This document shows positions 1 through 64,000 of a stretch of DNA of 64,000 nucleotides, one piece after another. Made by a program: the position numbers and the translations under genes. The notes beneath the pieces are model-generated. The model did not search any database. It saw only the letters and a list, made by a program, of their open reading frames with translations, and was not told where the DNA came from. The first letter of the stretch is position 1. Each line of letters opens with the position of its first letter. Origin of the DNA: a candidate division FCPU426 bacterium (GTDB lineage: Bacteria > Oederibacteriota > Muellerivitia > Muellerivitales > Muellerivitaceae); assembly GCA_963847625.1 (NCBI GenBank), contig CAWKAR010000013.1, forward strand, positions 1 to 64,000, read 5' to 3'.

Positions 1-1050
1 GTTCCATAAGTAAGTGCAACACTTAGTGTCTGAAGAAGGCCGCATGAATAGGATATGCGGCTATGAAAAAGAAATACAAGCATTTAAGCGTTGAAGAAAG
101 AGATCATTTATCCGTCTTGAAAGGAAAGGGTCTTAGCCTTCGAGCAATTTCACGCGCCTTGAAGAGGTCTCCTTCCACCCTCTCCAGGGAACTCAAGCGC
201 AATGCTCCCCCTATCCGTTCTGGTTATTATCTTTCTCATCGAGCCCATCAACGGTATGTTGACCGCAACCAACAACGAGCACGCCGTTTACGCCTGAAAA
301 CAAAACGAATTCGTGCCTACGTCCGTCGTCAATTGAAACGAGGCTGGTCTCCAGAACTCATTTCAGGTCGATTAGGTCACCTACGGCCTAAGCAAACCAT
401 TGGTCCTGAAGCTATCTATCAGTGGGTTTATGCTGAAGCCACTGAGCTGATTCCTTGCCTAGTTCGACACCACCGGCGACGATTCTCATTTGGCCATAGC
501 CGTAAGCACGCCAAAAACCATATCCCAGGCCGTGTTTCCATCGATAAGCGCTCCGAGATCGCCAATCAACGCAAGCAATTCGGCCATTGGGAAACCGACA
601 CCATGGTCTCTCGTCAGAGTAAAGTTGCTATGCGGGCTCTCGTCGAGCGTCAAAGCCGTTTTTCCAAGTTGGGAAAGCTCAAACGAAAGACCGCTCGCCA
701 AATGAGTCATAGCCTCAACCGCGCTTTATGCCGCTTCCCTCAAGACGCCCGCCTGAGTCTGACCTATGACAACGGAACCGAAAACACCAACCACTTGGAA
801 ACCAACCACGTGCTTGGTACAAAATCCTTTTTCTGCGCCCCTTTCCACAGTTGGGAAAAAGGTACGGTGGAAAATACTATCGGTCTTGTCCGCCGCCATT
901 TGCCTAAAAAGACTGATCTTGCTAAAGTGTCCTTCAAAGAATTCAGGACCATAGAAAGATGGCTCAATAACAGGCCCAGGAAATGTTTGGGCTTTAAAAC
1001 TCCGGCGGAAGTCTTCCGGCGAAGTGTTGCACTTACTCCGTGAATTCGGC
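1..1050 (+). mobile_element. IS30-family insertion sequence, copy 1 (first 5 bp cut off by window edge)
   Basis: Imperfect terminal IRs: left (cccga)gttccataagtaagtgcaacact, right agtgttgcacttactccgtgaattcggc ending at 1050; near-identical to 1486-2540 and 45317-46371. Confidence 0.95.
63..1043 (+). CDS. IS30-family transposase
   Basis: N-terminal HTH (YKHLSVEER...SPSTLSRELKRN), WSPELISGRL, DDE motifs GHWETDT / LTYDNGTE / WEKGTVENT, LNNRPRKCLGFKTP. Confidence 0.96.
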   Translation: MKKKYKHLSVEERDHLSVLKGKGLSLRAISRALKRSPSTLSRELKRNAPPIRSGYYLSHRAHQRYVDRNQQRARRLRLKTKRIRAYVRRQLKRGWSPELISGRLGHLRPKQTIGPEAIYQWVYAEATELIPCLVRHHRRRFSFGHSRKHAKNHIPGRVSIDKRSEIANQRKQFGHWETDTMVSRQSKVAMRALVERQSRFSKLGKLKRKTARQMSHSLNRALCRFPQDARLSLTYDNGTENTNHLETNHVLGTKSFFCAPFHSWEKGTVENTIGLVRRHLPKKTDLAKVSFKEFRTIERWLNNRPRKCLGFKTPAEVFRRSVALTP

Positions 1051-1345
1051 ATTCCTTTTTCCATTTTTCTTGAATCCATTCAAAATAACCACTTGACGAA
1101 GGACCAAAACCACTAAAATTAGGGGTGCTTCCAGCTTCTACGACTATTATGTCGTTTCCAGGAGACGCTAATTTTAATAAGTCTCTAATTTCTTGAACAC
1201 TACAAAATTCATTATCAGCGATTAGAAGCCAAAAATTATCAATCCGGTGCCACCAAGAATAACCATTTTTTGTCAAATATTCCCCAAAAGCTTTTTCTTG
1301 TTCTTGAGACATACCATTAATTCCAATTACAAATCTTTTTTTCAT
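1051..1345 (-). CDS. Small ~98 aa hypothetical protein (possible Cas2/VapD-like ferredoxin fold); 3' end abuts IS30 copy 1
   Basis: ORF 764..1345 starts after a GAGGGAG RBS; unique part ends at EKWKKE and then reads into the IS; AT-rich. Confidence 0.6.
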
Positions 1346-1485
1346 TCTTTTTTTCCTCCCTCATCAAAATGTTCCGGGAGTGATAAAGAAGAATTCATAT
1401 CTATAAAACCATGAGTACTATCACCATATATTCCTTTTTCTATTGCCATTTTTTCTATTGTGAATTTTTCCGAGCGCAATGAATC

Positions 1486-2540
1486 GCCGAATTCACGGAG
1501 TAAGTGCAACACTTCGCCGGAAGACTTCCGCCGGAGTTTTAAAGCCCAAACATTTCCTGGGTCTGTTATTGAGCCATCTTTCTATGGCCCTGAATTTTTT
1601 GAAGGACACTTTAGCAAGATCAGTCTTTTTAGGCAAATGGCGGCGGACAAGACCGATAGTATTTTCCACAGTACCTTTTTCCCAACTGTGGAAAGGGGCG
1701 CAGAAAAAGGATTTTGTACCAAGCACGTGGTTGGTTTCCAAGTGGTTGGTGTTTTCGGTTCCGTTGTCATAGGTCAGACTCAAGCGGGCGTCTTGAGGGA
1801 AGCGGCATAAAGCGCGGTTGAGGCTATGACTCATTTGGCGAGCGGTCTTTCGTTTGAGCTTTCCCAACTTGGAAAAACGGCTTTGACGCTCGACGAGAGC
1901 CCGCATAGCCACTTTACTCTGACGAGAGACCATGGTGTCGGTTTCCCAATGGCCGAATTGCTTGCGTTGATTGGCGATCTCGGAGCGCTTATCGATGGAA
2001 ACACGGCCTGGGATATGGTTTTTGGCGTGCTTACGGCTGTGGCCAAATGAGAATCGTCGCCGGTGGTGTCGAACTAGGCAAGGAATCAGCTCAGTGGCTT
2101 CAGCGTAAACCCACTGATAGATAGCTTCAGGACCAATGGTTTGCTTAGGCCGTAGGTGACCTAATCGACCTGAAATGAGTTCTGGTGACCAGCCTCGTTT
2201 CAATTGACGACGGACGTAGGCACGAATTCGTTTTGTTTTCAGGCGTAAACGGCGTGCTCGTTGTTGGTTGCGGTCAACATACCGTTGATGGGCTCGATGA
2301 GAAAGATAATAACCAGAACGGATAGGGGGAGCATTGCGCTTGAGTTCCCTGGAGAGGGTGGAAGGAGACCTCTTCAAGGCGCGGGAAATGGCTCGAAGGC
2401 TAAGACCCTTTCCTTTCAAGACGGATAAATGATCTCTTTCTTCAACGCTTAAATGCTTGTATTTCTTTTTCATAGCCGCATATCCTATTCATGCGGCCTT
2501 CTTCAGACACTAAGTGTTGCACTTACTTATGGAACTCGGG
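1486..2540 (-). mobile_element. IS30-family insertion sequence, copy 2 (1055 bp, inverted relative to copy 1)
   Basis: Same IRs; flanks atc / cca give no direct repeat. Confidence 0.95.
1493..2473 (-). CDS. IS30-family transposase
   Basis: 326 aa; differs from copy 1 at KKFRA vs KEFRT; same translation as copy 3. Confidence 0.96.
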   Translation of the reverse strand: MKKKYKHLSVEERDHLSVLKGKGLSLRAISRALKRSPSTLSRELKRNAPPIRSGYYLSHRAHQRYVDRNQQRARRLRLKTKRIRAYVRRQLKRGWSPELISGRLGHLRPKQTIGPEAIYQWVYAEATELIPCLVRHHRRRFSFGHSRKHAKNHIPGRVSIDKRSEIANQRKQFGHWETDTMVSRQSKVAMRALVERQSRFSKLGKLKRKTARQMSHSLNRALCRFPQDARLSLTYDNGTENTNHLETNHVLGTKSFFCAPFHSWEKGTVENTIGLVRRHLPKKTDLAKVSFKKFRAIERWLNNRPRKCLGFKTPAEVFRRSVALTP

Positions 2541-3583
2541 CCATTCCAATCCAAGACCACCAAATCTTTCCCCCTGAAAGCCAGGGTCAGGGATTCGGGA
2601 TTCGCGACAGCCGATTCGACGGTCACGCCGTCGTTTCCATACCAGACGGAATATTTACTGGAATCCCCGAGACGAGATAACAAGTTCCCGGCCATGGCCT
2701 CATCCATTCTTGACATCGGCGGGGGGAGAATGACCTTGACCAGGCAGTAATTGGGGATGGGGAAAAATTCGTTTTCCAATTGGGTTTCGGTTTCGACGGA
2801 AGGGGTCCAAGCAGCGGGCGCGGCGGGCGCTGACGCGCCCGAATTTTGAATGTTTAATTTTAAATTTTGAATTGAGGTAGGTTCTGCATTCGTGGCCTCA
2901 TTCGAACCGCTTGGATTATTGCCAACTGCCGGCGTAGCCGCGGCATCAGAATGATTTTGCGTGCCCTCCCAGGTTTTAAAATCATGCCACGCGCACCTCG
3001 CGAACAATATGATGAACACCAAAGTCGCGGCCCCGTAAATAGCTTCCCTAATGCCCTTCCAGTCCGGTTTTTCCCCCGGCTTTTGGGGCGGTAATTCCCC
3101 CTCCCGGCCAAAGGCCGCCCCTGGCGTTTGAACATCGGTTTTATCCCCTTCCTGGGTGTTTTTTCCCTTAACCTTTATTTGTTTTTGGGAGGGGCTTCTT
3201 CTCTTGACCCGGGTGGGGTCGAAATCCTTGACCGGTTTACCGCTTGCCATATGAACCAGGAGGCCTTTGATTTTTAGTGGGATCAGGCGATGAGAAATGA
3301 TCACATCCAATGCCGCATTGGCGGCCTTTGGAACATCATCCACCTTGCCTCTCAGGCTCGTTAGGGCCCTGGCACTATTTAAAGAGAGCTCATAGGGGTT
3401 GGTAGCTTTTGCAGCCATTCGGATCTTATTGATCGCCACTGTATCGAAACATTGGTTAAGGGCAAAATAAATAGTCAACATACGGTCGCTCGTCTTTAAG
3501 GTTTTGGCCAGTTCATCGTTATTGGGCGGGGGGTTTTTCTTTAGTTCTTTTGCTAAAAGAGTCAGATTATCCAGCCATGCCAT
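2541..3583 (-). pseudogene. ParB/Spo0J-like HTH protein with one transmembrane helix; 3' end cut by IS30, 5' end separated by IS110
   Basis: NNDELAKTLKTS...ELSLNSARALTSL resembles the ParB HTH region; hydrophobic AIYGAATLVFIILFARCAW; the ORF's stop (2510) lies inside IS30 copy 2. Confidence 0.55.
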
Positions 3584-3684
3584 ATTGCTGATATGAATGA
3601 GCCAGTCAACCTCTAAGGTTTTTCCTTTGTCTTTTCCGTATCAAGGTCCCAATGGGAACCCTGATTCCGAAAGCCCGGCTTGTT

Positions 3685-3836
3685 TCGACGATGAATCAAG
3701 CTGATATTCGCGTGTTAATCCGGTTGCCCGGTTCAGGGACGCAAGATTTTCATCCGTCGGGAGCATCCTCATTCTAAAGTCGTGGGTCGTCTCAAGCTTG
3801 CGCCATTGCGCCACATAGCAAGATCGAGGTTTCTCC
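3685..3836 (-). ncRNA. Predicted bridge RNA / seekRNA of the IS110 element
   Basis: Two stem / internal loop / stem units (CCTC/GAGG + GTGG/CCAC; GACG/CGTC + GCGT/ACGC) whose loops match the reconstructed target and circle-junction sequences; ends approximate. Confidence 0.75.
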
Positions 3837-3891
3837 GTATCGTTGCCGCGCTCTCGGAACCAAGATTCCCCTTTCATGGAACCCATGCCGC

Positions 3892-4992
3892 CTAAACCGC
3901 CTTGTATGTCTCTCGGGCGATAGCCCAAACAAACCCGGCCAACTCACGGGCTACCGCCATCACAGCAACCTGGCTCAGCTTCCCCTTGTTCACCAACCTC
4001 CAGAACTTGCGATGAAGCCGATCCTGGGCTTTCCGGGCCATTCGTTGTATTGTCTCCGGGCATTTGCGCCGTCTTTCCAACAGCGATTTTCCCGTGCCGC
4101 CATGCCGATAGCTCCAGGCGGCCTCCCCTAAAATCCGGCGGATATGGGCATTCCCAGTCTTGGTAATTCCGCCTCGCCAAATCCGTGGCCCTGTGCTGGA
4201 CTCACAAATCCCCAAGCCCGCATATCCCATGAAGTCACGCGCACTTTCAAATCTTCCAAATTCCTGAGCTTCCACCGCCAACGTCACCGCTCCCAAGGTG
4301 TCGATCCCTTTCAAGGCGCTTAGACATTCCACCATCCGCCGATAGGGCTTCTCCTGCGCCAAATCCATCACCTGTTGACTTAGTTTTTCCAGGTGGGTTT
4401 CCGTATCGTCCAAGGCCCTCAAATAAGCGTTGTGCGTCTCCTGGGCATAAACCAAATCAAAACGTTGGGCCCTCAGCCATCCCCGATGCGCCACTCCCCA
4501 AGCCTTGCTTTCCCGCCAAACGCGTCCCTGTCTCAACAGGAACTTTGACATCCGGTGCCGGGCCCTCAGTCGGTTCGCCATCACATCCTCCCTCACCCGC
4601 ACCAAGTCCCTCGCCGCCTCCTCTTCTACCCCCGGTATCCAAATCTCTGTCAACTCCCCGGCACGGTACAATTTGGCCAGCTTCACCGCGTCCCTTCGGT
4701 CTGTCTTCACCCGGTCTCCAGTCCGCACTGGCGTATGCCCGGGAGAAATCACCACGCACTTGAACCCTTTGGCGGACAACTTCCTTTGCAACTCGTACCC
4801 GCATGGCCCTGCTTCATATACAAACGTCAAGGGTCCACGGCTGCCAAGCCGGTCCATCATCCGTTCCACAGCTTTGGGCGTATTCTCGATCTTGAAGTTT
4901 TCCTTTATTTCATCCGCCCCTGTCGGCAGAACCGCCCCGACCACCGTATCCTTGTGTACATCCAGCCCGACCACTGTGATAAAATTTACCAT
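3892..4992 (-). CDS. IS110-family DEDD recombinase/transposase
   Basis: VGLDVHK, YEAGPCG, KTDRRDA; C-terminal GLGICESSTG...GGITKTGNAHIRR. Confidence 0.96.
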   Translation of the reverse strand: MVNFITVVGLDVHKDTVVGAVLPTGADEIKENFKIENTPKAVERMMDRLGSRGPLTFVYEAGPCGYELQRKLSAKGFKCVVISPGHTPVRTGDRVKTDRRDAVKLAKLYRAGELTEIWIPGVEEEAARDLVRVREDVMANRLRARHRMSKFLLRQGRVWRESKAWGVAHRGWLRAQRFDLVYAQETHNAYLRALDDTETHLEKLSQQVMDLAQEKPYRRMVECLSALKGIDTLGAVTLAVEAQEFGRFESARDFMGYAGLGICESSTGPRIWRGGITKTGNAHIRRILGEAAWSYRHGGTGKSLLERRRKCPETIQRMARKAQDRLHRKFWRLVNKGKLSQVAVMAVARELAGFVWAIARETYKAV

Positions 4993-5140
4993 GAGTCAGC
5001 ACCTCCGTATGCGGATAGGCTCCCAAAAGGAGCAACCCGCGTTTTTGGGGCGCTTTCAGCGACCCCGCTTATTCTACGCAGGTCGCTGGCTCATTCATGT
5101 TATCTAACCTTTTGTTCGTCCAAGATGGGCTCCTTTTTAT

Positions 5141-5507
5141 ACTGGGTTATCCCTCCCAGCACTGGGTTCGTGGTCTCCAGCACTGGGTTCGCGGTTCCCA
5201 GCACTGGGTTCGCGGCCTCCTGCACTGGGTTCGCAGTTCCCAGCACTGGGTTCGCGGCCTCCTGCACTGGGTTCGCGGTTCCCAGCACTGGGTTCGCAGC
5301 TTCCTGCACTGGGTTCGTAGTTCCCAGCACTGGGTTCGCGGCCTCCTGCACTGGGTTCGCAGTTCCCAGCACTGGGTTCGCGGTTCCCAGCACTGGGTTC
5401 GCAGTTCCCAGCACTGGGTTCGCGGTTCCCAGCACTGGGTTCGCGGCCTCCTGCACTGGGTTCGCAGTTCCCAGCACTGGGTTCGCGGCTTCCTGCACTG
5501 GGTTCAC
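5141..5507. repeat. Tandem array of 17 x 21 bp units (core GCACTGGGTTCG) plus a degenerate unit at 5141
   Basis: ACTGGGTT recurs every 21 bp from 5161 to 5497; the minus frame encodes NPVLGTA / NPVQEAA heptads. Confidence 0.97.
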
Positions 5508-5710
5508 AGCCCCCTGCTGGCAGGACTACCAACCCAGGTATGGGTATCTGCTTCGTGGTATTTTAAAAGTGGGATTTATTGGTGTTCCACAAAAAACTCG
5601 CTAAAAAAGGTTAATAGTTTGACCCCATTTGCATGAAAGCTGGGAATTGGGAGTGCACCGATCATCCATAAAAACAAAATGAGACCGGCACTATACCAGC
5701 CTCAATCAAC

Positions 5711-5747
5711 AAAAAAACCCGCCCCACGGGAGTGGGACGGGTTTTTT
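5711..5747. terminator. Bidirectional intrinsic terminator
   Basis: aaaaaaacccgccccac-ggga-gtgggacgggtttttt hairpin with A and T tails. Confidence 0.75.
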
Positions 5748-5757
5748 ATCGTTTCCG

Positions 5758-6085
5758 TCAGTGCGCCGAAAACCTTAAGGGCAAGTCGTCAAATTTATAA
5801 TCAATCGCAGAAGCGGTTCCCCCAGCCGTAAATGTACCCGGCATGACCGCCCACCCATTGGTGAACCAGTAGCGAGTCCCACCCGTCGAATTACTAAGTA
5901 CAGCATTACTATCCGAAAATTCAAAAGCGAGCCAATAGGTTCCCTTCGGCAGGTAAATCGCCGGCAAGCTGGCCTTATTCCGCGAATTCGCAACAACGTT
6001 TTAAGGCCCGGTTTGGTACACCAAACCGGCCGGGTAGGTGCTGCCGCTGTCGTCATAAATTCCAAACCGTATTTGGCCCGTCACG
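5758..6085 (-). pseudogene. Fragment of a secreted beta-rich protein gene with an internal stop
   Basis: One frame reads GQIRFGIYDDSGSTYPAGLVYQTGP*NVVANSRNKASLPAIYLPKGTYWLAFEF; no proper start. Confidence 0.45.
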
Positions 6086-6109
6086 GGACCCGCTCCAATC
6101 AATGGTGAG

Positions 6110-6757
6110 TCACCGGTTTTGTTCAAGCCTGCTCACATTTAAACTGTACAAACCTTCTTTATCAAATTTGCCTATGATCAGAATGGCATCGTCATAATCC
6201 ACCCTCTGATTCGTTTCCTTATTAAAAATCTTTCCTTTTCCAATCAGGGACAATTTGGTGAATTGGGACATTTCCGTTATTTTCGGGGGGGCAAAGGGTT
6301 CAGCCGAATGAATCCCACCCTTAAAAAGATCATCAAAACTTTTCTGGCTCATTCCCAGGCGGATCCCTTGCACCAAAACCCTGTCCAAGGGTTTTGTCAG
6401 CCTGAAAGTTTTCCCTTTTTTCATTTTGAAATGATCCGATTTATGAACCGTAAAGCCTAAAAGAGTTTTTTGGTCCCCGCCCTTTTCTCCCGACCAGAAA
6501 TCAATGACGATTGAACCATCCCGCGTGACGAAATAGCGGGAGTCAATATCCCCGGCGGCATCGCCGGTTGAAACGATGGGGGCCGTTCCTAATGATTTCT
6601 CTACATCAGATAAAGTATTTTTCCCCAACTGGAACCCCAAAAATTTAGTAAAGGCAAGGGGATCAAAAGCAAAGGCGGGCCGGATGAATAACAAGCTGCC
6701 CGCAACAAAAAAAAGACCAGCTAAAAACCAGTTTCCAGCTTTCATGTTTGCCCCCAT
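6110..6757 (-). CDS. Hypothetical secreted protein
   Basis: 215 aa ORF; signal peptide ending PAFA. Confidence 0.7.
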   Translation of the reverse strand: MGANMKAGNWFLAGLFFVAGSLLFIRPAFAFDPLAFTKFLGFQLGKNTLSDVEKSLGTAPIVSTGDAAGDIDSRYFVTRDGSIVIDFWSGEKGGDQKTLLGFTVHKSDHFKMKKGKTFRLTKPLDRVLVQGIRLGMSQKSFDDLFKGGIHSAEPFAPPKITEMSQFTKLSLIGKGKIFNKETNQRVDYDDAILIIGKFDKEGLYSLNVSRLEQNR

Positions 6758-6877
6758 TAAATCGATAGTAATTTTTAAACTTCCTAATATTTGCCTGCGA
6801 CCCCTGCCGATCGCTATGGAGCTATCCCCTGCGCCAAGCCGGGGGCTTGGTGCTCCCCGCCGTGGACAAGTAACGAC

Positions 6878-7054
6878 CTAAAATTTATAGACGAGTTTCG
6901 CTTTGATGTACATGGCTATTGCTCCGACAATCCAACCCGCGAAAAATATAGCGACGGGCTTGGCTTGTTCTTTACCACCCTTGAGCCAAAATAGGACGAG
7001 AACGACAGCCATAACAATGGCCACCGCGATCCCCCAACTTACGAATTTATTCAT
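6878..7054 (-). CDS. Small two-TM membrane protein (cassette 1)
   Basis: 58 aa from ATG 7054 with a GGGGG RBS; two hydrophobic helices. Confidence 0.7.
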   Translation of the reverse strand: MNKFVSWGIAVAIVMAVVLVLFWLKGGKEQAKPVAIFFAGWIVGAIAMYIKAKLVYKF

Positions 7055-7166
7055 AATGTAACCCCCGATTTTGTTGTCCAATCTGGCTCCCCGCCGTGGA
7101 CAATCAATTGTGGATTGGAGGAGAAATATTTCGATAATTTAGGCGGGGAACCGGCAATGGCATTAT

Positions 7167-7460
7167 TTAAACGGCTTTTGCTAAAATCGGCTTCTTCTTA
7201 TGGTGTATTCTTTGTGCCTTCGACAAATCATAATTTTTCTGCAAATTCAGCCACAAATCAGGAGTTGTTCTTAATACGTCAGCCAAAGACAGTGCCGCTT
7301 CAGGAGTAATCCCTCTCCTGCCATGGATGATTTCATTTATCTTGGCATGGGACCATCCTAAGTGTGAAGCAAAGGAATTTTGCGAAACACCCAAAGGTTT
7401 CAAAAACTCTTCACTTAAAATTTCACCAGGATGGGTCGGGGGCCGGGATTTTGGTAACAT
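7167..7460 (-). CDS. higA: HigA-family antitoxin (cassette 2)
   Basis: PTHPGEILSEEFLKPLG...GRRGITPEAALSLA...LWLNLQ. Confidence 0.93.
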   Translation of the reverse strand: MLPKSRPPTHPGEILSEEFLKPLGVSQNSFASHLGWSHAKINEIIHGRRGITPEAALSLADVLRTTPDLWLNLQKNYDLSKAQRIHHKKKPILAKAV

Positions 7461-7476
7461 GATCTCTCCCTTAAAC

Positions 7477-7767
7477 TTAATGGTAATCCACAATTCGAAC
7501 TTCTTCCGCCTTGTTTTCAATCCACCGGAAGGCAACACGCCATTGATCGTTTATACGGACGCTGTAAAACCCTCGCCAATTACCCTTTAACGCCTCGAAA
7601 TGATTTCCTGGCGGCACCCGTAGATCGTTGATATTCCCGGCGGCGTTAATAAAGTCCAGTAAACGCCTAGCTTTCGGGTGCAAATCCAAAGGCAAGCGTC
7701 GGGACGCCTTAGAGTTAATTCCATCGAAAACATCACGTGTTAATTTATCCGCGATGGAATGAATCAT
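7477..7767 (-). CDS. higB: HigB/RelE-family toxin (cassette 2)
   Basis: DLRVPPGNHFEALKG...YSVRINDQWR...IVDYH; located upstream of its antitoxin. Confidence 0.93.
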   Translation of the reverse strand: MIHSIADKLTRDVFDGINSKASRRLPLDLHPKARRLLDFINAAGNINDLRVPPGNHFEALKGNWRGFYSVRINDQWRVAFRWIENKAEEVRIVDYH

Positions 7768-7775
7768 TTGGGATG

Positions 7776-7804
7776 ATTATATCGTTTGTCGATATAGTTG
7801 TCAA
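7776..7804 (-). promoter_or_regulatory. Consensus sigma70 promoter of higBA with a palindromic operator
   Basis: TTGACA-17bp-TATAAT; tatatcg-N5-cgatata palindrome across the spacer; ATG 8 nt past the -10. Confidence 0.85.
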
Positions 7805-7916
7805 ATTTCAAGACGCAGTTAATCCTATTAACCGATTGATCTCCTTCCAATAAACCTGTTCAATATGGGTCCCCGTCGTGGACGATCCTTTTTAAACGTT
7901 GGATCAAATATAATTA

Positions 7917-8520
7917 TCACTTTGGGGCCAAGGCCTTGTTTCGTAATTGAATAATCATTTGGTACAACATCTCGGCTTGAGGCACATCAAAAAAGGCCAG
8001 AATGCCCTGGCTAACGCCTCTGCTAAAAAAATCCATACCAGTATTTGCATAATTAAATCTGAAACCACTTGTGGAGTTGAAGCTCAAAGAGCCGACGCCA
8101 TTCGAACCGATATATTTGTTGATCACTGGAATTTGATTAAGAAACTGGGCTTGCACTTGCCGCCCAAACCCCTCAATCACGATGATGATCCTGAGGTTTG
8201 TTATGGCGTAAAAGGTCCTTTTTTTCTTCCAAACCTTATAAAAAAACCTTCCAAAAATCATATAAAGACCAATAGCGACAAAAAGAATCCCCATAAACTC
8301 GACGAAAAACGGCGCACCATGGCTGTTCCTGTTGAGGGGGGTCAAGCCCAAGGTGTTGAGTTTCACAGACAACCGCAATTCCACCCCACATCAGGCTGAA
8401 GGGGATCATAAAAATGTCCGATTCGCTAAAAATGACCGAAGGGTCGGGTTGTCCCGACCAATAAATTTTTTCAGCGGGGATCAAATCGGTTAGAAATTCC
8501 GTTTCCAATGAATATTCCAT
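7917..8520 (-). CDS. Bacterial PH-domain-type membrane protein, split by a +1 frameshift near 8362 (cassette 3)
   Basis: EKIYWSGQP...IPFSLMWGG joins GLYMIFGRFF...RTFYAITNLRII if one A is removed. Confidence 0.7.
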
Positions 8521-8649
8521 TTTAAAAACTCCTTTCCATTCGTCTTCAAAACCTCATTTTAAAAACCTTTATGATCTTTTTTATCGATTAGAAAATGACA
8601 CTTTCCTTTGTCCACGATGGGTCCCCATCGTGGACAACCCTTTTAGCCT

Positions 8650-8961
8650 TTACAAACCCAGGGCAAATAACACGGCCTGCCGGGCCTCCAACAGTTTCAA
8701 ATGGGGCAGTGTCGTAATAAGGCCCCCTAATTTCGCCTTGGAAACGGTTTGGATATGGTCGAAGTTAACAGCGCAATCCTTCGCCAACCCTTCGCTTCGA
8801 CCCAGCTTAACTTCGCTGGGAATTTGGCGAATCGTGGAGGTGATGGGGGCCACCGTAACCTCATTCAGGTATTCAATGATGGAGTTTCGGGTCAAAATCA
8901 AAACAGGACGTTTCTTATCGGGATGGGCGAACTTGTACCAACGAACTTCTCCTCGTTTCAT
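8650..8961 (-). CDS. mazF: PemK/MazF toxin (cassette 4)
   Basis: MKRGEV...DKKRPVLILT...VTVAPITST. Confidence 0.92.
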   Translation of the reverse strand: MKRGEVRWYKFAHPDKKRPVLILTRNSIIEYLNEVTVAPITSTIRQIPSEVKLGRSEGLAKDCAVNFDHIQTVSKAKLGGLITTLPHLKLLEARQAVLFALGL

Positions 8962-9191
8962 TCGTCACCCCAGGCTTGTTCCTTCTCCCAAGCGCCGACT
9001 TCTTCCCGGGTGGCGGGATGGGTTTGGTAACCCTGGCGGTGCTGGTGTTCCAATTGTTTTATCTCCATGTTCCGGAGCGCTTCCTTGAGTGCCAACCGGG
9101 TGAACGCCGACCGGGTCGTGCGCAATTTCTTAGCCGCTTGGTCCACCGACTTTACCAGTTCGTCCTCCAGCGTCATCTGTACCGTCCTCAT
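8958..9191 (-). CDS. Ribbon-helix-helix antitoxin (cassette 4)
   Basis: MRTVQMTLEDELVKSVD...TRSAFTR; GGAGG RBS; 4 bp overlap with the toxin. Confidence 0.88.
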   Translation of the reverse strand: MRTVQMTLEDELVKSVDQAAKKLRTTRSAFTRLALKEALRNMEIKQLEHQHRQGYQTHPATREEVGAWEKEQAWGDE

Positions 9192-9323
9192 GGCCCTTCC
9201 TCCATTAGCTATAGTAATAGCTATGATTATATACATTCATAATGAAGTTTCAAGGCGGTCCGAACTCTTGTCCAATCCCACTGATTCTCGCCGCGGAACG
9301 AGGATCTCCCCGTCGTGGACGAT

Positions 9324-9731
9324 TTATTTCGCGTTTATAAAACCTTCCATCGAAACAGTAAGATATGGGGCGGCACGGCGAAGGGCACGATCCTCGGTCA
9401 CGCAGGGAACCCCGAGTTTCTGGGCCAATAGAACATATTGGGCGTCATAGGCGGATATTTTGTGATGAATGGCGACTTCTAAGGTCTCGACCGGCCCCAA
9501 TTCCACCTCATGGGGAAGAATATGTGCGTAAACATCTTCCAAGGCTTTGACTGTTCTTTCCTTAGATAATCCTCCCTGCCGGACATACGTGGTGAATATA
9601 TTGAGGATTTCATGGCGCCAAATTCCTGGCAGTCTCCAATGAGGGTCCCGTTTGCGCACTTGGAGGGCCAAAGGCGTCAGCGCCCCTTCGATGATGGAAT
9701 AAGCCAGGACGTTGGCATCCACGACGATCAA
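9324..9731 (-). CDS. vapC: VapC PIN-domain toxin (cassette 5)
   Basis: IVVDANVL...E...SAYDAQYVLLA...VTEDRAL; TTG start overlaps the antitoxin stop. Confidence 0.92.
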   Translation of the reverse strand: MIVVDANVLAYSIIEGALTPLALQVRKRDPHWRLPGIWRHEILNIFTTYVRQGGLSKERTVKALEDVYAHILPHEVELGPVETLEVAIHHKISAYDAQYVLLAQKLGVPCVTEDRALRRAAPYLTVSMEGFINAK

Positions 9732-9946
9732 GCGCGGCCTTCCCGGATTGTCTTTTTCAACCAGCCGGGCGTGATTGGAAATTTCCCTTTTATGGGCTCG
9801 GGCCAAGGGCGCTCGGAATGTCCGGACAGCGCCTCTTCCAGGAGGGCCAAAGCCTCCTTGGTCATGGACCTTCGGTGTTGTGTTGCGATTTCCTTGAGTT
9901 TCTTATGCACTGGAGCCGGTACGTTTTTAATCAAGATATCAGACAT
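9728..9946 (-). CDS. FitA/Arc-like RHH antitoxin (cassette 5)
   Basis: ILIKNVPAPVHKKLK...HRRSMTKEALALLEEAL. Confidence 0.88.
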   Translation of the reverse strand: MSDILIKNVPAPVHKKLKEIATQHRRSMTKEALALLEEALSGHSERPWPEPIKGKFPITPGWLKKTIREGRA

Positions 9947-10087
9947 AGCACTCTCCTAATGGTTCAATATCATAACAATATCATTTTAATAGTGTTTTTT
10001 CAAGTTCTTCATCCGAAGGATTCTGACCCTGCGCCTATGATTGGGTTCGTCCACTCCGGGTCCCCAGAGAGGACAAAGTTGTTTAGG

Positions 10088-10432
10088 TTATTCGAATAAG
10101 ATAATCTTGAGGTTTTCAATCAACTTTGCCTTATCCATCGGGTTTAATTCACCCAAGTGTTTTACGAACCGGCGGTTATCAATAGCTCGTATTTGATCAA
10201 CCAGCACATCGGAATCTTTCTTTAGAGGCATTCCCTTTTTGGAAAGGTGAACTCGCAGGATTTCTGCCCCACGGATGACATTAGTTGTGATGGGACAAAC
10301 AATGGTGCTGGGGTGTTGACCGTCGTTTAAAAGGTTGGTTTGGAGAACAACTACCGGTCTTGTCTTGCCAGATTCGGTGCCGAAGCGCGGGCTTAGGTCG
10401 GCCAGGTAAACATTGAATTTCCTGATCTTCAT
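10088..10432 (-). CDS. mazF: PemK/MazF toxin (cassette 6)
   Basis: YLADLSPRFGTESGKTRPVVVLQ...TIVCPITT...VDQIRAID. Confidence 0.92.
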   Translation of the reverse strand: MKIRKFNVYLADLSPRFGTESGKTRPVVVLQTNLLNDGQHPSTIVCPITTNVIRGAEILRVHLSKKGMPLKKDSDVLVDQIRAIDNRRFVKHLGELNPMDKAKLIENLKIILFE

Positions 10433-10668
10433 TGGAAGGTGGCTTCCTCGAGCTTTTCCATCTCACTCAGGATGTCCATGGAGTTCTTGCGCGTGAGCAG
10501 GGATTCTTTCAGCAGTTTTTTTCTTAGCCCTTTTCGGCGATTGAACTCATTGTAAAAATTCAACGCCTCGTTGATATAGGCGTTCCGGGGCATTTGAAGC
10601 ACTTTGGTTATGGATTCCACATCCTCGAAAATCTCCCCTTTTATTTTAAGTGACAAGACTTTGGTCAT
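10429..10668 (-). CDS. Antitoxin, RHH-like (cassette 6)
   Basis: LSLKI...PRNAYINEAL; 4 bp overlap with the toxin. Confidence 0.82.
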   Translation of the reverse strand: MTKVLSLKIKGEIFEDVESITKVLQMPRNAYINEALNFYNEFNRRKGLRKKLLKESLLTRKNSMDILSEMEKLEEATFQ

Positions 10669-10904
10669 TTTTTAGCTCCTCAAGCGGTATATACCTTTAG
10701 TATATACTATTCGGCTAGAAAGGATGCAAATTTCATCAAATTTTCGTCCAATCAGGGTCCCCGGATTGGACAACTTACAGAGCTTTTATTTAGCGCTTTG
10801 GGATAAACGGCGGAAATTCTTTGAAATCGGGCGGATTCGTGAAATCTATTTATTAAATTCGGGATTATTGGGCAATGCGTTTAATTTAAAGGACAAAACA
10901 ACTT

Positions 10905-11891
10905 TTATTCCAGATTGACCATTTTCTTCATGGCTTCCCCGTAGCGTTCCCCATGGACCTGGAAGGTCGTGAGAATCCGCATGATTGAGGAAACATCCTG
11001 ATTGGATAACTGGATACCGGCGGCCCTGGCGTTTTCCTCCAGGTGCCTCACTTTGGTGGTGCCAGGAATGGGGACTACATCCTTCCCCTTTTGAAGAAGC
11101 CAAGCGAGCGCGATTTGGGAAGGGGTGGCTCCCTTTTCTTGCGCCAGCTTTTTCACCTCATCCACCAGCCTTATGTTTTGCTTGAAATTCTCATCCTGGA
11201 ACCGGGGCAGGTTCCGGCGCATGTCCTTCTCGTCAAAATCCTCAAATTTCCGGATCTGCCCGGTCAAGAACCCCCGTCCCACGGGACTGAAGGGGACCAG
11301 GCCGATGCCCAGTTCCCTCACCACGGGAAGGATTTTCTCTTCCAAGCTGGTTTCCCAAAGGGAATACTCGCTTTGAAGGGCGCTGATGGGATGGACCGCG
11401 TGGGCCCGTCGGAGGGTCTTAGGACCCACTTCGCTCAAGCCGATGTATTTCGCCTTGCCTTCCTTCACCAGGGTGGCCATGCCGCCGACTGTCTCTTCGA
11501 TCTGAACTTTCGGGTCAACCCGATGAAGGTAAAAAAGATCCACGCAATCAATGCCCAGGCGTTTCAGTGAGCCTTCCAGGGCGCGTCGGGCGTTCGCGGG
11601 CGAGCCATCCATGTTTTCGGGGCCGGACTGTCCGTTTTTCCAGGCGAATTTGGTGGCGACCACCACTTTGTTCCTGCGCCCCTTGAGCGCCTTGCCCAAT
11701 AGTTCCTCGTTCAAAAAAGGTCCGTAGGCTTCGGCCGTATCCCAAAAATTGATTCCCAGCTCCAATGAGCGGTCCAGGGTGCGCAGGCACTCGGCCTCGT
11801 CGGCTTTCCCATAGGCGAAACTCATTCCCATACAGCCCAGCCCCAAAGCCGATACTTCCAAGCCTTGTTTTCCTAATTTTCTTTTCTCCAT
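10905..11891 (-). CDS. Aldo/keto reductase
   Basis: LGLGCMGMS, DTAEAYG, VVATKF, DLFYLHRVDP, QSEYSLW, PIPGT. Confidence 0.95.
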   Translation of the reverse strand: MEKRKLGKQGLEVSALGLGCMGMSFAYGKADEAECLRTLDRSLELGINFWDTAEAYGPFLNEELLGKALKGRRNKVVVATKFAWKNGQSGPENMDGSPANARRALEGSLKRLGIDCVDLFYLHRVDPKVQIEETVGGMATLVKEGKAKYIGLSEVGPKTLRRAHAVHPISALQSEYSLWETSLEEKILPVVRELGIGLVPFSPVGRGFLTGQIRKFEDFDEKDMRRNLPRFQDENFKQNIRLVDEVKKLAQEKGATPSQIALAWLLQKGKDVVPIPGTTKVRHLEENARAAGIQLSNQDVSSIMRILTTFQVHGERYGEAMKKMVNLE

Positions 11892-12104
11892 ACGATACTC
11901 TCCAATAAGCAATGGTTTGAGCTTAACCAACCGTCAAGCCTGGATTTTCCGGATGACCTTATCCGGCTCCACCGCCGGGTAATGGGTTACTCATTATACC
12001 GCCCACAACTTCTTCCACCCCCTCCTTATTTTTACGGCCAGGGTCAGCCATGGCGCCGGAGGTTCCATGCGGCGGGAGCGATGTTGTAATGGGTTGAAAC
12101 GCAC

Positions 12105-12138
12105 AAAAAGGCCCGCCGTATTGAAATACGCGGGCCCT
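12105..12138 (-). terminator. Intrinsic terminator after the rhodanese gene
   Basis: ggcccg...cgggcc hairpin with a T tail on the minus strand. Confidence 0.65.
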
Positions 12139-12152
12139 GATCGGCCAAAAAC

Positions 12153-12506
12153 TTATTTGGAGGCAACCGCCACTTTGGCTTGGGTGCCTTCGGTCGGGAA
12201 ACCGGCCTCAAACCATTCTTCGATTCCGCCCGGATAATCCTCCGCCTTAAAGCCCGCATCCTTGAGTGCCTTGGCGGCGTTGGGGCCGGCCGCGCAAAGA
12301 TAGTTGGTGCAATGCGTGATGATGAATTTGTCCCTCCCGTATTTCATCCCGGTTTTCTCCACGAACCCTGGCAAGTCATGATTCAGGGGCAAATTGTGGG
12401 AACCTTTAATGTGGAGTTTCTGATAATCCACCTCGGAAAGAACGTTCAACACCACAACGTTTTTTTCCTTCATTTTTTTCCGGACCATTTCCTTTGTGAG
12501 CGCCAT
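12153..12506 (-). CDS. Rhodanese-like domain protein
   Basis: HIKGSHNLP, ITHCTNYLC, YPGGIEEW. Confidence 0.88.
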   Translation of the reverse strand: MALTKEMVRKKMKEKNVVVLNVLSEVDYQKLHIKGSHNLPLNHDLPGFVEKTGMKYGRDKFIITHCTNYLCAAGPNAAKALKDAGFKAEDYPGGIEEWFEAGFPTEGTQAKVAVASK

Positions 12507-12646
12507 TTTTTTCCTCCCCTTGAAGAATTTATTACATTTTTAATTTACGGCAGGTTAAAAAAAGAAATAAAGGGGTTGGCCGTTATTAAAGTTGCCTGGC
12601 GGTAACCTTTAAAAAACCATCGTTTAACGGCCCTGGGGAAAGAGGG

Positions 12647-13180
12647 CTAGAAAATACCCGGAATGAAGCAGCTGGTTTTCCTCATGTATTCCCGGTATTC
12701 CCCGCCGAATTTGGCCAACATCTCGCCCTCCTCGATTTTCGCCGTAATAAAAAGGGCCAGGGTATTAACACCTACCAGGATTGAAGTCAGGGTGTTTACG
12801 TCTTTCAGGTAGGCCCCCCACGCGAACCACACCAGGGAGGCGTAAAGCGGATGGCGGATGTACCGGTATATCCCGGCGATGACCAGCTTGGAGGTGTTCT
12901 CGAAATTGCCGGAAGGTTTACCCAACTTCTTCAAGAGCAGGTAACCGTAAAGCGCGGGAATGATGGAGCCGAAGAGCAGGACCCATGAAGCGATCTGGCG
13001 GGCCGACCAGGGATTCGAAAACCAGACCGGGGCGTTCAACAGGATCGTGGCCAGGATGCCCTCAAAAGCGAAAAAACGGGCAAACCCGTGGTAACGTCCC
13101 TCTCGGATGGAAAGCCACCAGGAGAAATAGATGATTCCAGCTGACCCGATCCCGAAAAGAACCCATCTTATATGTTCCAT
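12647..13180 (-). CDS. Isoprenylcysteine carboxyl methyltransferase (ICMT/PEMT) family protein
   Basis: LVIAGIYRYIRHPLY, EEGEMLAKFG.EYREY. Confidence 0.88.
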   Translation of the reverse strand: MEHIRWVLFGIGSAGIIYFSWWLSIREGRYHGFARFFAFEGILATILLNAPVWFSNPWSARQIASWVLLFGSIIPALYGYLLLKKLGKPSGNFENTSKLVIAGIYRYIRHPLYASLVWFAWGAYLKDVNTLTSILVGVNTLALFITAKIEEGEMLAKFGGEYREYMRKTSCFIPGIF

Positions 13181-13260
13181 TTTTCACAATACTCCGACAG
13201 GCTGTAGAGTCAGGGGTATCTTACGGCTCGTAAACGCTTCTGAGCAACGGGATCTCTGAT

Positions 13261-14922
13261 TTATGGAAGGATTGGTTTCACTGAGGGAAACAGGCGGGAA
13301 TCGGTGTGGGGAATGAATAGCGCGGCGGTGTAATGCTCGTAATAATTGCATTCGGTGCTCAAGTCCAAATACTGGATCAGGGGCAGGAGTTCCCGGAGTT
13401 TATTCCGGGATGATTGGGAGACCAACGCCATGGAGGCCCCGGTCAGGGACGAATTGCCGATATAACGAAACCTGTCGCGCGGGACATCGGGAAGCAGTCC
13501 CAGTGTGACGGCCTTCTCAAAATCAAGCGTCCGGCCGAACCCGCCCGCAATATAGATGCGGTCCAAATCACCGAAGGAAGCGCCGATCCTCGCCAAAAGA
13601 AGCGAACAGGCGGCGTAAACGGCCGCCTTGGCCCTCAAAACGCTTTCGATATCCACCTCGCTCAGGGTCAGGTCCTCACCCAATGAGGTTTCAGGCTCAG
13701 GCGCGAGGATGTACTTTGCCCGGCGACCCAGGACCTTGACGAAGGGCGAGTTTCTTTCCAGGTTGAATTTTCCGCTCGCGTCCAGGAAACCCTTCAGGAA
13801 CAATTCTGCCAATAGGGTTAATACGCCCGAGCCGCAGATCCCCCGGGGTTTCTCGTTTCCGATGGTCGTATACGCCGCCTTGCCGGTCTCGGAATCCACC
13901 TCCACCTTGTCCACAGCCCCCGGCGCGGCCCTCATGCCGTGGGTCAATCCCCCGCCCTCAAAAGCGGGCCCGGCCGAGCAGGCGCAGGACATGAAAAACC
14001 CGCCGTCCCCGATCACGACCTCGCCGTTAGTGCCGATGTCGATTAAAAGCCGCAGGCGGCCCGAGGGTTGGGGCAGTTGGGTGCAAAGCATCCCGGCCGT
14101 GACATCGCCCCCCACGTAGTTCCCTGCCGCCGGCGGGAAAAACACGGGCGCTCCGGGGGATATCGCGAACCCAATGTCCCCGGCGGTCAATTGAAGGTTG
14201 GCGATCCCGGAGGGGGCTATATCCTGCCTGAGGTAGTTGGGGTCCTTGCCCAAGAGCAGGTGGATCATGGTGGGATTGCCTGCCACGACCGCCGAAGTGA
14301 TCTCGCTTACTGGCACTTCCCCTTGTTGGGCCGCCGTTTGGATCAGCTTGTTCAGGGTATTGAGCGCCCGGCGCTTCAGCTCCCGCAGGCCGCCGGGTTT
14401 GCGGCCATATTCCATCCGGGAAATCACGTCCGACCCGCACTTGACCTGGGAGTTGTAATCCACGAAAGAGGAAAGGACCTTGGCGTCCTCAAAGCGGATG
14501 AGCTTGGCCGCGGCCGTGGTGGTCCCCAAATCCAAGGCCACTCCGTATTCCCCCGAGGCCAAGGGATTCACGTCCGTTGGAAATAGTCCGTTTTCAATCA
14601 GGGCGGCGTCGTCATAGGAAGCGGGGATGGGCCCCCCTTCCAGGGCGTGGAATTCCGGAACGTAAACGATGACGTCCTGGTCCTTGACCTTGGAATGGCA
14701 GGCCAAGACATGCCCCTCTTCCAGGGTATAGGCGGGGAGGGAAGGCGACAGGGATTGGTCCACGGTTCCAGAGACCAGGCGCACCAGGCACCCGCCGCAG
14801 GTTCCCCGCCCCCCGCAGGGGGCTTCCACCGTGGCCTCGGAAAGCCTGGCCGCATCGATGAGCGTGGCGCCCACGGGTACGTCAGCGGTCTGCCCACCAG
14901 GGAAGAAAATGACCTTCGGCAT
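13261..14922 (-). CDS. acsV: ATP-dependent reductive activator of corrinoid protein (RACo, ASKHA family)
   Basis: N-terminal 2Fe-2S CGGRGTCGGC; DLGTTT, DIGTNGE, AGPAFEG, GICGSG, AGGFG. Confidence 0.92.
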   Translation of the reverse strand: MPKVIFFPGGQTADVPVGATLIDAARLSEATVEAPCGGRGTCGGCLVRLVSGTVDQSLSPSLPAYTLEEGHVLACHSKVKDQDVIVYVPEFHALEGGPIPASYDDAALIENGLFPTDVNPLASGEYGVALDLGTTTAAAKLIRFEDAKVLSSFVDYNSQVKCGSDVISRMEYGRKPGGLRELKRRALNTLNKLIQTAAQQGEVPVSEITSAVVAGNPTMIHLLLGKDPNYLRQDIAPSGIANLQLTAGDIGFAISPGAPVFFPPAAGNYVGGDVTAGMLCTQLPQPSGRLRLLIDIGTNGEVVIGDGGFFMSCACSAGPAFEGGGLTHGMRAAPGAVDKVEVDSETGKAAYTTIGNEKPRGICGSGVLTLLAELFLKGFLDASGKFNLERNSPFVKVLGRRAKYILAPEPETSLGEDLTLSEVDIESVLRAKAAVYAACSLLLARIGASFGDLDRIYIAGGFGRTLDFEKAVTLGLLPDVPRDRFRYIGNSSLTGASMALVSQSSRNKLRELLPLIQYLDLSTECNYYEHYTAALFIPHTDSRLFPSVKPILP

Positions 14923-14975
14923 GGGAACCTTTCAAAAATATTCAGATTAAAAGTTTTTAAAGATTAATTTAAATC

Positions 14976-15126
14976 TGTCATCGCGAGGAGGTGCCCCAAT
15001 CGGGGCGATTACCGACGTGGCGACCCCAGTTCGCAGTTCGATTTGGGTTGTGTAAAAGGTTTATTTAAACTGGGGTTGCTTCCTCGTTATCAACCGCCTA
15101 TTCGGCGGTTACTCGTCGCAATGACA
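14976..15126. repeat. REP-like nested palindromic element
   Basis: tgtcatcgcgagga...tcgtcgcaatgaca ends with inner ccccagtt/aactgggg and aaccgcc/ggcggtt arms. Confidence 0.7.
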
Positions 15127-15150
15127 ACAAAAAAAATAAAGCTACTGTTG

Positions 15151-16488
15151 CTAATTACTTAACCTAGCTTTGACGAAACCCTCGATGTCGCCGGCTTCCT
15201 GGGGCCCCACCAGGGCTTTCCAACCCGGCAGGTTTTCTTCCAGTTCCCCCGAGATTGTGGAAACGTAACCCGGAATTACGATTTGGCGGGTATCCACCTG
15301 GGCTTCCAGGCCCGCTTCCTTGACGAACTGGGCGATCCGGATGCCGTTGAATTTCCCCGCCGCCCAGGCCGTGAGTACGCTCAAACCCTCGCATTCCGGC
15401 ACCGCAAGCCAAGCCGAAATTCCCGCGTTCTCGATCTCCCCCGAAACGATGAAGTAAGTGAGGGAGAAATTTGTGGTGACGAACACCGGCGAGTTCCGCT
15501 TGGGTTCGCCGATGGGATAGACCTTGGGCTCGACCTGGATTGGTCTTTGAGGGTCGGTATAGATATTTAAACGCAAGGTCATCAGGGTCGAAAGCTGGGC
15601 CGGGTCAAATCCCGGCAAGACCACGATTCCGCCGTATTTGGCGATTTCGGTGACGGCCTCCACGGTGGTATCAGCCAGGTCGCCGGACAGGAAACGCAAG
15701 AATGGATAACCCATGGCTTTGACATCCCCCAACAGGGCCGACCGTCTGGAAACGCTGTTCATTAGGAATTGATCACGCAATCCGTTATTAGGAAATTCCA
15801 AGAGCAAGTCGTTGAACCCGCCGGCTTTAATCTTCGCGGTTAAAGCCGCAATGGAATCCAAATCCGGGCCGGTCACAGCAAGGAGATGCCCGTTCTCCGA
15901 CGCGACCTTCACCATCATTTCAGCGTTATCGGCAGATGCCGAAACCAAGATGCTTCTCGAACCCTTGACGGCCTCGGCGGCCTTGGTAATAGCACTAGGG
16001 TCGGAACTCTTAATCACTAGGGGCTTCTTTGTTATTTCCCAGGCTTTGAGGACAAGACCTACAAAGGCTTCAGAAGAAGCCTTTCCCTGCGTTATTCCCA
16101 CCATATCCAAGCGGAAGGTTTCACCCACCCGATCAAGCTTGTAATCCCGTATCTGGACCAGTTTGCGGTCCAGGGAAACGGCATCCTCGGAAGCATCCAG
16201 GTTCACGGCCAAGGACGTGGGGCTGACAAAGGTCTTTTCGTGCCGGTATAGCACTGTCTCCCCGCCCAGCTTCACTTCCCCATTCGTACCCGCGGCGAGC
16301 GACTTAACCGGAGGCTCGGAGGCCGCCCCCAATGTCTTTTTGGTCTCTTCCGAGGCATGGGGGCATTGGGCAATCTCGGCCTTCTTGGAAGCCATCTTCA
16401 TGGCAAAGGCTAAGCAAGTGGAGGAACCGCAATCCTTGCAGTTCGTTCCCGGCAGGAGTTTGTTAATTTGCAAGCCTGTTAAAGCCAT
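15151..16488 (-). CDS. acsC: Corrinoid iron-sulfur protein large subunit
   Basis: LPGTNCKDCGSSTCLAFA...CP; YTDPQRPIQV; TTNFSLTYF; SVLTAWAAGKF. Confidence 0.96.
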   Translation of the reverse strand: MALTGLQINKLLPGTNCKDCGSSTCLAFAMKMASKKAEIAQCPHASEETKKTLGAASEPPVKSLAAGTNGEVKLGGETVLYRHEKTFVSPTSLAVNLDASEDAVSLDRKLVQIRDYKLDRVGETFRLDMVGITQGKASSEAFVGLVLKAWEITKKPLVIKSSDPSAITKAAEAVKGSRSILVSASADNAEMMVKVASENGHLLAVTGPDLDSIAALTAKIKAGGFNDLLLEFPNNGLRDQFLMNSVSRRSALLGDVKAMGYPFLRFLSGDLADTTVEAVTEIAKYGGIVVLPGFDPAQLSTLMTLRLNIYTDPQRPIQVEPKVYPIGEPKRNSPVFVTTNFSLTYFIVSGEIENAGISAWLAVPECEGLSVLTAWAAGKFNGIRIAQFVKEAGLEAQVDTRQIVIPGYVSTISGELEENLPGWKALVGPQEAGDIEGFVKARLSN

Positions 16489-16539
16489 TTAAAATCTAAA
16501 CCTTTCACCACAAAGTACACAATGTAAGAATTAATGTTA

Positions 16540-16935
16540 TTATTTTTTAACGGGAACAATATCCCCCAACTCACAAATTGGTACATACATTGCGTAGATA
16601 ACAAAACCCAAAACGACGCCAAACAAAAACAGAATCATCCATTCTTTCAGCGAACCTACTTTTAATATTCCTTTCTCGTATAAAACAACTAATCCAAAAT
16701 ACAAAGGCAACAAAAGAAAAATTATCCATGGATAATTCAGCAATTGAAGACGTTTGCTAATTGTTATGCAAAACGTAGTGGCAGGTGGCAACTTTAACCC
16801 AAAGCCATTAAAAGCTTCTTCAAATGTTGGCACCTCACGTATCATGCAATACAAAACAGCCATGATGGAAATAAGCATTACATTTAACGGATAAGTTAAA
16901 GATTTTTTCATCGATTGAAAAAACCGTACCATCAA
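16540..16935 (-). CDS. Small AT-rich membrane protein resembling PilC/GspF membrane segments
   Basis: LTYP...VPTFEEAF..FGLKLPPAT and GVVLGFVIYAMYVPI. Confidence 0.55.
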   Translation of the reverse strand: MMVRFFQSMKKSLTYPLNVMLISIMAVLYCMIREVPTFEEAFNGFGLKLPPATTFCITISKRLQLLNYPWIIFLLLPLYFGLVVLYEKGILKVGSLKEWMILFLFGVVLGFVIYAMYVPICELGDIVPVKK

Positions 16936-16948
16936 TCACACTTTTCCA

Positions 16949-17934
16949 TTACAACGATTTTGTCGTCATTAAATCTTTTATCGCATTCTTCACAGCTTTA
17001 ACCGCATCCGGATGGTAAAGCACCAGCAAATCCGCCCCAGCGTAAAGCAAGCTCATGGCGGTGGCGATTTCCCACTGCGCTGCGCGCTTGGGCAAATCTC
17101 CCCAGGCCGGGAAATCAGACTCCGGGGCCTTGAATTCCTTAATCTTGCAGCACTCCTGCCCTACGGCCACGATCATGGGCTGGGCCAAAGGTTGGTCGCC
17201 TCCCAACGCGGTCTGGCGGATGCGCTCCATGACGGAATAGGAGTATTCGACCCCGTATCCCACGGCGCTGGCCATGGGGTCGATGACGATCTTGTCCGGC
17301 CGGCACGCCCATCTGGGACATGAGGATGCATAACTGCTTGGTGATGTTGACGTCCAAGGGCCCTTGGGCCACCACCGTGTGGCCATAGGCCAGGGCGGCC
17401 CCGGCGATGGCCTTGTAATTGTTCTGCTCGGCCCAGTTCAGGAGCAGGTTCTCGCCGGCGCAGGCGGAGGCCACGGCCTTCATGACCTCGTTCACCTTCT
17501 CGAAATGGTTATGGCCAGTCACGATCAGGGGAACGTCCACTGCCTCCAAAACCGCCTTGACGGTCTCCACTGCCTGGGCCGCGGTACGGTCGCCCTTTTC
17601 GGGATGGGTTCCGTCCAGCCGCACGCTAATTAGGTCCGCCCCGTATTTTTCCACGCAAGCCTTGGCCATGGCCGCGGGGTCATTCAGCAGGTTCCCGAAG
17701 ATGTCCCGCAATACCTTGGGGTACTTTTCCGAAACCTGGTCGAAAACCTCCATGGCCACAAGCGGCCTGTGGGGCGTTTCACCCTCGAACGAATGGAACG
17801 GCATGGCGGTCGCCCCGCCAATCGAGTAGGAAACGCGCTCTGGTTCCGCCTTCAGCTTTGGTGGCGCCCAGCTTCACGATCCGAATGGGTGTCTCGCATT
17901 TTTGTTTGGGGATCTTGAAGGACTTAACATCCAT
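16949..17934 (-). CDS. acsD: Corrinoid iron-sulfur protein small subunit, with two +1 frameshifts (~17835, ~17297)
   Basis: Pieces KLGATKAEGGTR / MPFHSFEG..RPLVAMEVFD / DKIVIDP..GYGVEYSYSVMERIR are collinear. Confidence 0.88.
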
Positions 17935-20399
17935 GACAGATGGGGCGTTTGGAAACCGGGGTTTCAGTCTGGGTGGGAGCCAAAGGCGCGTTTTCAGCCT
18001 TGAACGAGGTCCCCAGGAACTTGGCGCCAAGGGCCTGGATCACGTTTCGAACCGCGTTCTCGCCCGAGGCCCCGCCTTTCAACCCTTCGGCGGCGGTATT
18101 GCGGATCATTTCCATGATCTTTTCAGGCGTCAGTTCGGTTGCCTTGCCGGCTGAGGCCGGAGCGACCGGCACAACGGTGTCGGCACTGACCGGCTCGGGT
18201 TCGCTTCCCCCGATGTAATTGGACATATCCGTCATGGTAAGCGCCGGATGTTTCACCTTTTCCAGGTGGGCCTTGAGGGACTTTGGGATCGCTTCCCACG
18301 GTTTCATCCGCGATCTGGTCGAAAAGTTCCGGACATCCCAGGCTCTTGAACAACCGTTCCAGGTCGGGTTTCAACAGTTCCTTCAGGGCCTTGGGCATCC
18401 ACACGATGCGCCGGTGGCCACCCTCCGCCGCCAAGAATTTGGGCGAGGTGAGGAATATCTTGCCCACTCCCATGAACCCTGGCGTTTGGGCCCCGCCTCC
18501 CACGTTTCCCGCCAGGGAGGAAAAGGTCATTCCGGCCGGGGTCTCGCCCAGGTACTCGCGGTTGACCGCCATGACGCCGTTCAAATCCGGCACATAGGCC
18601 ACGATGGCCTCGAAGCACCCGCAGGAGGTCATGGGCTTGTCCATGATGGAATAAAGCGCGTAGGAGGGAATGGTCTTGTGGCTGTTCAGGTACACGTAAT
18701 CATCCACGCCCTTGAAGATGCCCTTGGCCTTGTCCAGGCACTCGCCCTTGGCCACAGGCTGGTTAGGCCCGTTCTTGTCGATCTCGTAGGCCGCCTTGCC
18801 GTCGAGCCAGTTGTAGGCCCCGCAAAGTCCCAGGCGCTGGGGGGTGATGACGCAAACATGGTTGGGCGCGAAGGACTGGCACAACAGGCAGGAGTAGAAG
18901 GTCTCCACCGACTCGTCGGTCATGGCCTCCAGCCGCCGGTTGCGCTCATCGTAAATCTTGCGGGCCGTTTCCAGGCGCCGCTTGACCTCTTCCGCGTCCG
19001 TGATGAGCGTGACCTTGACCTTGTCCACAATGGAACCGTAGGAAGAGAGGATTTTGGCGTGGATGATTTCGCCGTAGTGCTTGAGGCGGAAACCCTTGGC
19101 GTAGGCCGCCTTGGAGACGCGCGTCCAGATGATGTCTCGCTGGCCCATGTGCCAAATGCCCTCGGCCCCGTTGATCATATGGTGGATCTGGCGCTCCAGG
19201 ATGGGCTCAAAATCGGCCTGCATTTTCCTTCCCGCGGCCTCTACCCAAATGGCCAAAGGCATCAGGCCGCCCGCCTCCACCTTGTCGATGTCGGGGCCGA
19301 CGATCTCGATTTCCCCATCCTTGATGTCATCCAACCCCGCCGAGGTCACGAACTCGAAGGCCGGGGTCTTGTTGCCGCCGAATTCCACGTGGGTGTCCTG
19401 CCGCCTGATTCTTTCCCCCTCAAACGCCGGGCCGTAGGCCACGGGAATGGGAACCTTGGTGACCTTGATCTTGCAGCCGCGAACCTTGAGGGCCGTTTCC
19501 ACCATGTCGGCGTGCTTAACGTTGGAGACCACGTGCTCGTAGGTGCAGACTCCCGTTGGCAGGATTTGGGGGATGTCGGTGTCGGCGATGACCGGGCATC
19601 CGTAGTTGATGGCACCGGCGGCGAGGGCGTACTTGTCGGGCGTCACTTCCCCAAAGGCAAGCACGAAGGCAAAGATGCGGTTCTTGCAGTAGCGGAGGTT
19701 GCCCTTGAAGTCGCCCGGCTTGACCCCGCCGAAGGAAAGCGCGGCGCGGTTGGCGAACCCGAGAGCGTAGATGAGGGAGGAAACGTCCTTCCCAAAGGGC
19801 ACCAGCCTGGTTTCCCAGCCCAATTGCACCCCGGCCTCGGCCAATTGGTCCGAGAACTGGACCCCGTTGAGACCCCCACCCATAAAGACGTAAAGGTTCT
19901 TCTCCTGGAGGGACCGGGCGATCGAAACGGCGGTTTTCTTGTCAGGCGCGGCTCCGGTGATGACGGCAAAACCCGGCGCGGATCCATCCACGAACTCCAC
20001 CCCCCGCTCGCGCAGGATCACGTCGTTGGGCGCGCCCAGCCAGATGCCATCCACGGGATTGGGACCGGTCACGTACTTGAGGGCCTCGATGATCTCGCAG
20101 GCGAATAAGGAGGCCACGCCCGCGTCCAGGGCCTGGCCGAGGTAAGGAAGCCAGTTATGCTCGGAAGGCCGGCCCGGCAGGAGTTTTTTTGCGCGCGCCA
20201 GGGCGCGTTTCAAGTCGCCCAACGTGGTGATCTTCTCGCCCGTGAAGGAATAGATGACCGGCAGGAAATAGGCCGTGTTGGGGAAGGAAACAGGAGCGGT
20301 TTCACCGCGGGTTTTGATTGCTTCCAGGAGCTTGGTCTCGGCTTGAGAAACCCATTGCAGGGCCCCGTCGATGGCGGAGGCGCAGATGACCTTAGACAT
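17924..20399 (-). CDS. acsB: Acetyl-CoA synthase (bacterial type), +1 frameshift at ~18283, followed by a linker-like extension
   Basis: FYSCLLCQSFAPNHVC...GLCGA, PMTSCGCFE; C-terminal HPALTM lies in the next frame. Confidence 0.94.
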
Positions 20400-20608
20400 C
20401 TAAAACCTCTTTTACCGCAGAGACACAGAAGCACAACCCAAAAAAGTTTAACTGCCGATAACGGCCGACGTGCTCCGCACGCGCCGATAACTGCTCATGG
20501 TTTAAAGCTTTCAAAACCTTATCGGCGTCCATCGGATTTGATCGGCGGTTCATAGCCTTTGCTTTTGGGGTTAAAAGTTTTTGCCTTTTTTGGTTTTTTA
20601 ACAGGTCC

Positions 20609-22558
20609 TTAAACAACGAGGCCCCTCCGGTCCTTCATATCGTACATCTTGCGTTCCTGCTTGCGGTTGATGCCAAGCCTGTCGCGGTCGGCTTCCAACA
20701 GTTCCAGGATTTTCTTCGCGGCCTCATGGGGATCGGTGCAGACATGGAAAGAAGCGCCGAAAGCCTCTCGGGCCCCCTCCCCCAGGAATTTTTCCACCTT
20801 CTCGGAACCGCCCACGTGGAAGGGATGGCCCAGCACCACGTCGATGCCGGAAGCCACGAAATAACATCCGATGGCCACGGCCTTTTCGCTCATCCACTCG
20901 GGCGCCACGCCCACCGCCGGGATTTGGGACAAATCGTCCCCCAATCCGCCTTCCCTGACGACCTCGGTGGCGGCTTCCAGGATGCGCGTGTTGTCCACAC
21001 AACTTCCCATATGCAGAACGGGTGGCATTCCGACCGCCTCGCAAACTTCCTTGAGACCGGCGCCAGCGAATTCCAGGGCGGCCTCCGGGGTGAGCATCCC
21101 TTCTTTGGCGGAAGCCAGGGCCGCGCATCCCGTCTTGAGAACAAGCACGTTGTTCTTCAACAACTCCTTAGTCAGGGTGTTGGTGTAGGAATCCACACGG
21201 ATTCTGGGATTGTTACATCCCACCAGGCCCGCTACCCCGCGGATGCGGCCCGAAATGATGGCGTCGTTCAAGGGCCGGAAGGAGGCACGGAAGGAGCCGC
21301 CCAGCATGTAGCGGATGGCCTCCACCGAGAAACCCGCCACGAGCGGGCTTTTGGCCTTGGGAATGGCAAGTTTTTTGGGGTCGCGTTTCTTAAAGTTCCC
21401 GATGGCTCGCATTAAGAGCGACTTGGCGGATTCCATCGCGTGGTCCTCATCAAAGGAGAAATGGTTGACGCCCACGGTCTTAGCGATGTCGGAAGTGGAA
21501 ACCACCTCGGTATGGTAGGAAGCTGCCACATCGGGCAGGCTCGGCATGCAGCATTGAACATCCACCAGAAGCATCTCGACCGCCCCGGTCACCACCGCCA
21601 GCTCCTGCTGGAGGAAGTTGCCGGCCACCGGTATCCCGTGCCGCATAAGGATTTCATTGGCCGTACAGCAGATACCCGCCAGGGTCACCCCGCCCTTGGC
21701 GCCGGCCTTGTGGGCCGCCTCGATGATTTGGGGGTCGCGCGAGGCGATGGCCAGGATTTCGGAAAGGGCGGGTTCGTGTCCGTGGACCACCACGTTCACC
21801 GTGTCGGTCCGAAGCACGCCCAGGTTGGCCTCGCCCTTGATGGGCATGGGGGTTCCGAAAAGAATATCGGTGACCGCGCTGGCGATGCGCGAGCCGCCCC
21901 AGCCGTCGGCCAGGGAAACCTGGAACGCGGATAAAAGAAGGTGGCGGTAATCGTGGTCCACGCCCATGGTGGAGCGGTGCATGGCTTCCACCACCATCCG
22001 GTCGATGCCCAGGGGTGACACGTGCTGCTTTTTCCAGGCCGCTTGTTGCTGGGCCGGGGCCAGTTTGAGCGTGGCCAGTGGATCCTCCTGGGAGGCGAAC
22101 TCGTAGAGGAAACGGTTGGCCAGGTCCAAGGCGACTTCCGGAACCCCGCGGCCTTCCTCGGGAACATTCCAGAGACGGGCATTGCGGCGGAGAGCTTCCT
22201 CGTCCTTGATGGCGTAATCCCCGCCCTTACCCTCGGCGGCCTTCTTTAACAAGAGAACCAAGTGGCGGCCATGGTCGGAATGGGCGGCCGTGCCGCCCGC
22301 CGCCTCGCGCAGGAAATTGCGGGCCACGATGGTATCCGCGTCCGCCCCGCATACGCCCCGGGGCGACTTGGCCGTGATGCGGCAAGGGCCCATGTGGCAC
22401 ACCCGGCAGCAAAGGCCCTCGGTGCCGAATTTGCAGGCGGTTCCCTGGGCGTCCACGCGAAGGAAGCAGGTTTCTACGCCTTCGCGCTCGGCCTTGGCCA
22501 GCGCCTCGACGGAAGCCAGGTCCCAGACCCTTTCTTCGGGTTTCTTTTTGGAAGCCAA
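20609..22558 (-). CDS. cooS: Anaerobic Ni-Fe carbon monoxide dehydrogenase catalytic subunit
   Basis: CCRVCHMGPC, HSDHGRH, HGHEP, GICCTANE, VDVQC, GCNN, HMGSCVDN, PEWMSEKA. Confidence 0.97.
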   Translation of the reverse strand: MASKKKPEERVWDLASVEALAKAEREGVETCFLRVDAQGTACKFGTEGLCCRVCHMGPCRITAKSPRGVCGADADTIVARNFLREAAGGTAAHSDHGRHLVLLLKKAAEGKGGDYAIKDEEALRRNARLWNVPEEGRGVPEVALDLANRFLYEFASQEDPLATLKLAPAQQQAAWKKQHVSPLGIDRMVVEAMHRSTMGVDHDYRHLLLSAFQVSLADGWGGSRIASAVTDILFGTPMPIKGEANLGVLRTDTVNVVVHGHEPALSEILAIASRDPQIIEAAHKAGAKGGVTLAGICCTANEILMRHGIPVAGNFLQQELAVVTGAVEMLLVDVQCCMPSLPDVAASYHTEVVSTSDIAKTVGVNHFSFDEDHAMESAKSLLMRAIGNFKKRDPKKLAIPKAKSPLVAGFSVEAIRYMLGGSFRASFRPLNDAIISGRIRGVAGLVGCNNPRIRVDSYTNTLTKELLKNNVLVLKTGCAALASAKEGMLTPEAALEFAGAGLKEVCEAVGMPPVLHMGSCVDNTRILEAATEVVREGGLGDDLSQIPAVGVAPEWMSEKAVAIGCYFVASGIDVVLGHPFHVGGSEKVEKFLGEGAREAFGASFHVCTDPHEAAKKILELLEADRDRLGINRKQERKMYDMKDRRGLVV

Positions 22559-22567
22559 TTCCCTCTC

Positions 22568-23335
22568 CTATTCCAACAAGGTCTTTAGAAAATCGTCGAT
22601 TCGGCGAACAAGCGGATGAGTGTCTTTCAATCCCGTTAGACTCATTCCCTTCTCGGCCAATTCCCCCACCTCCGGGTCATCCGGTAAGGCCAGGACTTTG
22701 GAAGCACCGATCTGGGCGGCTGTTTCCTTGGCCGCGTCGGGCAAATCCCCGTTACGAGAACGGTTCACGATCAGGGCGAGCTTTCCGTAAGAAATGCCCA
22801 TCTCCTTCGAGAGGGCGTGGAGGCGCTTTACGGTTTCCAATCCTGCCCTCGATGGGTCAGTCACCAGCACGAGAACATCCACCTTCGGCGCGATGCGCCG
22901 GGACAGGTTCTCCAGCCCGGCCTCGTTGTCCAGCACCACCGCCGGATACTTGGAAGAAAGCTTCTCGATCGTGGCCTTCAATACATTGTTGGCGTAGCAG
23001 TAACAGCCGGGGCCCTCGGGCCGCCCCATGGCGATCAAGTCAAAGTCCTTGGCTTCCACGATGGATTCGGCAATTTTGAGTTCCAACAGGTCCTGCTTGG
23101 AGACCCCCACCGCCATGCCGGTTCCCACGATTTGTTTCGCCGTCTCCCTGACGCCCCCTACGGTGCTTTCGGCTTTCACGCCCAGGGCCGCGTCCAGACA
23201 GCAATTGGGGTCCGCGTCGACGGCCAGGACCGGCTTTACGCCTTTCGCCGCCAGTCTCAGGATCAGGAGGGCCGAAACCGTGGTCTTACCCACGCCTCCC
23301 TTGCCCCCCACCGCGATCAACTTATTCCCAGCCAT
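22568..23335 (-). CDS. cooC: CooC/AcsF nickel-insertion ATPase
   Basis: GKGGVGKT, DADPN, GPGCYC, DNEAGLE. Confidence 0.93.
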   Translation of the reverse strand: MAGNKLIAVGGKGGVGKTTVSALLILRLAAKGVKPVLAVDADPNCCLDAALGVKAESTVGGVRETAKQIVGTGMAVGVSKQDLLELKIAESIVEAKDFDLIAMGRPEGPGCYCYANNVLKATIEKLSSKYPAVVLDNEAGLENLSRRIAPKVDVLVLVTDPSRAGLETVKRLHALSKEMGISYGKLALIVNRSRNGDLPDAAKETAAQIGASKVLALPDDPEVGELAEKGMSLTGLKDTHPLVRRIDDFLKTLLE

Positions 23336-23462
23336 CTTTCACCATGGGTGATAGTAATTGGTAACTATGAAGCCGTATTTTCATTCTTTTGCGGGTTTTA
23401 TTAAATGCGTTCAATCATAAAGGAGGCATAATTTTTAACGGATGACACACGGCTGGTGGCAG

Positions 23463-24236
23463 TTAGTTTTTATCCAGGGCCGCGAGTAAATCCTCGAATC
23501 TTTTCACCAGGCTGGGACTGTAGCCGTCCAGGGCAGGGCGCCCTTCGCGTTCCGCGCGCCTGATTTCATCCGAAATCGGAACCAAACCCAGGACGTTACC
23601 CGGCGGAAACGACCCCAAGATGAATTTTTCATCATCGGGGGACTGGATCTTGTTGCCGACGAACAGGATGTTCTTGAGCCCGATTTCCCCAGCGAGCTTT
23701 TCCACCTTCCGTGCGGTTTCAACGGACCTCTGGGAGGGCTCCACCACCACGAGCATCACGTCCACGCCCTTGGCCGTGCCCCGGCCCAGGTGCTCCACGC
23801 CCGCTTCCATGTCCATGACCAGCGAATCGCCCTTGTAAAGCACCAGGTCGGTGACCAGGGCCCTGAGAAGCGTGCTTTCCGGGCAGGCGCATCCGCTTCC
23901 CCCGCTTTCCACCGCGCCCAGCACCAGGAGGGCTACTCCGTTCTTGAGAGTGGCGTACCGGGGAGCGATGTCATCGACTTTGGGGTTCAATTGGAATACC
24001 TGGCCGTATTGCTTGACCTTGGCCCCGGTTCGCTCCTCGACGAGTTTCATCTGCCGGGAGATGGGAATGATTTTGGCCCTTTCCTCGGGCGAATATCCCA
24101 GGTAGGCGGCGAGACTTTCGGCGGGGTCGGCGTCCACGGCGAGCACTTTACGTCCTTGGCGGACCATCAAGAGGGCCAACGCGGCCGCGATCGTGGACTT
24201 GCCCGCTCCCCCTTTTCCCGACACCGCGATTTTCAT
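23463..24236 (-). CDS. cooC: CooC nickel-insertion ATPase
   Basis: MKIAVSGKGGAGKS, GSGCACPE, DMEAGVEHLGRGT; GGAGG RBS before 24236. Confidence 0.93.
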   Translation of the reverse strand: MKIAVSGKGGAGKSTIAAALALLMVRQGRKVLAVDADPAESLAAYLGYSPEERAKIIPISRQMKLVEERTGAKVKQYGQVFQLNPKVDDIAPRYATLKNGVALLVLGAVESGGSGCACPESTLLRALVTDLVLYKGDSLVMDMEAGVEHLGRGTAKGVDVMLVVVEPSQRSVETARKVEKLAGEIGLKNILFVGNKIQSPDDEKFILGSFPPGNVLGLVPISDEIRRAEREGRPALDGYSPSLVKRFEDLLAALDKN

Positions 24237-24563
24237 TACGACCTCCGGATGAACCAAAAATTTACACAGAGTAGGACTAATTGGATTGAAAAAATATGAA
24301 AAGAAACACACCTGTCCTAAATAATACTTAGCCACGGATACACGGGATTCATTGGATTAAGTGAACATAAATACTTAAAACCTTTTTCTTTAGTCTATCC
24401 GAGTGAATCCCCTGAATCTGTTCCGATCCTCCATAAAAAATTTTAGAGATCGGTACGATGCCAACCCCTTTTAAGATTAATAGAAGGCTGGTATGTGGCT
24501 AAAGACTTGGTTTTTACCCCGCGTTACTCAGTGTAACTCAGTGGTTCAAATGTAGTTATTCGT

Positions 24564-25625
24564 TTAGAAACCGTACTTGTGTTTGAGGAGTTTGGAGAGA
24601 TTGGCGAGGGTGTCGTAAACGAGCTCGGCGTCATGCGGGTCGAGCGTGCCCGTGCCGCAGGAGGGGGTCAAGATAGCCCTTTCGGCCAGCAAGGATGTTT
24701 TAATGCCCTTCTCCCCCAGCATCCGGAAGAAGTTTTCCAACTGGGAAGCCAGGCCGGCGGGCGTCTGGTCGTGGATAGCGTTGGAAGTCGGCACGATCCC
24801 CCATGCCAGGAAGCCTCCCCGCTCCAGGTGCGCCTTGACCGAGTCAGAATACATGGCCAGGGAACCGCCGCAGGTGAAAGCGTCGAAGTTGAGAATGTCC
24901 ACTCCCGCGTCCAAGGGGATGCTCCACTCGGTGTTGCCGCAGCAGTGGATGCCCGAGACCGCGCCGGCGCCCTTCACGGCATCCACCACTTCCTTGATCA
25001 TGGCCACCACGTCCTCGCGCCGTACGGACACGTAGGTCGAGCTGCCGAAGGCCGTCAAGATGGGCTCATCCACGAAGCAGATGACCCGCTCCGCGTAGGG
25101 CTTGAGGCGTTCGATCTGCCAGAGGCTCTTGACCACGGCCAGCTTGACGCAGAGGTCCCGGAACTCGTCGTTATAGTAAAGCGCCCGCTTGTCCTGGTCG
25201 GTTACGGTGAGGGTAAAGGTCAGGGGCCCGCAAGTCTGGCCCTTCACAAAGGAGCGTTTGCCGCCCTCGTCCTTCAGGCGGCGCTCCAGGGCGTGGAACC
25301 CGTGCGCGTAATCAAGGCCTAGTCCCAGGGAAGGGTCCACCCCGCCTCCCGTGACGGCCTTTTCGTACTTGGTGTAGAAATCGGCGAAGGCCTCCGAGTA
25401 GTCCCCGGACGTGTTCAGGTGCAGGCGGCTCTTGACGCGGTCCACCACGACGCAGGGCAGGCCTTCCGAATATTGGATTTCCATCTGCTCAGAAAAACCG
25501 ATTTTCGGCAATTGGGGCCAGTGGGGGGCGCGGGGTATTTTTGCCAGCACCATTTCCACCGCGTGTTCCGGGGACGTGTAAGGGAGGCTTCCAATGCCGG
25601 TGGCCAGGAATTTACCGAGTTCCAT
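24564..25625 (-). CDS. Core (folate-independent) methionine synthase, MesB-like
   Basis: ATGIGSLP, WPQLP, KGQTCGP, VDEP, zinc motif GIHCC, TPSCG; single MetE catalytic barrel of 353 aa. Confidence 0.8.
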   Translation of the reverse strand: MELGKFLATGIGSLPYTSPEHAVEMVLAKIPRAPHWPQLPKIGFSEQMEIQYSEGLPCVVVDRVKSRLHLNTSGDYSEAFADFYTKYEKAVTGGGVDPSLGLGLDYAHGFHALERRLKDEGGKRSFVKGQTCGPLTFTLTVTDQDKRALYYNDEFRDLCVKLAVVKSLWQIERLKPYAERVICFVDEPILTAFGSSTYVSVRREDVVAMIKEVVDAVKGAGAVSGIHCCGNTEWSIPLDAGVDILNFDAFTCGGSLAMYSDSVKAHLERGGFLAWGIVPTSNAIHDQTPAGLASQLENFFRMLGEKGIKTSLLAERAILTPSCGTGTLDPHDAELVYDTLANLSKLLKHKYGF

Positions 25626-25771
25626 GATGTTTTTCTCCGGGTGTTTATTTCATATTTTGGGAAGTAAGCGTGGAGAGGAGGTCCAAAACTTCCGCAAATA
25701 ATACCACTATGAGGCTGAAATTATCAGAGAAACAACGCGAAATATGAACTATAGCCACGGATCCCGGGGAC

Positions 25772-26422
25772 CTAAATTTTTTCCCCGAACCTCGCTTCCA
25801 TCAGCTTCTTGATTTCTTCCAGCACCTCCGCGGCCTGTTTGCCGTAGGCGATGAAGGTCAGCTTAGCCCCCTGGGCCGCGTTGATAGTGAGCAGGTTGAT
25901 CATGATGGACTTGAAATTGATGTAGGGCTTTCCCTGGAGGACGAAGTTGTAATGGTCCATTCCGCCTTCCTTGGAAACATACACGTCGGCGTCGTACTTG
26001 GCAGCCAAGGTGGCGAGGGTCCCCGCCGGGCGGACATGGATTCCATCCCGGTTCATCACCGTCGTTTCCAGGGTCAGGAAATTATTTTTCCCGAGGGCCT
26101 CGCTTTCTTCCCGATAGATCGCGGCATACTTGGCGCGCCAATCCTGGGCCGCATTTTCGATGCCGATGTCCCGGCCAGCCTTCTCGGACTCGATCCATCG
26201 GTATTTATTGATTTCATCCAATTGGCGTTGGTTCTGGAGCCGCACCTGTTCCTTGTGGAAATCCTCCATGTAGCGCTCCAGGAAATCCGCGATAGCCTCC
26301 TCAATGGGGACCTCCCGATTAAGGTTCTTTGAAAGGAGGTACTTGTGGACCATGATGGCCGACAATTCGGAAGGCGACAGGTTCCAGTTTTTGAAATTTT
26401 CCTTTTTCATCCATTCTTCCAT
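25772..26422 (-). CDS. Tandem DUF4032-like repeats fused to an HPr phosphocarrier domain
   Basis: HKYLLSKNLNREV..EEA / YRWIESEKAGRDIG..AAQDW; HPr motifs GIHVRPA and KSIM; RBS before 26422. Confidence 0.75.
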   Translation of the reverse strand: MEEWMKKENFKNWNLSPSELSAIMVHKYLLSKNLNREVPIEEAIADFLERYMEDFHKEQVRLQNQRQLDEINKYRWIESEKAGRDIGIENAAQDWRAKYAAIYREESEALGKNNFLTLETTVMNRDGIHVRPAGTLATLAAKYDADVYVSKEGGMDHYNFVLQGKPYINFKSIMINLLTINAAQGAKLTFIAYGKQAAEVLEEIKKLMEARFGEKI

Positions 26423-26959
26423 CGAACCGCCCTCCTCGAACTCCTGAAAACCGGCTTCAACCTTCCCCGAACGCCTGGCCTTGCTTCCTAAAATCATACC
26501 ACCTTCTCTTCAAGCGGGAGGGGTTTTGGTCGCGTCCCGTCCGGATCACGCATTTCAAACTTGACAAAGGCCGCGCCGTTGAAAGAGCGCCACAGCCGGG
26601 CGTCATCGGGTTTTTCAATTAAAATGAAGAGGTGAAAAAGTTGGGTAGTGGAAAGTTCGGGATTGCCATCGGCCGATATCATGGCCGCGCTTGAACGAAT
26701 TGGCAGAGCGCGCTTTTTTGCACAATTTGGTTCCTCAACTCATTTACCGCTAACACCGATCCGTTTTTCACTCTCCGCTACTAAGGGATAGTCAAAACCA
26801 AGCCCACTACATATAATAGTCGACAAGCAATCGGCTCCATTTCCCCTCGAAGGAAAACGTTCTTTTATTAAATCCTTCTCATTGGGTAGCGCGAAGAGTT
26901 CGCTTTGACTTTTTTTTTGAAAAAGTCTATTCGAATAAATATCACACGGAGGTTTTTGA

Positions 26960-29038
26960 ATGACTAAATGGGTGTCAACCAGCGGGCCCATCTATTTAAG
27001 AATTTTGCTGGCGTTGGCTTTCCTCCATGTCATGGCCCCCTCCGTTTCCTGGTGCGCCCCCAAAACCGCCGTCGAGGACGATTCCTCGGATGATTCCGAG
27101 GATGCCACAGCACCCACTTCCCCAAATGATGACTTGTCCAAGAAGCTGGAAGTTCTTCATAACACCGAAGTGGTTTATGCCTCTTCCAAGAGCGAGCAGC
27201 AAACCACGGAATCTCCCGGTTCCACCACCATCCTGACTTCCTCGGAAATCAAGGTCGGGGGTTTCCGCACCCTGGACGACCTTTTGAACTATGTCCGCGG
27301 CTTTTTCGTCACCTCCGACCGCAATTACACATACGTGGGCCTGCGGGGGTTTGGGAGCATGGGGGGCTACAACTCGCGGATTCTGCTGTTGGTGGACGGC
27401 CACAAGATCAACGACAACATCTACGGCCAGTTTTACTCGGGCCACGACTCCCCTGTGGACATGGACATGGTGGACCACGTTGAGATCATCCGCGGGCCCG
27501 CCTCGGTGCTTTACGGCAACTCCGCCGTCTTCGGCATCATCAACGTCATCACGAAAAAAGGCAAGGACGTCAACGGCCTGGTCCTTTCCGCGCAGGGGGG
27601 GAGCCTGGACACCATCGGGGGCGGGGCCCTCTACGGCGGCATCACGGATTCGGGCCTTCAATGGACCCTCGAGGGCTCGGCGTATGACAGCGGCGGGAAC
27701 GCCAACCTTTACTACCCCGAGTACGACAACCCCTCCACGAACCACGGCATCGCCCATAATTGCGACGGGGAGAACAGTCAGCACGGTTTCCTTTCCTTGA
27801 ACCTGGCGGATTGGGTTCTCGAGGCCGGAATCATGAACCGGTATAAAACCATTCCCACGGGCGTCTACGAGACCGCCTTTAACAATCCCAACAATTACAC
27901 CAACGACACGGATTTCTTTTCCGAAATCAATTTCCGCAGCGGGGACCCGGAGAGTGGACAGTGGCTGGGCCGTCTTCACTTGGATGTCGCCGATTACACG
28001 GGGAATTACGTTTCGGCAAGCACCGGGATACCCAACATCGATATTGGCGACGGCGCCTGGTTGGGTGCCGAGCTTCAATATGTTTTTACGCCTTTTTACC
28101 GGAACAAGTTCACCTTGGGGGGCGAGTTTATCGACAATTTCGAGCAATTCCAAAAAAATTACGATTTGGGCGGCGCGACTTACCTGGACGATTCCCGGCA
28201 ATCCACGCAATGGTCCCTCTACGCCCAAGACGAGGTCAAACTTTTATCGAACATTTTCTTGAACGCGGGAGGGCGTTACGAGTATTTCTCAACAACCGGC
28301 GGACAGTTCGTCCCCCGGAGTGCCCTGGTCTGGGAGCCGTGCCGGACTACGGTCCTGAAACTGGTCGCGGGCGAGGCCTTCCGGGCCCCCGATGCTTTTG
28401 AGCTGTACTACTCCGACAACGGTAACAGCCAGGCCGCCAACCCCGCCCTGCAAAACGAAAATTTCGAGACCTACGAGTTCGACTGGGAGGAAACCTTGCT
28501 CACCAACCACCGTGTCCTTCTTTCCCTCTACCATTACATCGGGGAAAACCTGATTCTGATGGTGCCGGTCACGGTCGGCTCCAGCGTGGACATCAACGAG
28601 AATATCGGCCATGTCTCATTGAACGGATTGGAAGTGGAATACCAATACCAGAATACCGGGGGTATCCAGGGACGGTTGAGTTGGGCCTACCAGCGGGCCC
28701 AGGACGATCTTACGGGTCAGGTGCTTCCGGATTCCCCGCAAAATCTGGGCAAAGCCAGCCTGCAGGTCCCCCTCGACGCGAAACACCTCACCGTAGCGGG
28801 AGAGTGCCAGTTCACCGCGGCCAGTTACGGTTTTAACGACGTTTGGGCACAGGATTACACGATTTTCAACTTGAAACTTTATTCCCCCCATTTCATCTGG
28901 GAGAACATGGAAGCGAACCTTGATTTCTACAATTTATTCGACACACGCTACTACCAGCCCGTCGCGAACGAGTTTCAGCAGTTAACCCTCCAACAGGATG
29001 GGCTCGTGATCTGGGCCAGACTGGGTTACAAGTTGTGA
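26960..29038 (+). CDS. TonB-dependent receptor
   Basis: Signal peptide; plug domain ILLLVDG...VEIIRGPASVLYG...GIINVITK; C-terminal NLFD..Y...LGYKL. Confidence 0.93.
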   Translation: MTKWVSTSGPIYLRILLALAFLHVMAPSVSWCAPKTAVEDDSSDDSEDATAPTSPNDDLSKKLEVLHNTEVVYASSKSEQQTTESPGSTTILTSSEIKVGGFRTLDDLLNYVRGFFVTSDRNYTYVGLRGFGSMGGYNSRILLLVDGHKINDNIYGQFYSGHDSPVDMDMVDHVEIIRGPASVLYGNSAVFGIINVITKKGKDVNGLVLSAQGGSLDTIGGGALYGGITDSGLQWTLEGSAYDSGGNANLYYPEYDNPSTNHGIAHNCDGENSQHGFLSLNLADWVLEAGIMNRYKTIPTGVYETAFNNPNNYTNDTDFFSEINFRSGDPESGQWLGRLHLDVADYTGNYVSASTGIPNIDIGDGAWLGAELQYVFTPFYRNKFTLGGEFIDNFEQFQKNYDLGGATYLDDSRQSTQWSLYAQDEVKLLSNIFLNAGGRYEYFSTTGGQFVPRSALVWEPCRTTVLKLVAGEAFRAPDAFELYYSDNGNSQAANPALQNENFETYEFDWEETLLTNHRVLLSLYHYIGENLILMVPVTVGSSVDINENIGHVSLNGLEVEYQYQNTGGIQGRLSWAYQRAQDDLTGQVLPDSPQNLGKASLQVPLDAKHLTVAGECQFTAASYGFNDVWAQDYTIFNLKLYSPHFIWENMEANLDFYNLFDTRYYQPVANEFQQLTLQQDGLVIWARLGYKL

Positions 29039-29084
29039 AAAGATTTGGAAACCTCAAGGCCGGATTGAGGAAGGGGTTTTATCC

Positions 29085-29810
29085 GTGAGAATTTTAAAAC
29101 GAACGATATTCACGCTCCTATTGGCGCTGGTTTGCCCGGCCTATGGCGCGAATGTCTCGGAATACTCCGTCAAAGCTTCCTATTTGTCCAATTTCGCCGA
29201 TTTTGTGAAATGGCCGAAAACCGCCTTCGCCGACGAAAGTTCACCCATCGTATTGGGAGTCCTGGGGGAGGACCCCTTCGGTAGCACTTTGGACGAAGCG
29301 GTTACGGGCAAGACCGTGGACGGCCGGGCCCTTGCCGTGAAACGCTTCAACAATTTTGATCAAGACCAATTACAGGATTTAAAGAATTGCCACATCCTTT
29401 TCATTTCCAACTCCGAGGCGGACAACATCAGGGAAATCCTCTCGAAATTGAAGGGCACCAATTTGTTGACTGTCTCGGAAATCGAGCGTTTTCCCATGAT
29501 AGGGGGCATGATCCAGTTCACCCAGGAAGGCGATATCATCGGGATGATCATTAATCCCAAGACGGCGGTAGCCGCCAGTTTGAAGCTCAGTTCCCACTTG
29601 TTGAAGGTCGCGAAGCTTTATATGAAAGTGAACACCGCGAAAGTGAGAACCCTTTATTACGATGGAATCCAGCTTTATCTCAACGGTGAAATCAAAGCGG
29701 CCATCAAAAAGTGGCGAGAATGCCTGGATGAAGATCCCGGCTATATCGCCGCCCAGGAGAAAATCTTGAAGGCCCAGGAGAAAATGAAGGCCATCTCAGG
29801 GCTCCAATAA
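29085..29810 (+). CDS. YfiR (DUF4154) family protein with C-terminal TPR-like helices
   Basis: EYSVKASYL.NFADFVKWP, LGEDPFG, CHILFIS, LSSHLLKVA. Confidence 0.88.
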   Translation: MRILKRTIFTLLLALVCPAYGANVSEYSVKASYLSNFADFVKWPKTAFADESSPIVLGVLGEDPFGSTLDEAVTGKTVDGRALAVKRFNNFDQDQLQDLKNCHILFISNSEADNIREILSKLKGTNLLTVSEIERFPMIGGMIQFTQEGDIIGMIINPKTAVAASLKLSSHLLKVAKLYMKVNTAKVRTLYYDGIQLYLNGEIKAAIKKWRECLDEDPGYIAAQEKILKAQEKMKAISGLQ

Positions 29811-29842
29811 TCGGATCTGGTTTCCAGCGCAACGTCCTAACG

Positions 29843-30207
29843 GAAAACCCAGGTTCATTCGAACCTGGGTTTATTTTTTGGTAACCCCGGAGAAACTCCG
29901 CTCGTAGGGGAAAAACCCCCTTCGTTACCCCATTTAAAAACCGGGAAACTTCCGTTTCCCATTCCTTTCCCACTTCCCCGTGGGCCATAAATAAAAAAAC
30001 CCAGGTCACTAGGACCCGGGTTTGAGTTATTGGTAGCCCCACAGGGAAACAGAACCTCGCTTTGCTCTCGTAGGGGAAGATCCCCCTACGTTACCCCTTT
30101 GAAAACCCGGGAAACTCCCGTTTCCCGACCCTTCCCACGGTTTCGATTCCCCGTGGTGTTATCAAACAGAAAAACCCAGATTCCTAAGAACCTAAGGTTC
30201 ATTTACT
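29843..30207. repeat. About 2.3 degenerate 150-175 bp repeats containing tRNA-Glu 3'-end copies and terminator-like hairpins
   Basis: aaaacccag...ggttt/ggttc hairpins at ~29843, ~29995, ~30170, each followed by tggta(a/g)cccc; ctcgtagggg...gggaaact.ccgtttccc is repeated twice. Confidence 0.8.
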
Positions 30208-30282
30208 TGGTAGCCCCACGGGGAATCGAACCCCGATTTAATGGCTGAGAACCATCCGTCCTAACCGTTAGACGATGGGGCC
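30208..30282 (-). tRNA. tRNA-Glu(CTC)
   Basis: GGCCCCATCGTCTAACGGTTAGGAC...TTCTCAG...GGTTCGATTCCCCGTGGGGCTACCA. Confidence 0.96.
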
Positions 30283-30413
30283 CTACCGCAAAACAGCGGA
30301 ATTATTAATTTTGAATTCTAAATTTTAAGTTAGAACTTAAGCAACATTCTAGGAAGAGCACAGAATTTTAAGGAAACTCCTCCCTCTTTACAACTTTATT
30401 ACTTCCAAGAAAA

Positions 30414-31847
30414 TCAGGGTTTTTCTGGTAGAGGGGCGAAAATATCGGTGATCTTCACGACTTTCCCGAATTCGGAAAGTTCCTTTTCCAAGGATGCCGG
30501 ACCGCATACCACCATCACCCAATCCTTACGGTCCAGGATCGACGCTGCGGCCCCGGCCGCCTCTTTTTTCGTCACGGCCTTTACCTTGTCACGAAAGGTG
30601 GCCAGGTAATCGTCCGGATAACCATGGAAATCCAGCGAAGCCTTGTAGGCCGCCAAGGAATAAGGCGACTCGAAGTTATAGGCGAATTCCTCCACCATTC
30701 CCTGCTGGGCCTGGCTTAATTCCTCCCTGGTGGGTCCATCTTTCGCGAAATCCCCCAAGATCTGGAACATCAACGCCAGATAATCCTTCACCGCGTCCGG
30801 GCGGGTTCCCCCGATGACCTCGAAAATCCCGGGGATGTTGTAGGGTACGGCGGCACTTTCCACTAAATAGGCCAGACCCTTGTCGGAGCGGATGTGGCGC
30901 ACGAGCCGGGAAGTGAATCCCGAGCCCCCGAGGATATAATTGTCCACCTGGAGGGGAACATCCCTCGGGTCATGGCGTTTCAGGCCGGGAACCCCGTAAC
31001 GGATGAAAACCTGCGGCACGTCCTTGGGGTAAAAATAAATGACGGGACCGAGTGGTTTCCCATCCGTGAAAACCTCGGGAGGCGACTGCTTTTTCCAACC
31101 CGAAAAGAGCGTTTCCAGATTCTTCAAGACCTCATCCTCGTCGAATTTGCCCGCCAGCGCCAAAACCGATCCTTGGGGCCCGAAATGCTCATGATAAAAC
31201 CGCAGGACATCATCCCGGTTCAAGCCCTTGGCGCTTAGCGGACTTCCCCATCTTCCGTAAGGATGCCGGCCAAACAAGCCCTTGGTAAAAAGGACCCGGG
31301 TCAGGTTGTCAGGGGTATCCTCCAAGCGGTTGAGGGAATCCGCCAGGTTGGCCCGGTCCGCCTCCAGGCGCTTCGGATCGAACGCGGGGCGCAGCAGCAT
31401 GTCGGCGAAAAGATCAAGGATGGTTGTGAGGTCACCCGAAAGGCAGCGGAACGAAACGTTAAAAGCCTCCTGGTCAGCGCTAGCTTCCATCGTCGCGGCT
31501 TTTTCCTCCAATGCTTGGTCAAATGCCTCCGCGGATAATTTCCCGGCGCCCCCGTTCCGAAGCTCCTCGCTCATTAAACCGACGAGGCCTTCCTTACCCT
31601 GTGGATCGGTCACATGCCCTCCCGGAATGGAAAAATTAGCCGAGACCAGGGGAAGATCGTCATCCTTGAGAAGGATGACCTTCAACCCGCAAGAAAGGGT
31701 TTTTACATGGAAATCGGGGATTTTGATTTTCAAGGGCGGAGCCTTGGGAATCACGGGCGGACGTGCCGATATGGGGGATAAATAACCGAAGCCGAAAACA
31801 AGGGGTAAGGAAAGAATCAGAGTTTTCGAGATCCGTGACAGTTTCAA
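30414..31847 (-). CDS. M16 family (pitrilysin-like) peptidase, non-catalytic type subunit
   Basis: LPLVS, DPQGKEGL, ILGGSGFTSRL...IRSDKGLAY; no HXXEH motif. Confidence 0.88.
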   Translation of the reverse strand: MKLSRISKTLILSLPLVFGFGYLSPISARPPVIPKAPPLKIKIPDFHVKTLSCGLKVILLKDDDLPLVSANFSIPGGHVTDPQGKEGLVGLMSEELRNGGAGKLSAEAFDQALEEKAATMEASADQEAFNVSFRCLSGDLTTILDLFADMLLRPAFDPKRLEADRANLADSLNRLEDTPDNLTRVLFTKGLFGRHPYGRWGSPLSAKGLNRDDVLRFYHEHFGPQGSVLALAGKFDEDEVLKNLETLFSGWKKQSPPEVFTDGKPLGPVIYFYPKDVPQVFIRYGVPGLKRHDPRDVPLQVDNYILGGSGFTSRLVRHIRSDKGLAYLVESAAVPYNIPGIFEVIGGTRPDAVKDYLALMFQILGDFAKDGPTREELSQAQQGMVEEFAYNFESPYSLAAYKASLDFHGYPDDYLATFRDKVKAVTKKEAAGAAASILDRKDWVMVVCGPASLEKELSEFGKVVKITDIFAPLPEKP

Positions 31848-32576
31848 TTAAATTCTCCCCGCCCAGGCCATCCACCTTAGTTTCAGGACGGTCATGACGT
31901 ATTGGAGCATTTCCCTGGCGGTCAGCTTGCTTTCACCCTCGTGGCGGTTCACAAAAACAATGGGAAATTCATCGATCTTAGCCCCCGCCCTGAGCGCCCG
32001 GAAAAGAATTTCCACCTGAAAGGAATAGCCAAATGAAAATATTTTTTGCAAGCCTATTTTCCGTAGCAAATCGACCCGGTAGCATTTGTAACCGCCGGAA
32101 CAATCCTGAAAACGGATCCCGAGGATCCACCGGGCGAAATGGTTGGCGGAGCGGCTGATGAAAAAGCGCCACATTCCCCAATTCACCATTCCCCCGTCCT
32201 TCACGTAACGCGAGCCAATGATGAGATCGTTGACCCTGACCAATTCCAGCATTCTCGGGATATTGGCGGGATCGTGGGACAAATCCGCGTCCATGGCAAT
32301 GACAAAACGGTAGTCCCATTCAACGGCTTTTTCCATGCCATGGACATAGGCGGAACCCAGGCCCATTTTTTCCGGCCGATGAAGGACCTTGACGTGGGAG
32401 TCCCGGCACGAGATGGTTTCGGCGATTTTGCCAGTACCATCAGGTGAATTGTCGTCCACAAAGAGAAGGTCGCAAGCTTTGGTCGCACAGAAGATCTTTT
32501 GGTATACGGTTTCGATATTCCCTTTTTCGTTGTAAGTCGGAACCACGATCAGGGTCTGGTTCTTCCTTTTTCTCAT
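31848..32576 (-). CDS. Polyprenol-phosphate mannose synthase (DPM1-like GT2)
   Basis: VPTYNE, VDDNSPDGT, MDADLSHDP, GSRY, GYSFQVE. Confidence 0.92.
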   Translation of the reverse strand: MRKRKNQTLIVVPTYNEKGNIETVYQKIFCATKACDLLFVDDNSPDGTGKIAETISCRDSHVKVLHRPEKMGLGSAYVHGMEKAVEWDYRFVIAMDADLSHDPANIPRMLELVRVNDLIIGSRYVKDGGMVNWGMWRFFISRSANHFARWILGIRFQDCSGGYKCYRVDLLRKIGLQKIFSFGYSFQVEILFRALRAGAKIDEFPIVFVNRHEGESKLTAREMLQYVMTVLKLRWMAWAGRI

Positions 32577-32611
32577 GGTCTCCCCATTGGATTTTTCGCC
32601 TCAGACACGAG

Positions 32612-33634
32612 TTACCGGACGGCCGTAATGGGGGACGGAATAAACCGGACGATCCTGTTTTGACCCCTTTCGGCCACGATGACTCTTCCTTGGTTGTCCA
32701 ACGCGATGCCGGCCGCCCCCGGGAACCCCTGCCCTTTTCCGGGTCTTTTATAAATAGCCTGGGTATCTCCGGATATGGACAGCTTCAGGACCCATTGTTG
32801 GCTTGCGTTTGTCGTATAGAGGGAACCCTGTCCCAAGGCCAGGTACGGCATCTCGTCGTTCTTTCCCCTCCATGAAGAGACCTTAAATGCGGCTTGAAAT
32901 TTCCCATCCAGGTTGAATTTCTGAATCCGCAGGTTGTCAGAATCCACCACATAGAGGAACCCGCCGGGATCGGCCACACAGCCTTCCGGTTCCTGGAACT
33001 GGCTGTTTGTCTTTCCGAAACTTCCCCAATCCTTTATAAAATTTCCTTCCTCGTCAAAAACGTCGACTTTGTGGTTTCCGGTGTCTACCACATAAATACG
33101 GTTCCCATCCCCGGAAATGCCCCGGGGACCGTTAAAACTGCGGCTCCATTCCTTGAGGAAATGGCCGTCCGCGTCGAACTTTTGGATGCGGTGATTGAAG
33201 GTATCGCAAACAAAAATCAGGCCCTGTTTATTCACGAAAATTCCGCTGGGTTGGTTGAATTGCCCCTTTTCCTTGCCGGATTCGCCGAAGGAAAGGACCT
33301 CATTCCCGGATACGTCGAATTTCCGGACGCGGTTGGCCCCGAATTCCGTAACATAGATATTCCCATTTTCGTCGGTGGCCACATCCCAAGGTTCCTTGAG
33401 GACCCCGGATTTCGTCCCATTACCGTCGGTTTCCCAATCCACCCGGACATCCACGACCTTGGCCAGGGACAACTGTCGGCTGATTTTTTGAAGGGTCCCG
33501 TAAAGCAAGCATACCAAAACAGTAATGCCCATGAGGGCGAAAAATAGTTTCGCCCCCTTCCCAAACCTTTTGTGTTTTTTACCGCCCTTCTTTCGCCGAT
33601 TCCGTTTACCTGCCGTTGACCGCTTTTTCGCCAT
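32612..33634 (-). CDS. Membrane-anchored NHL-repeat protein
   Basis: Basic N-terminus, TM helix, repeats GQFNQPSGI...DTFNHRIQKFD. Confidence 0.9.
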   Translation of the reverse strand: MAKKRSTAGKRNRRKKGGKKHKRFGKGAKLFFALMGITVLVCLLYGTLQKISRQLSLAKVVDVRVDWETDGNGTKSGVLKEPWDVATDENGNIYVTEFGANRVRKFDVSGNEVLSFGESGKEKGQFNQPSGIFVNKQGLIFVCDTFNHRIQKFDADGHFLKEWSRSFNGPRGISGDGNRIYVVDTGNHKVDVFDEEGNFIKDWGSFGKTNSQFQEPEGCVADPGGFLYVVDSDNLRIQKFNLDGKFQAAFKVSSWRGKNDEMPYLALGQGSLYTTNASQQWVLKLSISGDTQAIYKRPGKGQGFPGAAGIALDNQGRVIVAERGQNRIVRFIPSPITAVR

Positions 33635-33670
33635 TTCTCGTTCTCCTTTTCCTACTGATAACGGATGGGA

Positions 33671-34699
33671 TTACAGTCCCCTTAGTTTGTAAATCCTCGC
33701 GGTTGCGGCATCGGTCACGTAAACGTTCCCGTCCTTGTCAACCGCGACACCGATCGGGGTATTGAACAGGTTCCCGCCATTCGGATCTTTTTCCAGGGTC
33801 GCGGCCAGCGAACCGTCGTTCGTATGGTAGGCATAAACCTTCTTGCCGCGGCCGTCGGTAACATAGAGCAGGCCCTTCATGGAATCCATCGCCAGATGGG
33901 GCTCCATGTCGACTTGCTCCTGGGCCCAGCCGCCCACGTGCCATTCCCGCAAGAACTGACCGTCGGAAGTGAAAACCTGTATCCGGAAATTCAAGCGGTC
34001 GGCCACGTAAAGGTTTCCGGCCTGGTCCAAAGCCAATCCGATCGGCTCGTTGAATTGCCCGGGTTTGTCGCCCTTGATGCCCCATGCCCTTATTTGTGCG
34101 CCTTTAGGGTCGAATTTAACGATTCGGTGCCTGCCAGTATCCGCGACAAAAATGAATCCCTTCGAATCCGCCGCAATTTCACGGGGCCCGAAGAAGCCGT
34201 CCTGGCTCACGAAAACTTTCTTCAGGCTTCCCTTGGATGAAAAGATTTGGATGCGCGCGTTCCAGGTATCGATGACATAAACATTATCGTCGGGCCCGAT
34301 GCATAAACCGTTAGGCTCGTTTAGTTTTCCCGGCGACAGGCTGGCCAGTTTCTTCTGGTCCGCCCCGCCCACGTTGGTAAAGCCCCCGAATTCAGTCATG
34401 AACTGCCACTTGGCAGGGCCGAACTTTTGGACCCTGTGGTTGCGACTGTCGGCCACGAAGATTTCGCCTTTGCTGTTCACCGCAATGCCCCGGGGATAGC
34501 TGAATTGCCCCGGTCCAGCCCCCGGCTGGCCGCCTTCCATGAGCACTAAACTGGCCCTCGCTGGTGGAGGCGCCTGACCAATCACGGGTTTGGGTTTTGA
34601 ACCCATCATGGCCCAAATGGCCGCGACAGCCACTAGTGCCAAGACCGCTGCCAAAACTAAATCCTTCGTCGTTAAAATCCGTTCACCGATTTTCAGCAT
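33671..34699 (-). CDS. Membrane-anchored NHL-repeat protein
   Basis: N-terminal TM; repeats GQFSYPRGIAV...ADSRNHRVQKF. Confidence 0.9.
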   Translation of the reverse strand: MLKIGERILTTKDLVLAAVLALVAVAAIWAMMGSKPKPVIGQAPPPARASLVLMEGGQPGAGPGQFSYPRGIAVNSKGEIFVADSRNHRVQKFGPAKWQFMTEFGGFTNVGGADQKKLASLSPGKLNEPNGLCIGPDDNVYVIDTWNARIQIFSSKGSLKKVFVSQDGFFGPREIAADSKGFIFVADTGRHRIVKFDPKGAQIRAWGIKGDKPGQFNEPIGLALDQAGNLYVADRLNFRIQVFTSDGQFLREWHVGGWAQEQVDMEPHLAMDSMKGLLYVTDGRGKKVYAYHTNDGSLAATLEKDPNGGNLFNTPIGVAVDKDGNVYVTDAATARIYKLRGL

Positions 34700-34732
34700 C
34701 TTCGACCTCCCTGAAGTAAAATGTGGTCCCGG

Positions 34733-37242
34733 TTAAGGGTTGATCTTATACAACACAGAATTTCCAATGTTAATGACTGACGTGCCAAGCTGGGCGAACT
34801 TACCCAGGTTTTCGGGGTGATCCTTATACTTCTGCCGTTCCAAGTCCCCCACATAAACGTAATCCACCGAATATTTCCTCAATAAATCCCGGGTTTGGTT
34901 CAAGTCCGGGCTTGAGTATAAAGCGTCCACGTCCGACTGCCTTTTTTGCACGGTGTCATCTGGGCTTTGGCCTCGGATAACCGCCTGATCCCAGGAACCC
35001 CTCCATTGCGCCTCGTGGAAATTCCAACCCAGCAAAGTGGGGTATCCCGTCACGGTGGAAAGCCGCGTGTATTCCTGCTGGTAGGATCCCCCCAGGCTTC
35101 CAGAATCACTGGAATTTTACCTGAAATCGGCTTCACGTTGGTTTTGATCCACTGGGCCACTTGGTAATCCACCGGGAAAGTTCGCTCATAATAAAGGGAC
35201 CCGTCCATCGTGATATTTTCCACCGAGGACCCCCGCATGCGCGACGTGAACGCCAGAACCGGGTAAAGGGCGGCCCCAAAAAAAGCGAGGCTGGCGGCCG
35301 TAATCCAAAGCCATTTCTTCCACGATGCCCAGCGGGTTAACTGGTTTTCCACGATCCACTTCAAGAAAAACCCCGATGACAGGCTGAAAAGAATCCAAGC
35401 CTGGTAATGGAACTTGAACACTGTATTCATGCGGTAAAGGCTGCTACCGTCGAAATGGTCCCGGATATACAAAACTTCACAGCTCAAAATCAGGGCAAAG
35501 GCAAGGATGGCCAGCAGGGTGGCAAAAACCCCCTCATGGCTTTCATCCTTTCCAGAAAGCGACATCACGGCGAATAACACTAAGAGGGCTGCGAAAAGAA
35601 TGGTAGCGAGCTTCAAGAACCCCAAATTCAATAGGATCAAGGCCGCCAGCGCAATCCCGAGGGCCATCCAGCCCCGCGTTGGATTTGAATCAGATCGGAA
35701 AAACCTCTTCAACCCGGATAGGAAAAGACGGGTTTTATCGTGTGGCACCGCGACGAATTCAACGGTGCCGGCAGGAGCTAATTCCCCCCCGCAAAAGCCG
35801 CAGAAATTTTTACCTGAATTTTCGCGGCCGCAATAAACGCATTTCCAATCCTCGGAACGTTTGCTCCGCGCCTTGGCGCCTTTCTCATTGTTGGAATGGA
35901 GCGCTTTTCCGATCAAGGCCGGCACCAGGATAACCAGGAACAAGCCGAATATGACATTAATGTAGTAGAAATCGGTTCGGTCACCCACAAAACCCAAACC
36001 CTTTGCTTGAGATTGGAATTTGAAATAAAAAAACATGTAAAACAGGAAAGAACCCACCACGATGGGAATCCCGACCAGCGCGGTAGATTTAAACCATGTC
36101 GCAAGATCCTTCCCGTTGACCCACCACTGCTGGAGAGCAAGACTGATTCCCAACAGAAGCATAAAAGTCGGAAAATCCCAGCTGTTCAGGAATGAAAGAG
36201 CCCCGAAAATCATCATGAACATAACCCATTGGATCAATTGCCATGAGCGCCTGTTGGAAAAAACACCCAAACCCGGATAGGGGGATTTTATCAAGTTCAA
36301 TATGACCGCCACCGCCAATAGGACGAAAGGAATGGCCATCACATGCGGGTGGAGATCCGAAAGAAAAAAGCTGAAAGAGGGGAACTCATTAATCATTTTG
36401 TCGCTAGGGGGAACGGGAACAATGCGGGAGGCCTGGAAATAATCCCAATAATTGGCGAGGGGGCTGAAAAGGAAACCAAAAAAACCCGAAAAGCCGGTGT
36501 GTGCCGAAGAATTGGCTGGAAAATTATAATAAGGTATCCGCAAATCTCCTATCTTGAAGCTTTGTACGGCGCGATGCCAATAATCCAAATTCCCGAAAAT
36601 CACCATGCATGCAGAGGAAAAAAGAGAGTAACGATACCGCCGGGTCAAGGAGTATGCGATGGCAAAAGCGCAAACCGCGGCCAATGCCCATGTCAGGGCC
36701 ATAGCAAGATTGTAGGCAACGCCCGAATCAACAAAAGTTAGTTTGCTCATGACCGCCACGATGAAATAACCGAAATAGTAATAGGAAATACTACCACCCG
36801 CTAACCAAGGATCCTGGGGAGGCATGTTCGGCGAAGCCAAGATCCCGTTGATCATGGCAAAATCCATGGGTTTTTCTGTGCCCACGATGTCAGGCGTGCG
36901 CATCTTGTAGGCACCTGCCACTAGGAACGCCACTAGGAAAAAACATTCCACTACCAGGATGAACCCAGCGTTTTTAGCCCAAAATTCCTTGAAGGAAATC
37001 CAGGAATCTTTTAGTAGGTAAGCTGAGGCGGCCGTAAGGACGAGGACCGCCATGATGATGCTTGAGACGCCGAACGAGAGATATCCGAAAAGCCAGGAAA
37101 AATAACCTATGACCAGTAATGCCAAAACCTTGCTGAAAATATAGCCCTTGTCGGGAAGTTGTTTCAGCAAAACCAGGGTCAAAGGCAATGCCAACAACCC
37201 CAGGATCTCTATGACCAACCACCAAACAAAAAGAGATGCCAT
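34733..37242 (-). CDS. DUF2298 (Chlor_Arch_YYY) polytopic membrane protein, -1 frameshift in a G run at 35088-35093
   Basis: EKPMDF, PPQDPWLAGGSISYYYFG, INEFPSFSF..DLHPH, RMNTVFKF; tail TGYPTLLGW..HE.QWRG is in ORF 34733..35053. Confidence 0.88.
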
Positions 37243-37295
37243 TTAATAAACCTCCAAGGATGACATAAATTTATTGAAAACTTTCCTCAACCCAA

Positions 37296-40200
37296 TCACT
37301 GGAAAGCAGGTGGAGGATTATAGTAAATTTCGACTTCTGGATTCTTATAGATTAAAGGTAAAAACTGCTGGAATTTAGCCAAACCTTCGGGCGGATAGCC
37401 TCCCTTACGGCCCGGGACCCCATTTCTTTCAACTGTTCCAACCATCACTAAACGAACCCCGTAGGCATCCATGTATTTCTTCGCTGTGTCAGCGTCAGTG
37501 GAACGGAATATTTGTTCGGTAGCTTGGAAACGATGGCTGATGTCATTTTCCATTCCAGGCCGACCCGCCACCCATTCCCGCACATGCCCATCCCACCCCA
37601 TCAAAGCGGGAATGCCCGTAAAAATGGAGTACCTGGAACCCCATGAATTGTAACCTTCGCCCACAAACTCGACCAAGCAAGGTTGATCGGGGATATTCTT
37701 GTTTAAAAAATTAATCGCGGCCGCGTCATAAGGATTAACCCGCGGCAAAAAAGATAGCCCATCCAGGGTCGGTGTTTCCGCGTATCCCATCGATTGGATT
37801 CTAAACTGGTTGAAAAATCCTTGGCATTTTCGGTTGGTCGAGGAAACCGGATAGATCGAGACCATTAAAATCAACGCGCACAATAATAATCCCCAAGCAT
37901 AGAAAACCATCCTTCTGCCCGTATCCTTTCGCCCTTCAAAATAAATTGAAAAAACGGCCACTATGATGCTTGAAACCATCACGGGGAATAAAACTTCCGC
38001 GCTAACATCCTCGCCGAATTTTTCAATATAGTTAAAAACCGGCCCGGAACCGAACTTAATCAAGGGCAAAAGGTTGTAAAGGGCAAGAACAATTCCCAGG
38101 GATATGGCGATGATCCGTAGCCATCCCTCCTCCAACCATTCTTCGATATATAACCAGGAAAGAATCCCCCCGATCAGGATCAAGTTTAAAATATATACAA
38201 ATCCCGTGTGCAAGGAAGGCAGGAAACTGTTTAAAACGATCCTCAGCAAAACATAAACAAAAATGCCTGAAACAATCCTTAAAATCCAGCCCGGCAGGGG
38301 TCCCTCTTTCAGCTTTGCTTTTAAAAACCCTTTAAAAAAATCAAACGTTTTTGGAAGGAAAATCCCGCCTGAAATCGCGGCGAGGGTCCAGGCGTTGATT
38401 CCGTATTTGAACATGGAATTATTCCTCATGCCGTTGCCAAAACCAAAATACTCGCTCATGACAAAAACTTCCAAAACCGAGGTTACAAAGAAGAAATAGG
38501 ATACGAGAAGGTAGGAAAAGGACAGGGGCCGGTCCGGCAACACTTTGATGGCCAAGCCCAGATGGAAAAAAGCCAGCAGCCACAACACTGAAAATAGCAA
38601 AAGTCCCAAGGTCGGGGGTAAATCCTGGGTCAGGTGGAGAAAGTGAATCGACATTAAGGAAATCCACAACACCACTAACGCCGCCCATGCCGCCCAAATT
38701 TCCCAACGGTTCTTGAGATACAAGGCAAAACTAATCAAGGCCACGGTCAGAGTTCCCAAAATTTGGGCGACGATGGTCCCGCCGCCGTCCTGGGATTCCG
38801 TCCAATGGATCCAGGAAGCCCCCCAAATTGACATCAGGCAAAAGGCCCCTAATATAAACATCCCTTGAACGGCATTTTGGGGTAAAAGAATGTCGGCGCC
38901 CTTGTCCATCACCGCGTCCAGGAATGCATCCCATTTCCATCTAATCCTTGTTTTACTCCCGACCCACTTGAACAGGCGCGCTCGGTACGCTACGGCGAAA
39001 CTCATCAAAAGAATCGCGAGGAAAAGCCCATAAAAATTGAAATAATTCCACAGACTCGTCCGAATATCGGGTTTCACCCACATCACCTTGTTCTGCTGGG
39101 GATGGAAATCCGCGAAAAAGAAAGGAGCCCACAAAAGGGCCATAGCCAGCAGCGTCCAACCCAGCGCGGTCAATACCCCCAATAGTTGTTTCGAGAAGAG
39201 TTGCGATTTCTTTTTCAAATAGAGCCAAACGATCGGAAACCCGATGCCCAAAATCGCGAAGAATACAAAATAACCCGTGGTTCCGCCCAAAGCATGGGTG
39301 GAAAGCTCGAACCTGAACCCTATGATTTTCCGGGCCAGGTTTTCCAAGCCCGAATTAAGCCACCATCCCAGCAGGGTCAAGGAACTTACGAGAGAAATGA
39401 ACAAAAGGGTCATTCCCTTGGTCAACATGGGTTTCGCCAGGGGGGCCAGGTTCCGCACCATCATGGCAATCCCTAAAAGGATCAACCATGTCGGAATTTC
39501 CCATGTATTCAAGAATGCGATAGCGCCGAAAATAAACCCCGCAGTGACCAGCGTTTTCCAATCCCATTTCCACTTGAAAGGACCTTGTGTATTGGATAAA
39601 TAAATGGAAGCGATGACCCCGATCAACAACATGGCGAACGGCATGGCAAGTGTGTGGGCGTGCATGTCCCCGTAAAGGACGCTGAAATACGGGAACTCAT
39701 TGATGGTTGATCCTTCGTTATTTCCAAATGGAATGACGCGGGTCGGTCCCCAATAGTCATAGCGGAAATTAAATAAGGGCGCCCAAAATTCCGGGAAATG
39801 TTTGAAAAAAATCTCCCAACTACCCGATGCAAAACATTGGTGAAGAGCTTCTAAATGTTGCTTTGCCGCAGCCGGATCTCCCGCAACCGCACAAAGGAAT
39901 CCAGCGATCCACCCGCTGGAAAGCCTGCCAGATAAGGCAAACGCCAATCCAAAAGCACAAGAAAAGATCAAGGCGAATAGAGTGATGAGAGCCAAGTTGT
40001 AAGTCACGGCTGGCGCGAGACCCAAGGTTTTAGTCAAAATACCCATCATCAAATGACCAAAATAAAAAGTGTAACCAATCGGTTCGCCGGCCATCCACAT
40101 ATTCTGTGGTGGAAATGTTTCACCTCGCACGACGGAAGCCAAGAATCCAAAATCCATTCCCGCTTCCCCGCCGCCGTTGTAACCGTCCGAAACCGGGTCA

Positions 40201-43200
40201 TGAATGTGGGAAATAAATAATTTTATAAATGTAAACACTGAAAAGGCGATGATAAAGGCCGTTTCTTGCCTGATCCATGCCGAGCCCCATTTAGCGTAAA
40301 GACTTTTCAAGAAAGCTCTATCACGCCAATAAGCAAAAAGGGATAAAGCCGCCAAAACCAAAAGCCATGCCCAACAACTTCCCAATGTGAAATGTAACAA
40401 CTTTACGCGAGTGAAAAACCAAACCACCCAGGAAAAAACGAGAAAACCAAATACCTTGCTGAGGGAATAAGCCCCCGAACTCAAAGGGGACATGATCCGT
40501 AGTGTCAATGGTAGTGCGAGAATTCCCAGGAGAATCAAAAGCAATAGCCATGAAATCCAAGCCCGCAACTGGTAAAAAAAGGTGTTGAGATTAGCCACTG
40601 GCAGCTTGGGAACATCATTTTCTATATAAGGATGCTGTGTAAATGATTCCAAAATCCTTATGGTTTTAGCGTCAGGCAATCCCGGCATAGTGACCGGCGT
40701 GACAACCTTCATCTGGGGCGTGGGTTGGGAAATCGCCTCTACTGGCGAGGCCGTGTTTTCCTCCTTCGGTTTTTCCAGTTCCCGGGCCTCAGGCTTCACC
40801 GCCAGCGGCTTATTTCCCGCTGGAGTAGCAGCGGCAAGAGCCGTCGGAGCCGATTCATCCAACTGGGCCAGAAGATCCTTAGATTGAAGGTACTGGCGGC
40901 GCTGGGCGATGAAGGAATCAACGTTTGCCGGCGTGATTTGGCGCATCATATCCCGGTTGATGCCTTTTACGTAATCGTCGGTCTCGATCATTTTTAAGAT
41001 GCGGTCTGGGGGGACGTTCTCGAATTTCTTGAATAAATAAACCCGGGGATGGTCATAAACCGAGAAGGATTCTTCGCCGGTTTCATCGGGGTGAGACCAG
41101 CCAAAAAGGGTCGGAAAATTGTGGAACTCAGCCACCATTTTGAAGCCCAGCAGGCCGGACCACAGGAGCCGGTAATATCGGGATGTAACAGGATAGGCGT
41201 TGAAACCATGGGGCCGGAATTCCGGGGTACAGTCGGTCAAGGTGTACCAAAGTTTTTTCGATGAAATGCTGATGTAATCGGCTTGTTGAAAGATATTGGC
41301 GTAATAATTCTTTTTAACCGGGCTGTTATCTGTCGGGAAACCATGCAATTCATAGGGGGTGATGTCCTTCGACCGGTAAAGGCCAGGACTCATGGGCTTG
41401 TCGATTCGCGGGTCCTGTTGTGGGAGCAAATCAACTGGAAGGCCGTCCCCCCAAGCCTCATTCAAGATCGCGGATCCAGGAGGAATATGCTTGTATATCC
41501 AAACCGACGAATCAATCCAAGGATTTAGTGATGAATAGACATGCATATACGCGATGGAATAAAAAAGGCCCCCGCCGAGCACCACCGCCGTCAAAAGCGG
41601 TTTTAGAATATTCGCGGGAAATTTCCACCGGTTAATAAACTCGAAGAAATCCGATAAAAAGCGGGCGCCAAAAATGCAAAAAACCGGGATCAAGGGGACC
41701 ATGTAACGGACAAACTTCGTGTTCCAAGCGCCGATAAACCCGAAATACGGGATGAACCAGCACAAAAGCATTAGATCTGGAAGCGAGAAGGCGAAACTCT
41801 TTCCTTTCAGGAACGGAACCGGCAAAAGGCCGTTCGAAGAAACAGGTTTGAACAGCTTTAACAGGAAACGGCCCAAGACCCAAATCATTCCGATGACAAC
41901 CGTTATACCCAAGGGCCACCAAAGCTCGATGCCCATTAGGTTTTGAAGCTGGTACAAATAACGAAGGGTGTCTTTAAACTGCAATACGTAACAGGCGTCA
42001 GCGATGGAGACAACGTGCCATTCGTAGCCTTGGGACCCCATGAATCCCTGGAAATCCAAAAGGGACCAGGGCGACAACAAGCAGAAAATCAGGGCGGAAA
42101 GCCCGCACGAAGCCGCCAGTTTGATCCAATAGGGTATTTGCGCCCGGAGCACCTTGATTTTGGTAATGCCCCAAAAGAACACCAATAAAGCCAACGCGAA
42201 AAAAATAAACATGAACAAAACCCAGATGTTTGTCCCCTCGGATGTGTTCGACGGGAACAGGTCTTGAAGGACCCCTTTGAACTTATAGCCGACAGCCAAA
42301 AGGACGGCTGAAAGCGCGACTAAAATGGAATAAGCGAGCGGTGAATAATAACTCTCCCCGTATTTCCCCCCTTCCCTCAACCACTCTTTTTCGTTTTTTT
42401 TTGAAAGCAAAAGGAGATGGCCCAGGAAGAATATAAAAACGTAATACAGGGTGCTGGTCTTCGCGGCCATGGAAAGTCCGAAAGCCGCGCCCGTTAAAAG
42501 GTAATTTTTCCAACTCCCCTCGGTATAAATCTTGTAGGAAAGAAGGGCCATCACCATCAACATCAGGGTGATAAAGGACTCGGTGATGCAGTAATGCGAA
42601 TTCTCAATGCTCACTACCGCAAAGGCGAATGAAGCGGCGGCCACCAGGGCCATACCGCTGTTTTTATAAACCCTCTTCACGAATAAAAAGACGCCCAAAA
42701 TAGTCAAAGTTGAAAAAAACGCAGCCCAATAGCGGCCAATGAGCATACATTCCCCATAACCGGTATACTGCGGGCCATTGTGGGGACAGGATGCCAGCAT
42801 GGCCCAAAGGGCAAGGAAAATATTCAATAACCTGCCCCACCGGGAAACCCATCCAAACCAGTTAAACCCTACAAACACAATCAGGATAAAGGCTAAAACA
42901 CCAAAAGCCCTTGCAAATGCATCAGGAAGGATAAAAGGAACAATCCCAAATAAAACGGTAGTTCCCAATGCGATGTTTAATGGCATGCCTGACCATTCAA
43001 TTTCCATGAAAGCGGAAATAAGGTTGGAGAGGCCGAAGGAAACCACGGCGATAAAAACAAAAGACGCGGTTTTAAGGGGTATGTCGTTAATGGCGTTAAA
43101 CCAAATTGAAAAAATATCGAAAAATCTGGGATATAGGAAAAGCGTAATTAAAATAGCAGTGGAACTAATTCCAAAAGCCGCATTCCTGAATTTTTCCCTT

Positions 43201-43589
43201 GAGAAAAACCAAAATAGACCCGCCAATAATGCTAAAAGAAAAATCCAATAAACGGTCTGGGGCCAAATCGGATTTCCCCTGAAAAGGTTCACTACAAATG
43301 AGGGCGGAGAAATGCACTCCCCTGTAGCCCGATAAAGGTATACCGGAAGCTGGCCATAAGCAAAAAATTGGACTCGGTAACCTGTGCTGGCTTGAATGCT
43401 GGCAGTTTGGCCAAGAATATTACGTTCATCCGGATGGAAGGAATGTTGAAAATCCCAATTTAAATTATAAAAGCGGAAAATACCGCCTAAAGCGATAATA
43501 AGAACAATTAAGTAATTTTTTTTAATAAATTCCCATGAATTGGAAATAAACAATGAATAATTCGGTTTCTTTGCCACTCTTTTCCTCAT
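37296..43589 (-). CDS. 2097 aa GT-C (PMT/GT39-like) plus DUF2298 fusion membrane protein
   Basis: N-half FHPDER, FFAYGQLP, KFVRYMVP, EESFSVYDHP; C-half MDFGFL, FPPQNMW, INEFPYFS..GDMHAH. Confidence 0.88.
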   Translation of the reverse strand: MRKRVAKKPNYSLFISNSWEFIKKNYLIVLIIALGGIFRFYNLNWDFQHSFHPDERNILGQTASIQASTGYRVQFFAYGQLPVYLYRATGECISPPSFVVNLFRGNPIWPQTVYWIFLLALLAGLFWFFSREKFRNAAFGISSTAILITLFLYPRFFDIFSIWFNAINDIPLKTASFVFIAVVSFGLSNLISAFMEIEWSGMPLNIALGTTVLFGIVPFILPDAFARAFGVLAFILIVFVGFNWFGWVSRWGRLLNIFLALWAMLASCPHNGPQYTGYGECMLIGRYWAAFFSTLTILGVFLFVKRVYKNSGMALVAAASFAFAVVSIENSHYCITESFITLMLMVMALLSYKIYTEGSWKNYLLTGAAFGLSMAAKTSTLYYVFIFFLGHLLLLSKKNEKEWLREGGKYGESYYSPLAYSILVALSAVLLAVGYKFKGVLQDLFPSNTSEGTNIWVLFMFIFFALALLVFFWGITKIKVLRAQIPYWIKLAASCGLSALIFCLLSPWSLLDFQGFMGSQGYEWHVVSIADACYVLQFKDTLRYLYQLQNLMGIELWWPLGITVVIGMIWVLGRFLLKLFKPVSSNGLLPVPFLKGKSFAFSLPDLMLLCWFIPYFGFIGAWNTKFVRYMVPLIPVFCIFGARFLSDFFEFINRWKFPANILKPLLTAVVLGGGLFYSIAYMHVYSSLNPWIDSSVWIYKHIPPGSAILNEAWGDGLPVDLLPQQDPRIDKPMSPGLYRSKDITPYELHGFPTDNSPVKKNYYANIFQQADYISISSKKLWYTLTDCTPEFRPHGFNAYPVTSRYYRLLWSGLLGFKMVAEFHNFPTLFGWSHPDETGEESFSVYDHPRVYLFKKFENVPPDRILKMIETDDYVKGINRDMMRQITPANVDSFIAQRRQYLQSKDLLAQLDESAPTALAAATPAGNKPLAVKPEARELEKPKEENTASPVEAISQPTPQMKVVTPVTMPGLPDAKTIRILESFTQHPYIENDVPKLPVANLNTFFYQLRAWISWLLLLILLGILALPLTLRIMSPLSSGAYSLSKVFGFLVFSWVVWFFTRVKLLHFTLGSCWAWLLVLAALSLFAYWRDRAFLKSLYAKWGSAWIRQETAFIIAFSVFTFIKLFISHIHDPVSDGYNGGGEAGMDFGFLASVVRGETFPPQNMWMAGEPIGYTFYFGHLMMGILTKTLGLAPAVTYNLALITLFALIFSCAFGLAFALSGRLSSGWIAGFLCAVAGDPAAAKQHLEALHQCFASGSWEIFFKHFPEFWAPLFNFRYDYWGPTRVIPFGNNEGSTINEFPYFSVLYGDMHAHTLAMPFAMLLIGVIASIYLSNTQGPFKWKWDWKTLVTAGFIFGAIAFLNTWEIPTWLILLGIAMMVRNLAPLAKPMLTKGMTLLFISLVSSLTLLGWWLNSGLENLARKIIGFRFELSTHALGGTTGYFVFFAILGIGFPIVWLYLKKKSQLFSKQLLGVLTALGWTLLAMALLWAPFFFADFHPQQNKVMWVKPDIRTSLWNYFNFYGLFLAILLMSFAVAYRARLFKWVGSKTRIRWKWDAFLDAVMDKGADILLPQNAVQGMFILGAFCLMSIWGASWIHWTESQDGGGTIVAQILGTLTVALISFALYLKNRWEIWAAWAALVVLWISLMSIHFLHLTQDLPPTLGLLLFSVLWLLAFFHLGLAIKVLPDRPLSFSYLLVSYFFFVTSVLEVFVMSEYFGFGNGMRNNSMFKYGINAWTLAAISGGIFLPKTFDFFKGFLKAKLKEGPLPGWILRIVSGIFVYVLLRIVLNSFLPSLHTGFVYILNLILIGGILSWLYIEEWLEEGWLRIIAISLGIVLALYNLLPLIKFGSGPVFNYIEKFGEDVSAEVLFPVMVSSIIVAVFSIYFEGRKDTGRRMVFYAWGLLLCALILMVSIYPVSSTNRKCQGFFNQFRIQSMGYAETPTLDGLSFLPRVNPYDAAAINFLNKNIPDQPCLVEFVGEGYNSWGSRYSIFTGIPALMGWDGHVREWVAGRPGMENDISHRFQATEQIFRSTDADTAKKYMDAYGVRLVMVGTVERNGVPGRKGGYPPEGLAKFQQFLPLIYKNPEVEIYYNPPPAFQ

Positions 43590-43691
43590 ACAAATAAATT
43601 AATTAAAAGCTTTTTAGGGAAAAACGCGGGTTAGTATAACGTAAGTTATCGGCAATTAAAACTTTCAAAATACCGCAAGTTTTATAACAGA

Positions 43692-44078
43692 TCACCGGCA
43701 AATTAACTTAAAATCGCCCAAGTTTAAATTGTTACAAAAGACTTTAAATATATATGTTCCTGCCCCTGGCAACATGATCCTCCAAACCGTGATTAGATCA
43801 TGGTAAATGCTATCTTGAAACGATAGCTTTCTAGGAACGCTGTCGGTAATTTTCTCCCCATTAGTGTTAAAAAGACTAATTTCCAATTGGAATTCTCCCC
43901 CTTTTTCGAAGTAGAACCTTGCGAAAGTCACAAATTCAACCCCAAACGGGTACTGGGGAAGATTGAAGCCCTGGAAAACACCCTTCAATTCATAATTCTT
44001 TGTCAAGACATCCTGCATGATGTGATTGCAAAAAAGAAAACCGACTACTTTTGGCAGATTAAAACCAGTGTCATCCAT
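43692..44078 (-). CDS. Small hypothetical beta-sandwich protein (DUF6941-like)
   Basis: FLFCNHIMQD..TK...LKGVF; LPGAGTYIF. Confidence 0.6.
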   Translation of the reverse strand: MDDTGFNLPKVVGFLFCNHIMQDVLTKNYELKGVFQGFNLPQYPFGVEFVTFARFYFEKGGEFQLEISLFNTNGEKITDSVPRKLSFQDSIYHDLITVWRIMLPGAGTYIFKVFCNNLNLGDFKLICR

Positions 44079-44099
44079 GATTCCCTTCCTTGATTTTTC

Positions 44100-44885
44100 T
44101 CAACGCCCTTTCCAATTCAAGCAGGACAACCGAAATGAATCCCGCATCAGCGGAATGTCGGGCTCCACAACTGCGCTAATTTGGAAAAGCCACTTAATAA
44201 AAGCCAGGAAGCTTAAAAATAATACTATAAACCCGTCCATGACAGTTGTTCCCGGCCGGTAATAGGCGATAGTGACCAAATAGTCATTATCGATATTAAA
44301 ACCCAACCGAGCAGAAATAAGAGCGATTTCCTGAGCACAGGAATATTTGACACCAGTATAGTAACCCAATATAGGCCGGAGTGTCCGAACCCTCATGAGC
44401 CGCAACCCCGACTCAACATCCTTATATTTTTTGCCTGAAAGCAAGGAATTTGTAAAAGTGAGAAATTTGTTGCCGATTACTTTATACCGGGGATAGGCAG
44501 AAAAATCCCGCTGCGTTAAAACAACATCAGCAGCTTTTCGCTCCATATATTCGGCGATCAGGGTTATATATTCGGGTTTATGTTGTCCATCGGCGTCTAT
44601 CGTCACGACGATGTCCTCCTCCTTAATTTTCTTTTTTTTGAGTAAATAAAGAACGAATAAAAAGCCTTTTTTCAAAGCGCCAGCCATTCCGCTATTTCCC
44701 GACAAAGTGACGATATAAGTATTCTTTCTTCTTCGGGCGAAATGGCTAAGAATTGCGGGGGTTTTATCGTTTGAGCCGTCATTGACGCAAATGAGTATAT
44801 TTGAATTTGCATCGATTCTAGAAAGGATATTCTCGAGGGTCTTTTCTTCATTATAAACGGGAAGAACCACGATGATTTTCGGCAA
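44100..44885 (-). CDS. Glycosyltransferase family 2
   Basis: LPVYNEE, VNDGSNDKT, IDADGQH, DVESGLR. Confidence 0.92.
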   Translation of the reverse strand: MPKIIVVLPVYNEEKTLENILSRIDANSNILICVNDGSNDKTPAILSHFARRRKNTYIVTLSGNSGMAGALKKGFLFVLYLLKKKKIKEEDIVVTIDADGQHKPEYITLIAEYMERKAADVVLTQRDFSAYPRYKVIGNKFLTFTNSLLSGKKYKDVESGLRLMRVRTLRPILGYYTGVKYSCAQEIALISARLGFNIDNDYLVTIAYYRPGTTVMDGFIVLFLSFLAFIKWLFQISAVVEPDIPLMRDSFRLSCLNWKGR

Positions 44886-45140
44886 GGAAATACCTTTTTT
44901 CCTAAGGATAAAAAAAACCGAAGCTTTTAAGAATTCGGGCTTTCATCATACCACTAAACTAGGAGTTCCTCGTAGGTGGAAGTTAAATCAGTAGTCGGCA
45001 AATGATCCGCATCCTCGAATGGCAGCCTTCCTGGGGCGAATTTTATTTAGCATAGGAGCCATTGTCTACGTCCGTTCCACGTAGGTAGGAAGTATAAATT
45101 CCGACAGTAATTTCCATAAGATACTACTACGCCAATACTT

Positions 45141-45296
45141 TCAAAGAGATTCCCTTGATTCCCGAAGCTTTAATAGTTCCAAGGCTTTATTCTTCTTTGA
45201 AACCTTGATACGAGTTTGCGGTTTTATGGACCATGTTTTCCGTATTTTTCCCATTCTTTCCTTAGATTTAATTTTAATAATCTTTGTTATTTTCAT
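45141..45296 (-). CDS. Small basic protein (51 aa), not in the ORF track
   Basis: MKITKIIKIKSKERMGKIRKTWSIKPQTRIKVSKK...; AAGGTG RBS; IS30 copy 3 sits 20 bp upstream. Confidence 0.5.
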   Translation of the reverse strand: MKITKIIKIKSKERMGKIRKTWSIKPQTRIKVSKKNKALELLKLRESRESL

Positions 45297-45316
45297 TTAA
45301 CACCTTTTTCAATCTT

Positions 45317-46371
45317 CCCGAGTTCCATAAGTAAGTGCAACACTTAGTGTCTGAAGAAGGCCGCATGAATAGGATATGCGGCTATGAAAAAGAAATACAA
45401 GCATTTAAGCGTTGAAGAAAGAGATCATTTATCCGTCTTGAAAGGAAAGGGTCTTAGCCTTCGAGCCATTTCCCGCGCCTTGAAGAGGTCTCCTTCCACC
45501 CTCTCCAGGGAACTCAAGCGCAATGCTCCCCCTATCCGTTCTGGTTATTATCTTTCTCATCGAGCCCATCAACGGTATGTTGACCGCAACCAACAACGAG
45601 CACGCCGTTTACGCCTGAAAACAAAACGAATTCGTGCCTACGTCCGTCGTCAATTGAAACGAGGCTGGTCACCAGAACTCATTTCAGGTCGATTAGGTCA
45701 CCTACGGCCTAAGCAAACCATTGGTCCTGAAGCTATCTATCAGTGGGTTTACGCTGAAGCCACTGAGCTGATTCCTTGCCTAGTTCGACACCACCGGCGA
45801 CGATTCTCATTTGGCCACAGCCGTAAGCACGCCAAAAACCATATCCCAGGCCGTGTTTCCATCGATAAGCGCTCCGAGATCGCCAATCAACGCAAGCAAT
45901 TCGGCCATTGGGAAACCGACACCATGGTCTCTCGTCAGAGTAAAGTGGCTATGCGGGCTCTCGTCGAGCGTCAAAGCCGTTTTTCCAAGTTGGGAAAGCT
46001 CAAACGAAAGACCGCTCGCCAAATGAGTCATAGCCTCAACCGCGCTTTATGCCGCTTCCCTCAAGACGCCCGCTTGAGTCTGACCTATGACAACGGAACC
46101 GAAAACACCAACCACTTGGAAACCAACCACGTGCTTGGTACAAAATCCTTTTTCTGCGCCCCTTTCCACAGTTGGGAAAAAGGTACTGTGGAAAATACTA
46201 TCGGTCTTGTCCGCCGCCATTTGCCTAAAAAGACTGATCTTGCTAAAGTGTCCTTCAAAAAATTCAGGGCCATAGAAAGATGGCTCAATAACAGACCCAG
46301 GAAATGTTTGGGCTTTAAAACTCCGGCGGAAGTCTTCCGGCGAAGTGTTGCACTTACTCCGTGAATTCGGC
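45317..46371 (+). mobile_element. IS30-family insertion sequence, copy 3, with 3 bp target duplication CTT
   Basis: Same IRs; ctt at 45314-45316 and 46372-46374. Confidence 0.96.
45384..46364 (+). CDS. IS30-family transposase
   Basis: Same 326 aa translation as copy 2. Confidence 0.96.
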   Translation: MKKKYKHLSVEERDHLSVLKGKGLSLRAISRALKRSPSTLSRELKRNAPPIRSGYYLSHRAHQRYVDRNQQRARRLRLKTKRIRAYVRRQLKRGWSPELISGRLGHLRPKQTIGPEAIYQWVYAEATELIPCLVRHHRRRFSFGHSRKHAKNHIPGRVSIDKRSEIANQRKQFGHWETDTMVSRQSKVAMRALVERQSRFSKLGKLKRKTARQMSHSLNRALCRFPQDARLSLTYDNGTENTNHLETNHVLGTKSFFCAPFHSWEKGTVENTIGLVRRHLPKKTDLAKVSFKKFRAIERWLNNRPRKCLGFKTPAEVFRRSVALTP

Positions 46372-46458
46372 CTTGCCTTTGTCGCTATTCATTGATTGAT
46401 CTACCTCCTAAAAATGCGTCCCTTATAATCTCTCGAGATATTAAACTTCATATTTAAA

Positions 46459-48687
46459 ATGAGCGTTTTATTTGGCAAAAAGATATTTTTCATCATTACA
46501 AAAAAAGTTCTTTTTTCCAAGAAATCACCGCAAGAGTTAAAATATGTACCCATGAATCGCCACGATTTAATACGTTCGTCCTCTTCTGACAAGTCCTTCC
46601 ATCTTCTATATCTTTTATCCATTATTTTTTTAGTCACATTTTTTTTCCACCTCATCAGCGCCTCGCCGACCTTTTTTCAAGACGATTCCCCCGAAGCAAT
46701 TTCAGCAGCCTGGATTCTTGGAGTCTCACACGCGCCTAGTTATCCCCTACATACCCTTTTAGGAGCATGTTTACGTTGGTTGCAAGTCGGGAATCCGACA
46801 TTTTCTTATACTTTTCTTATATTACTTCTCTCTTCTTCAGGAAGTGTTCTTATTTCCATATGTCTTTGGGTCTTGCTCAAACCCATTTTCCTCTCTTCAA
46901 CCCAGTTTAAACATCGATCTTGGATCTTATATCTAATAATAACCTATGGCGGTTTTGAACTGGCTTTTGCAAAAAGCTATTGGAGCGCTTCTCTTTCCGC
47001 CAAGGGAAGCATTTACGTTTTACAGGTCATATTGGCAATTTCGGCTTTCTTCTTCGCGCTAAAACTGGCCCATTTTCCGCAAAATAATTTAAAACATTTA
47101 TCTAATATTTCTAAATTATTCCTGGGATTCATTTTCATTTTCTCATTAGGTTTCAGCCATCATTGGCAAAGCCAGGTGCTTCTTCTTCCATCAGTTTTTT
47201 TATGCTTTTCAGCGTTCCCCAAAAAAGGTTGGCGCATAAAAGGAAAACCCGGGTTTATATCACTATCCTTTTGCCTCTTGGTGATCGGGTTTAGTCTTTA
47301 TCTTTATTTGCCTCTAAGAGCTAACTTTCACCCCGCCTTGAATATCAACATCCCAAATAATTGGACTCGATTTATCGAATCAATTACTCGAGCTGATGCC
47401 CGTAAATTGGAATCTGATATTTCCAATGTTTTCTCGCTCGAGAAAAGGCCGGGTTCCTTCGGGAAAAATGCATTATCACTCGTGAACAACATCAGCGGAA
47501 AAGCGCTTTATATTTCAAATCATTTTATAAAAGAGATAAGCGTAATACCGGCCCTGCTTTGCTTATTGGGAATGGTTTTCCTCTCGATTCGCCCACGCGG
47601 TCCTCTAGGAATCTTCATACTCTGGGCGCTTTTCATGTCCTTAATCGCCAATCTTTTTTACCAGAAATTACAGCCTGTTGAATATTGGCATTTGGATAAT
47701 TATTTGATGGGCAATACCTGGTGTTTAGTTATTCTAAGCGCTTCTGGTTTAGGATGGATTTTTTATTCGGTTGGATTCCGGGTAAAACATTGTCGGACAA
47801 AAAACTGGATATTAGGCTTTGGAGTTGCGTTCCTAATGTGTTTAACCTTTTCCAATAGTCTAAGTACTTCCGGCATGACTAAAGAGTATCTTTATTACCA
47901 TTACGGAATAAACATTTTGAAATCTTTACCTAAAAACTCAATTTATTTCGCTGAAACCGATTACGATTATTTTTCCTGTCTTTATATGAAATTCGTGGAG
48001 AATAAACGCTCGGATGTGGAGTTGGTGTTTACACCGATGTTCAAAAAACAGTGGCCCCAAGAGGAGATTAAATCTCAATACCCCAACCTAACTCAAAAAT
48101 GGACAAATCCCTCATCCACAAATACATCTAATTCTTCTCGAGAATTGTTTAAAGTCATCATTGAATCCAATCAAACCGTTCATCCAATTTATTTTACTTT
48201 TTCAAACAGTATATTCGCGGATATGTATTTAAAAAGTGAGCCCTTTTTAATGTTTCAGCCATCTGGTCTCCTGTTGGAATTATCAGCGAAAGGCCAAAAA
48301 TTAACGTGCTCTTCACATTTAGTTATTTTAAACAATTTTTGGGAATGTTCTTTAAAACCCGCCTTGAATAACCCGCTTCCTTCAAATGTATTTCTTTTAG
48401 ACGCATGCGCGCATCCGTATTTAAACACTGCTTATTATGGAAAAGCCCGGGGAAACATGCTTGACTGGGATTGGTGTCTTGAGAAGGCGGCCCAGATCAT
48501 CCAAGATCCAATTTGGGAAACTCAGACCTGGAAGGAAAAAGGTGAAGGAGACATTACCGAAGGGAAATATCTAGAGGCGGTTCAAGCCTTTCAAAACTCC
48601 TTATCAATAACTCAATTAATAAAAAGGCCGGATTTAGCCGAGCCAATCATGCAAGAATTATCGTTGATTAACCAAAAACACCGTTAA
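46459..48687 (+). CDS. DUF2723-type (GT-C) membrane protein; start uncertain
   Basis: DDSPE.I..A..LGVSHAPSYPL, HHWQ, YLYLPLRA, ILKSLPKNSI.F...D. Confidence 0.82.
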   Translation: MSVLFGKKIFFIITKKVLFSKKSPQELKYVPMNRHDLIRSSSSDKSFHLLYLLSIIFLVTFFFHLISASPTFFQDDSPEAISAAWILGVSHAPSYPLHTLLGACLRWLQVGNPTFSYTFLILLLSSSGSVLISICLWVLLKPIFLSSTQFKHRSWILYLIITYGGFELAFAKSYWSASLSAKGSIYVLQVILAISAFFFALKLAHFPQNNLKHLSNISKLFLGFIFIFSLGFSHHWQSQVLLLPSVFLCFSAFPKKGWRIKGKPGFISLSFCLLVIGFSLYLYLPLRANFHPALNINIPNNWTRFIESITRADARKLESDISNVFSLEKRPGSFGKNALSLVNNISGKALYISNHFIKEISVIPALLCLLGMVFLSIRPRGPLGIFILWALFMSLIANLFYQKLQPVEYWHLDNYLMGNTWCLVILSASGLGWIFYSVGFRVKHCRTKNWILGFGVAFLMCLTFSNSLSTSGMTKEYLYYHYGINILKSLPKNSIYFAETDYDYFSCLYMKFVENKRSDVELVFTPMFKKQWPQEEIKSQYPNLTQKWTNPSSTNTSNSSRELFKVIIESNQTVHPIYFTFSNSIFADMYLKSEPFLMFQPSGLLLELSAKGQKLTCSSHLVILNNFWECSLKPALNNPLPSNVFLLDACAHPYLNTAYYGKARGNMLDWDWCLEKAAQIIQDPIWETQTWKEKGEGDITEGKYLEAVQAFQNSLSITQLIKRPDLAEPIMQELSLINQKHR

Positions 48688-48700
48688 TTCGATTGAAAAT

Positions 48701-48740
48701 AAAAAAAACCCAGCCATATTTCTATGACTGGGCTCGTTTT
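48701..48740. terminator. Terminator downstream of 5S rRNA
   Basis: aaaaaaaacccagcc...gactggg hairpin. Confidence 0.7.
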
Positions 48741-48744
48741 AAAA

Positions 48745-48861
<117 letters not shown>

Positions 48862-49007
48862 AACAGCGATCTCAGTTTCTGTTGTTACGCAGAACTGGAA
48901 AAATTATTTACGATAATGTGATTTTATTCTCACATTGACCTTCTTTCAAACAAAAGAAGGTTAGAAATACTAACTCCTGAACCGAAGATGCGGTGATAAT
49001 GAAACAT

Positions 49008-52050
<3,043 letters not shown>

Positions 52051-52260
52051 TGTTTCTTTGCCACCGCATAAGAATCTTTTATGCACTCGGTTCAGCTTAC
52101 TAGTAGTATTTCTATCGTTTTTCAAAGAACTAGTCCGTTCCCTTAGGAACAGTTCCGTCGATTTGGCGGATGAAAGTTTCTGCCTTAATACAGCAAAAAC
52201 TCCACGAATCATTCGTTGAACGAACGATTCATGCAGTTTTTGGGTTCCCCCACCTGAAAA

Positions 52261-52336
52261 TGGTGGAGATGACCGGAATCGAACCGGCGACCCCCTGCTT
52301 GCAAAGCAGGTGCTCTCCCAACTGAGCTACATCCCC
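52261..52336 (-). tRNA. tRNA-Ala(TGC)
   Basis: GGGGATGTAGCTCAG...TTTGCAA...CTCCACCA in the spacer. Confidence 0.97.
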
Positions 52337-52372
52337 TTCGCCTTTATCGCCCAGATAGCCCACTCAAAAAAT

Positions 52373-52449
<77 letters not shown>

Positions 52450-52617
52450 ATCCCAGTTTGGCGCAGGATATGGCGGTTATTTTTAACCCAATCACCTTCA
52501 AGGTCAAATTCAGATTGGCCCCTCAAAACTAAATAGTGCATAACTCGTTTGGGTATCCACTTTGGAGTTACGGATTGAGCTAGCCCTCAAAAAAGGGTTC
52601 CTCATCCATGGTCTCCA

Positions 52618-54176
<1,559 letters not shown>

Positions 54177-54497
54177 AGAGCTTTTAAAGGCTCTGCACAA
54201 CTCAAACTACATTGACAAGCACCCAAACTTATTTCATATGCACTATTTAGTTTTCAAAGACCAATCACCCTTTGATAAAAAACTAAAGGTCAATCCAAAA
54301 ACAATTGGATCACAAAGAAAAGCATCCATTCGATGCTTAACCCACCAAAGATTTATTCAATTCTTTAGTGTGATGCGCACCGCAATCGAAAATAACTAGT
54401 TAATTCGATTGTATTTGGTTTCAAGTCAAAGAACCGTTTTCTTTCACTTTCTCCGTAAAAGAAAGGAGGCCACAAGCCTTAGTGGTCAAGAGGGTTA

Positions 54498-54526
54498 CTT
54501 ATACAAAAACCTTGTATCCCTGTCAA
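54498..54526 (-). promoter_or_regulatory. rrn promoter
   Basis: TTGACA-17bp-TATAAG; boxA-like TCTTTGAAAA upstream of both 16S and 23S. Confidence 0.8.
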
Positions 54527-54553
54527 TAAATATTAAGCTTTTTTTGATTAATT

Positions 54554-56050
54554 TCAAGATTTGTAATTTTGTTGTGTTAAAGACACAGGAATATCTTGTT
54601 TTTTTGAACTTGCTTTCGAAGAAGATTCCCAAATCCAGCTTTGGATAAAGTTTAAGGCTTGCCTAACATTTGTTATAAAATCCTTGATATTCCTTATTTT
54701 TTTAAACCTTTTAATGATGTAACCCGGGCGTAGATAAAATGCACGATAGGCTTTCTTTCTAGCTTCATGCAACTCTTTAACACTTAAGGAAGGAAGATTT
54801 AAAATAGGCTGGTTTAATTCATATTTCGCATAATCGTTCGTTGTAATCCAACCATTTTTCTTCCCTATTTCTTCTAATTCTGTTTTGGGAAAAGGTATTG
54901 CACAATAAAATTGGGCATAATCGGGATCCAATTCAATTACATATTTTATAGTTTGCTTAATAGTATCCATGGTATCGCCGGGAAGCCCAAAAATAATATG
55001 AGTTAAAACCTCGATTCCTGCATCCTTCGTCAACTTTACAGCAACCCGGGCTTGTTCGGCGGTTGCACCCTTTTTCATTTTATGGAGTATTTCATCAACA
55101 CCAGATTCAACACCATAAGAAATACCGATACAACCCGAGACTTTCATTTCGCTTAAAACTTCTTGATCTACATGGTCAACACGGCTATTGGCCATCCAGC
55201 GGATCCTCTTTTCCAAACACCGGTTCTTAATTTCCGCACAGATATCCATGACAAATTTTTTACTTTGGTTAAAAGTATCTGACCACATTGTAAAATTACG
55301 GATTTTATATTTTTCAAGGCATTCTTGCATTTCATCAACAATATTTTTGGCACTTCGAAGTCGAAGTTTCTTTCCATAATATTGATGAGCAGTACAATAA
55401 ATGCACGAATAGGGACATCCCCTGCTGGTAATAATAAGGGTATAAGGTTCATTTATTACAGGTAATGTATATCGTGCATTATCCAGAAGATGACGCGCCG
55501 CAAAAGGCAAATCGTCAAGGTTTTCATTAAAAGGCCGATCTGCATTGTGGACAATCGAACCGTCATCTTTTTTATAGGATATTCCTAAAACAGTTTGAAG
55601 ATCCTTCCCTTTTTCCAAAGCATCGACTAGATCCTGTGCCGTCAACTCCGGCTCTCGACGGATAATAGACTCCAAAGCAGAAACCTTTAATATTTCTTCC
55701 GGGAGTGAAGTAGCATGGTTCCCAATAACCGTAAAATGAGCATTAGAAATTTTATGTATTCTATTAATAACCTCAATATCACTTGTCGAAGTTACCGTTG
55801 ACATATTAAAAAGTATGAACGAAGGTTCTAACTCACGGACTAACTTTTCCAAACCATTTATATCAATGCAATTAGCGATGCAATCCGCCAAAAACACTTC
55901 ATGATTTTTCGACTCCAAGGCTGCAGCAATCATCGGAAGAGAAATCGGAACCATAACATATTGAAAAGAATTTAATCGTTGTTCACACCGGCCTTCCCGG
56001 ATATAACCCATTCCGTTACTGGTTGGCGGATTCACAATCATTGTTTTCAT
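54554..56050 (-). CDS. B12-binding radical SAM protein
   Basis: N-terminal cobalamin-binding-like domain; TSRGCPYSCIYC; GVESG; likely start MKTMIVNPP. Confidence 0.92.
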   Translation of the reverse strand: MKTMIVNPPTSNGMGYIREGRCEQRLNSFQYVMVPISLPMIAAALESKNHEVFLADCIANCIDINGLEKLVRELEPSFILFNMSTVTSTSDIEVINRIHKISNAHFTVIGNHATSLPEEILKVSALESIIRREPELTAQDLVDALEKGKDLQTVLGISYKKDDGSIVHNADRPFNENLDDLPFAARHLLDNARYTLPVINEPYTLIITSRGCPYSCIYCTAHQYYGKKLRLRSAKNIVDEMQECLEKYKIRNFTMWSDTFNQSKKFVMDICAEIKNRCLEKRIRWMANSRVDHVDQEVLSEMKVSGCIGISYGVESGVDEILHKMKKGATAEQARVAVKLTKDAGIEVLTHIIFGLPGDTMDTIKQTIKYVIELDPDYAQFYCAIPFPKTELEEIGKKNGWITTNDYAKYELNQPILNLPSLSVKELHEARKKAYRAFYLRPGYIIKRFKKIRNIKDFITNVRQALNFIQSWIWESSSKASSKKQDIPVSLTQQNYKS

Positions 56051-56237
56051 TTGAATCTCATTCCATTTATTCCCATTAAAAATACTATTCAATTGATATT
56101 GGGGATTCAAGTCATAGTCAAAATAATGATTTTTATGCAGGAAAGATGCTAAAAAGATATAAAACTTTAGGATTAAGCATAGAACTTTTAGTGCTTGAAT
56201 ATAATAAAGATATCCCATGTAAATCATGGAATAATTA

Positions 56238-57218
56238 TTAGTTTGAGTTTATAGATCTGCCTTCTATCAATCGCTCCCATTTCCAGCATGCGACGAGACA
56301 TCCCGATTCGGAATTCTGTAGTGATTGTAATTCCTGAAAACAACGGTTTTCTGTATACGGACATCTTGGGTGAAAAGAACATCCAGTAGATAAACTCACC
56401 GGGTTCGGGGGTTCGCCCTTCAACATGGTTTCCTTATATTCGCTGGCATCCAATAAGGTCTTGGTATAAGGATGCCTTGGGCGAGTTAAGATTTTTTCAG
56501 TATCACCCTGTTCTACTATCCGCCCTAAATACATTACTTGTATTCGGCGGCTCAAATATGCCACTACCTGCAAGTCATGCGAGATAAAGAGAAAACTGAT
56601 GCCGTGTTCACGGTTTAAATCCGAAAGCAAGTTTAAAATCGAAGCTTGAACTGAAATATCCAATGAAGAGACCGGTTCGTCAAGGACGATAAATTTCGGT
56701 TGGCAAGCAAGAGCTCGAGCCAAACCAATTCGTTGGCGTTGCCCCCCGGAAAATTCATGCGGATACTTATCAAGATCTTCTTTCGAAAGGCCAACTCGAA
56801 CGAGAGTTTCTATCACCCAAGAAATCTGTTTTCGAGGTTCGAATAACCCGTGAACTTCCAATGGTTCCAAAAGAAGGTTTTTAATACTTTGCCGCGGATT
56901 GAGGGAAGCAAATGGATTTTGAAATACCATTTGGTAATTTTTACGGTTTTTCTTTTTTTCAGCCGGATTCATCTCGAAAGGAGAGGCCCCTTCCCAAAGC
57001 ACTTCGCCCGCCGAAGGCTTTTCCAGGGCAACAATGCAACGACCTAACGTGCTCTTTCCGCAACCAGATTCTCCAACCAATCCAACAATTTCCCCTTGGT
57101 CGATTTGCATCGAAATATCGGCAAGTGCTTGTAGATTTGCAATCGCTTTCCCAAAAATTCCACGCTGAACAGGAAAGACTTTTTTTAGTTGTTTGATGGA
57201 TAAAAGCACCGAACCCAT
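56238..57218 (-). CDS. oppF: Oligopeptide/dipeptide ABC ATPase
   Basis: GESGCGKST, YPHEFSGGQRQR, DEPVS, HPYT, GCSFHPRC. Confidence 0.9.
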   Translation of the reverse strand: MGSVLLSIKQLKKVFPVQRGIFGKAIANLQALADISMQIDQGEIVGLVGESGCGKSTLGRCIVALEKPSAGEVLWEGASPFEMNPAEKKKNRKNYQMVFQNPFASLNPRQSIKNLLLEPLEVHGLFEPRKQISWVIETLVRVGLSKEDLDKYPHEFSGGQRQRIGLARALACQPKFIVLDEPVSSLDISVQASILNLLSDLNREHGISFLFISHDLQVVAYLSRRIQVMYLGRIVEQGDTEKILTRPRHPYTKTLLDASEYKETMLKGEPPNPVSLSTGCSFHPRCPYTENRCFQELQSLQNSESGCLVACWKWERLIEGRSINSN

Positions 57219-58168
57219 TGACTCCCTTTCCCGAAAGATAAAATAGGGTGACATTGAACGCATTGTGACTTCCGTTTGAGGCATCTATCGGCAAATGAAC
57301 ACCCAGGAAAGACATCAAAGGGCGTTGGCACATTACCCGGGATATTAGGCAATAAACTTCCCCGTCGATGTTTTTCAGGTAGTGAAGCTAGAAGGCTTTC
57401 CGTATATGGGTGTTGGGGATGTTCAAACAATTCTTTTGGCGTCCCCTGTTCAACGACTTGTCCTGCATAAAATATAATGACGCGATTTGAATGTTCACGA
57501 ACCAGTCGAAGATTATGGGTGATAAAAAGAAGCGCCATTTGGCGTTGGATGGTCATACGAATTAAAAGATCCAAAATCTGACTTTGAACAGTAACATCCA
57601 GGGCGGTAGTGGGCTCGTCCGCAATTAAGAGTGAAGGGCCACATGCCACTGCCATCGCGATCATTATCCTCTGGCACATTCCACCGGAAAGTTGAAATGG
57701 ATATTGCCGAAAAATCCTTTCCGGATCAGGCAATCCAACATCTTCCAATAGTTTTAAAGTTTTCGATCGGATGGAGAGTGAATCCAACCCAAGATGCAAA
57801 CCCAATGTTTCAGCTATTTGATGTCCAACCGCCATCACTGGATTTAAGGAAGAAAAAGGTTCTTGAAAAATAATACCTATTTCTTTGCCCCGTATATTCT
57901 TCCACTCCTTTAATGGTAGGCGATTTATTTCTATCCCCTTAAAAATAATCCTTCCATCTATCCATTCCATCGGCGGACGTGGTAAAAGACCCATGACCGA
58001 TAGAGCGGTCATACTTTTGCCACAACCCGATTCCCCAACGACTGAAACCCTTTCCCCCTCGGAAATGTTTAAGTCCACACCATTTAAAACCATACCAGGC
58101 TCAGGTCGCCTAGTATCATGTAATGCAATTCTAAGTTTCTCGATTTCCAGCAAAGTGCGATTATCCAT
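57185..58168 (-). CDS. oppD: Oligopeptide/dipeptide ABC ATPase
   Basis: GESGCGKS, LSGGMCQR, IADEPTTALDVTVQ. Confidence 0.9.
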   Translation of the reverse strand: MDNRTLLEIEKLRIALHDTRRPEPGMVLNGVDLNISEGERVSVVGESGCGKSMTALSVMGLLPRPPMEWIDGRIIFKGIEINRLPLKEWKNIRGKEIGIIFQEPFSSLNPVMAVGHQIAETLGLHLGLDSLSIRSKTLKLLEDVGLPDPERIFRQYPFQLSGGMCQRIMIAMAVACGPSLLIADEPTTALDVTVQSQILDLLIRMTIQRQMALLFITHNLRLVREHSNRVIIFYAGQVVEQGTPKELFEHPQHPYTESLLASLPEKHRRGSLLPNIPGNVPTPFDVFPGCSFADRCLKRKSQCVQCHPILSFGKGSQWVRCFYPSNN

Positions 58169-58240
58169 TCAGTAATAACCTTTAATGCCTTCCCTTTGAT
58201 TTGAAAATTAATTTAACCAATCAAGGCATCGATAGAAGGC

Positions 58241-59023
58241 TTAAATATTTTTAAGGTTTTTAAACTGGACTTCCAGGGAAGGAAAATCGATAACAGCGTA
58301 ATGTCCATCTTCAAGAAAACCCGGATTAACAACTGTAGTATTACCCATTCGGACCGTTCCCTGGCCCGATTTAGCACGGCCACAAAAAACCAATTTTGGA
58401 GAAACGCGCTCAATAATTTCATTGATGAGCAAAACACCACAATGTTTCCCCTCCGATAAATCCAGCCGGCAGACAGGGGGGGAATGAAACAATAATATTT
58501 TATCGCTTGGAAAATATTCCAACCGCCTGAGTGAAAACTCTACCCAGGTTCTGGAATATTGGAGAACTAAATCTCGATTGTCCTCGCTGAGTGTAATTTC
58601 GCCGCCAAACCCAGCAATAATAAATTGGTCTTCCCGGCACATCATTTCGTGTGCGGGTCTCAAGTTTGGATAAATATCGGCATAATTATATACCGTTCGA
58701 AAATAAACGGCTTCAGAAGCATCATTATAACCTGGAATTACATAAATGATTTTCTGTGTGTCCGCCAAAACAAGGAGGAATTGTTTTAAATATTCAGTGT
58801 CTTGTTCAATTTCCTTCTGTATTACTGGATTGGTTAGATCAGGTTTACTGTGGAATCGCCATGCAGTCTCATACTCGTTCAATCTTTTTTCACCCTTCAT
58901 AGAACCGCCACAATAAAAAATAACATCAGGTTCTTCATATTTAATCATCATCGGGATTAGGGAAAGATATTCGCTAGCGCCGCGATAATCTGATAGGCAA
59001 ATGAATTTCAAAAACTTCTCCAT
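58241..59023 (-). CDS. Metallophosphoesterase-fold (Icc-like) protein with degenerate metal motifs
   Basis: CLSD, PDVIFYCG, IPGYND, FHSPP, VFCG, VVNPG. Confidence 0.75.
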   Translation of the reverse strand: MEKFLKFICLSDYRGASEYLSLIPMMIKYEEPDVIFYCGGSMKGEKRLNEYETAWRFHSKPDLTNPVIQKEIEQDTEYLKQFLLVLADTQKIIYVIPGYNDASEAVYFRTVYNYADIYPNLRPAHEMMCREDQFIIAGFGGEITLSEDNRDLVLQYSRTWVEFSLRRLEYFPSDKILLFHSPPVCRLDLSEGKHCGVLLINEIIERVSPKLVFCGRAKSGQGTVRMGNTTVVNPGFLEDGHYAVIDFPSLEVQFKNLKNI

Positions 59024-59157
59024 GACAAAATTGATTTAGATGCCATCCAAGCCAAAGATGATTTTTTAAATAAATCCCAGATTGCTTCGCGAAAAGTTTT
59101 TCGCTACAATTTTACTCCACAAGCCTATAACACTCAACCACAGCTAAAAAAACCATT

Positions 59158-60480
59158 ATGCCAAAAATTCAAAATCCCTACTTTGCAATGCCAGATGGAA
59201 CGCTCAAACACATTAATCCATTGACCGGCACGGAAGTATGGACTGTACCGACCAGGGCGCACCGCCCTTTTTATAACCGACCTATCAAACCGCCAAAATC
59301 GTTACTTAAGGGTGAAAAGGAGAATTTCTGCGACTTTTGTTTTTCCGAATATTTCAGGACTCCCCCCGAAAAGTCCCGATTAATTCAAAAATCTGATGGG
59401 CAATATCAAATTCTCGAGAAATTGAACCCCGACATGATCGAAGCTTCTAAAGCGGTTTTTCGCCGGGTTGCGAATCTCTTCGAAATTGTGACCATCGATT
59501 ACTGGAAAAAAAACCATGGCTTTCAACTCTCGCCTTCACAAATCCATTGGCGTCAAAGTTATTTGGGCAATCCAAGAGGTATGGAACATGTTCTCCGCAT
59601 AATTGATAATAAATTGAACCTCAGCGTTCAAGATCCCGAAGGAATTTCTCATATTAGCACTGATGAAAAAATTGCCATGGCCGACGCTTTTTTTGGGGGT
59701 AGTCATGAATTAGTTATCGCAGGGCATCATTACAAACCAGATGCGGAATACGATAATGAGCTTTTTTCATCCGGTGAAATGTCTCCTGATGAGCATTACA
59801 GATATATGCGTTTTACGATTGATGCCATTTCAGACATTTATGTTAATAATAAATTTGTCCGTTACGTCACGGTTTTTCAAAATTGGTTGGAGTCAGCCGG
59901 TGCTTCCTTGGAACATTTGCACAAACAACTAGTCGGTTTGGACGAATGGGGAACCTCCATTCAATATGAAGTCGATATCGCAAAAGAAAATCCCAATATT
60001 TACAATGAATCCATAGTCAATTTTTCAGCTCTGCATAATTTAATATTCGCGGAAAATGATTATGCCCTCGCTTTATCCGAAATTGGCCACCGCTATCCCA
60101 CACTCGCCATTTACTCAAAAAGCTCCCATCCACGACCAGCCGAGCATACCGAGGAAGAACTTCGGGGATTTTCAGATTTAGTTCATGCCTGCCATGCGGC
60201 AATGGGTGCACAATGTCCATGCAATGAGGAATGGTACTATTCTCCCCCAGACGCGGTAAATGTTATGCCTTGGCATATCCTCATTAAATGGAGAGCCATT
60301 AATTTAGCTGGATTCGAGGGGGGAACAAAAATCTATATCAATCCCATTTCCCCAAGCTCGCTCAGGGATATGGTAGTTCCAAGACTTTACCAATTAAGGA
60401 ATGAGGGCAAAATAAAAAATATTCGAATTGCCACGGAATGTCATATAAAACCCGATCCCCTTCTTTACTGTAAAAAATAA
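59158..60480 (+). CDS. DUF4921 / GalT-like HIT-fold nucleotidyltransferase
   Basis: NPLTGTEVW, FQNW..AGASLEHLHKQ, AGFEGGTKIYIN. Confidence 0.85.
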   Translation: MPKIQNPYFAMPDGTLKHINPLTGTEVWTVPTRAHRPFYNRPIKPPKSLLKGEKENFCDFCFSEYFRTPPEKSRLIQKSDGQYQILEKLNPDMIEASKAVFRRVANLFEIVTIDYWKKNHGFQLSPSQIHWRQSYLGNPRGMEHVLRIIDNKLNLSVQDPEGISHISTDEKIAMADAFFGGSHELVIAGHHYKPDAEYDNELFSSGEMSPDEHYRYMRFTIDAISDIYVNNKFVRYVTVFQNWLESAGASLEHLHKQLVGLDEWGTSIQYEVDIAKENPNIYNESIVNFSALHNLIFAENDYALALSEIGHRYPTLAIYSKSSHPRPAEHTEEELRGFSDLVHACHAAMGAQCPCNEEWYYSPPDAVNVMPWHILIKWRAINLAGFEGGTKIYINPISPSSLRDMVVPRLYQLRNEGKIKNIRIATECHIKPDPLLYCKK

Positions 60481-62910
60481 TCAATCTCTCGAAATGTTAA
60501 GTCCAAATCCTTGGTAAAAGCCGATCGCCTTCCTCTTTTCCTCCCTCAACCAATCGGCCCTTTTTTGCGCTCGCTGTTTCCATAATTCGGATTCATGAAA
60601 CTGTTTTTCATATTCAAGATAGGACACCAACATCCCATAAAGTTCCAGGCTTTGAAAACCAAGCCCAAAAGCTCTTTTCCCATATTCAATGGCCTTTCGG
60701 GGCCTGCCGAGAAACATTTCTATATCCGCTCTTTTAGCCCAGGCCAAAGCTAAATTTGGATACTCCACCGTCCATTCCAGTGCCGTTTGACAGGCTTGCT
60801 GCTGAAGTCCACCATTGAGTGTAAACTTCCCAATATGAACCAAGCGGCTTTCCTGTAAACCCGGCAACTGCAAAAGGGGGCTTGGATGCGACGCCGGGGT
60901 CCATCTCACTTTGTAAACAAATGTGTTTTCTCCCTGAAAGATGGGTTCCATAAAACACTTCCAAAAAAGCTCGTACTCGGAAATTGGCATTCCTTCCAAG
61001 TTGAAATCCTTTTCCTTAATAGACATGAATTCCGCTTCATTCCGCTGGTACAGGAAATAAGAAACTCCCTCCTTTCGAAGCCGCGCAGCTAATTCTCCCG
61101 CTGTCCGGCACGACGAGGCCCACTTCAAAAAAATCGGGCGTTTCCAAAAGAAATCCACAAAAGCGGTTCGTTGGAGGGGATATGTTTGGTAAAAGCCGAA
61201 AGCCAACACTTTGTCACGGGAATCCGAGTTCACTTCGATTTGGCGATAGGCTGCGAAAGTGTCCCAGTCGTAATAATAATTCCTCTTGAGTTTCTCAAGG
61301 TTGCTTTCAAATCCCAATGCGGAAACATAAGGCGCGGTTGAAGTAATTTGGGCGGACAAACAGAGCCAAATTGACAATAAGATCCCGACAGCGAAAGCCA
61401 CACGAGGTCCGGATTCTTTTTCCTTGAAAGCTGTTTCCCAAACCATGGCCGCCAATAAAGCCAGAACAAGGGCACCACCCCCGGCGTGACGAAAGTTGGT
61501 ACAGAATATAACCCAACCCGCAAAGAAAACGACCGCGAACGTGGCTAGAAATATCCCGAGCCGGGTTTTCAATGGCTTGAAAGCCCACGGCAGTGCCATG
61601 AAAACCAGGGGCGTCCATGCCGCATTGACTGAGTTCTCAGCTGAAAAAAAGACCCGTCCCAATATTTTTAAAACACCCCGGAGCGAGAAACCACCTGGTA
61701 AACCTGTATCCGCCCATAAATTCGCTTCCAATAATTTGTTATATTCAGGAGGCCCGCCAAAAATCAAAGTCGCAAGGGGATAAACTGGGTTTCCATTGGC
61801 CAATATGTTTTTTAAGACCCACGGTGTAATAGGAATGGCAAAAAGCAAGAAACATTTCCAATCCGGTTTAAGCCCGGAATGTTTTTTCATCCATCCAAAA
61901 ATCAGAATTATTCCACAAGCCGCAATCGCGAAAACCGCAGTGTATTTCACTGTGAACGAACATCCCAAAATAAACGCTGTGACATAAAGCCAGTTTTTTT
62001 CAATGGGGCTTTCCAAGGCCTTCCACAAGCAATAAACCGCCGTAATTTCAAACAGGGTCATGAAACCTTCCACATACCCCCAGGCAAAGATAGCCATGAA
62101 AAAAGGACAACTCCAAAAAATCCAGGCGCCCTGTTTACCCTTTCCATTCCACTCCCCGGCAAAAAGGCAAAACAGCCATGCCATCAAAACCGCCGCCAAA
62201 CCGCCCGACATTACAGAAAGGGTCTCTCCGCCCAAATTCCAAAAACCGGCTAAAATCAACTCCGCGGATTTGGGCATGTCCCCCGTGTGATTTGTCCAAT
62301 GAAAAGGGATTTGGTGGAGCCGGGAAACTTCCTTGGCGTAGCGAAAATGATCCAGTACGGCATCCCAGACGATGGGCGGGGAAATGTATTCAAAAAGCCA
62401 CAATATAATTGGAAAAGCCAATAGCCATGACACCCAACCGTTTCCCCGAATACAGCCTGATATAAATGAATATTCTTTAAGCTGTTTCCAACCGGCCTCA
62501 ACCATCGGCAAAAAGAACAATAGGGTCAACGGCCAATAGAGGATTTCATTGGTCCCCAAGCCAAAAACGTATAGCGAAAACAAAGCAAGGCTTATAACCA
62601 TCCCCAAAAAAACGGCAATGGGTTTATTCATTTTCTCGAATAATATTTTCTGGAAGGCACGGGCCCAGCCCAGCAACCCCAACCCGATGAGAAAGATCCA
62701 AAAAAAAGCAGCCAGTCTTTGCTCCCACAAAGGAAGAAAAAACAAAAAATTCCATTCAGAATCTTTTAATAAACGCAGGGATGGAAAAAAAGTGGATTTA
62801 CCGACGCTGTAAGTAAATACAGTTAGAATCAAGAAGGAGGCTACGGTTTTTTTCAACGGTTTCACCTTCTCGTGAGGGATCTCTCGGGGAAAATCGGGTC
62901 GGATTGACAA
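60481..62910 (-). CDS. GT-C (ArnT/PMT-like) membrane protein with TPR-like tail; start uncertain
   Basis: WDAVLDH, KYTA, PWVLKN...GNPVYP; many TM helices. Confidence 0.78.
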   Translation of the reverse strand: MSIRPDFPREIPHEKVKPLKKTVASFLILTVFTYSVGKSTFFPSLRLLKDSEWNFLFFLPLWEQRLAAFFWIFLIGLGLLGWARAFQKILFEKMNKPIAVFLGMVISLALFSLYVFGLGTNEILYWPLTLLFFLPMVEAGWKQLKEYSFISGCIRGNGWVSWLLAFPIILWLFEYISPPIVWDAVLDHFRYAKEVSRLHQIPFHWTNHTGDMPKSAELILAGFWNLGGETLSVMSGGLAAVLMAWLFCLFAGEWNGKGKQGAWIFWSCPFFMAIFAWGYVEGFMTLFEITAVYCLWKALESPIEKNWLYVTAFILGCSFTVKYTAVFAIAACGIILIFGWMKKHSGLKPDWKCFLLFAIPITPWVLKNILANGNPVYPLATLIFGGPPEYNKLLEANLWADTGLPGGFSLRGVLKILGRVFFSAENSVNAAWTPLVFMALPWAFKPLKTRLGIFLATFAVVFFAGWVIFCTNFRHAGGGALVLALLAAMVWETAFKEKESGPRVAFAVGILLSIWLCLSAQITSTAPYVSALGFESNLEKLKRNYYYDWDTFAAYRQIEVNSDSRDKVLAFGFYQTYPLQRTAFVDFFWKRPIFLKWASSCRTAGELAARLRKEGVSYFLYQRNEAEFMSIKEKDFNLEGMPISEYELFWKCFMEPIFQGENTFVYKVRWTPASHPSPLLQLPGLQESRLVHIGKFTLNGGLQQQACQTALEWTVEYPNLALAWAKRADIEMFLGRPRKAIEYGKRAFGLGFQSLELYGMLVSYLEYEKQFHESELWKQRAQKRADWLREEKRKAIGFYQGFGLNISRD

Positions 62911-62931
62911 TCAAGAGTCGAGAGTTATAAT
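62904..62931 (+). promoter_or_regulatory. tRNA-Leu promoter
   Basis: TTGACA-16bp-TATAAT, 32 bp upstream of the tRNA. Confidence 0.8.
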
Positions 62932-62963
62932 ACGCCTTCTTTATCTAAAAAAGTTTCGAAAAA

Positions 62964-63046
62964 GCCCGAGTGGTGGAATTGGCAGACACGTACGCTTGAG
63001 GTGCGTATGGGCGACCGTGCGGGTTCGAGTCCCGCCTCGGGCACCA
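62964..63046 (+). tRNA. tRNA-Leu(GAG)
   Basis: GCCCGAGTGGTGGAATTGGCAGACAC...TTGAGGT...GGTTCGAGTCCCGCCTCGGGCACCA with variable arm. Confidence 0.96.
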
Positions 63047-63170
63047 ATCTTTCCTTGTAAAATGGCGACCTGAGTCGCCATAAATAAGAGTTTGGCACGT
63101 ACTTGGGTTCTATATTAAATTTCAAATTGGAAACCCAAGTGCACCATTTCTTCAAATATTCTATGCCAGG

Positions 63171-64000
63171 TCAGTTTTTTATCTTATCCTTCAAAGCCAG
63201 TGCGTCCGGATTGTCCGGTTTATAGGACAAAGAAATTTTCAAGTAATATGCGGCATCCTTGGAATTGCCTTCCTCAAAAAGAACGGATGCCACCGCAGAG
63301 TAATAAACTGATCTCATTGCAGTAATTTCCTTTCCCGTTATCCCCTGCTTTTGCAGTTCATTAAAAAAAGCCTTTGCATCCTGTCCCAACTGGACAATTT
63401 GTTGGTTTTTTATCCGATTTGGGACGATTTCAGTTTTCAATTGGCCCAAGGAAGCCTTCGCATCCAAGGGCTCGTCCCACCAGCCATTAGCGGCCTTGTG
63501 TTTTTTCATTTCCGGATTTAGGGCACTGAATGCCCCGGTATTTTTCGCATCAGGGTTCGCCTTTGCTTCCACGATCGGCGTCGCGACAACAACTGAAAAA
63601 CCTGACCAACCATTGGCCGTTAGAACAATTTTTCTATCCACGAATTGAGCCTTTAAATCGTCCCAATAAAAAACGTGTTCGGCGGAACTCTCATTTTTCG
63701 GTTTTTCTTTCGAAGAGCACCAAACTTCGGGCCCATGCCCGCCCGCTTTTAAATCAATGGATATCGCGGGAGCCATGGCCTCCAAAACTTGTTTTATGTT
63801 CCCATTGATATAGGCAAAACCTTTTAAGACTTGGTTTCCTTTCAAATCGTCCCTTTGGAGGAGCATAAAAGATCGTTTTTTATCCGATTGGGTTATTACT
63901 TTTATCCAAAGGACCGGGCCGCCGTCATCCTCGAAATTTTTGATGTACTTTTTCTTTGTGGGATCGTAAAAACAAACGACTAATGTTTGGTCATGGGGTT
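63171..64000 (-). CDS. Hypothetical protein with C-terminal TPR-like motif, 5' end outside the window
   Basis: Frame is open to the window edge; AAYYLKISLSYKPDNPDA. Confidence 0.7.
   Translation of the reverse strand, partial: PHDQTLVVCFYDPTKKKYIKNFEDDGGPVLWIKVITQSDKKRSFMLLQRDDLKGNQVLKGFAYINGNIKQVLEAMAPAISIDLKAGGHGPEVWCSSKEKPKNESSAEHVFYWDDLKAQFVDRKIVLTANGWSGFSVVVATPIVEAKANPDAKNTGAFSALNPEMKKHKAANGWWDEPLDAKASLGQLKTEIVPNRIKNQQIVQLGQDAKAFFNELQKQGITGKEITAMRSVYYSAVASVLFEEGNSKDAAYYLKISLSYKPDNPDALALKDKIKN

What the first reader, a model, noticed from the sequence alone, without database searches (positions are those of the whole stretch)
6854..10773. Integron-like gene-cassette array built on a 30 bp palindromic site that is neither attC nor dif
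Seen: six 0.2-0.75 kb modules (small membrane protein; higBA; PH-type membrane protein; RHH-mazF; fitA-vapC; RHH-mazF), all on the minus strand, each bounded by the same site. The copies are 7074 ttgtccaatctggc-TC-cccgccgtggacaa, 7856 ctgttcaatatggg-TC-cccgtcgtggacga, 8608 ttgtccacgatggg-TC-cccatcgtggacaa (perfect palindrome), 10047 tcgtccactccggg-TC-cccagagaggacaa, 10744 tcgtccaatcaggg-TC-cccggattggacaa, plus right halves at 6854 and 9307. Spacing is fixed at 14-2-14, the asymmetric central TC always points the same way, and stop codons lie 1-63 bp from a site. Established: attC sites have RYYYAAC/GTTRRRY ends and variable length; dif/pdif sites are AT-rich 11-6-11; serine recombinases cut at a central dinucleotide between inverted arms. 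Inference: a site-specific system, possibly a serine recombinase acting in trans, captures cassettes one after another. No such recombinase is in this window.
Basis: partly seen in the sequence, partly recalled or inferred. Interest (0 to 1): 0.92.

Follow-up and report, generated by a model that had tools for sequence, protein, structure and literature searches.

The report
Gene-cassette arrays on 30-bp site
Small accessory genes in this uncultured bacterium sit in rows, each followed by the same 30-base DNA site, and these units swap places between related genomes much as integron cassettes do, but with unrelated parts, probably a shortened serine recombinase.

Summary
The window has five 14-2-14 sites (7074, 7856, 8608, 10047, 10744). 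The two "right halves" are copies disrupted by a nested hairpin from a second repeat family.

The site occurs in about 28 clusters across this genome. It was found in 17 of 18 other genomes of the family and almost nowhere else in the phylum. It lies just 3' of a gene in a fixed orientation, and arrays reach 14 to 19 sites.

Cassettes have homologues in different arrays in sister genomes. In a 97-100% identical Cas1 cassette shared by three genomes, identity breaks inside the invariant core GGG-TCCCC. The two arms do not covary, so this is a double-stranded protein site, not a hairpin.

It is not an integron: no IntI in 6 of 6 genomes, and attC features are not met. It is also not a REP, not dif-like and not a terminator.

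The best candidate enzyme is a 274-281 aa serine recombinase with resolvase and recombinase domains only. A site follows its stop codon in 10 of 10 loci, including contig C61 of this genome, and dN/dS is about 0.03-0.11. However, it was not found in several site-rich draft genomes.

This scan described the same kind of array on other DNA before (e1-6961481, e1-6555740, e1-6707059). I found no publication.

The parts
6826..6869 (+). Terminal, disrupted site: CCCCT + nested H1 hairpin (6831-6853) + right arm TCCCCGCCGTGGACAA (6854-6869). No left arm.
   Evidence: The homologous cassette in G001 (L091) keeps a full left arm before the same hairpin.
6878..7081 (-). Cassette 1: small membrane protein (58-67 aa).
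   Evidence: no Pfam family. An 85% identical copy lies at G001:C4:720388, between long-form sites.
7074..7103 (+). Site ttgtccaatctggc-TC-cccgccgtggacaa.
7167..7767 (-). Cassette 2: higB (7477-7767) and HTH antitoxin (7167-7460/7538), with its own consensus promoter at 7804-7776.
   Evidence: An 82% identical copy lies at G001:C10:125396 without flanking sites.
7856..7885 (+). Site ctgttcaatatggg-TC-cccgtcgtggacga.
7917..8520 (-). Cassette 3: membrane protein read as two overlapping ORFs (possible frameshift).
   Evidence: 0 Pfam families.
8608..8637 (+). Site with perfectly palindromic arms: ttgtccacgatggg-TC-cccatcgtggacaa.
8650..9236 (-). Cassette 4: RHH antitoxin (8958-9191) and MazF (8650-8961), promoter 9253-9226.
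   Evidence: A 77% identical copy lies at G001:C4:649685.
9268..9322 (+). Long-form site: left arm TTGTCCAATC, then CCCACT + nested H2 hairpin (9283-9306), then TCCCCGTCGTGGACGA. The 14-2-14 spacing is destroyed, so the site is probably inactive.
9324..9946 (-). Cassette 5: FitA-like antitoxin (9728-9946) and PIN/VapC (9324-9731).
   Evidence: An 85% identical copy lies at G001:C4:1301621, and homology starts exactly at TCCCC.
10047..10076 (+). Site tcgtccactccggg-TC-cccagagaggacaa.
10088..10668 (-). Cassette 6: antitoxin (10429-10668) and MazF (10088-10432).
   Evidence: Copies 90-94% identical lie in G001:C4:680138, and a further homologue lies in G031:C15 (blastp and three-way alignment; no identity figure was computed). 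All three have a site directly upstream.
10744..10773 (+). First site of the array (upstream end in gene orientation), 132 nt after the aldo-keto reductase stop: tcgtccaatcaggg-TC-cccggattggacaa.
   Evidence: The reductase orthologue in G001 has no site after it.
10905..11930 (-). Flanking backbone gene: aldo-keto reductase. Synteny with G001:C3 begins here.

Best explanation
The 30-bp element is the crossover site of a gene-cassette system that works like an integron but is built from different parts.

The site. It is a double-stranded site: two 14-bp inverted protein-binding arms (outer TTGTCCA/TGGACAA) around an invariant, asymmetric centre (GGG-TC-CCC).

How arrays form (inferred). A circular cassette carrying one site recombines with a resident site, so n cassettes sit between n+1 co-oriented sites. 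Recombination between two direct sites excises a cassette again. The asymmetric TC centre keeps arrays co-oriented.

The enzyme (inferred). The most likely catalyst is a 274-281 aa serine recombinase. It is a large-serine-recombinase relative that keeps the catalytic and recombinase (DNA-binding) domains and lacks the zinc-ribbon and coiled-coil domains. Its gene abuts the last site of one array, convergent with the cassettes. It would act in trans on about 28 other site clusters (17 of them single sites), including the one in the window.

Shown here: the site anatomy, the tie to gene 3' ends, the arrays, relocation of cassettes between genomes, a breakpoint inside the site core, and the linkage of the recombinase gene to a site.

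Inferred, not shown: circular intermediates, cutting at TC, and that this protein does it.
For: Anatomy.
- In 97 aligned copies TCCCC is near-invariant (T 96/97, C 94-97/97). The outer arms are strongly conserved and the inner 4 nt are variable.
- The inner 4 nt of the two arms are complementary in 13 of 92 sites, against 11.7 +/- 2.4 when arms are shuffled among sites.
- A hairpin repeat from the same genome, used as a positive control, does covary: 6.16 of 9 positions against 4.05 +/- 0.2.

Tie to genes.
- Of 39 full sites in G000, 30 have an ORF of 80 aa or more ending within 150 nt on the conserved-arm side. The mirror arrangement occurs 7 times.
- The median stop-to-site distance is 33 nt.

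Arrays.
- G002:C2 has 14 sites in 10.6 kb with full sites at both ends.
- G031:C15 has 19 co-oriented sites in 28.5 kb, with 28 of 31 ORFs on one strand.
- Cassette contents are unrelated accessory genes: TA pairs, GNAT, HAD, DinB-like and others.

Mobility.
- Five of 5 window cassettes and 2 cassettes from C19 map singly to different places in G001.
- A BrnTA cassette is flanked by full sites in both G002 and G018, with no homology beyond the sites.
- The G002 array has no counterpart beside the conserved flank in G018.
- Cassette families recur in arrays of different genomes.

Breakpoint.
- A 1505-nt Cas1 cassette is 97-99% identical in G001, G002 and G031.
- It shares the left arm plus GGG-TCCCC in all three, but the right-arm inner bases differ (GTCG, GGAA, GCCG) and so do the flanks.
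- The fitA-vapC homology starts at TCCCC.

Enzyme.
- Domains are Resolvase 13-159 plus Recombinase 187-273, and the protein ends at the domain end.
- A site or its left arm follows the stop after 8-111 nt in 10 of 10 loci: G000, G002, G018, G031 and 6 metagenome contigs. Arrays follow in G000, G002 and G031.
- None of the 25 more distant relatives analysed (54-67% identity) has a right half-site within 260 nt downstream. 18 of them are complete ORFs of about 500 codons or more (17 of 501-550, one of 875), one is a 319-codon ORF (L258), and 6 run off their contig.
- dN/dS is 0.03-0.11 in 16 pairs.
- The three family genomes that have the gene hold 38, 61 and 62 motif matches. The 16 without it average 12.4.
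- From recalled structural work on large serine recombinases, the recombinase domain contacts roughly the 12-13 bp next to the central dinucleotide, which fits 14-bp arms.
Against: - The short recombinase was not found at E <= 1e-20 in 16 of 19 family genomes. These include G001 (30 matches), G006 (45), G011 (29), G016 (24) and G003 (15).
- PF00239 gives no hit at all in G011 (99% complete) or G016.
- G001 nevertheless holds the recently moved Cas1 cassette.
- Some homologous cassettes lack sites. higBA in G001 has none. mazF2 in G001 and G031 ends at its stop codon with no main site after it.
- Positions 9-11 (GGG) vary: GGC 9, ACC 6 of 92.
- One SR-adjacent site (L232) has a reversed centre, and the one in G018 has a degenerate right arm.
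- The recombinase sits at the downstream, convergent end of its array, unlike intI.
- No circles, empty sites in a syntenic pair, or activity were observed.
Confidence: 0.6

Rival explanations
1. The same cassette logic applies, but the enzyme is a tyrosine recombinase acting in trans. It would be either the host's single Xer-like protein (a dif-module/IMEX-like arrangement) or one of the roughly 370-aa integrase paralogs. The site would then be read as 11-8-11 with an asymmetric 8-bp overlap, GGGTCCCC (lox-like).
For: - PF00589 proteins are the only recombinase class found in all 5 site-rich genomes tested.
- One arm is better conserved than the other: GTCG in 48 of 92 right arms against CGAC in 19 of 92 left arms. 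By recall, this resembles the XerD and XerC arms.
- The roughly 370-aa family is present in 16 of 18 family genomes.
- This reading would explain the site-rich genomes that lack the short serine recombinase.
Against: - No tyrosine recombinase gene abuts an array in G000; the nearest are 14-45 kb away.
- The 370-aa family is also present in site-poor genomes (G004 has 4 copies and 2 sites) and in other families of the phylum.
- The left part of the putative overlap (positions 9-11) is not invariant.
- The arms bear no likeness to dif arms (recalled consensus).
Confidence: 0.15
2. There is no dedicated enzyme. The 30-bp repeats would serve as short homology anchors or fragile palindromes, and cassettes shuffle by RecA-dependent or break-induced recombination at them.
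For: - Many arrays have no recombinase nearby.
- Degenerate and half sites are common: about 27 of 69 curated G000 copies lack a recognisable left arm.
- Some cassette homologues lack sites.
Against: - The asymmetric centre is near-invariant.
- Arrays are strictly co-oriented.
- The same 30 bp are conserved across many genera.
- A purifying-selected recombinase gene is tightly linked to a site in 10 of 10 loci.
None of these is expected from homology or fragility alone.
Confidence: 0.1
3. The element is a REP-like selfish or structural palindrome. It would be a hairpin in single-stranded DNA or RNA, spread by a RAYT-type Y1 transposase, or a 3'-UTR stabiliser or terminator. It would merely accumulate after genes in variable islands.
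For: - It is extragenic and sits at gene 3' ends.
- It is palindromic and has about 70 copies.
- It is a target for a group II intron and for nested hairpin repeats, as REPs, terminators and attC sites are.
- G000 has 3 Y1_Tnp genes.
Against: - The arms do not covary, whereas the genuine hairpin repeat in the same genome does.
- No T-run follows the site, and 0 of the 7 window sites are called terminator-like.
- The Y1_Tnp genes are not flanked by the site.
- Y1_Tnp occurs throughout the phylum, including families without the site, and was not found in G018, which has 62 matches.
- Homology blocks between genomes are whole cassettes, not 30-bp indels.
Confidence: 0.07
4. The element is the operator of a dimeric DNA-binding protein (a regulator or silencer of acquired genes) and is unrelated to mobility.
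For: - It is a double-stranded palindrome with independently varying half-sites.
- It lies 19-100 nt upstream of the next cassette's start codon.
Against: - Its position is tied to the upstream gene's stop, and some sites lie between convergent genes.
- Cassette homology ends at the sites.
- The asymmetric centre and the linkage to the recombinase are left unexplained.
Confidence: 0.05

Closest known systems
Integrons, sedentary chromosomal integrons and CALINs (IntI, attI, attC)
   Same: - Arrays of unrelated, mostly single-gene or TA cassettes, all co-oriented.
- Each cassette is followed by a recombination site, giving n cassettes between n+1 sites.
- Cassette content turns over completely between species of one genus.
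- Many arrays have no recombinase beside them.
- The sites are targeted by a group II intron.
- The cassette pool is typical of integrons: TA, GNAT, DinB-like, glyoxalase, cupin.
   Different: - No IntI: the best TIGR02249 score is 45-67 bits against a cut-off of 265 in 6 genomes.
- The site is 30 bp, not 57-141 bp.
- It has no RYYYAAC/GTTRRRY cores.
- Its arms do not covary, so it is not a folded single-strand substrate.
- The candidate enzyme is a serine recombinase, placed convergent at the downstream end of its array.
- TA cassettes carry their own promoters.
pdif / dif modules of Acinetobacter plasmids (XerC/XerD). Seen as search listing and abstracts only: PMC6449649, PMC13141974, PMC7399989.
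   Same: - Discrete accessory modules, including TA pairs, bounded by short (about 28-bp) recombination sites.
- Modules are shuffled between replicons.
- No module-encoded recombinase.
   Different: - dif sites are AT-rich 11-6-11 sites whose orientation alternates around modules (recalled).
- Here the sites are GC-rich 14-2-14 direct repeats, chromosomal, and linked to a serine recombinase gene.
Large serine recombinases (phage integrases, CcrA/B, XisF, TnpX)
   Same: - The candidate shares the catalytic N-terminal domain with the YVRVSSKEQ motif, and the recombinase domain (Pfam PF00239 + PF07508).
- It is 50-57% identical to full-length paralogs in the same genomes.
- NCBIfam's nearest models are CcrB, CcrA and XisF, far below their cut-offs.
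   Different: - It ends at the end of the recombinase domain (274-281 aa against about 510).
- It therefore lacks the zinc-ribbon and coiled-coil domains that set attP x attB directionality.
- Its presumed sites are identical short palindromes in arrays, not an attP/attB pair.
REP/BIME elements with RAYT transposases
   Same: Short extragenic palindromes at gene 3' ends that serve as targets for other mobile elements.
   Different: - No stem covariation.
- Single, co-oriented copies that bound cassettes.
- No RAYT linkage.
- A true REP-like hairpin family coexists in the genome and is sometimes nested inside the site.

Membership tests
Integron | IntI-type tyrosine recombinase (NCBIfam TIGR02249 above its 265-bit cut-off). 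| tested here: not met
   The best score is 45.3 bits in G000. The best is 67.2 bits in G001, and there is no hit at E <= 1e-10 in G002, G011 or G016.
Integron | attC site: 57-141 bp, RYYYAAC ... GTTRRRY cores, imperfect hairpin recombined as folded single strand (recalled definition). | tested here: not met
   The site is 30 bp with TTGTCCA/TGGACAA ends. Inner arms are complementary in 13 of 92 sites against 11.7 expected. IntegronFinder itself could not be run.
Integron | Co-oriented cassettes, each an ORF followed by a site, with n+1 sites for n cassettes. | tested here: met
CALIN | A cluster of two or more attC sites without a nearby integrase. | tested here: not met
   The clusters exist, but the sites are not attC (see above).
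dif / pdif modules (Xer) | 28-bp site of 11-6-11 with XerC and XerD arms, orientation alternating around modules (recalled). | tested here: not met
   The site has 14-2-14 spacing (or 11-8-11) and is GC-rich. All sites in an array are direct repeats. Binding by the host Xer-like protein was not testable.
REP / RAYT | A hairpin kept by compensatory changes, and a Y1 transposase gene flanked by the repeat. | tested here: not met
   There is no covariation, unlike the H2 hairpin control. The Y1_Tnp loci lack the site, and the phyletic patterns differ.
Intrinsic terminator | A GC-rich hairpin followed by a T-run on the gene strand. | tested here: not met
   0 of the 7 window sites are among the 5 terminator-like hits. 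The flank on the gene strand is purine-rich.
Large serine recombinase | Resolvase catalytic domain with the active-site serine motif. | tested here: met
   PF00239 scores 80.7 bits over residues 13-159, and YVRVSSKEQ is conserved in 8 of the 9 sequences compared; the ninth (L235) is N-terminally truncated.
Large serine recombinase | Recombinase domain (PF07508). | tested here: met
   44-53 bits over residues 187-273, reaching model position 102 of 102.
Large serine recombinase | Zinc-ribbon domain and coiled coil C-terminal to the recombinase domain. | tested here: not met
   The ORF stops 0-7 aa after the match in 6 metagenome copies, and the full-length sequences are 274-281 aa (8; the G031 copy is about 275 aa). 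Full-length paralogs have about 245 more residues.
Small serine recombinases (resolvase/invertase) | Crossover site of two inverted arms around a central dinucleotide where both strands are cut (recalled). | tested here: inconclusive
   The geometry (14-2-14, invariant TC) and a breakpoint within GGG-TCCCC fit. Cleavage itself was not observable.

The most novel reading that the evidence does not exclude
This is an integron analogue that evolved independently from a large serine recombinase stripped to its catalytic and recombinase domains. It would use a minimal 30-bp double-stranded site, be currently active, and pass cassettes between genera of an uncultured soil and peat lineage. The evidence for recent exchange is a 97-100% identical cassette in three genomes with its junction in the site core. 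It would be the first gene-capture platform built on a serine recombinase. Some of the same genomes also carry a second cassette-bounding repeat: a 36-nt, CRISPR-repeat-like sequence found only where a solo Cas1 is present.
Probability: 0.5. Interest if true: 0.9.

Novelty: categorically new. Interest (0 to 1): 0.86.

Why it matters
Integrons are the textbook way bacteria stockpile and shuffle single genes, and all known ones use one tyrosine-recombinase family and folded attC sites. This system follows the same logic with an unrelated enzyme class and a 30-bp duplex site.

- It would show that gene-capture platforms evolved more than once.
- It would explain how a poorly known soil and peat lineage turns over its accessory genes.
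- It would offer a very small recombinase-and-site pair (about 275 aa and 30 bp) that can be tested directly as a genetic tool.
- It shows that IntI/attC-based searches miss whole classes of cassette arrays.

Tried and rejected
Public reads. One peat-metagenome run held 8% of the sampled words. Laid on 6000-11500 it gave only short contig pieces and no joints, so it says nothing about circles or cassette loss.

Viral contigs. There were 0 matches to the site.

Rfam on 6000-11500. Nothing relevant was found; the only hit was a miRNA model at E = 0.17.

GC skew around the 28 site clusters of G000. The sign agrees with site orientation in only 16 of 28, so it is uninformative.

Enzyme candidates examined and set aside because their distribution or position does not fit:
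- IntI.
- Y1_Tnp/RAYT.
- Solo Cas1, found in 8 of 31 genomes and itself a cassette.
- IS110-family DEDD transposase, with 14 copies in G000 but none found in G002, G011, G016 or G018.
- The roughly 370-aa tyrosine integrase paralogs.
- A 1055-bp IS with about 40 copies, whose inverted repeats are unrelated to the site.

Models rejected:
- Each cassette as a transposon with 14-bp terminal inverted repeats. This predicts half-sites at array ends, but arrays end in full sites.
- The C61 serine recombinase as a gene truncated by array insertion. No orphan C-terminal piece was found, and orthologues end at the same domain boundary under purifying selection.

Synteny tests for a clean empty site between G000 and G001 failed because the flanks are rearranged.

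Recurrent flank gene. An all-against-all comparison of ORFs around 18 loci found no recurrent gene flanking the arrays.

Full report
**1. The observation**

The window carries five copies of a 30-bp element at 7074, 7856, 8608, 10047 and 10744. Each has two 14-nt inverted arms around a central TC, and all point the same way. In 100 shuffles the mean is 3.63 +/- 1.74 and none reaches 12.

All cassette genes lie on the minus strand. Pfam confirms:
- HigB with an HTH antitoxin.
- Two MazF (PemK) genes. The first has an RHH_1 partner; the second partner gave no Pfam hit.
- FitA-like with a PIN protein.
- The flanking aldo-keto reductase.

The two membrane-protein modules gave no Pfam family.

The two "right halves" are something else.
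- 9268-9322 has both arms, but CCCACT plus a 24-nt hairpin sits between them.
- 6826-6869 has CCCCT plus a hairpin plus the right arm, and no left arm.
- These hairpins belong to a second repeat family: CACT or CCCT, a 9-bp stem, and the loop TGCGGT (or the stem-loop CCAAGCC-GGGGG-CTTGG).
- That family has at least 20 stand-alone copies in the genome.

**2. Distribution**

In the whole genome (G000, 4.43 Mb, 63 contigs) the pattern with up to 2 mismatches matches 52 forward and 37 reverse. The reversed-pattern control gives 13 and 7.

From 141 right-half hits I kept 69 candidates by eye.
- 39 are full short-form sites.
- About 10 are long forms.
- The rest have a right arm only or are doubtful. 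A few are false: tRNA-3'-end-like or other element ends.
- They fall into 28 clusters on 21 contigs; 17 of the 28 are single sites. Within each cluster all sites share one orientation.

Across relatives:
- The motif with up to 1 mismatch is in 17 of 18 other genomes of the same family, with 1 to 62 matches each.
- In 12 genomes of other families of the phylum there is at most one match each (3 of 12 genomes).

Nearly all rows are uncultured-bacterium MAGs with several sites per contig. Five rows are lone hits in unrelated taxa, about what chance allows for 18 fixed bases. There are no matches in viral contigs.

**3. Relation to genes**

Orient each site as TTGTCCA...TCCCC...TGGACAA. Then 30 of the 39 full G000 sites have an ORF of 80 aa or more on the opposite strand ending within 150 nt to the right. 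The mirror arrangement occurs 7 times. The median stop-to-site distance is 33 nt. So the better-conserved arm always faces the stop codon of an upstream gene.

The genes are a typical cassette pool: PIN, MazF, HigA, ParE-like, cupin, DinB-like, glyoxalase, GNAT, nitroreductase, NHL-repeat and unknown proteins. A few housekeeping genes sit at array edges.

Relatives have long arrays.
- G002:C2 has 14 sites in 10.6 kb. Cassettes include a zinc-ribbon protein, an OMP barrel, HAD, GNAT, NHL, BrnT/BrnA and a LOG-like protein.
- G031:C15 is a 28.5-kb contig with 19 co-oriented sites and 28 of 31 ORFs on one strand.
- Arrays end in full sites on both sides. That gives n cassettes between n+1 sites.

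**4. The units move**

Each of the five window cassettes has a 77-94% identical homologue in G001, the other genome of the genus. The five homologues lie at five different places:
- C4:720388
- C10:125396
- C4:649685
- C4:1301621
- C4:680138

Backbone synteny with G001:C3 starts only at the aldo-keto reductase.

Other examples:
- Two cassettes of the C19 array also map singly to other G001 loci.
- Between two species of another genus, the left flank of the 14-site array is conserved, but G018 has no site within 18 kb there. Only three array segments (BrnTA, GNAT, NHL) have homologues elsewhere in G018.
- A BrnTA cassette is bracketed by full sites in both genomes, and homology stops at the sites.
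- Protein families recur among arrays of different genomes. For example, the MazF pair occurs in the window, G001 and G031.

Results against a tidy picture:
- The G001 higBA homologue has no site on either side.
- The second MazF cassette has a site upstream in all three genomes, but only the window copy has one downstream.

**5. Where the exchange happens**

A solo Cas1 gene (346 aa) lies in arrays of G001, G002 and G031. The proteins are 99.7-100% identical and the 1505-nt unit is 97-99% identical, far above backbone identity.

At its upstream end all three copies share TTGTTCACGAAGGG-TCCCC. The next four bases differ (GTCG, GGAA, GCCG), and so does everything beyond. The fitA-vapC homology with G001 begins at TCCCC, with unrelated sequence to the left. 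The crossover therefore lies inside the invariant core.

In 97 aligned copies, T12 is present in 96 and the following CCCC in 94-97.

**6. Duplex site, not hairpin**

If the palindrome worked as a hairpin, its variable inner positions should covary. They do not.
- The inner 4 nt are fully complementary in 13 of 92 sites, against 11.7 +/- 2.4 after shuffling arms among sites.
- The mean number of paired positions is 2.14 against 2.06 +/- 0.08.
- The nested hairpin family of the same genome, tested the same way, does covary: 6.16 of 9 positions against 4.05 +/- 0.2.

No T-run follows the site, and none of the 7 window sites is called terminator-like. TA cassettes carry their own consensus promoters between the site and the start codon.

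**7. What it is not**

- No integron integrase. TIGR02249 scores at most 45 bits in G000 and 67 bits in five relatives, against a cut-off of 265.
- Y1 (RAYT-type) transposases are not flanked by the site. They occur across the phylum regardless of the site.
- The IS110-family gene at window 3892-4992 has 14 copies in G000. Its family was not found in G002, G011, G016 or G018.
- The abundant 1055-bp IS has unrelated ends.
- The seven roughly 370-aa tyrosine integrase paralogs are not next to arrays. They also occur in site-poor genomes.

**8. The candidate enzyme**

On contig C61 of this genome, a serine recombinase ORF ends 8 nt before a site, and an array follows on the other strand.

I first read this as a truncated gene. 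After two site-rich genomes gave no resolvase hit, I set serine recombinases aside. Earlier notes of this scan named a short serine recombinase for similar arrays, so I tested it directly.

Results of that test:
- Orthologues of 76-81% identity and the same length exist in G002 and G018, and a further copy in G031.
- Of 80 metagenome loci returned I analysed the first 32.
- Seven of these are at least 72% identical. Six have a complete 3' end, and all six stop 0-7 residues after the match.
- In all ten loci with readable downstream DNA, a site or its left arm starts 8-111 nt after the stop.
  - Seven are in the same orientation.
  - One has a reversed centre.
  - One is cut by the contig end.
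  - The G018 copy has a degenerate right arm.
- Arrays follow in G000, G002 and G031.
- The other 25 analysed loci (54-67% identity) have no right half-site within 260 nt downstream. 18 are complete ORFs of about 500 codons or more (17 of 501-550, one of 875), one is a 319-codon ORF (L258), and 6 run off their contig.

The protein:
- It has Resolvase (13-159) and Recombinase (187-273) domains and ends there.
- The motif YVRVSSK(E/G)QE is conserved in 8 of the 9 sequences compared; the ninth (L235) is N-terminally truncated.
- dN/dS is 0.03-0.11 in the 16 of 21 pairs with finite dS.

A dimer of such a protein, cutting at a central dinucleotide, fits a 14-2-14 site with an invariant asymmetric TC. 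The reach of the recombinase domain on DNA is recalled, not tested here.

**9. Weak points**

- The gene was not found in 16 of 19 family genomes, including G001, G003, G006, G011 and G016.
  - These are draft MAGs.
  - The gene sits beside repeats, and its metagenome copies are mostly on 1-3 kb contigs, so it may often be unbinned.
  - Even so, absence cannot be dismissed.
- The three genomes that have it hold 38, 61 and 62 motif matches, against a mean of 12.4 in the others. Two of the three are congeners, so this is not independent evidence.
- No circle, empty site or activity was seen.
- The only public run that holds part of the locus was uninformative.

**10. Comparison and novelty**

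The logic is that of integrons and CALINs, and in part that of Acinetobacter dif modules. Every defining molecular feature of those families that I could test is not met (see Membership tests).

Four full-text searches found no description of a serine-recombinase cassette array or of this site. I saw listings and abstracts only.

The same kind of array was reported earlier in this scan on other genomes (e1-6961481, e1-6555740, e1-6707059).

**Verdict**

This is a real and, as far as I can tell, unpublished gene-cassette system.
- Confidence is high that the site bounds mobile cassettes and is the place of exchange.
- Confidence is moderate that the short serine recombinase is the enzyme.

Noticed in passing
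window 6831-6853 and 9283-9306; stand-alone copies such as G000:C27:122653, C57:89158, C3:40759: A second repeat family: CACT or CCCT, then a 9-bp stem, then the loop TGCGGT (or the stem-loop CCAAGCC-GGGGG-CTTGG). Of 49 pattern candidates, 32 have at least 7 of 9 stem pairs, and the stems show compensatory changes. It is REP-like and is sometimes nested in the centre of the 30-bp site. G000 has three 317-355 aa Y1_Tnp genes that might mobilise it.
   Followed up: partly
L210 (G001:C5) 10444-11875; L211 (G002:C1) 5462-6858; L203 (G031:C15) 1146-2186; L213 (G001:C6) 2388-6700: A solo Cas1 (346 aa, TIGR00287 251 bits) with an unannotated 111-aa ORF is near-identical in three genomes. It ends at a 36-nt CRISPR-repeat-like sequence. 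That repeat has 12 copies in G001 and 10 in G002, and at least 4 copies were seen on the one G031 contig examined (C15). It has 0 copies in 29 other relatives, so among the 31 relatives searched it occurs only in G001 and G002, the two with this Cas1. Its copies follow single genes at 1-1.6 kb spacing, like a second cassette-bounding site.
   Followed up: partly
L062 (G001:C4:30000-45000) 4938-5666 and 8846-9574: Two identical copies of an ORF-less group II intron (RF02005 70.6 bits, RF00029 47.8 bits). Each is inserted inside a 30-bp site, in gene orientation, between ...GGGGACCCG and TCGTGGAC. A trio of tyrosine recombinases lies just beyond, at 10641-13923.
   Followed up: partly
window 1-1050, 1478-2543, 45316-46371: A 1055-bp insertion sequence encoding a 326-aa transposase, with about 40 near-identical copies in G000. 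It inserts in AT-rich spacers, several within 100 nt of a 30-bp site (C38, C26, C3).
   Followed up: partly
window 3892-4992 (-): An IS110-family (DEDD) transposase gene, one of 14 copies in G000. Another copy lies 1.5 kb from the C55 array. I did not work out its element ends or target.
   Followed up: partly
window about 5100-5640: A tandem repeat region open in several frames on both strands (peptide repeats such as [14 protein letters not shown]). Its nature is unknown.
   Followed up: no
G000, 28 site clusters (21 contigs, e.g. C13, C3, C19, C27, C63): Very strong gene-strand bias. Around clusters with sites on the + strand, about 80% of large genes lie on the - strand, and conversely about 72%. 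In about 25 of 27 scorable clusters the cassettes run with the local majority direction.
   Followed up: partly
G000:C39:128109-129653, C24 end, C63 start, C57:7774-8985: Four or five paralogous full-length large serine recombinases (about 515 aa), 50-57% identical to the short form. Two lie at contig ends and one is frameshifted beside a tRNA-like 3' end. They are probably integrases of integrated elements.
   Followed up: partly
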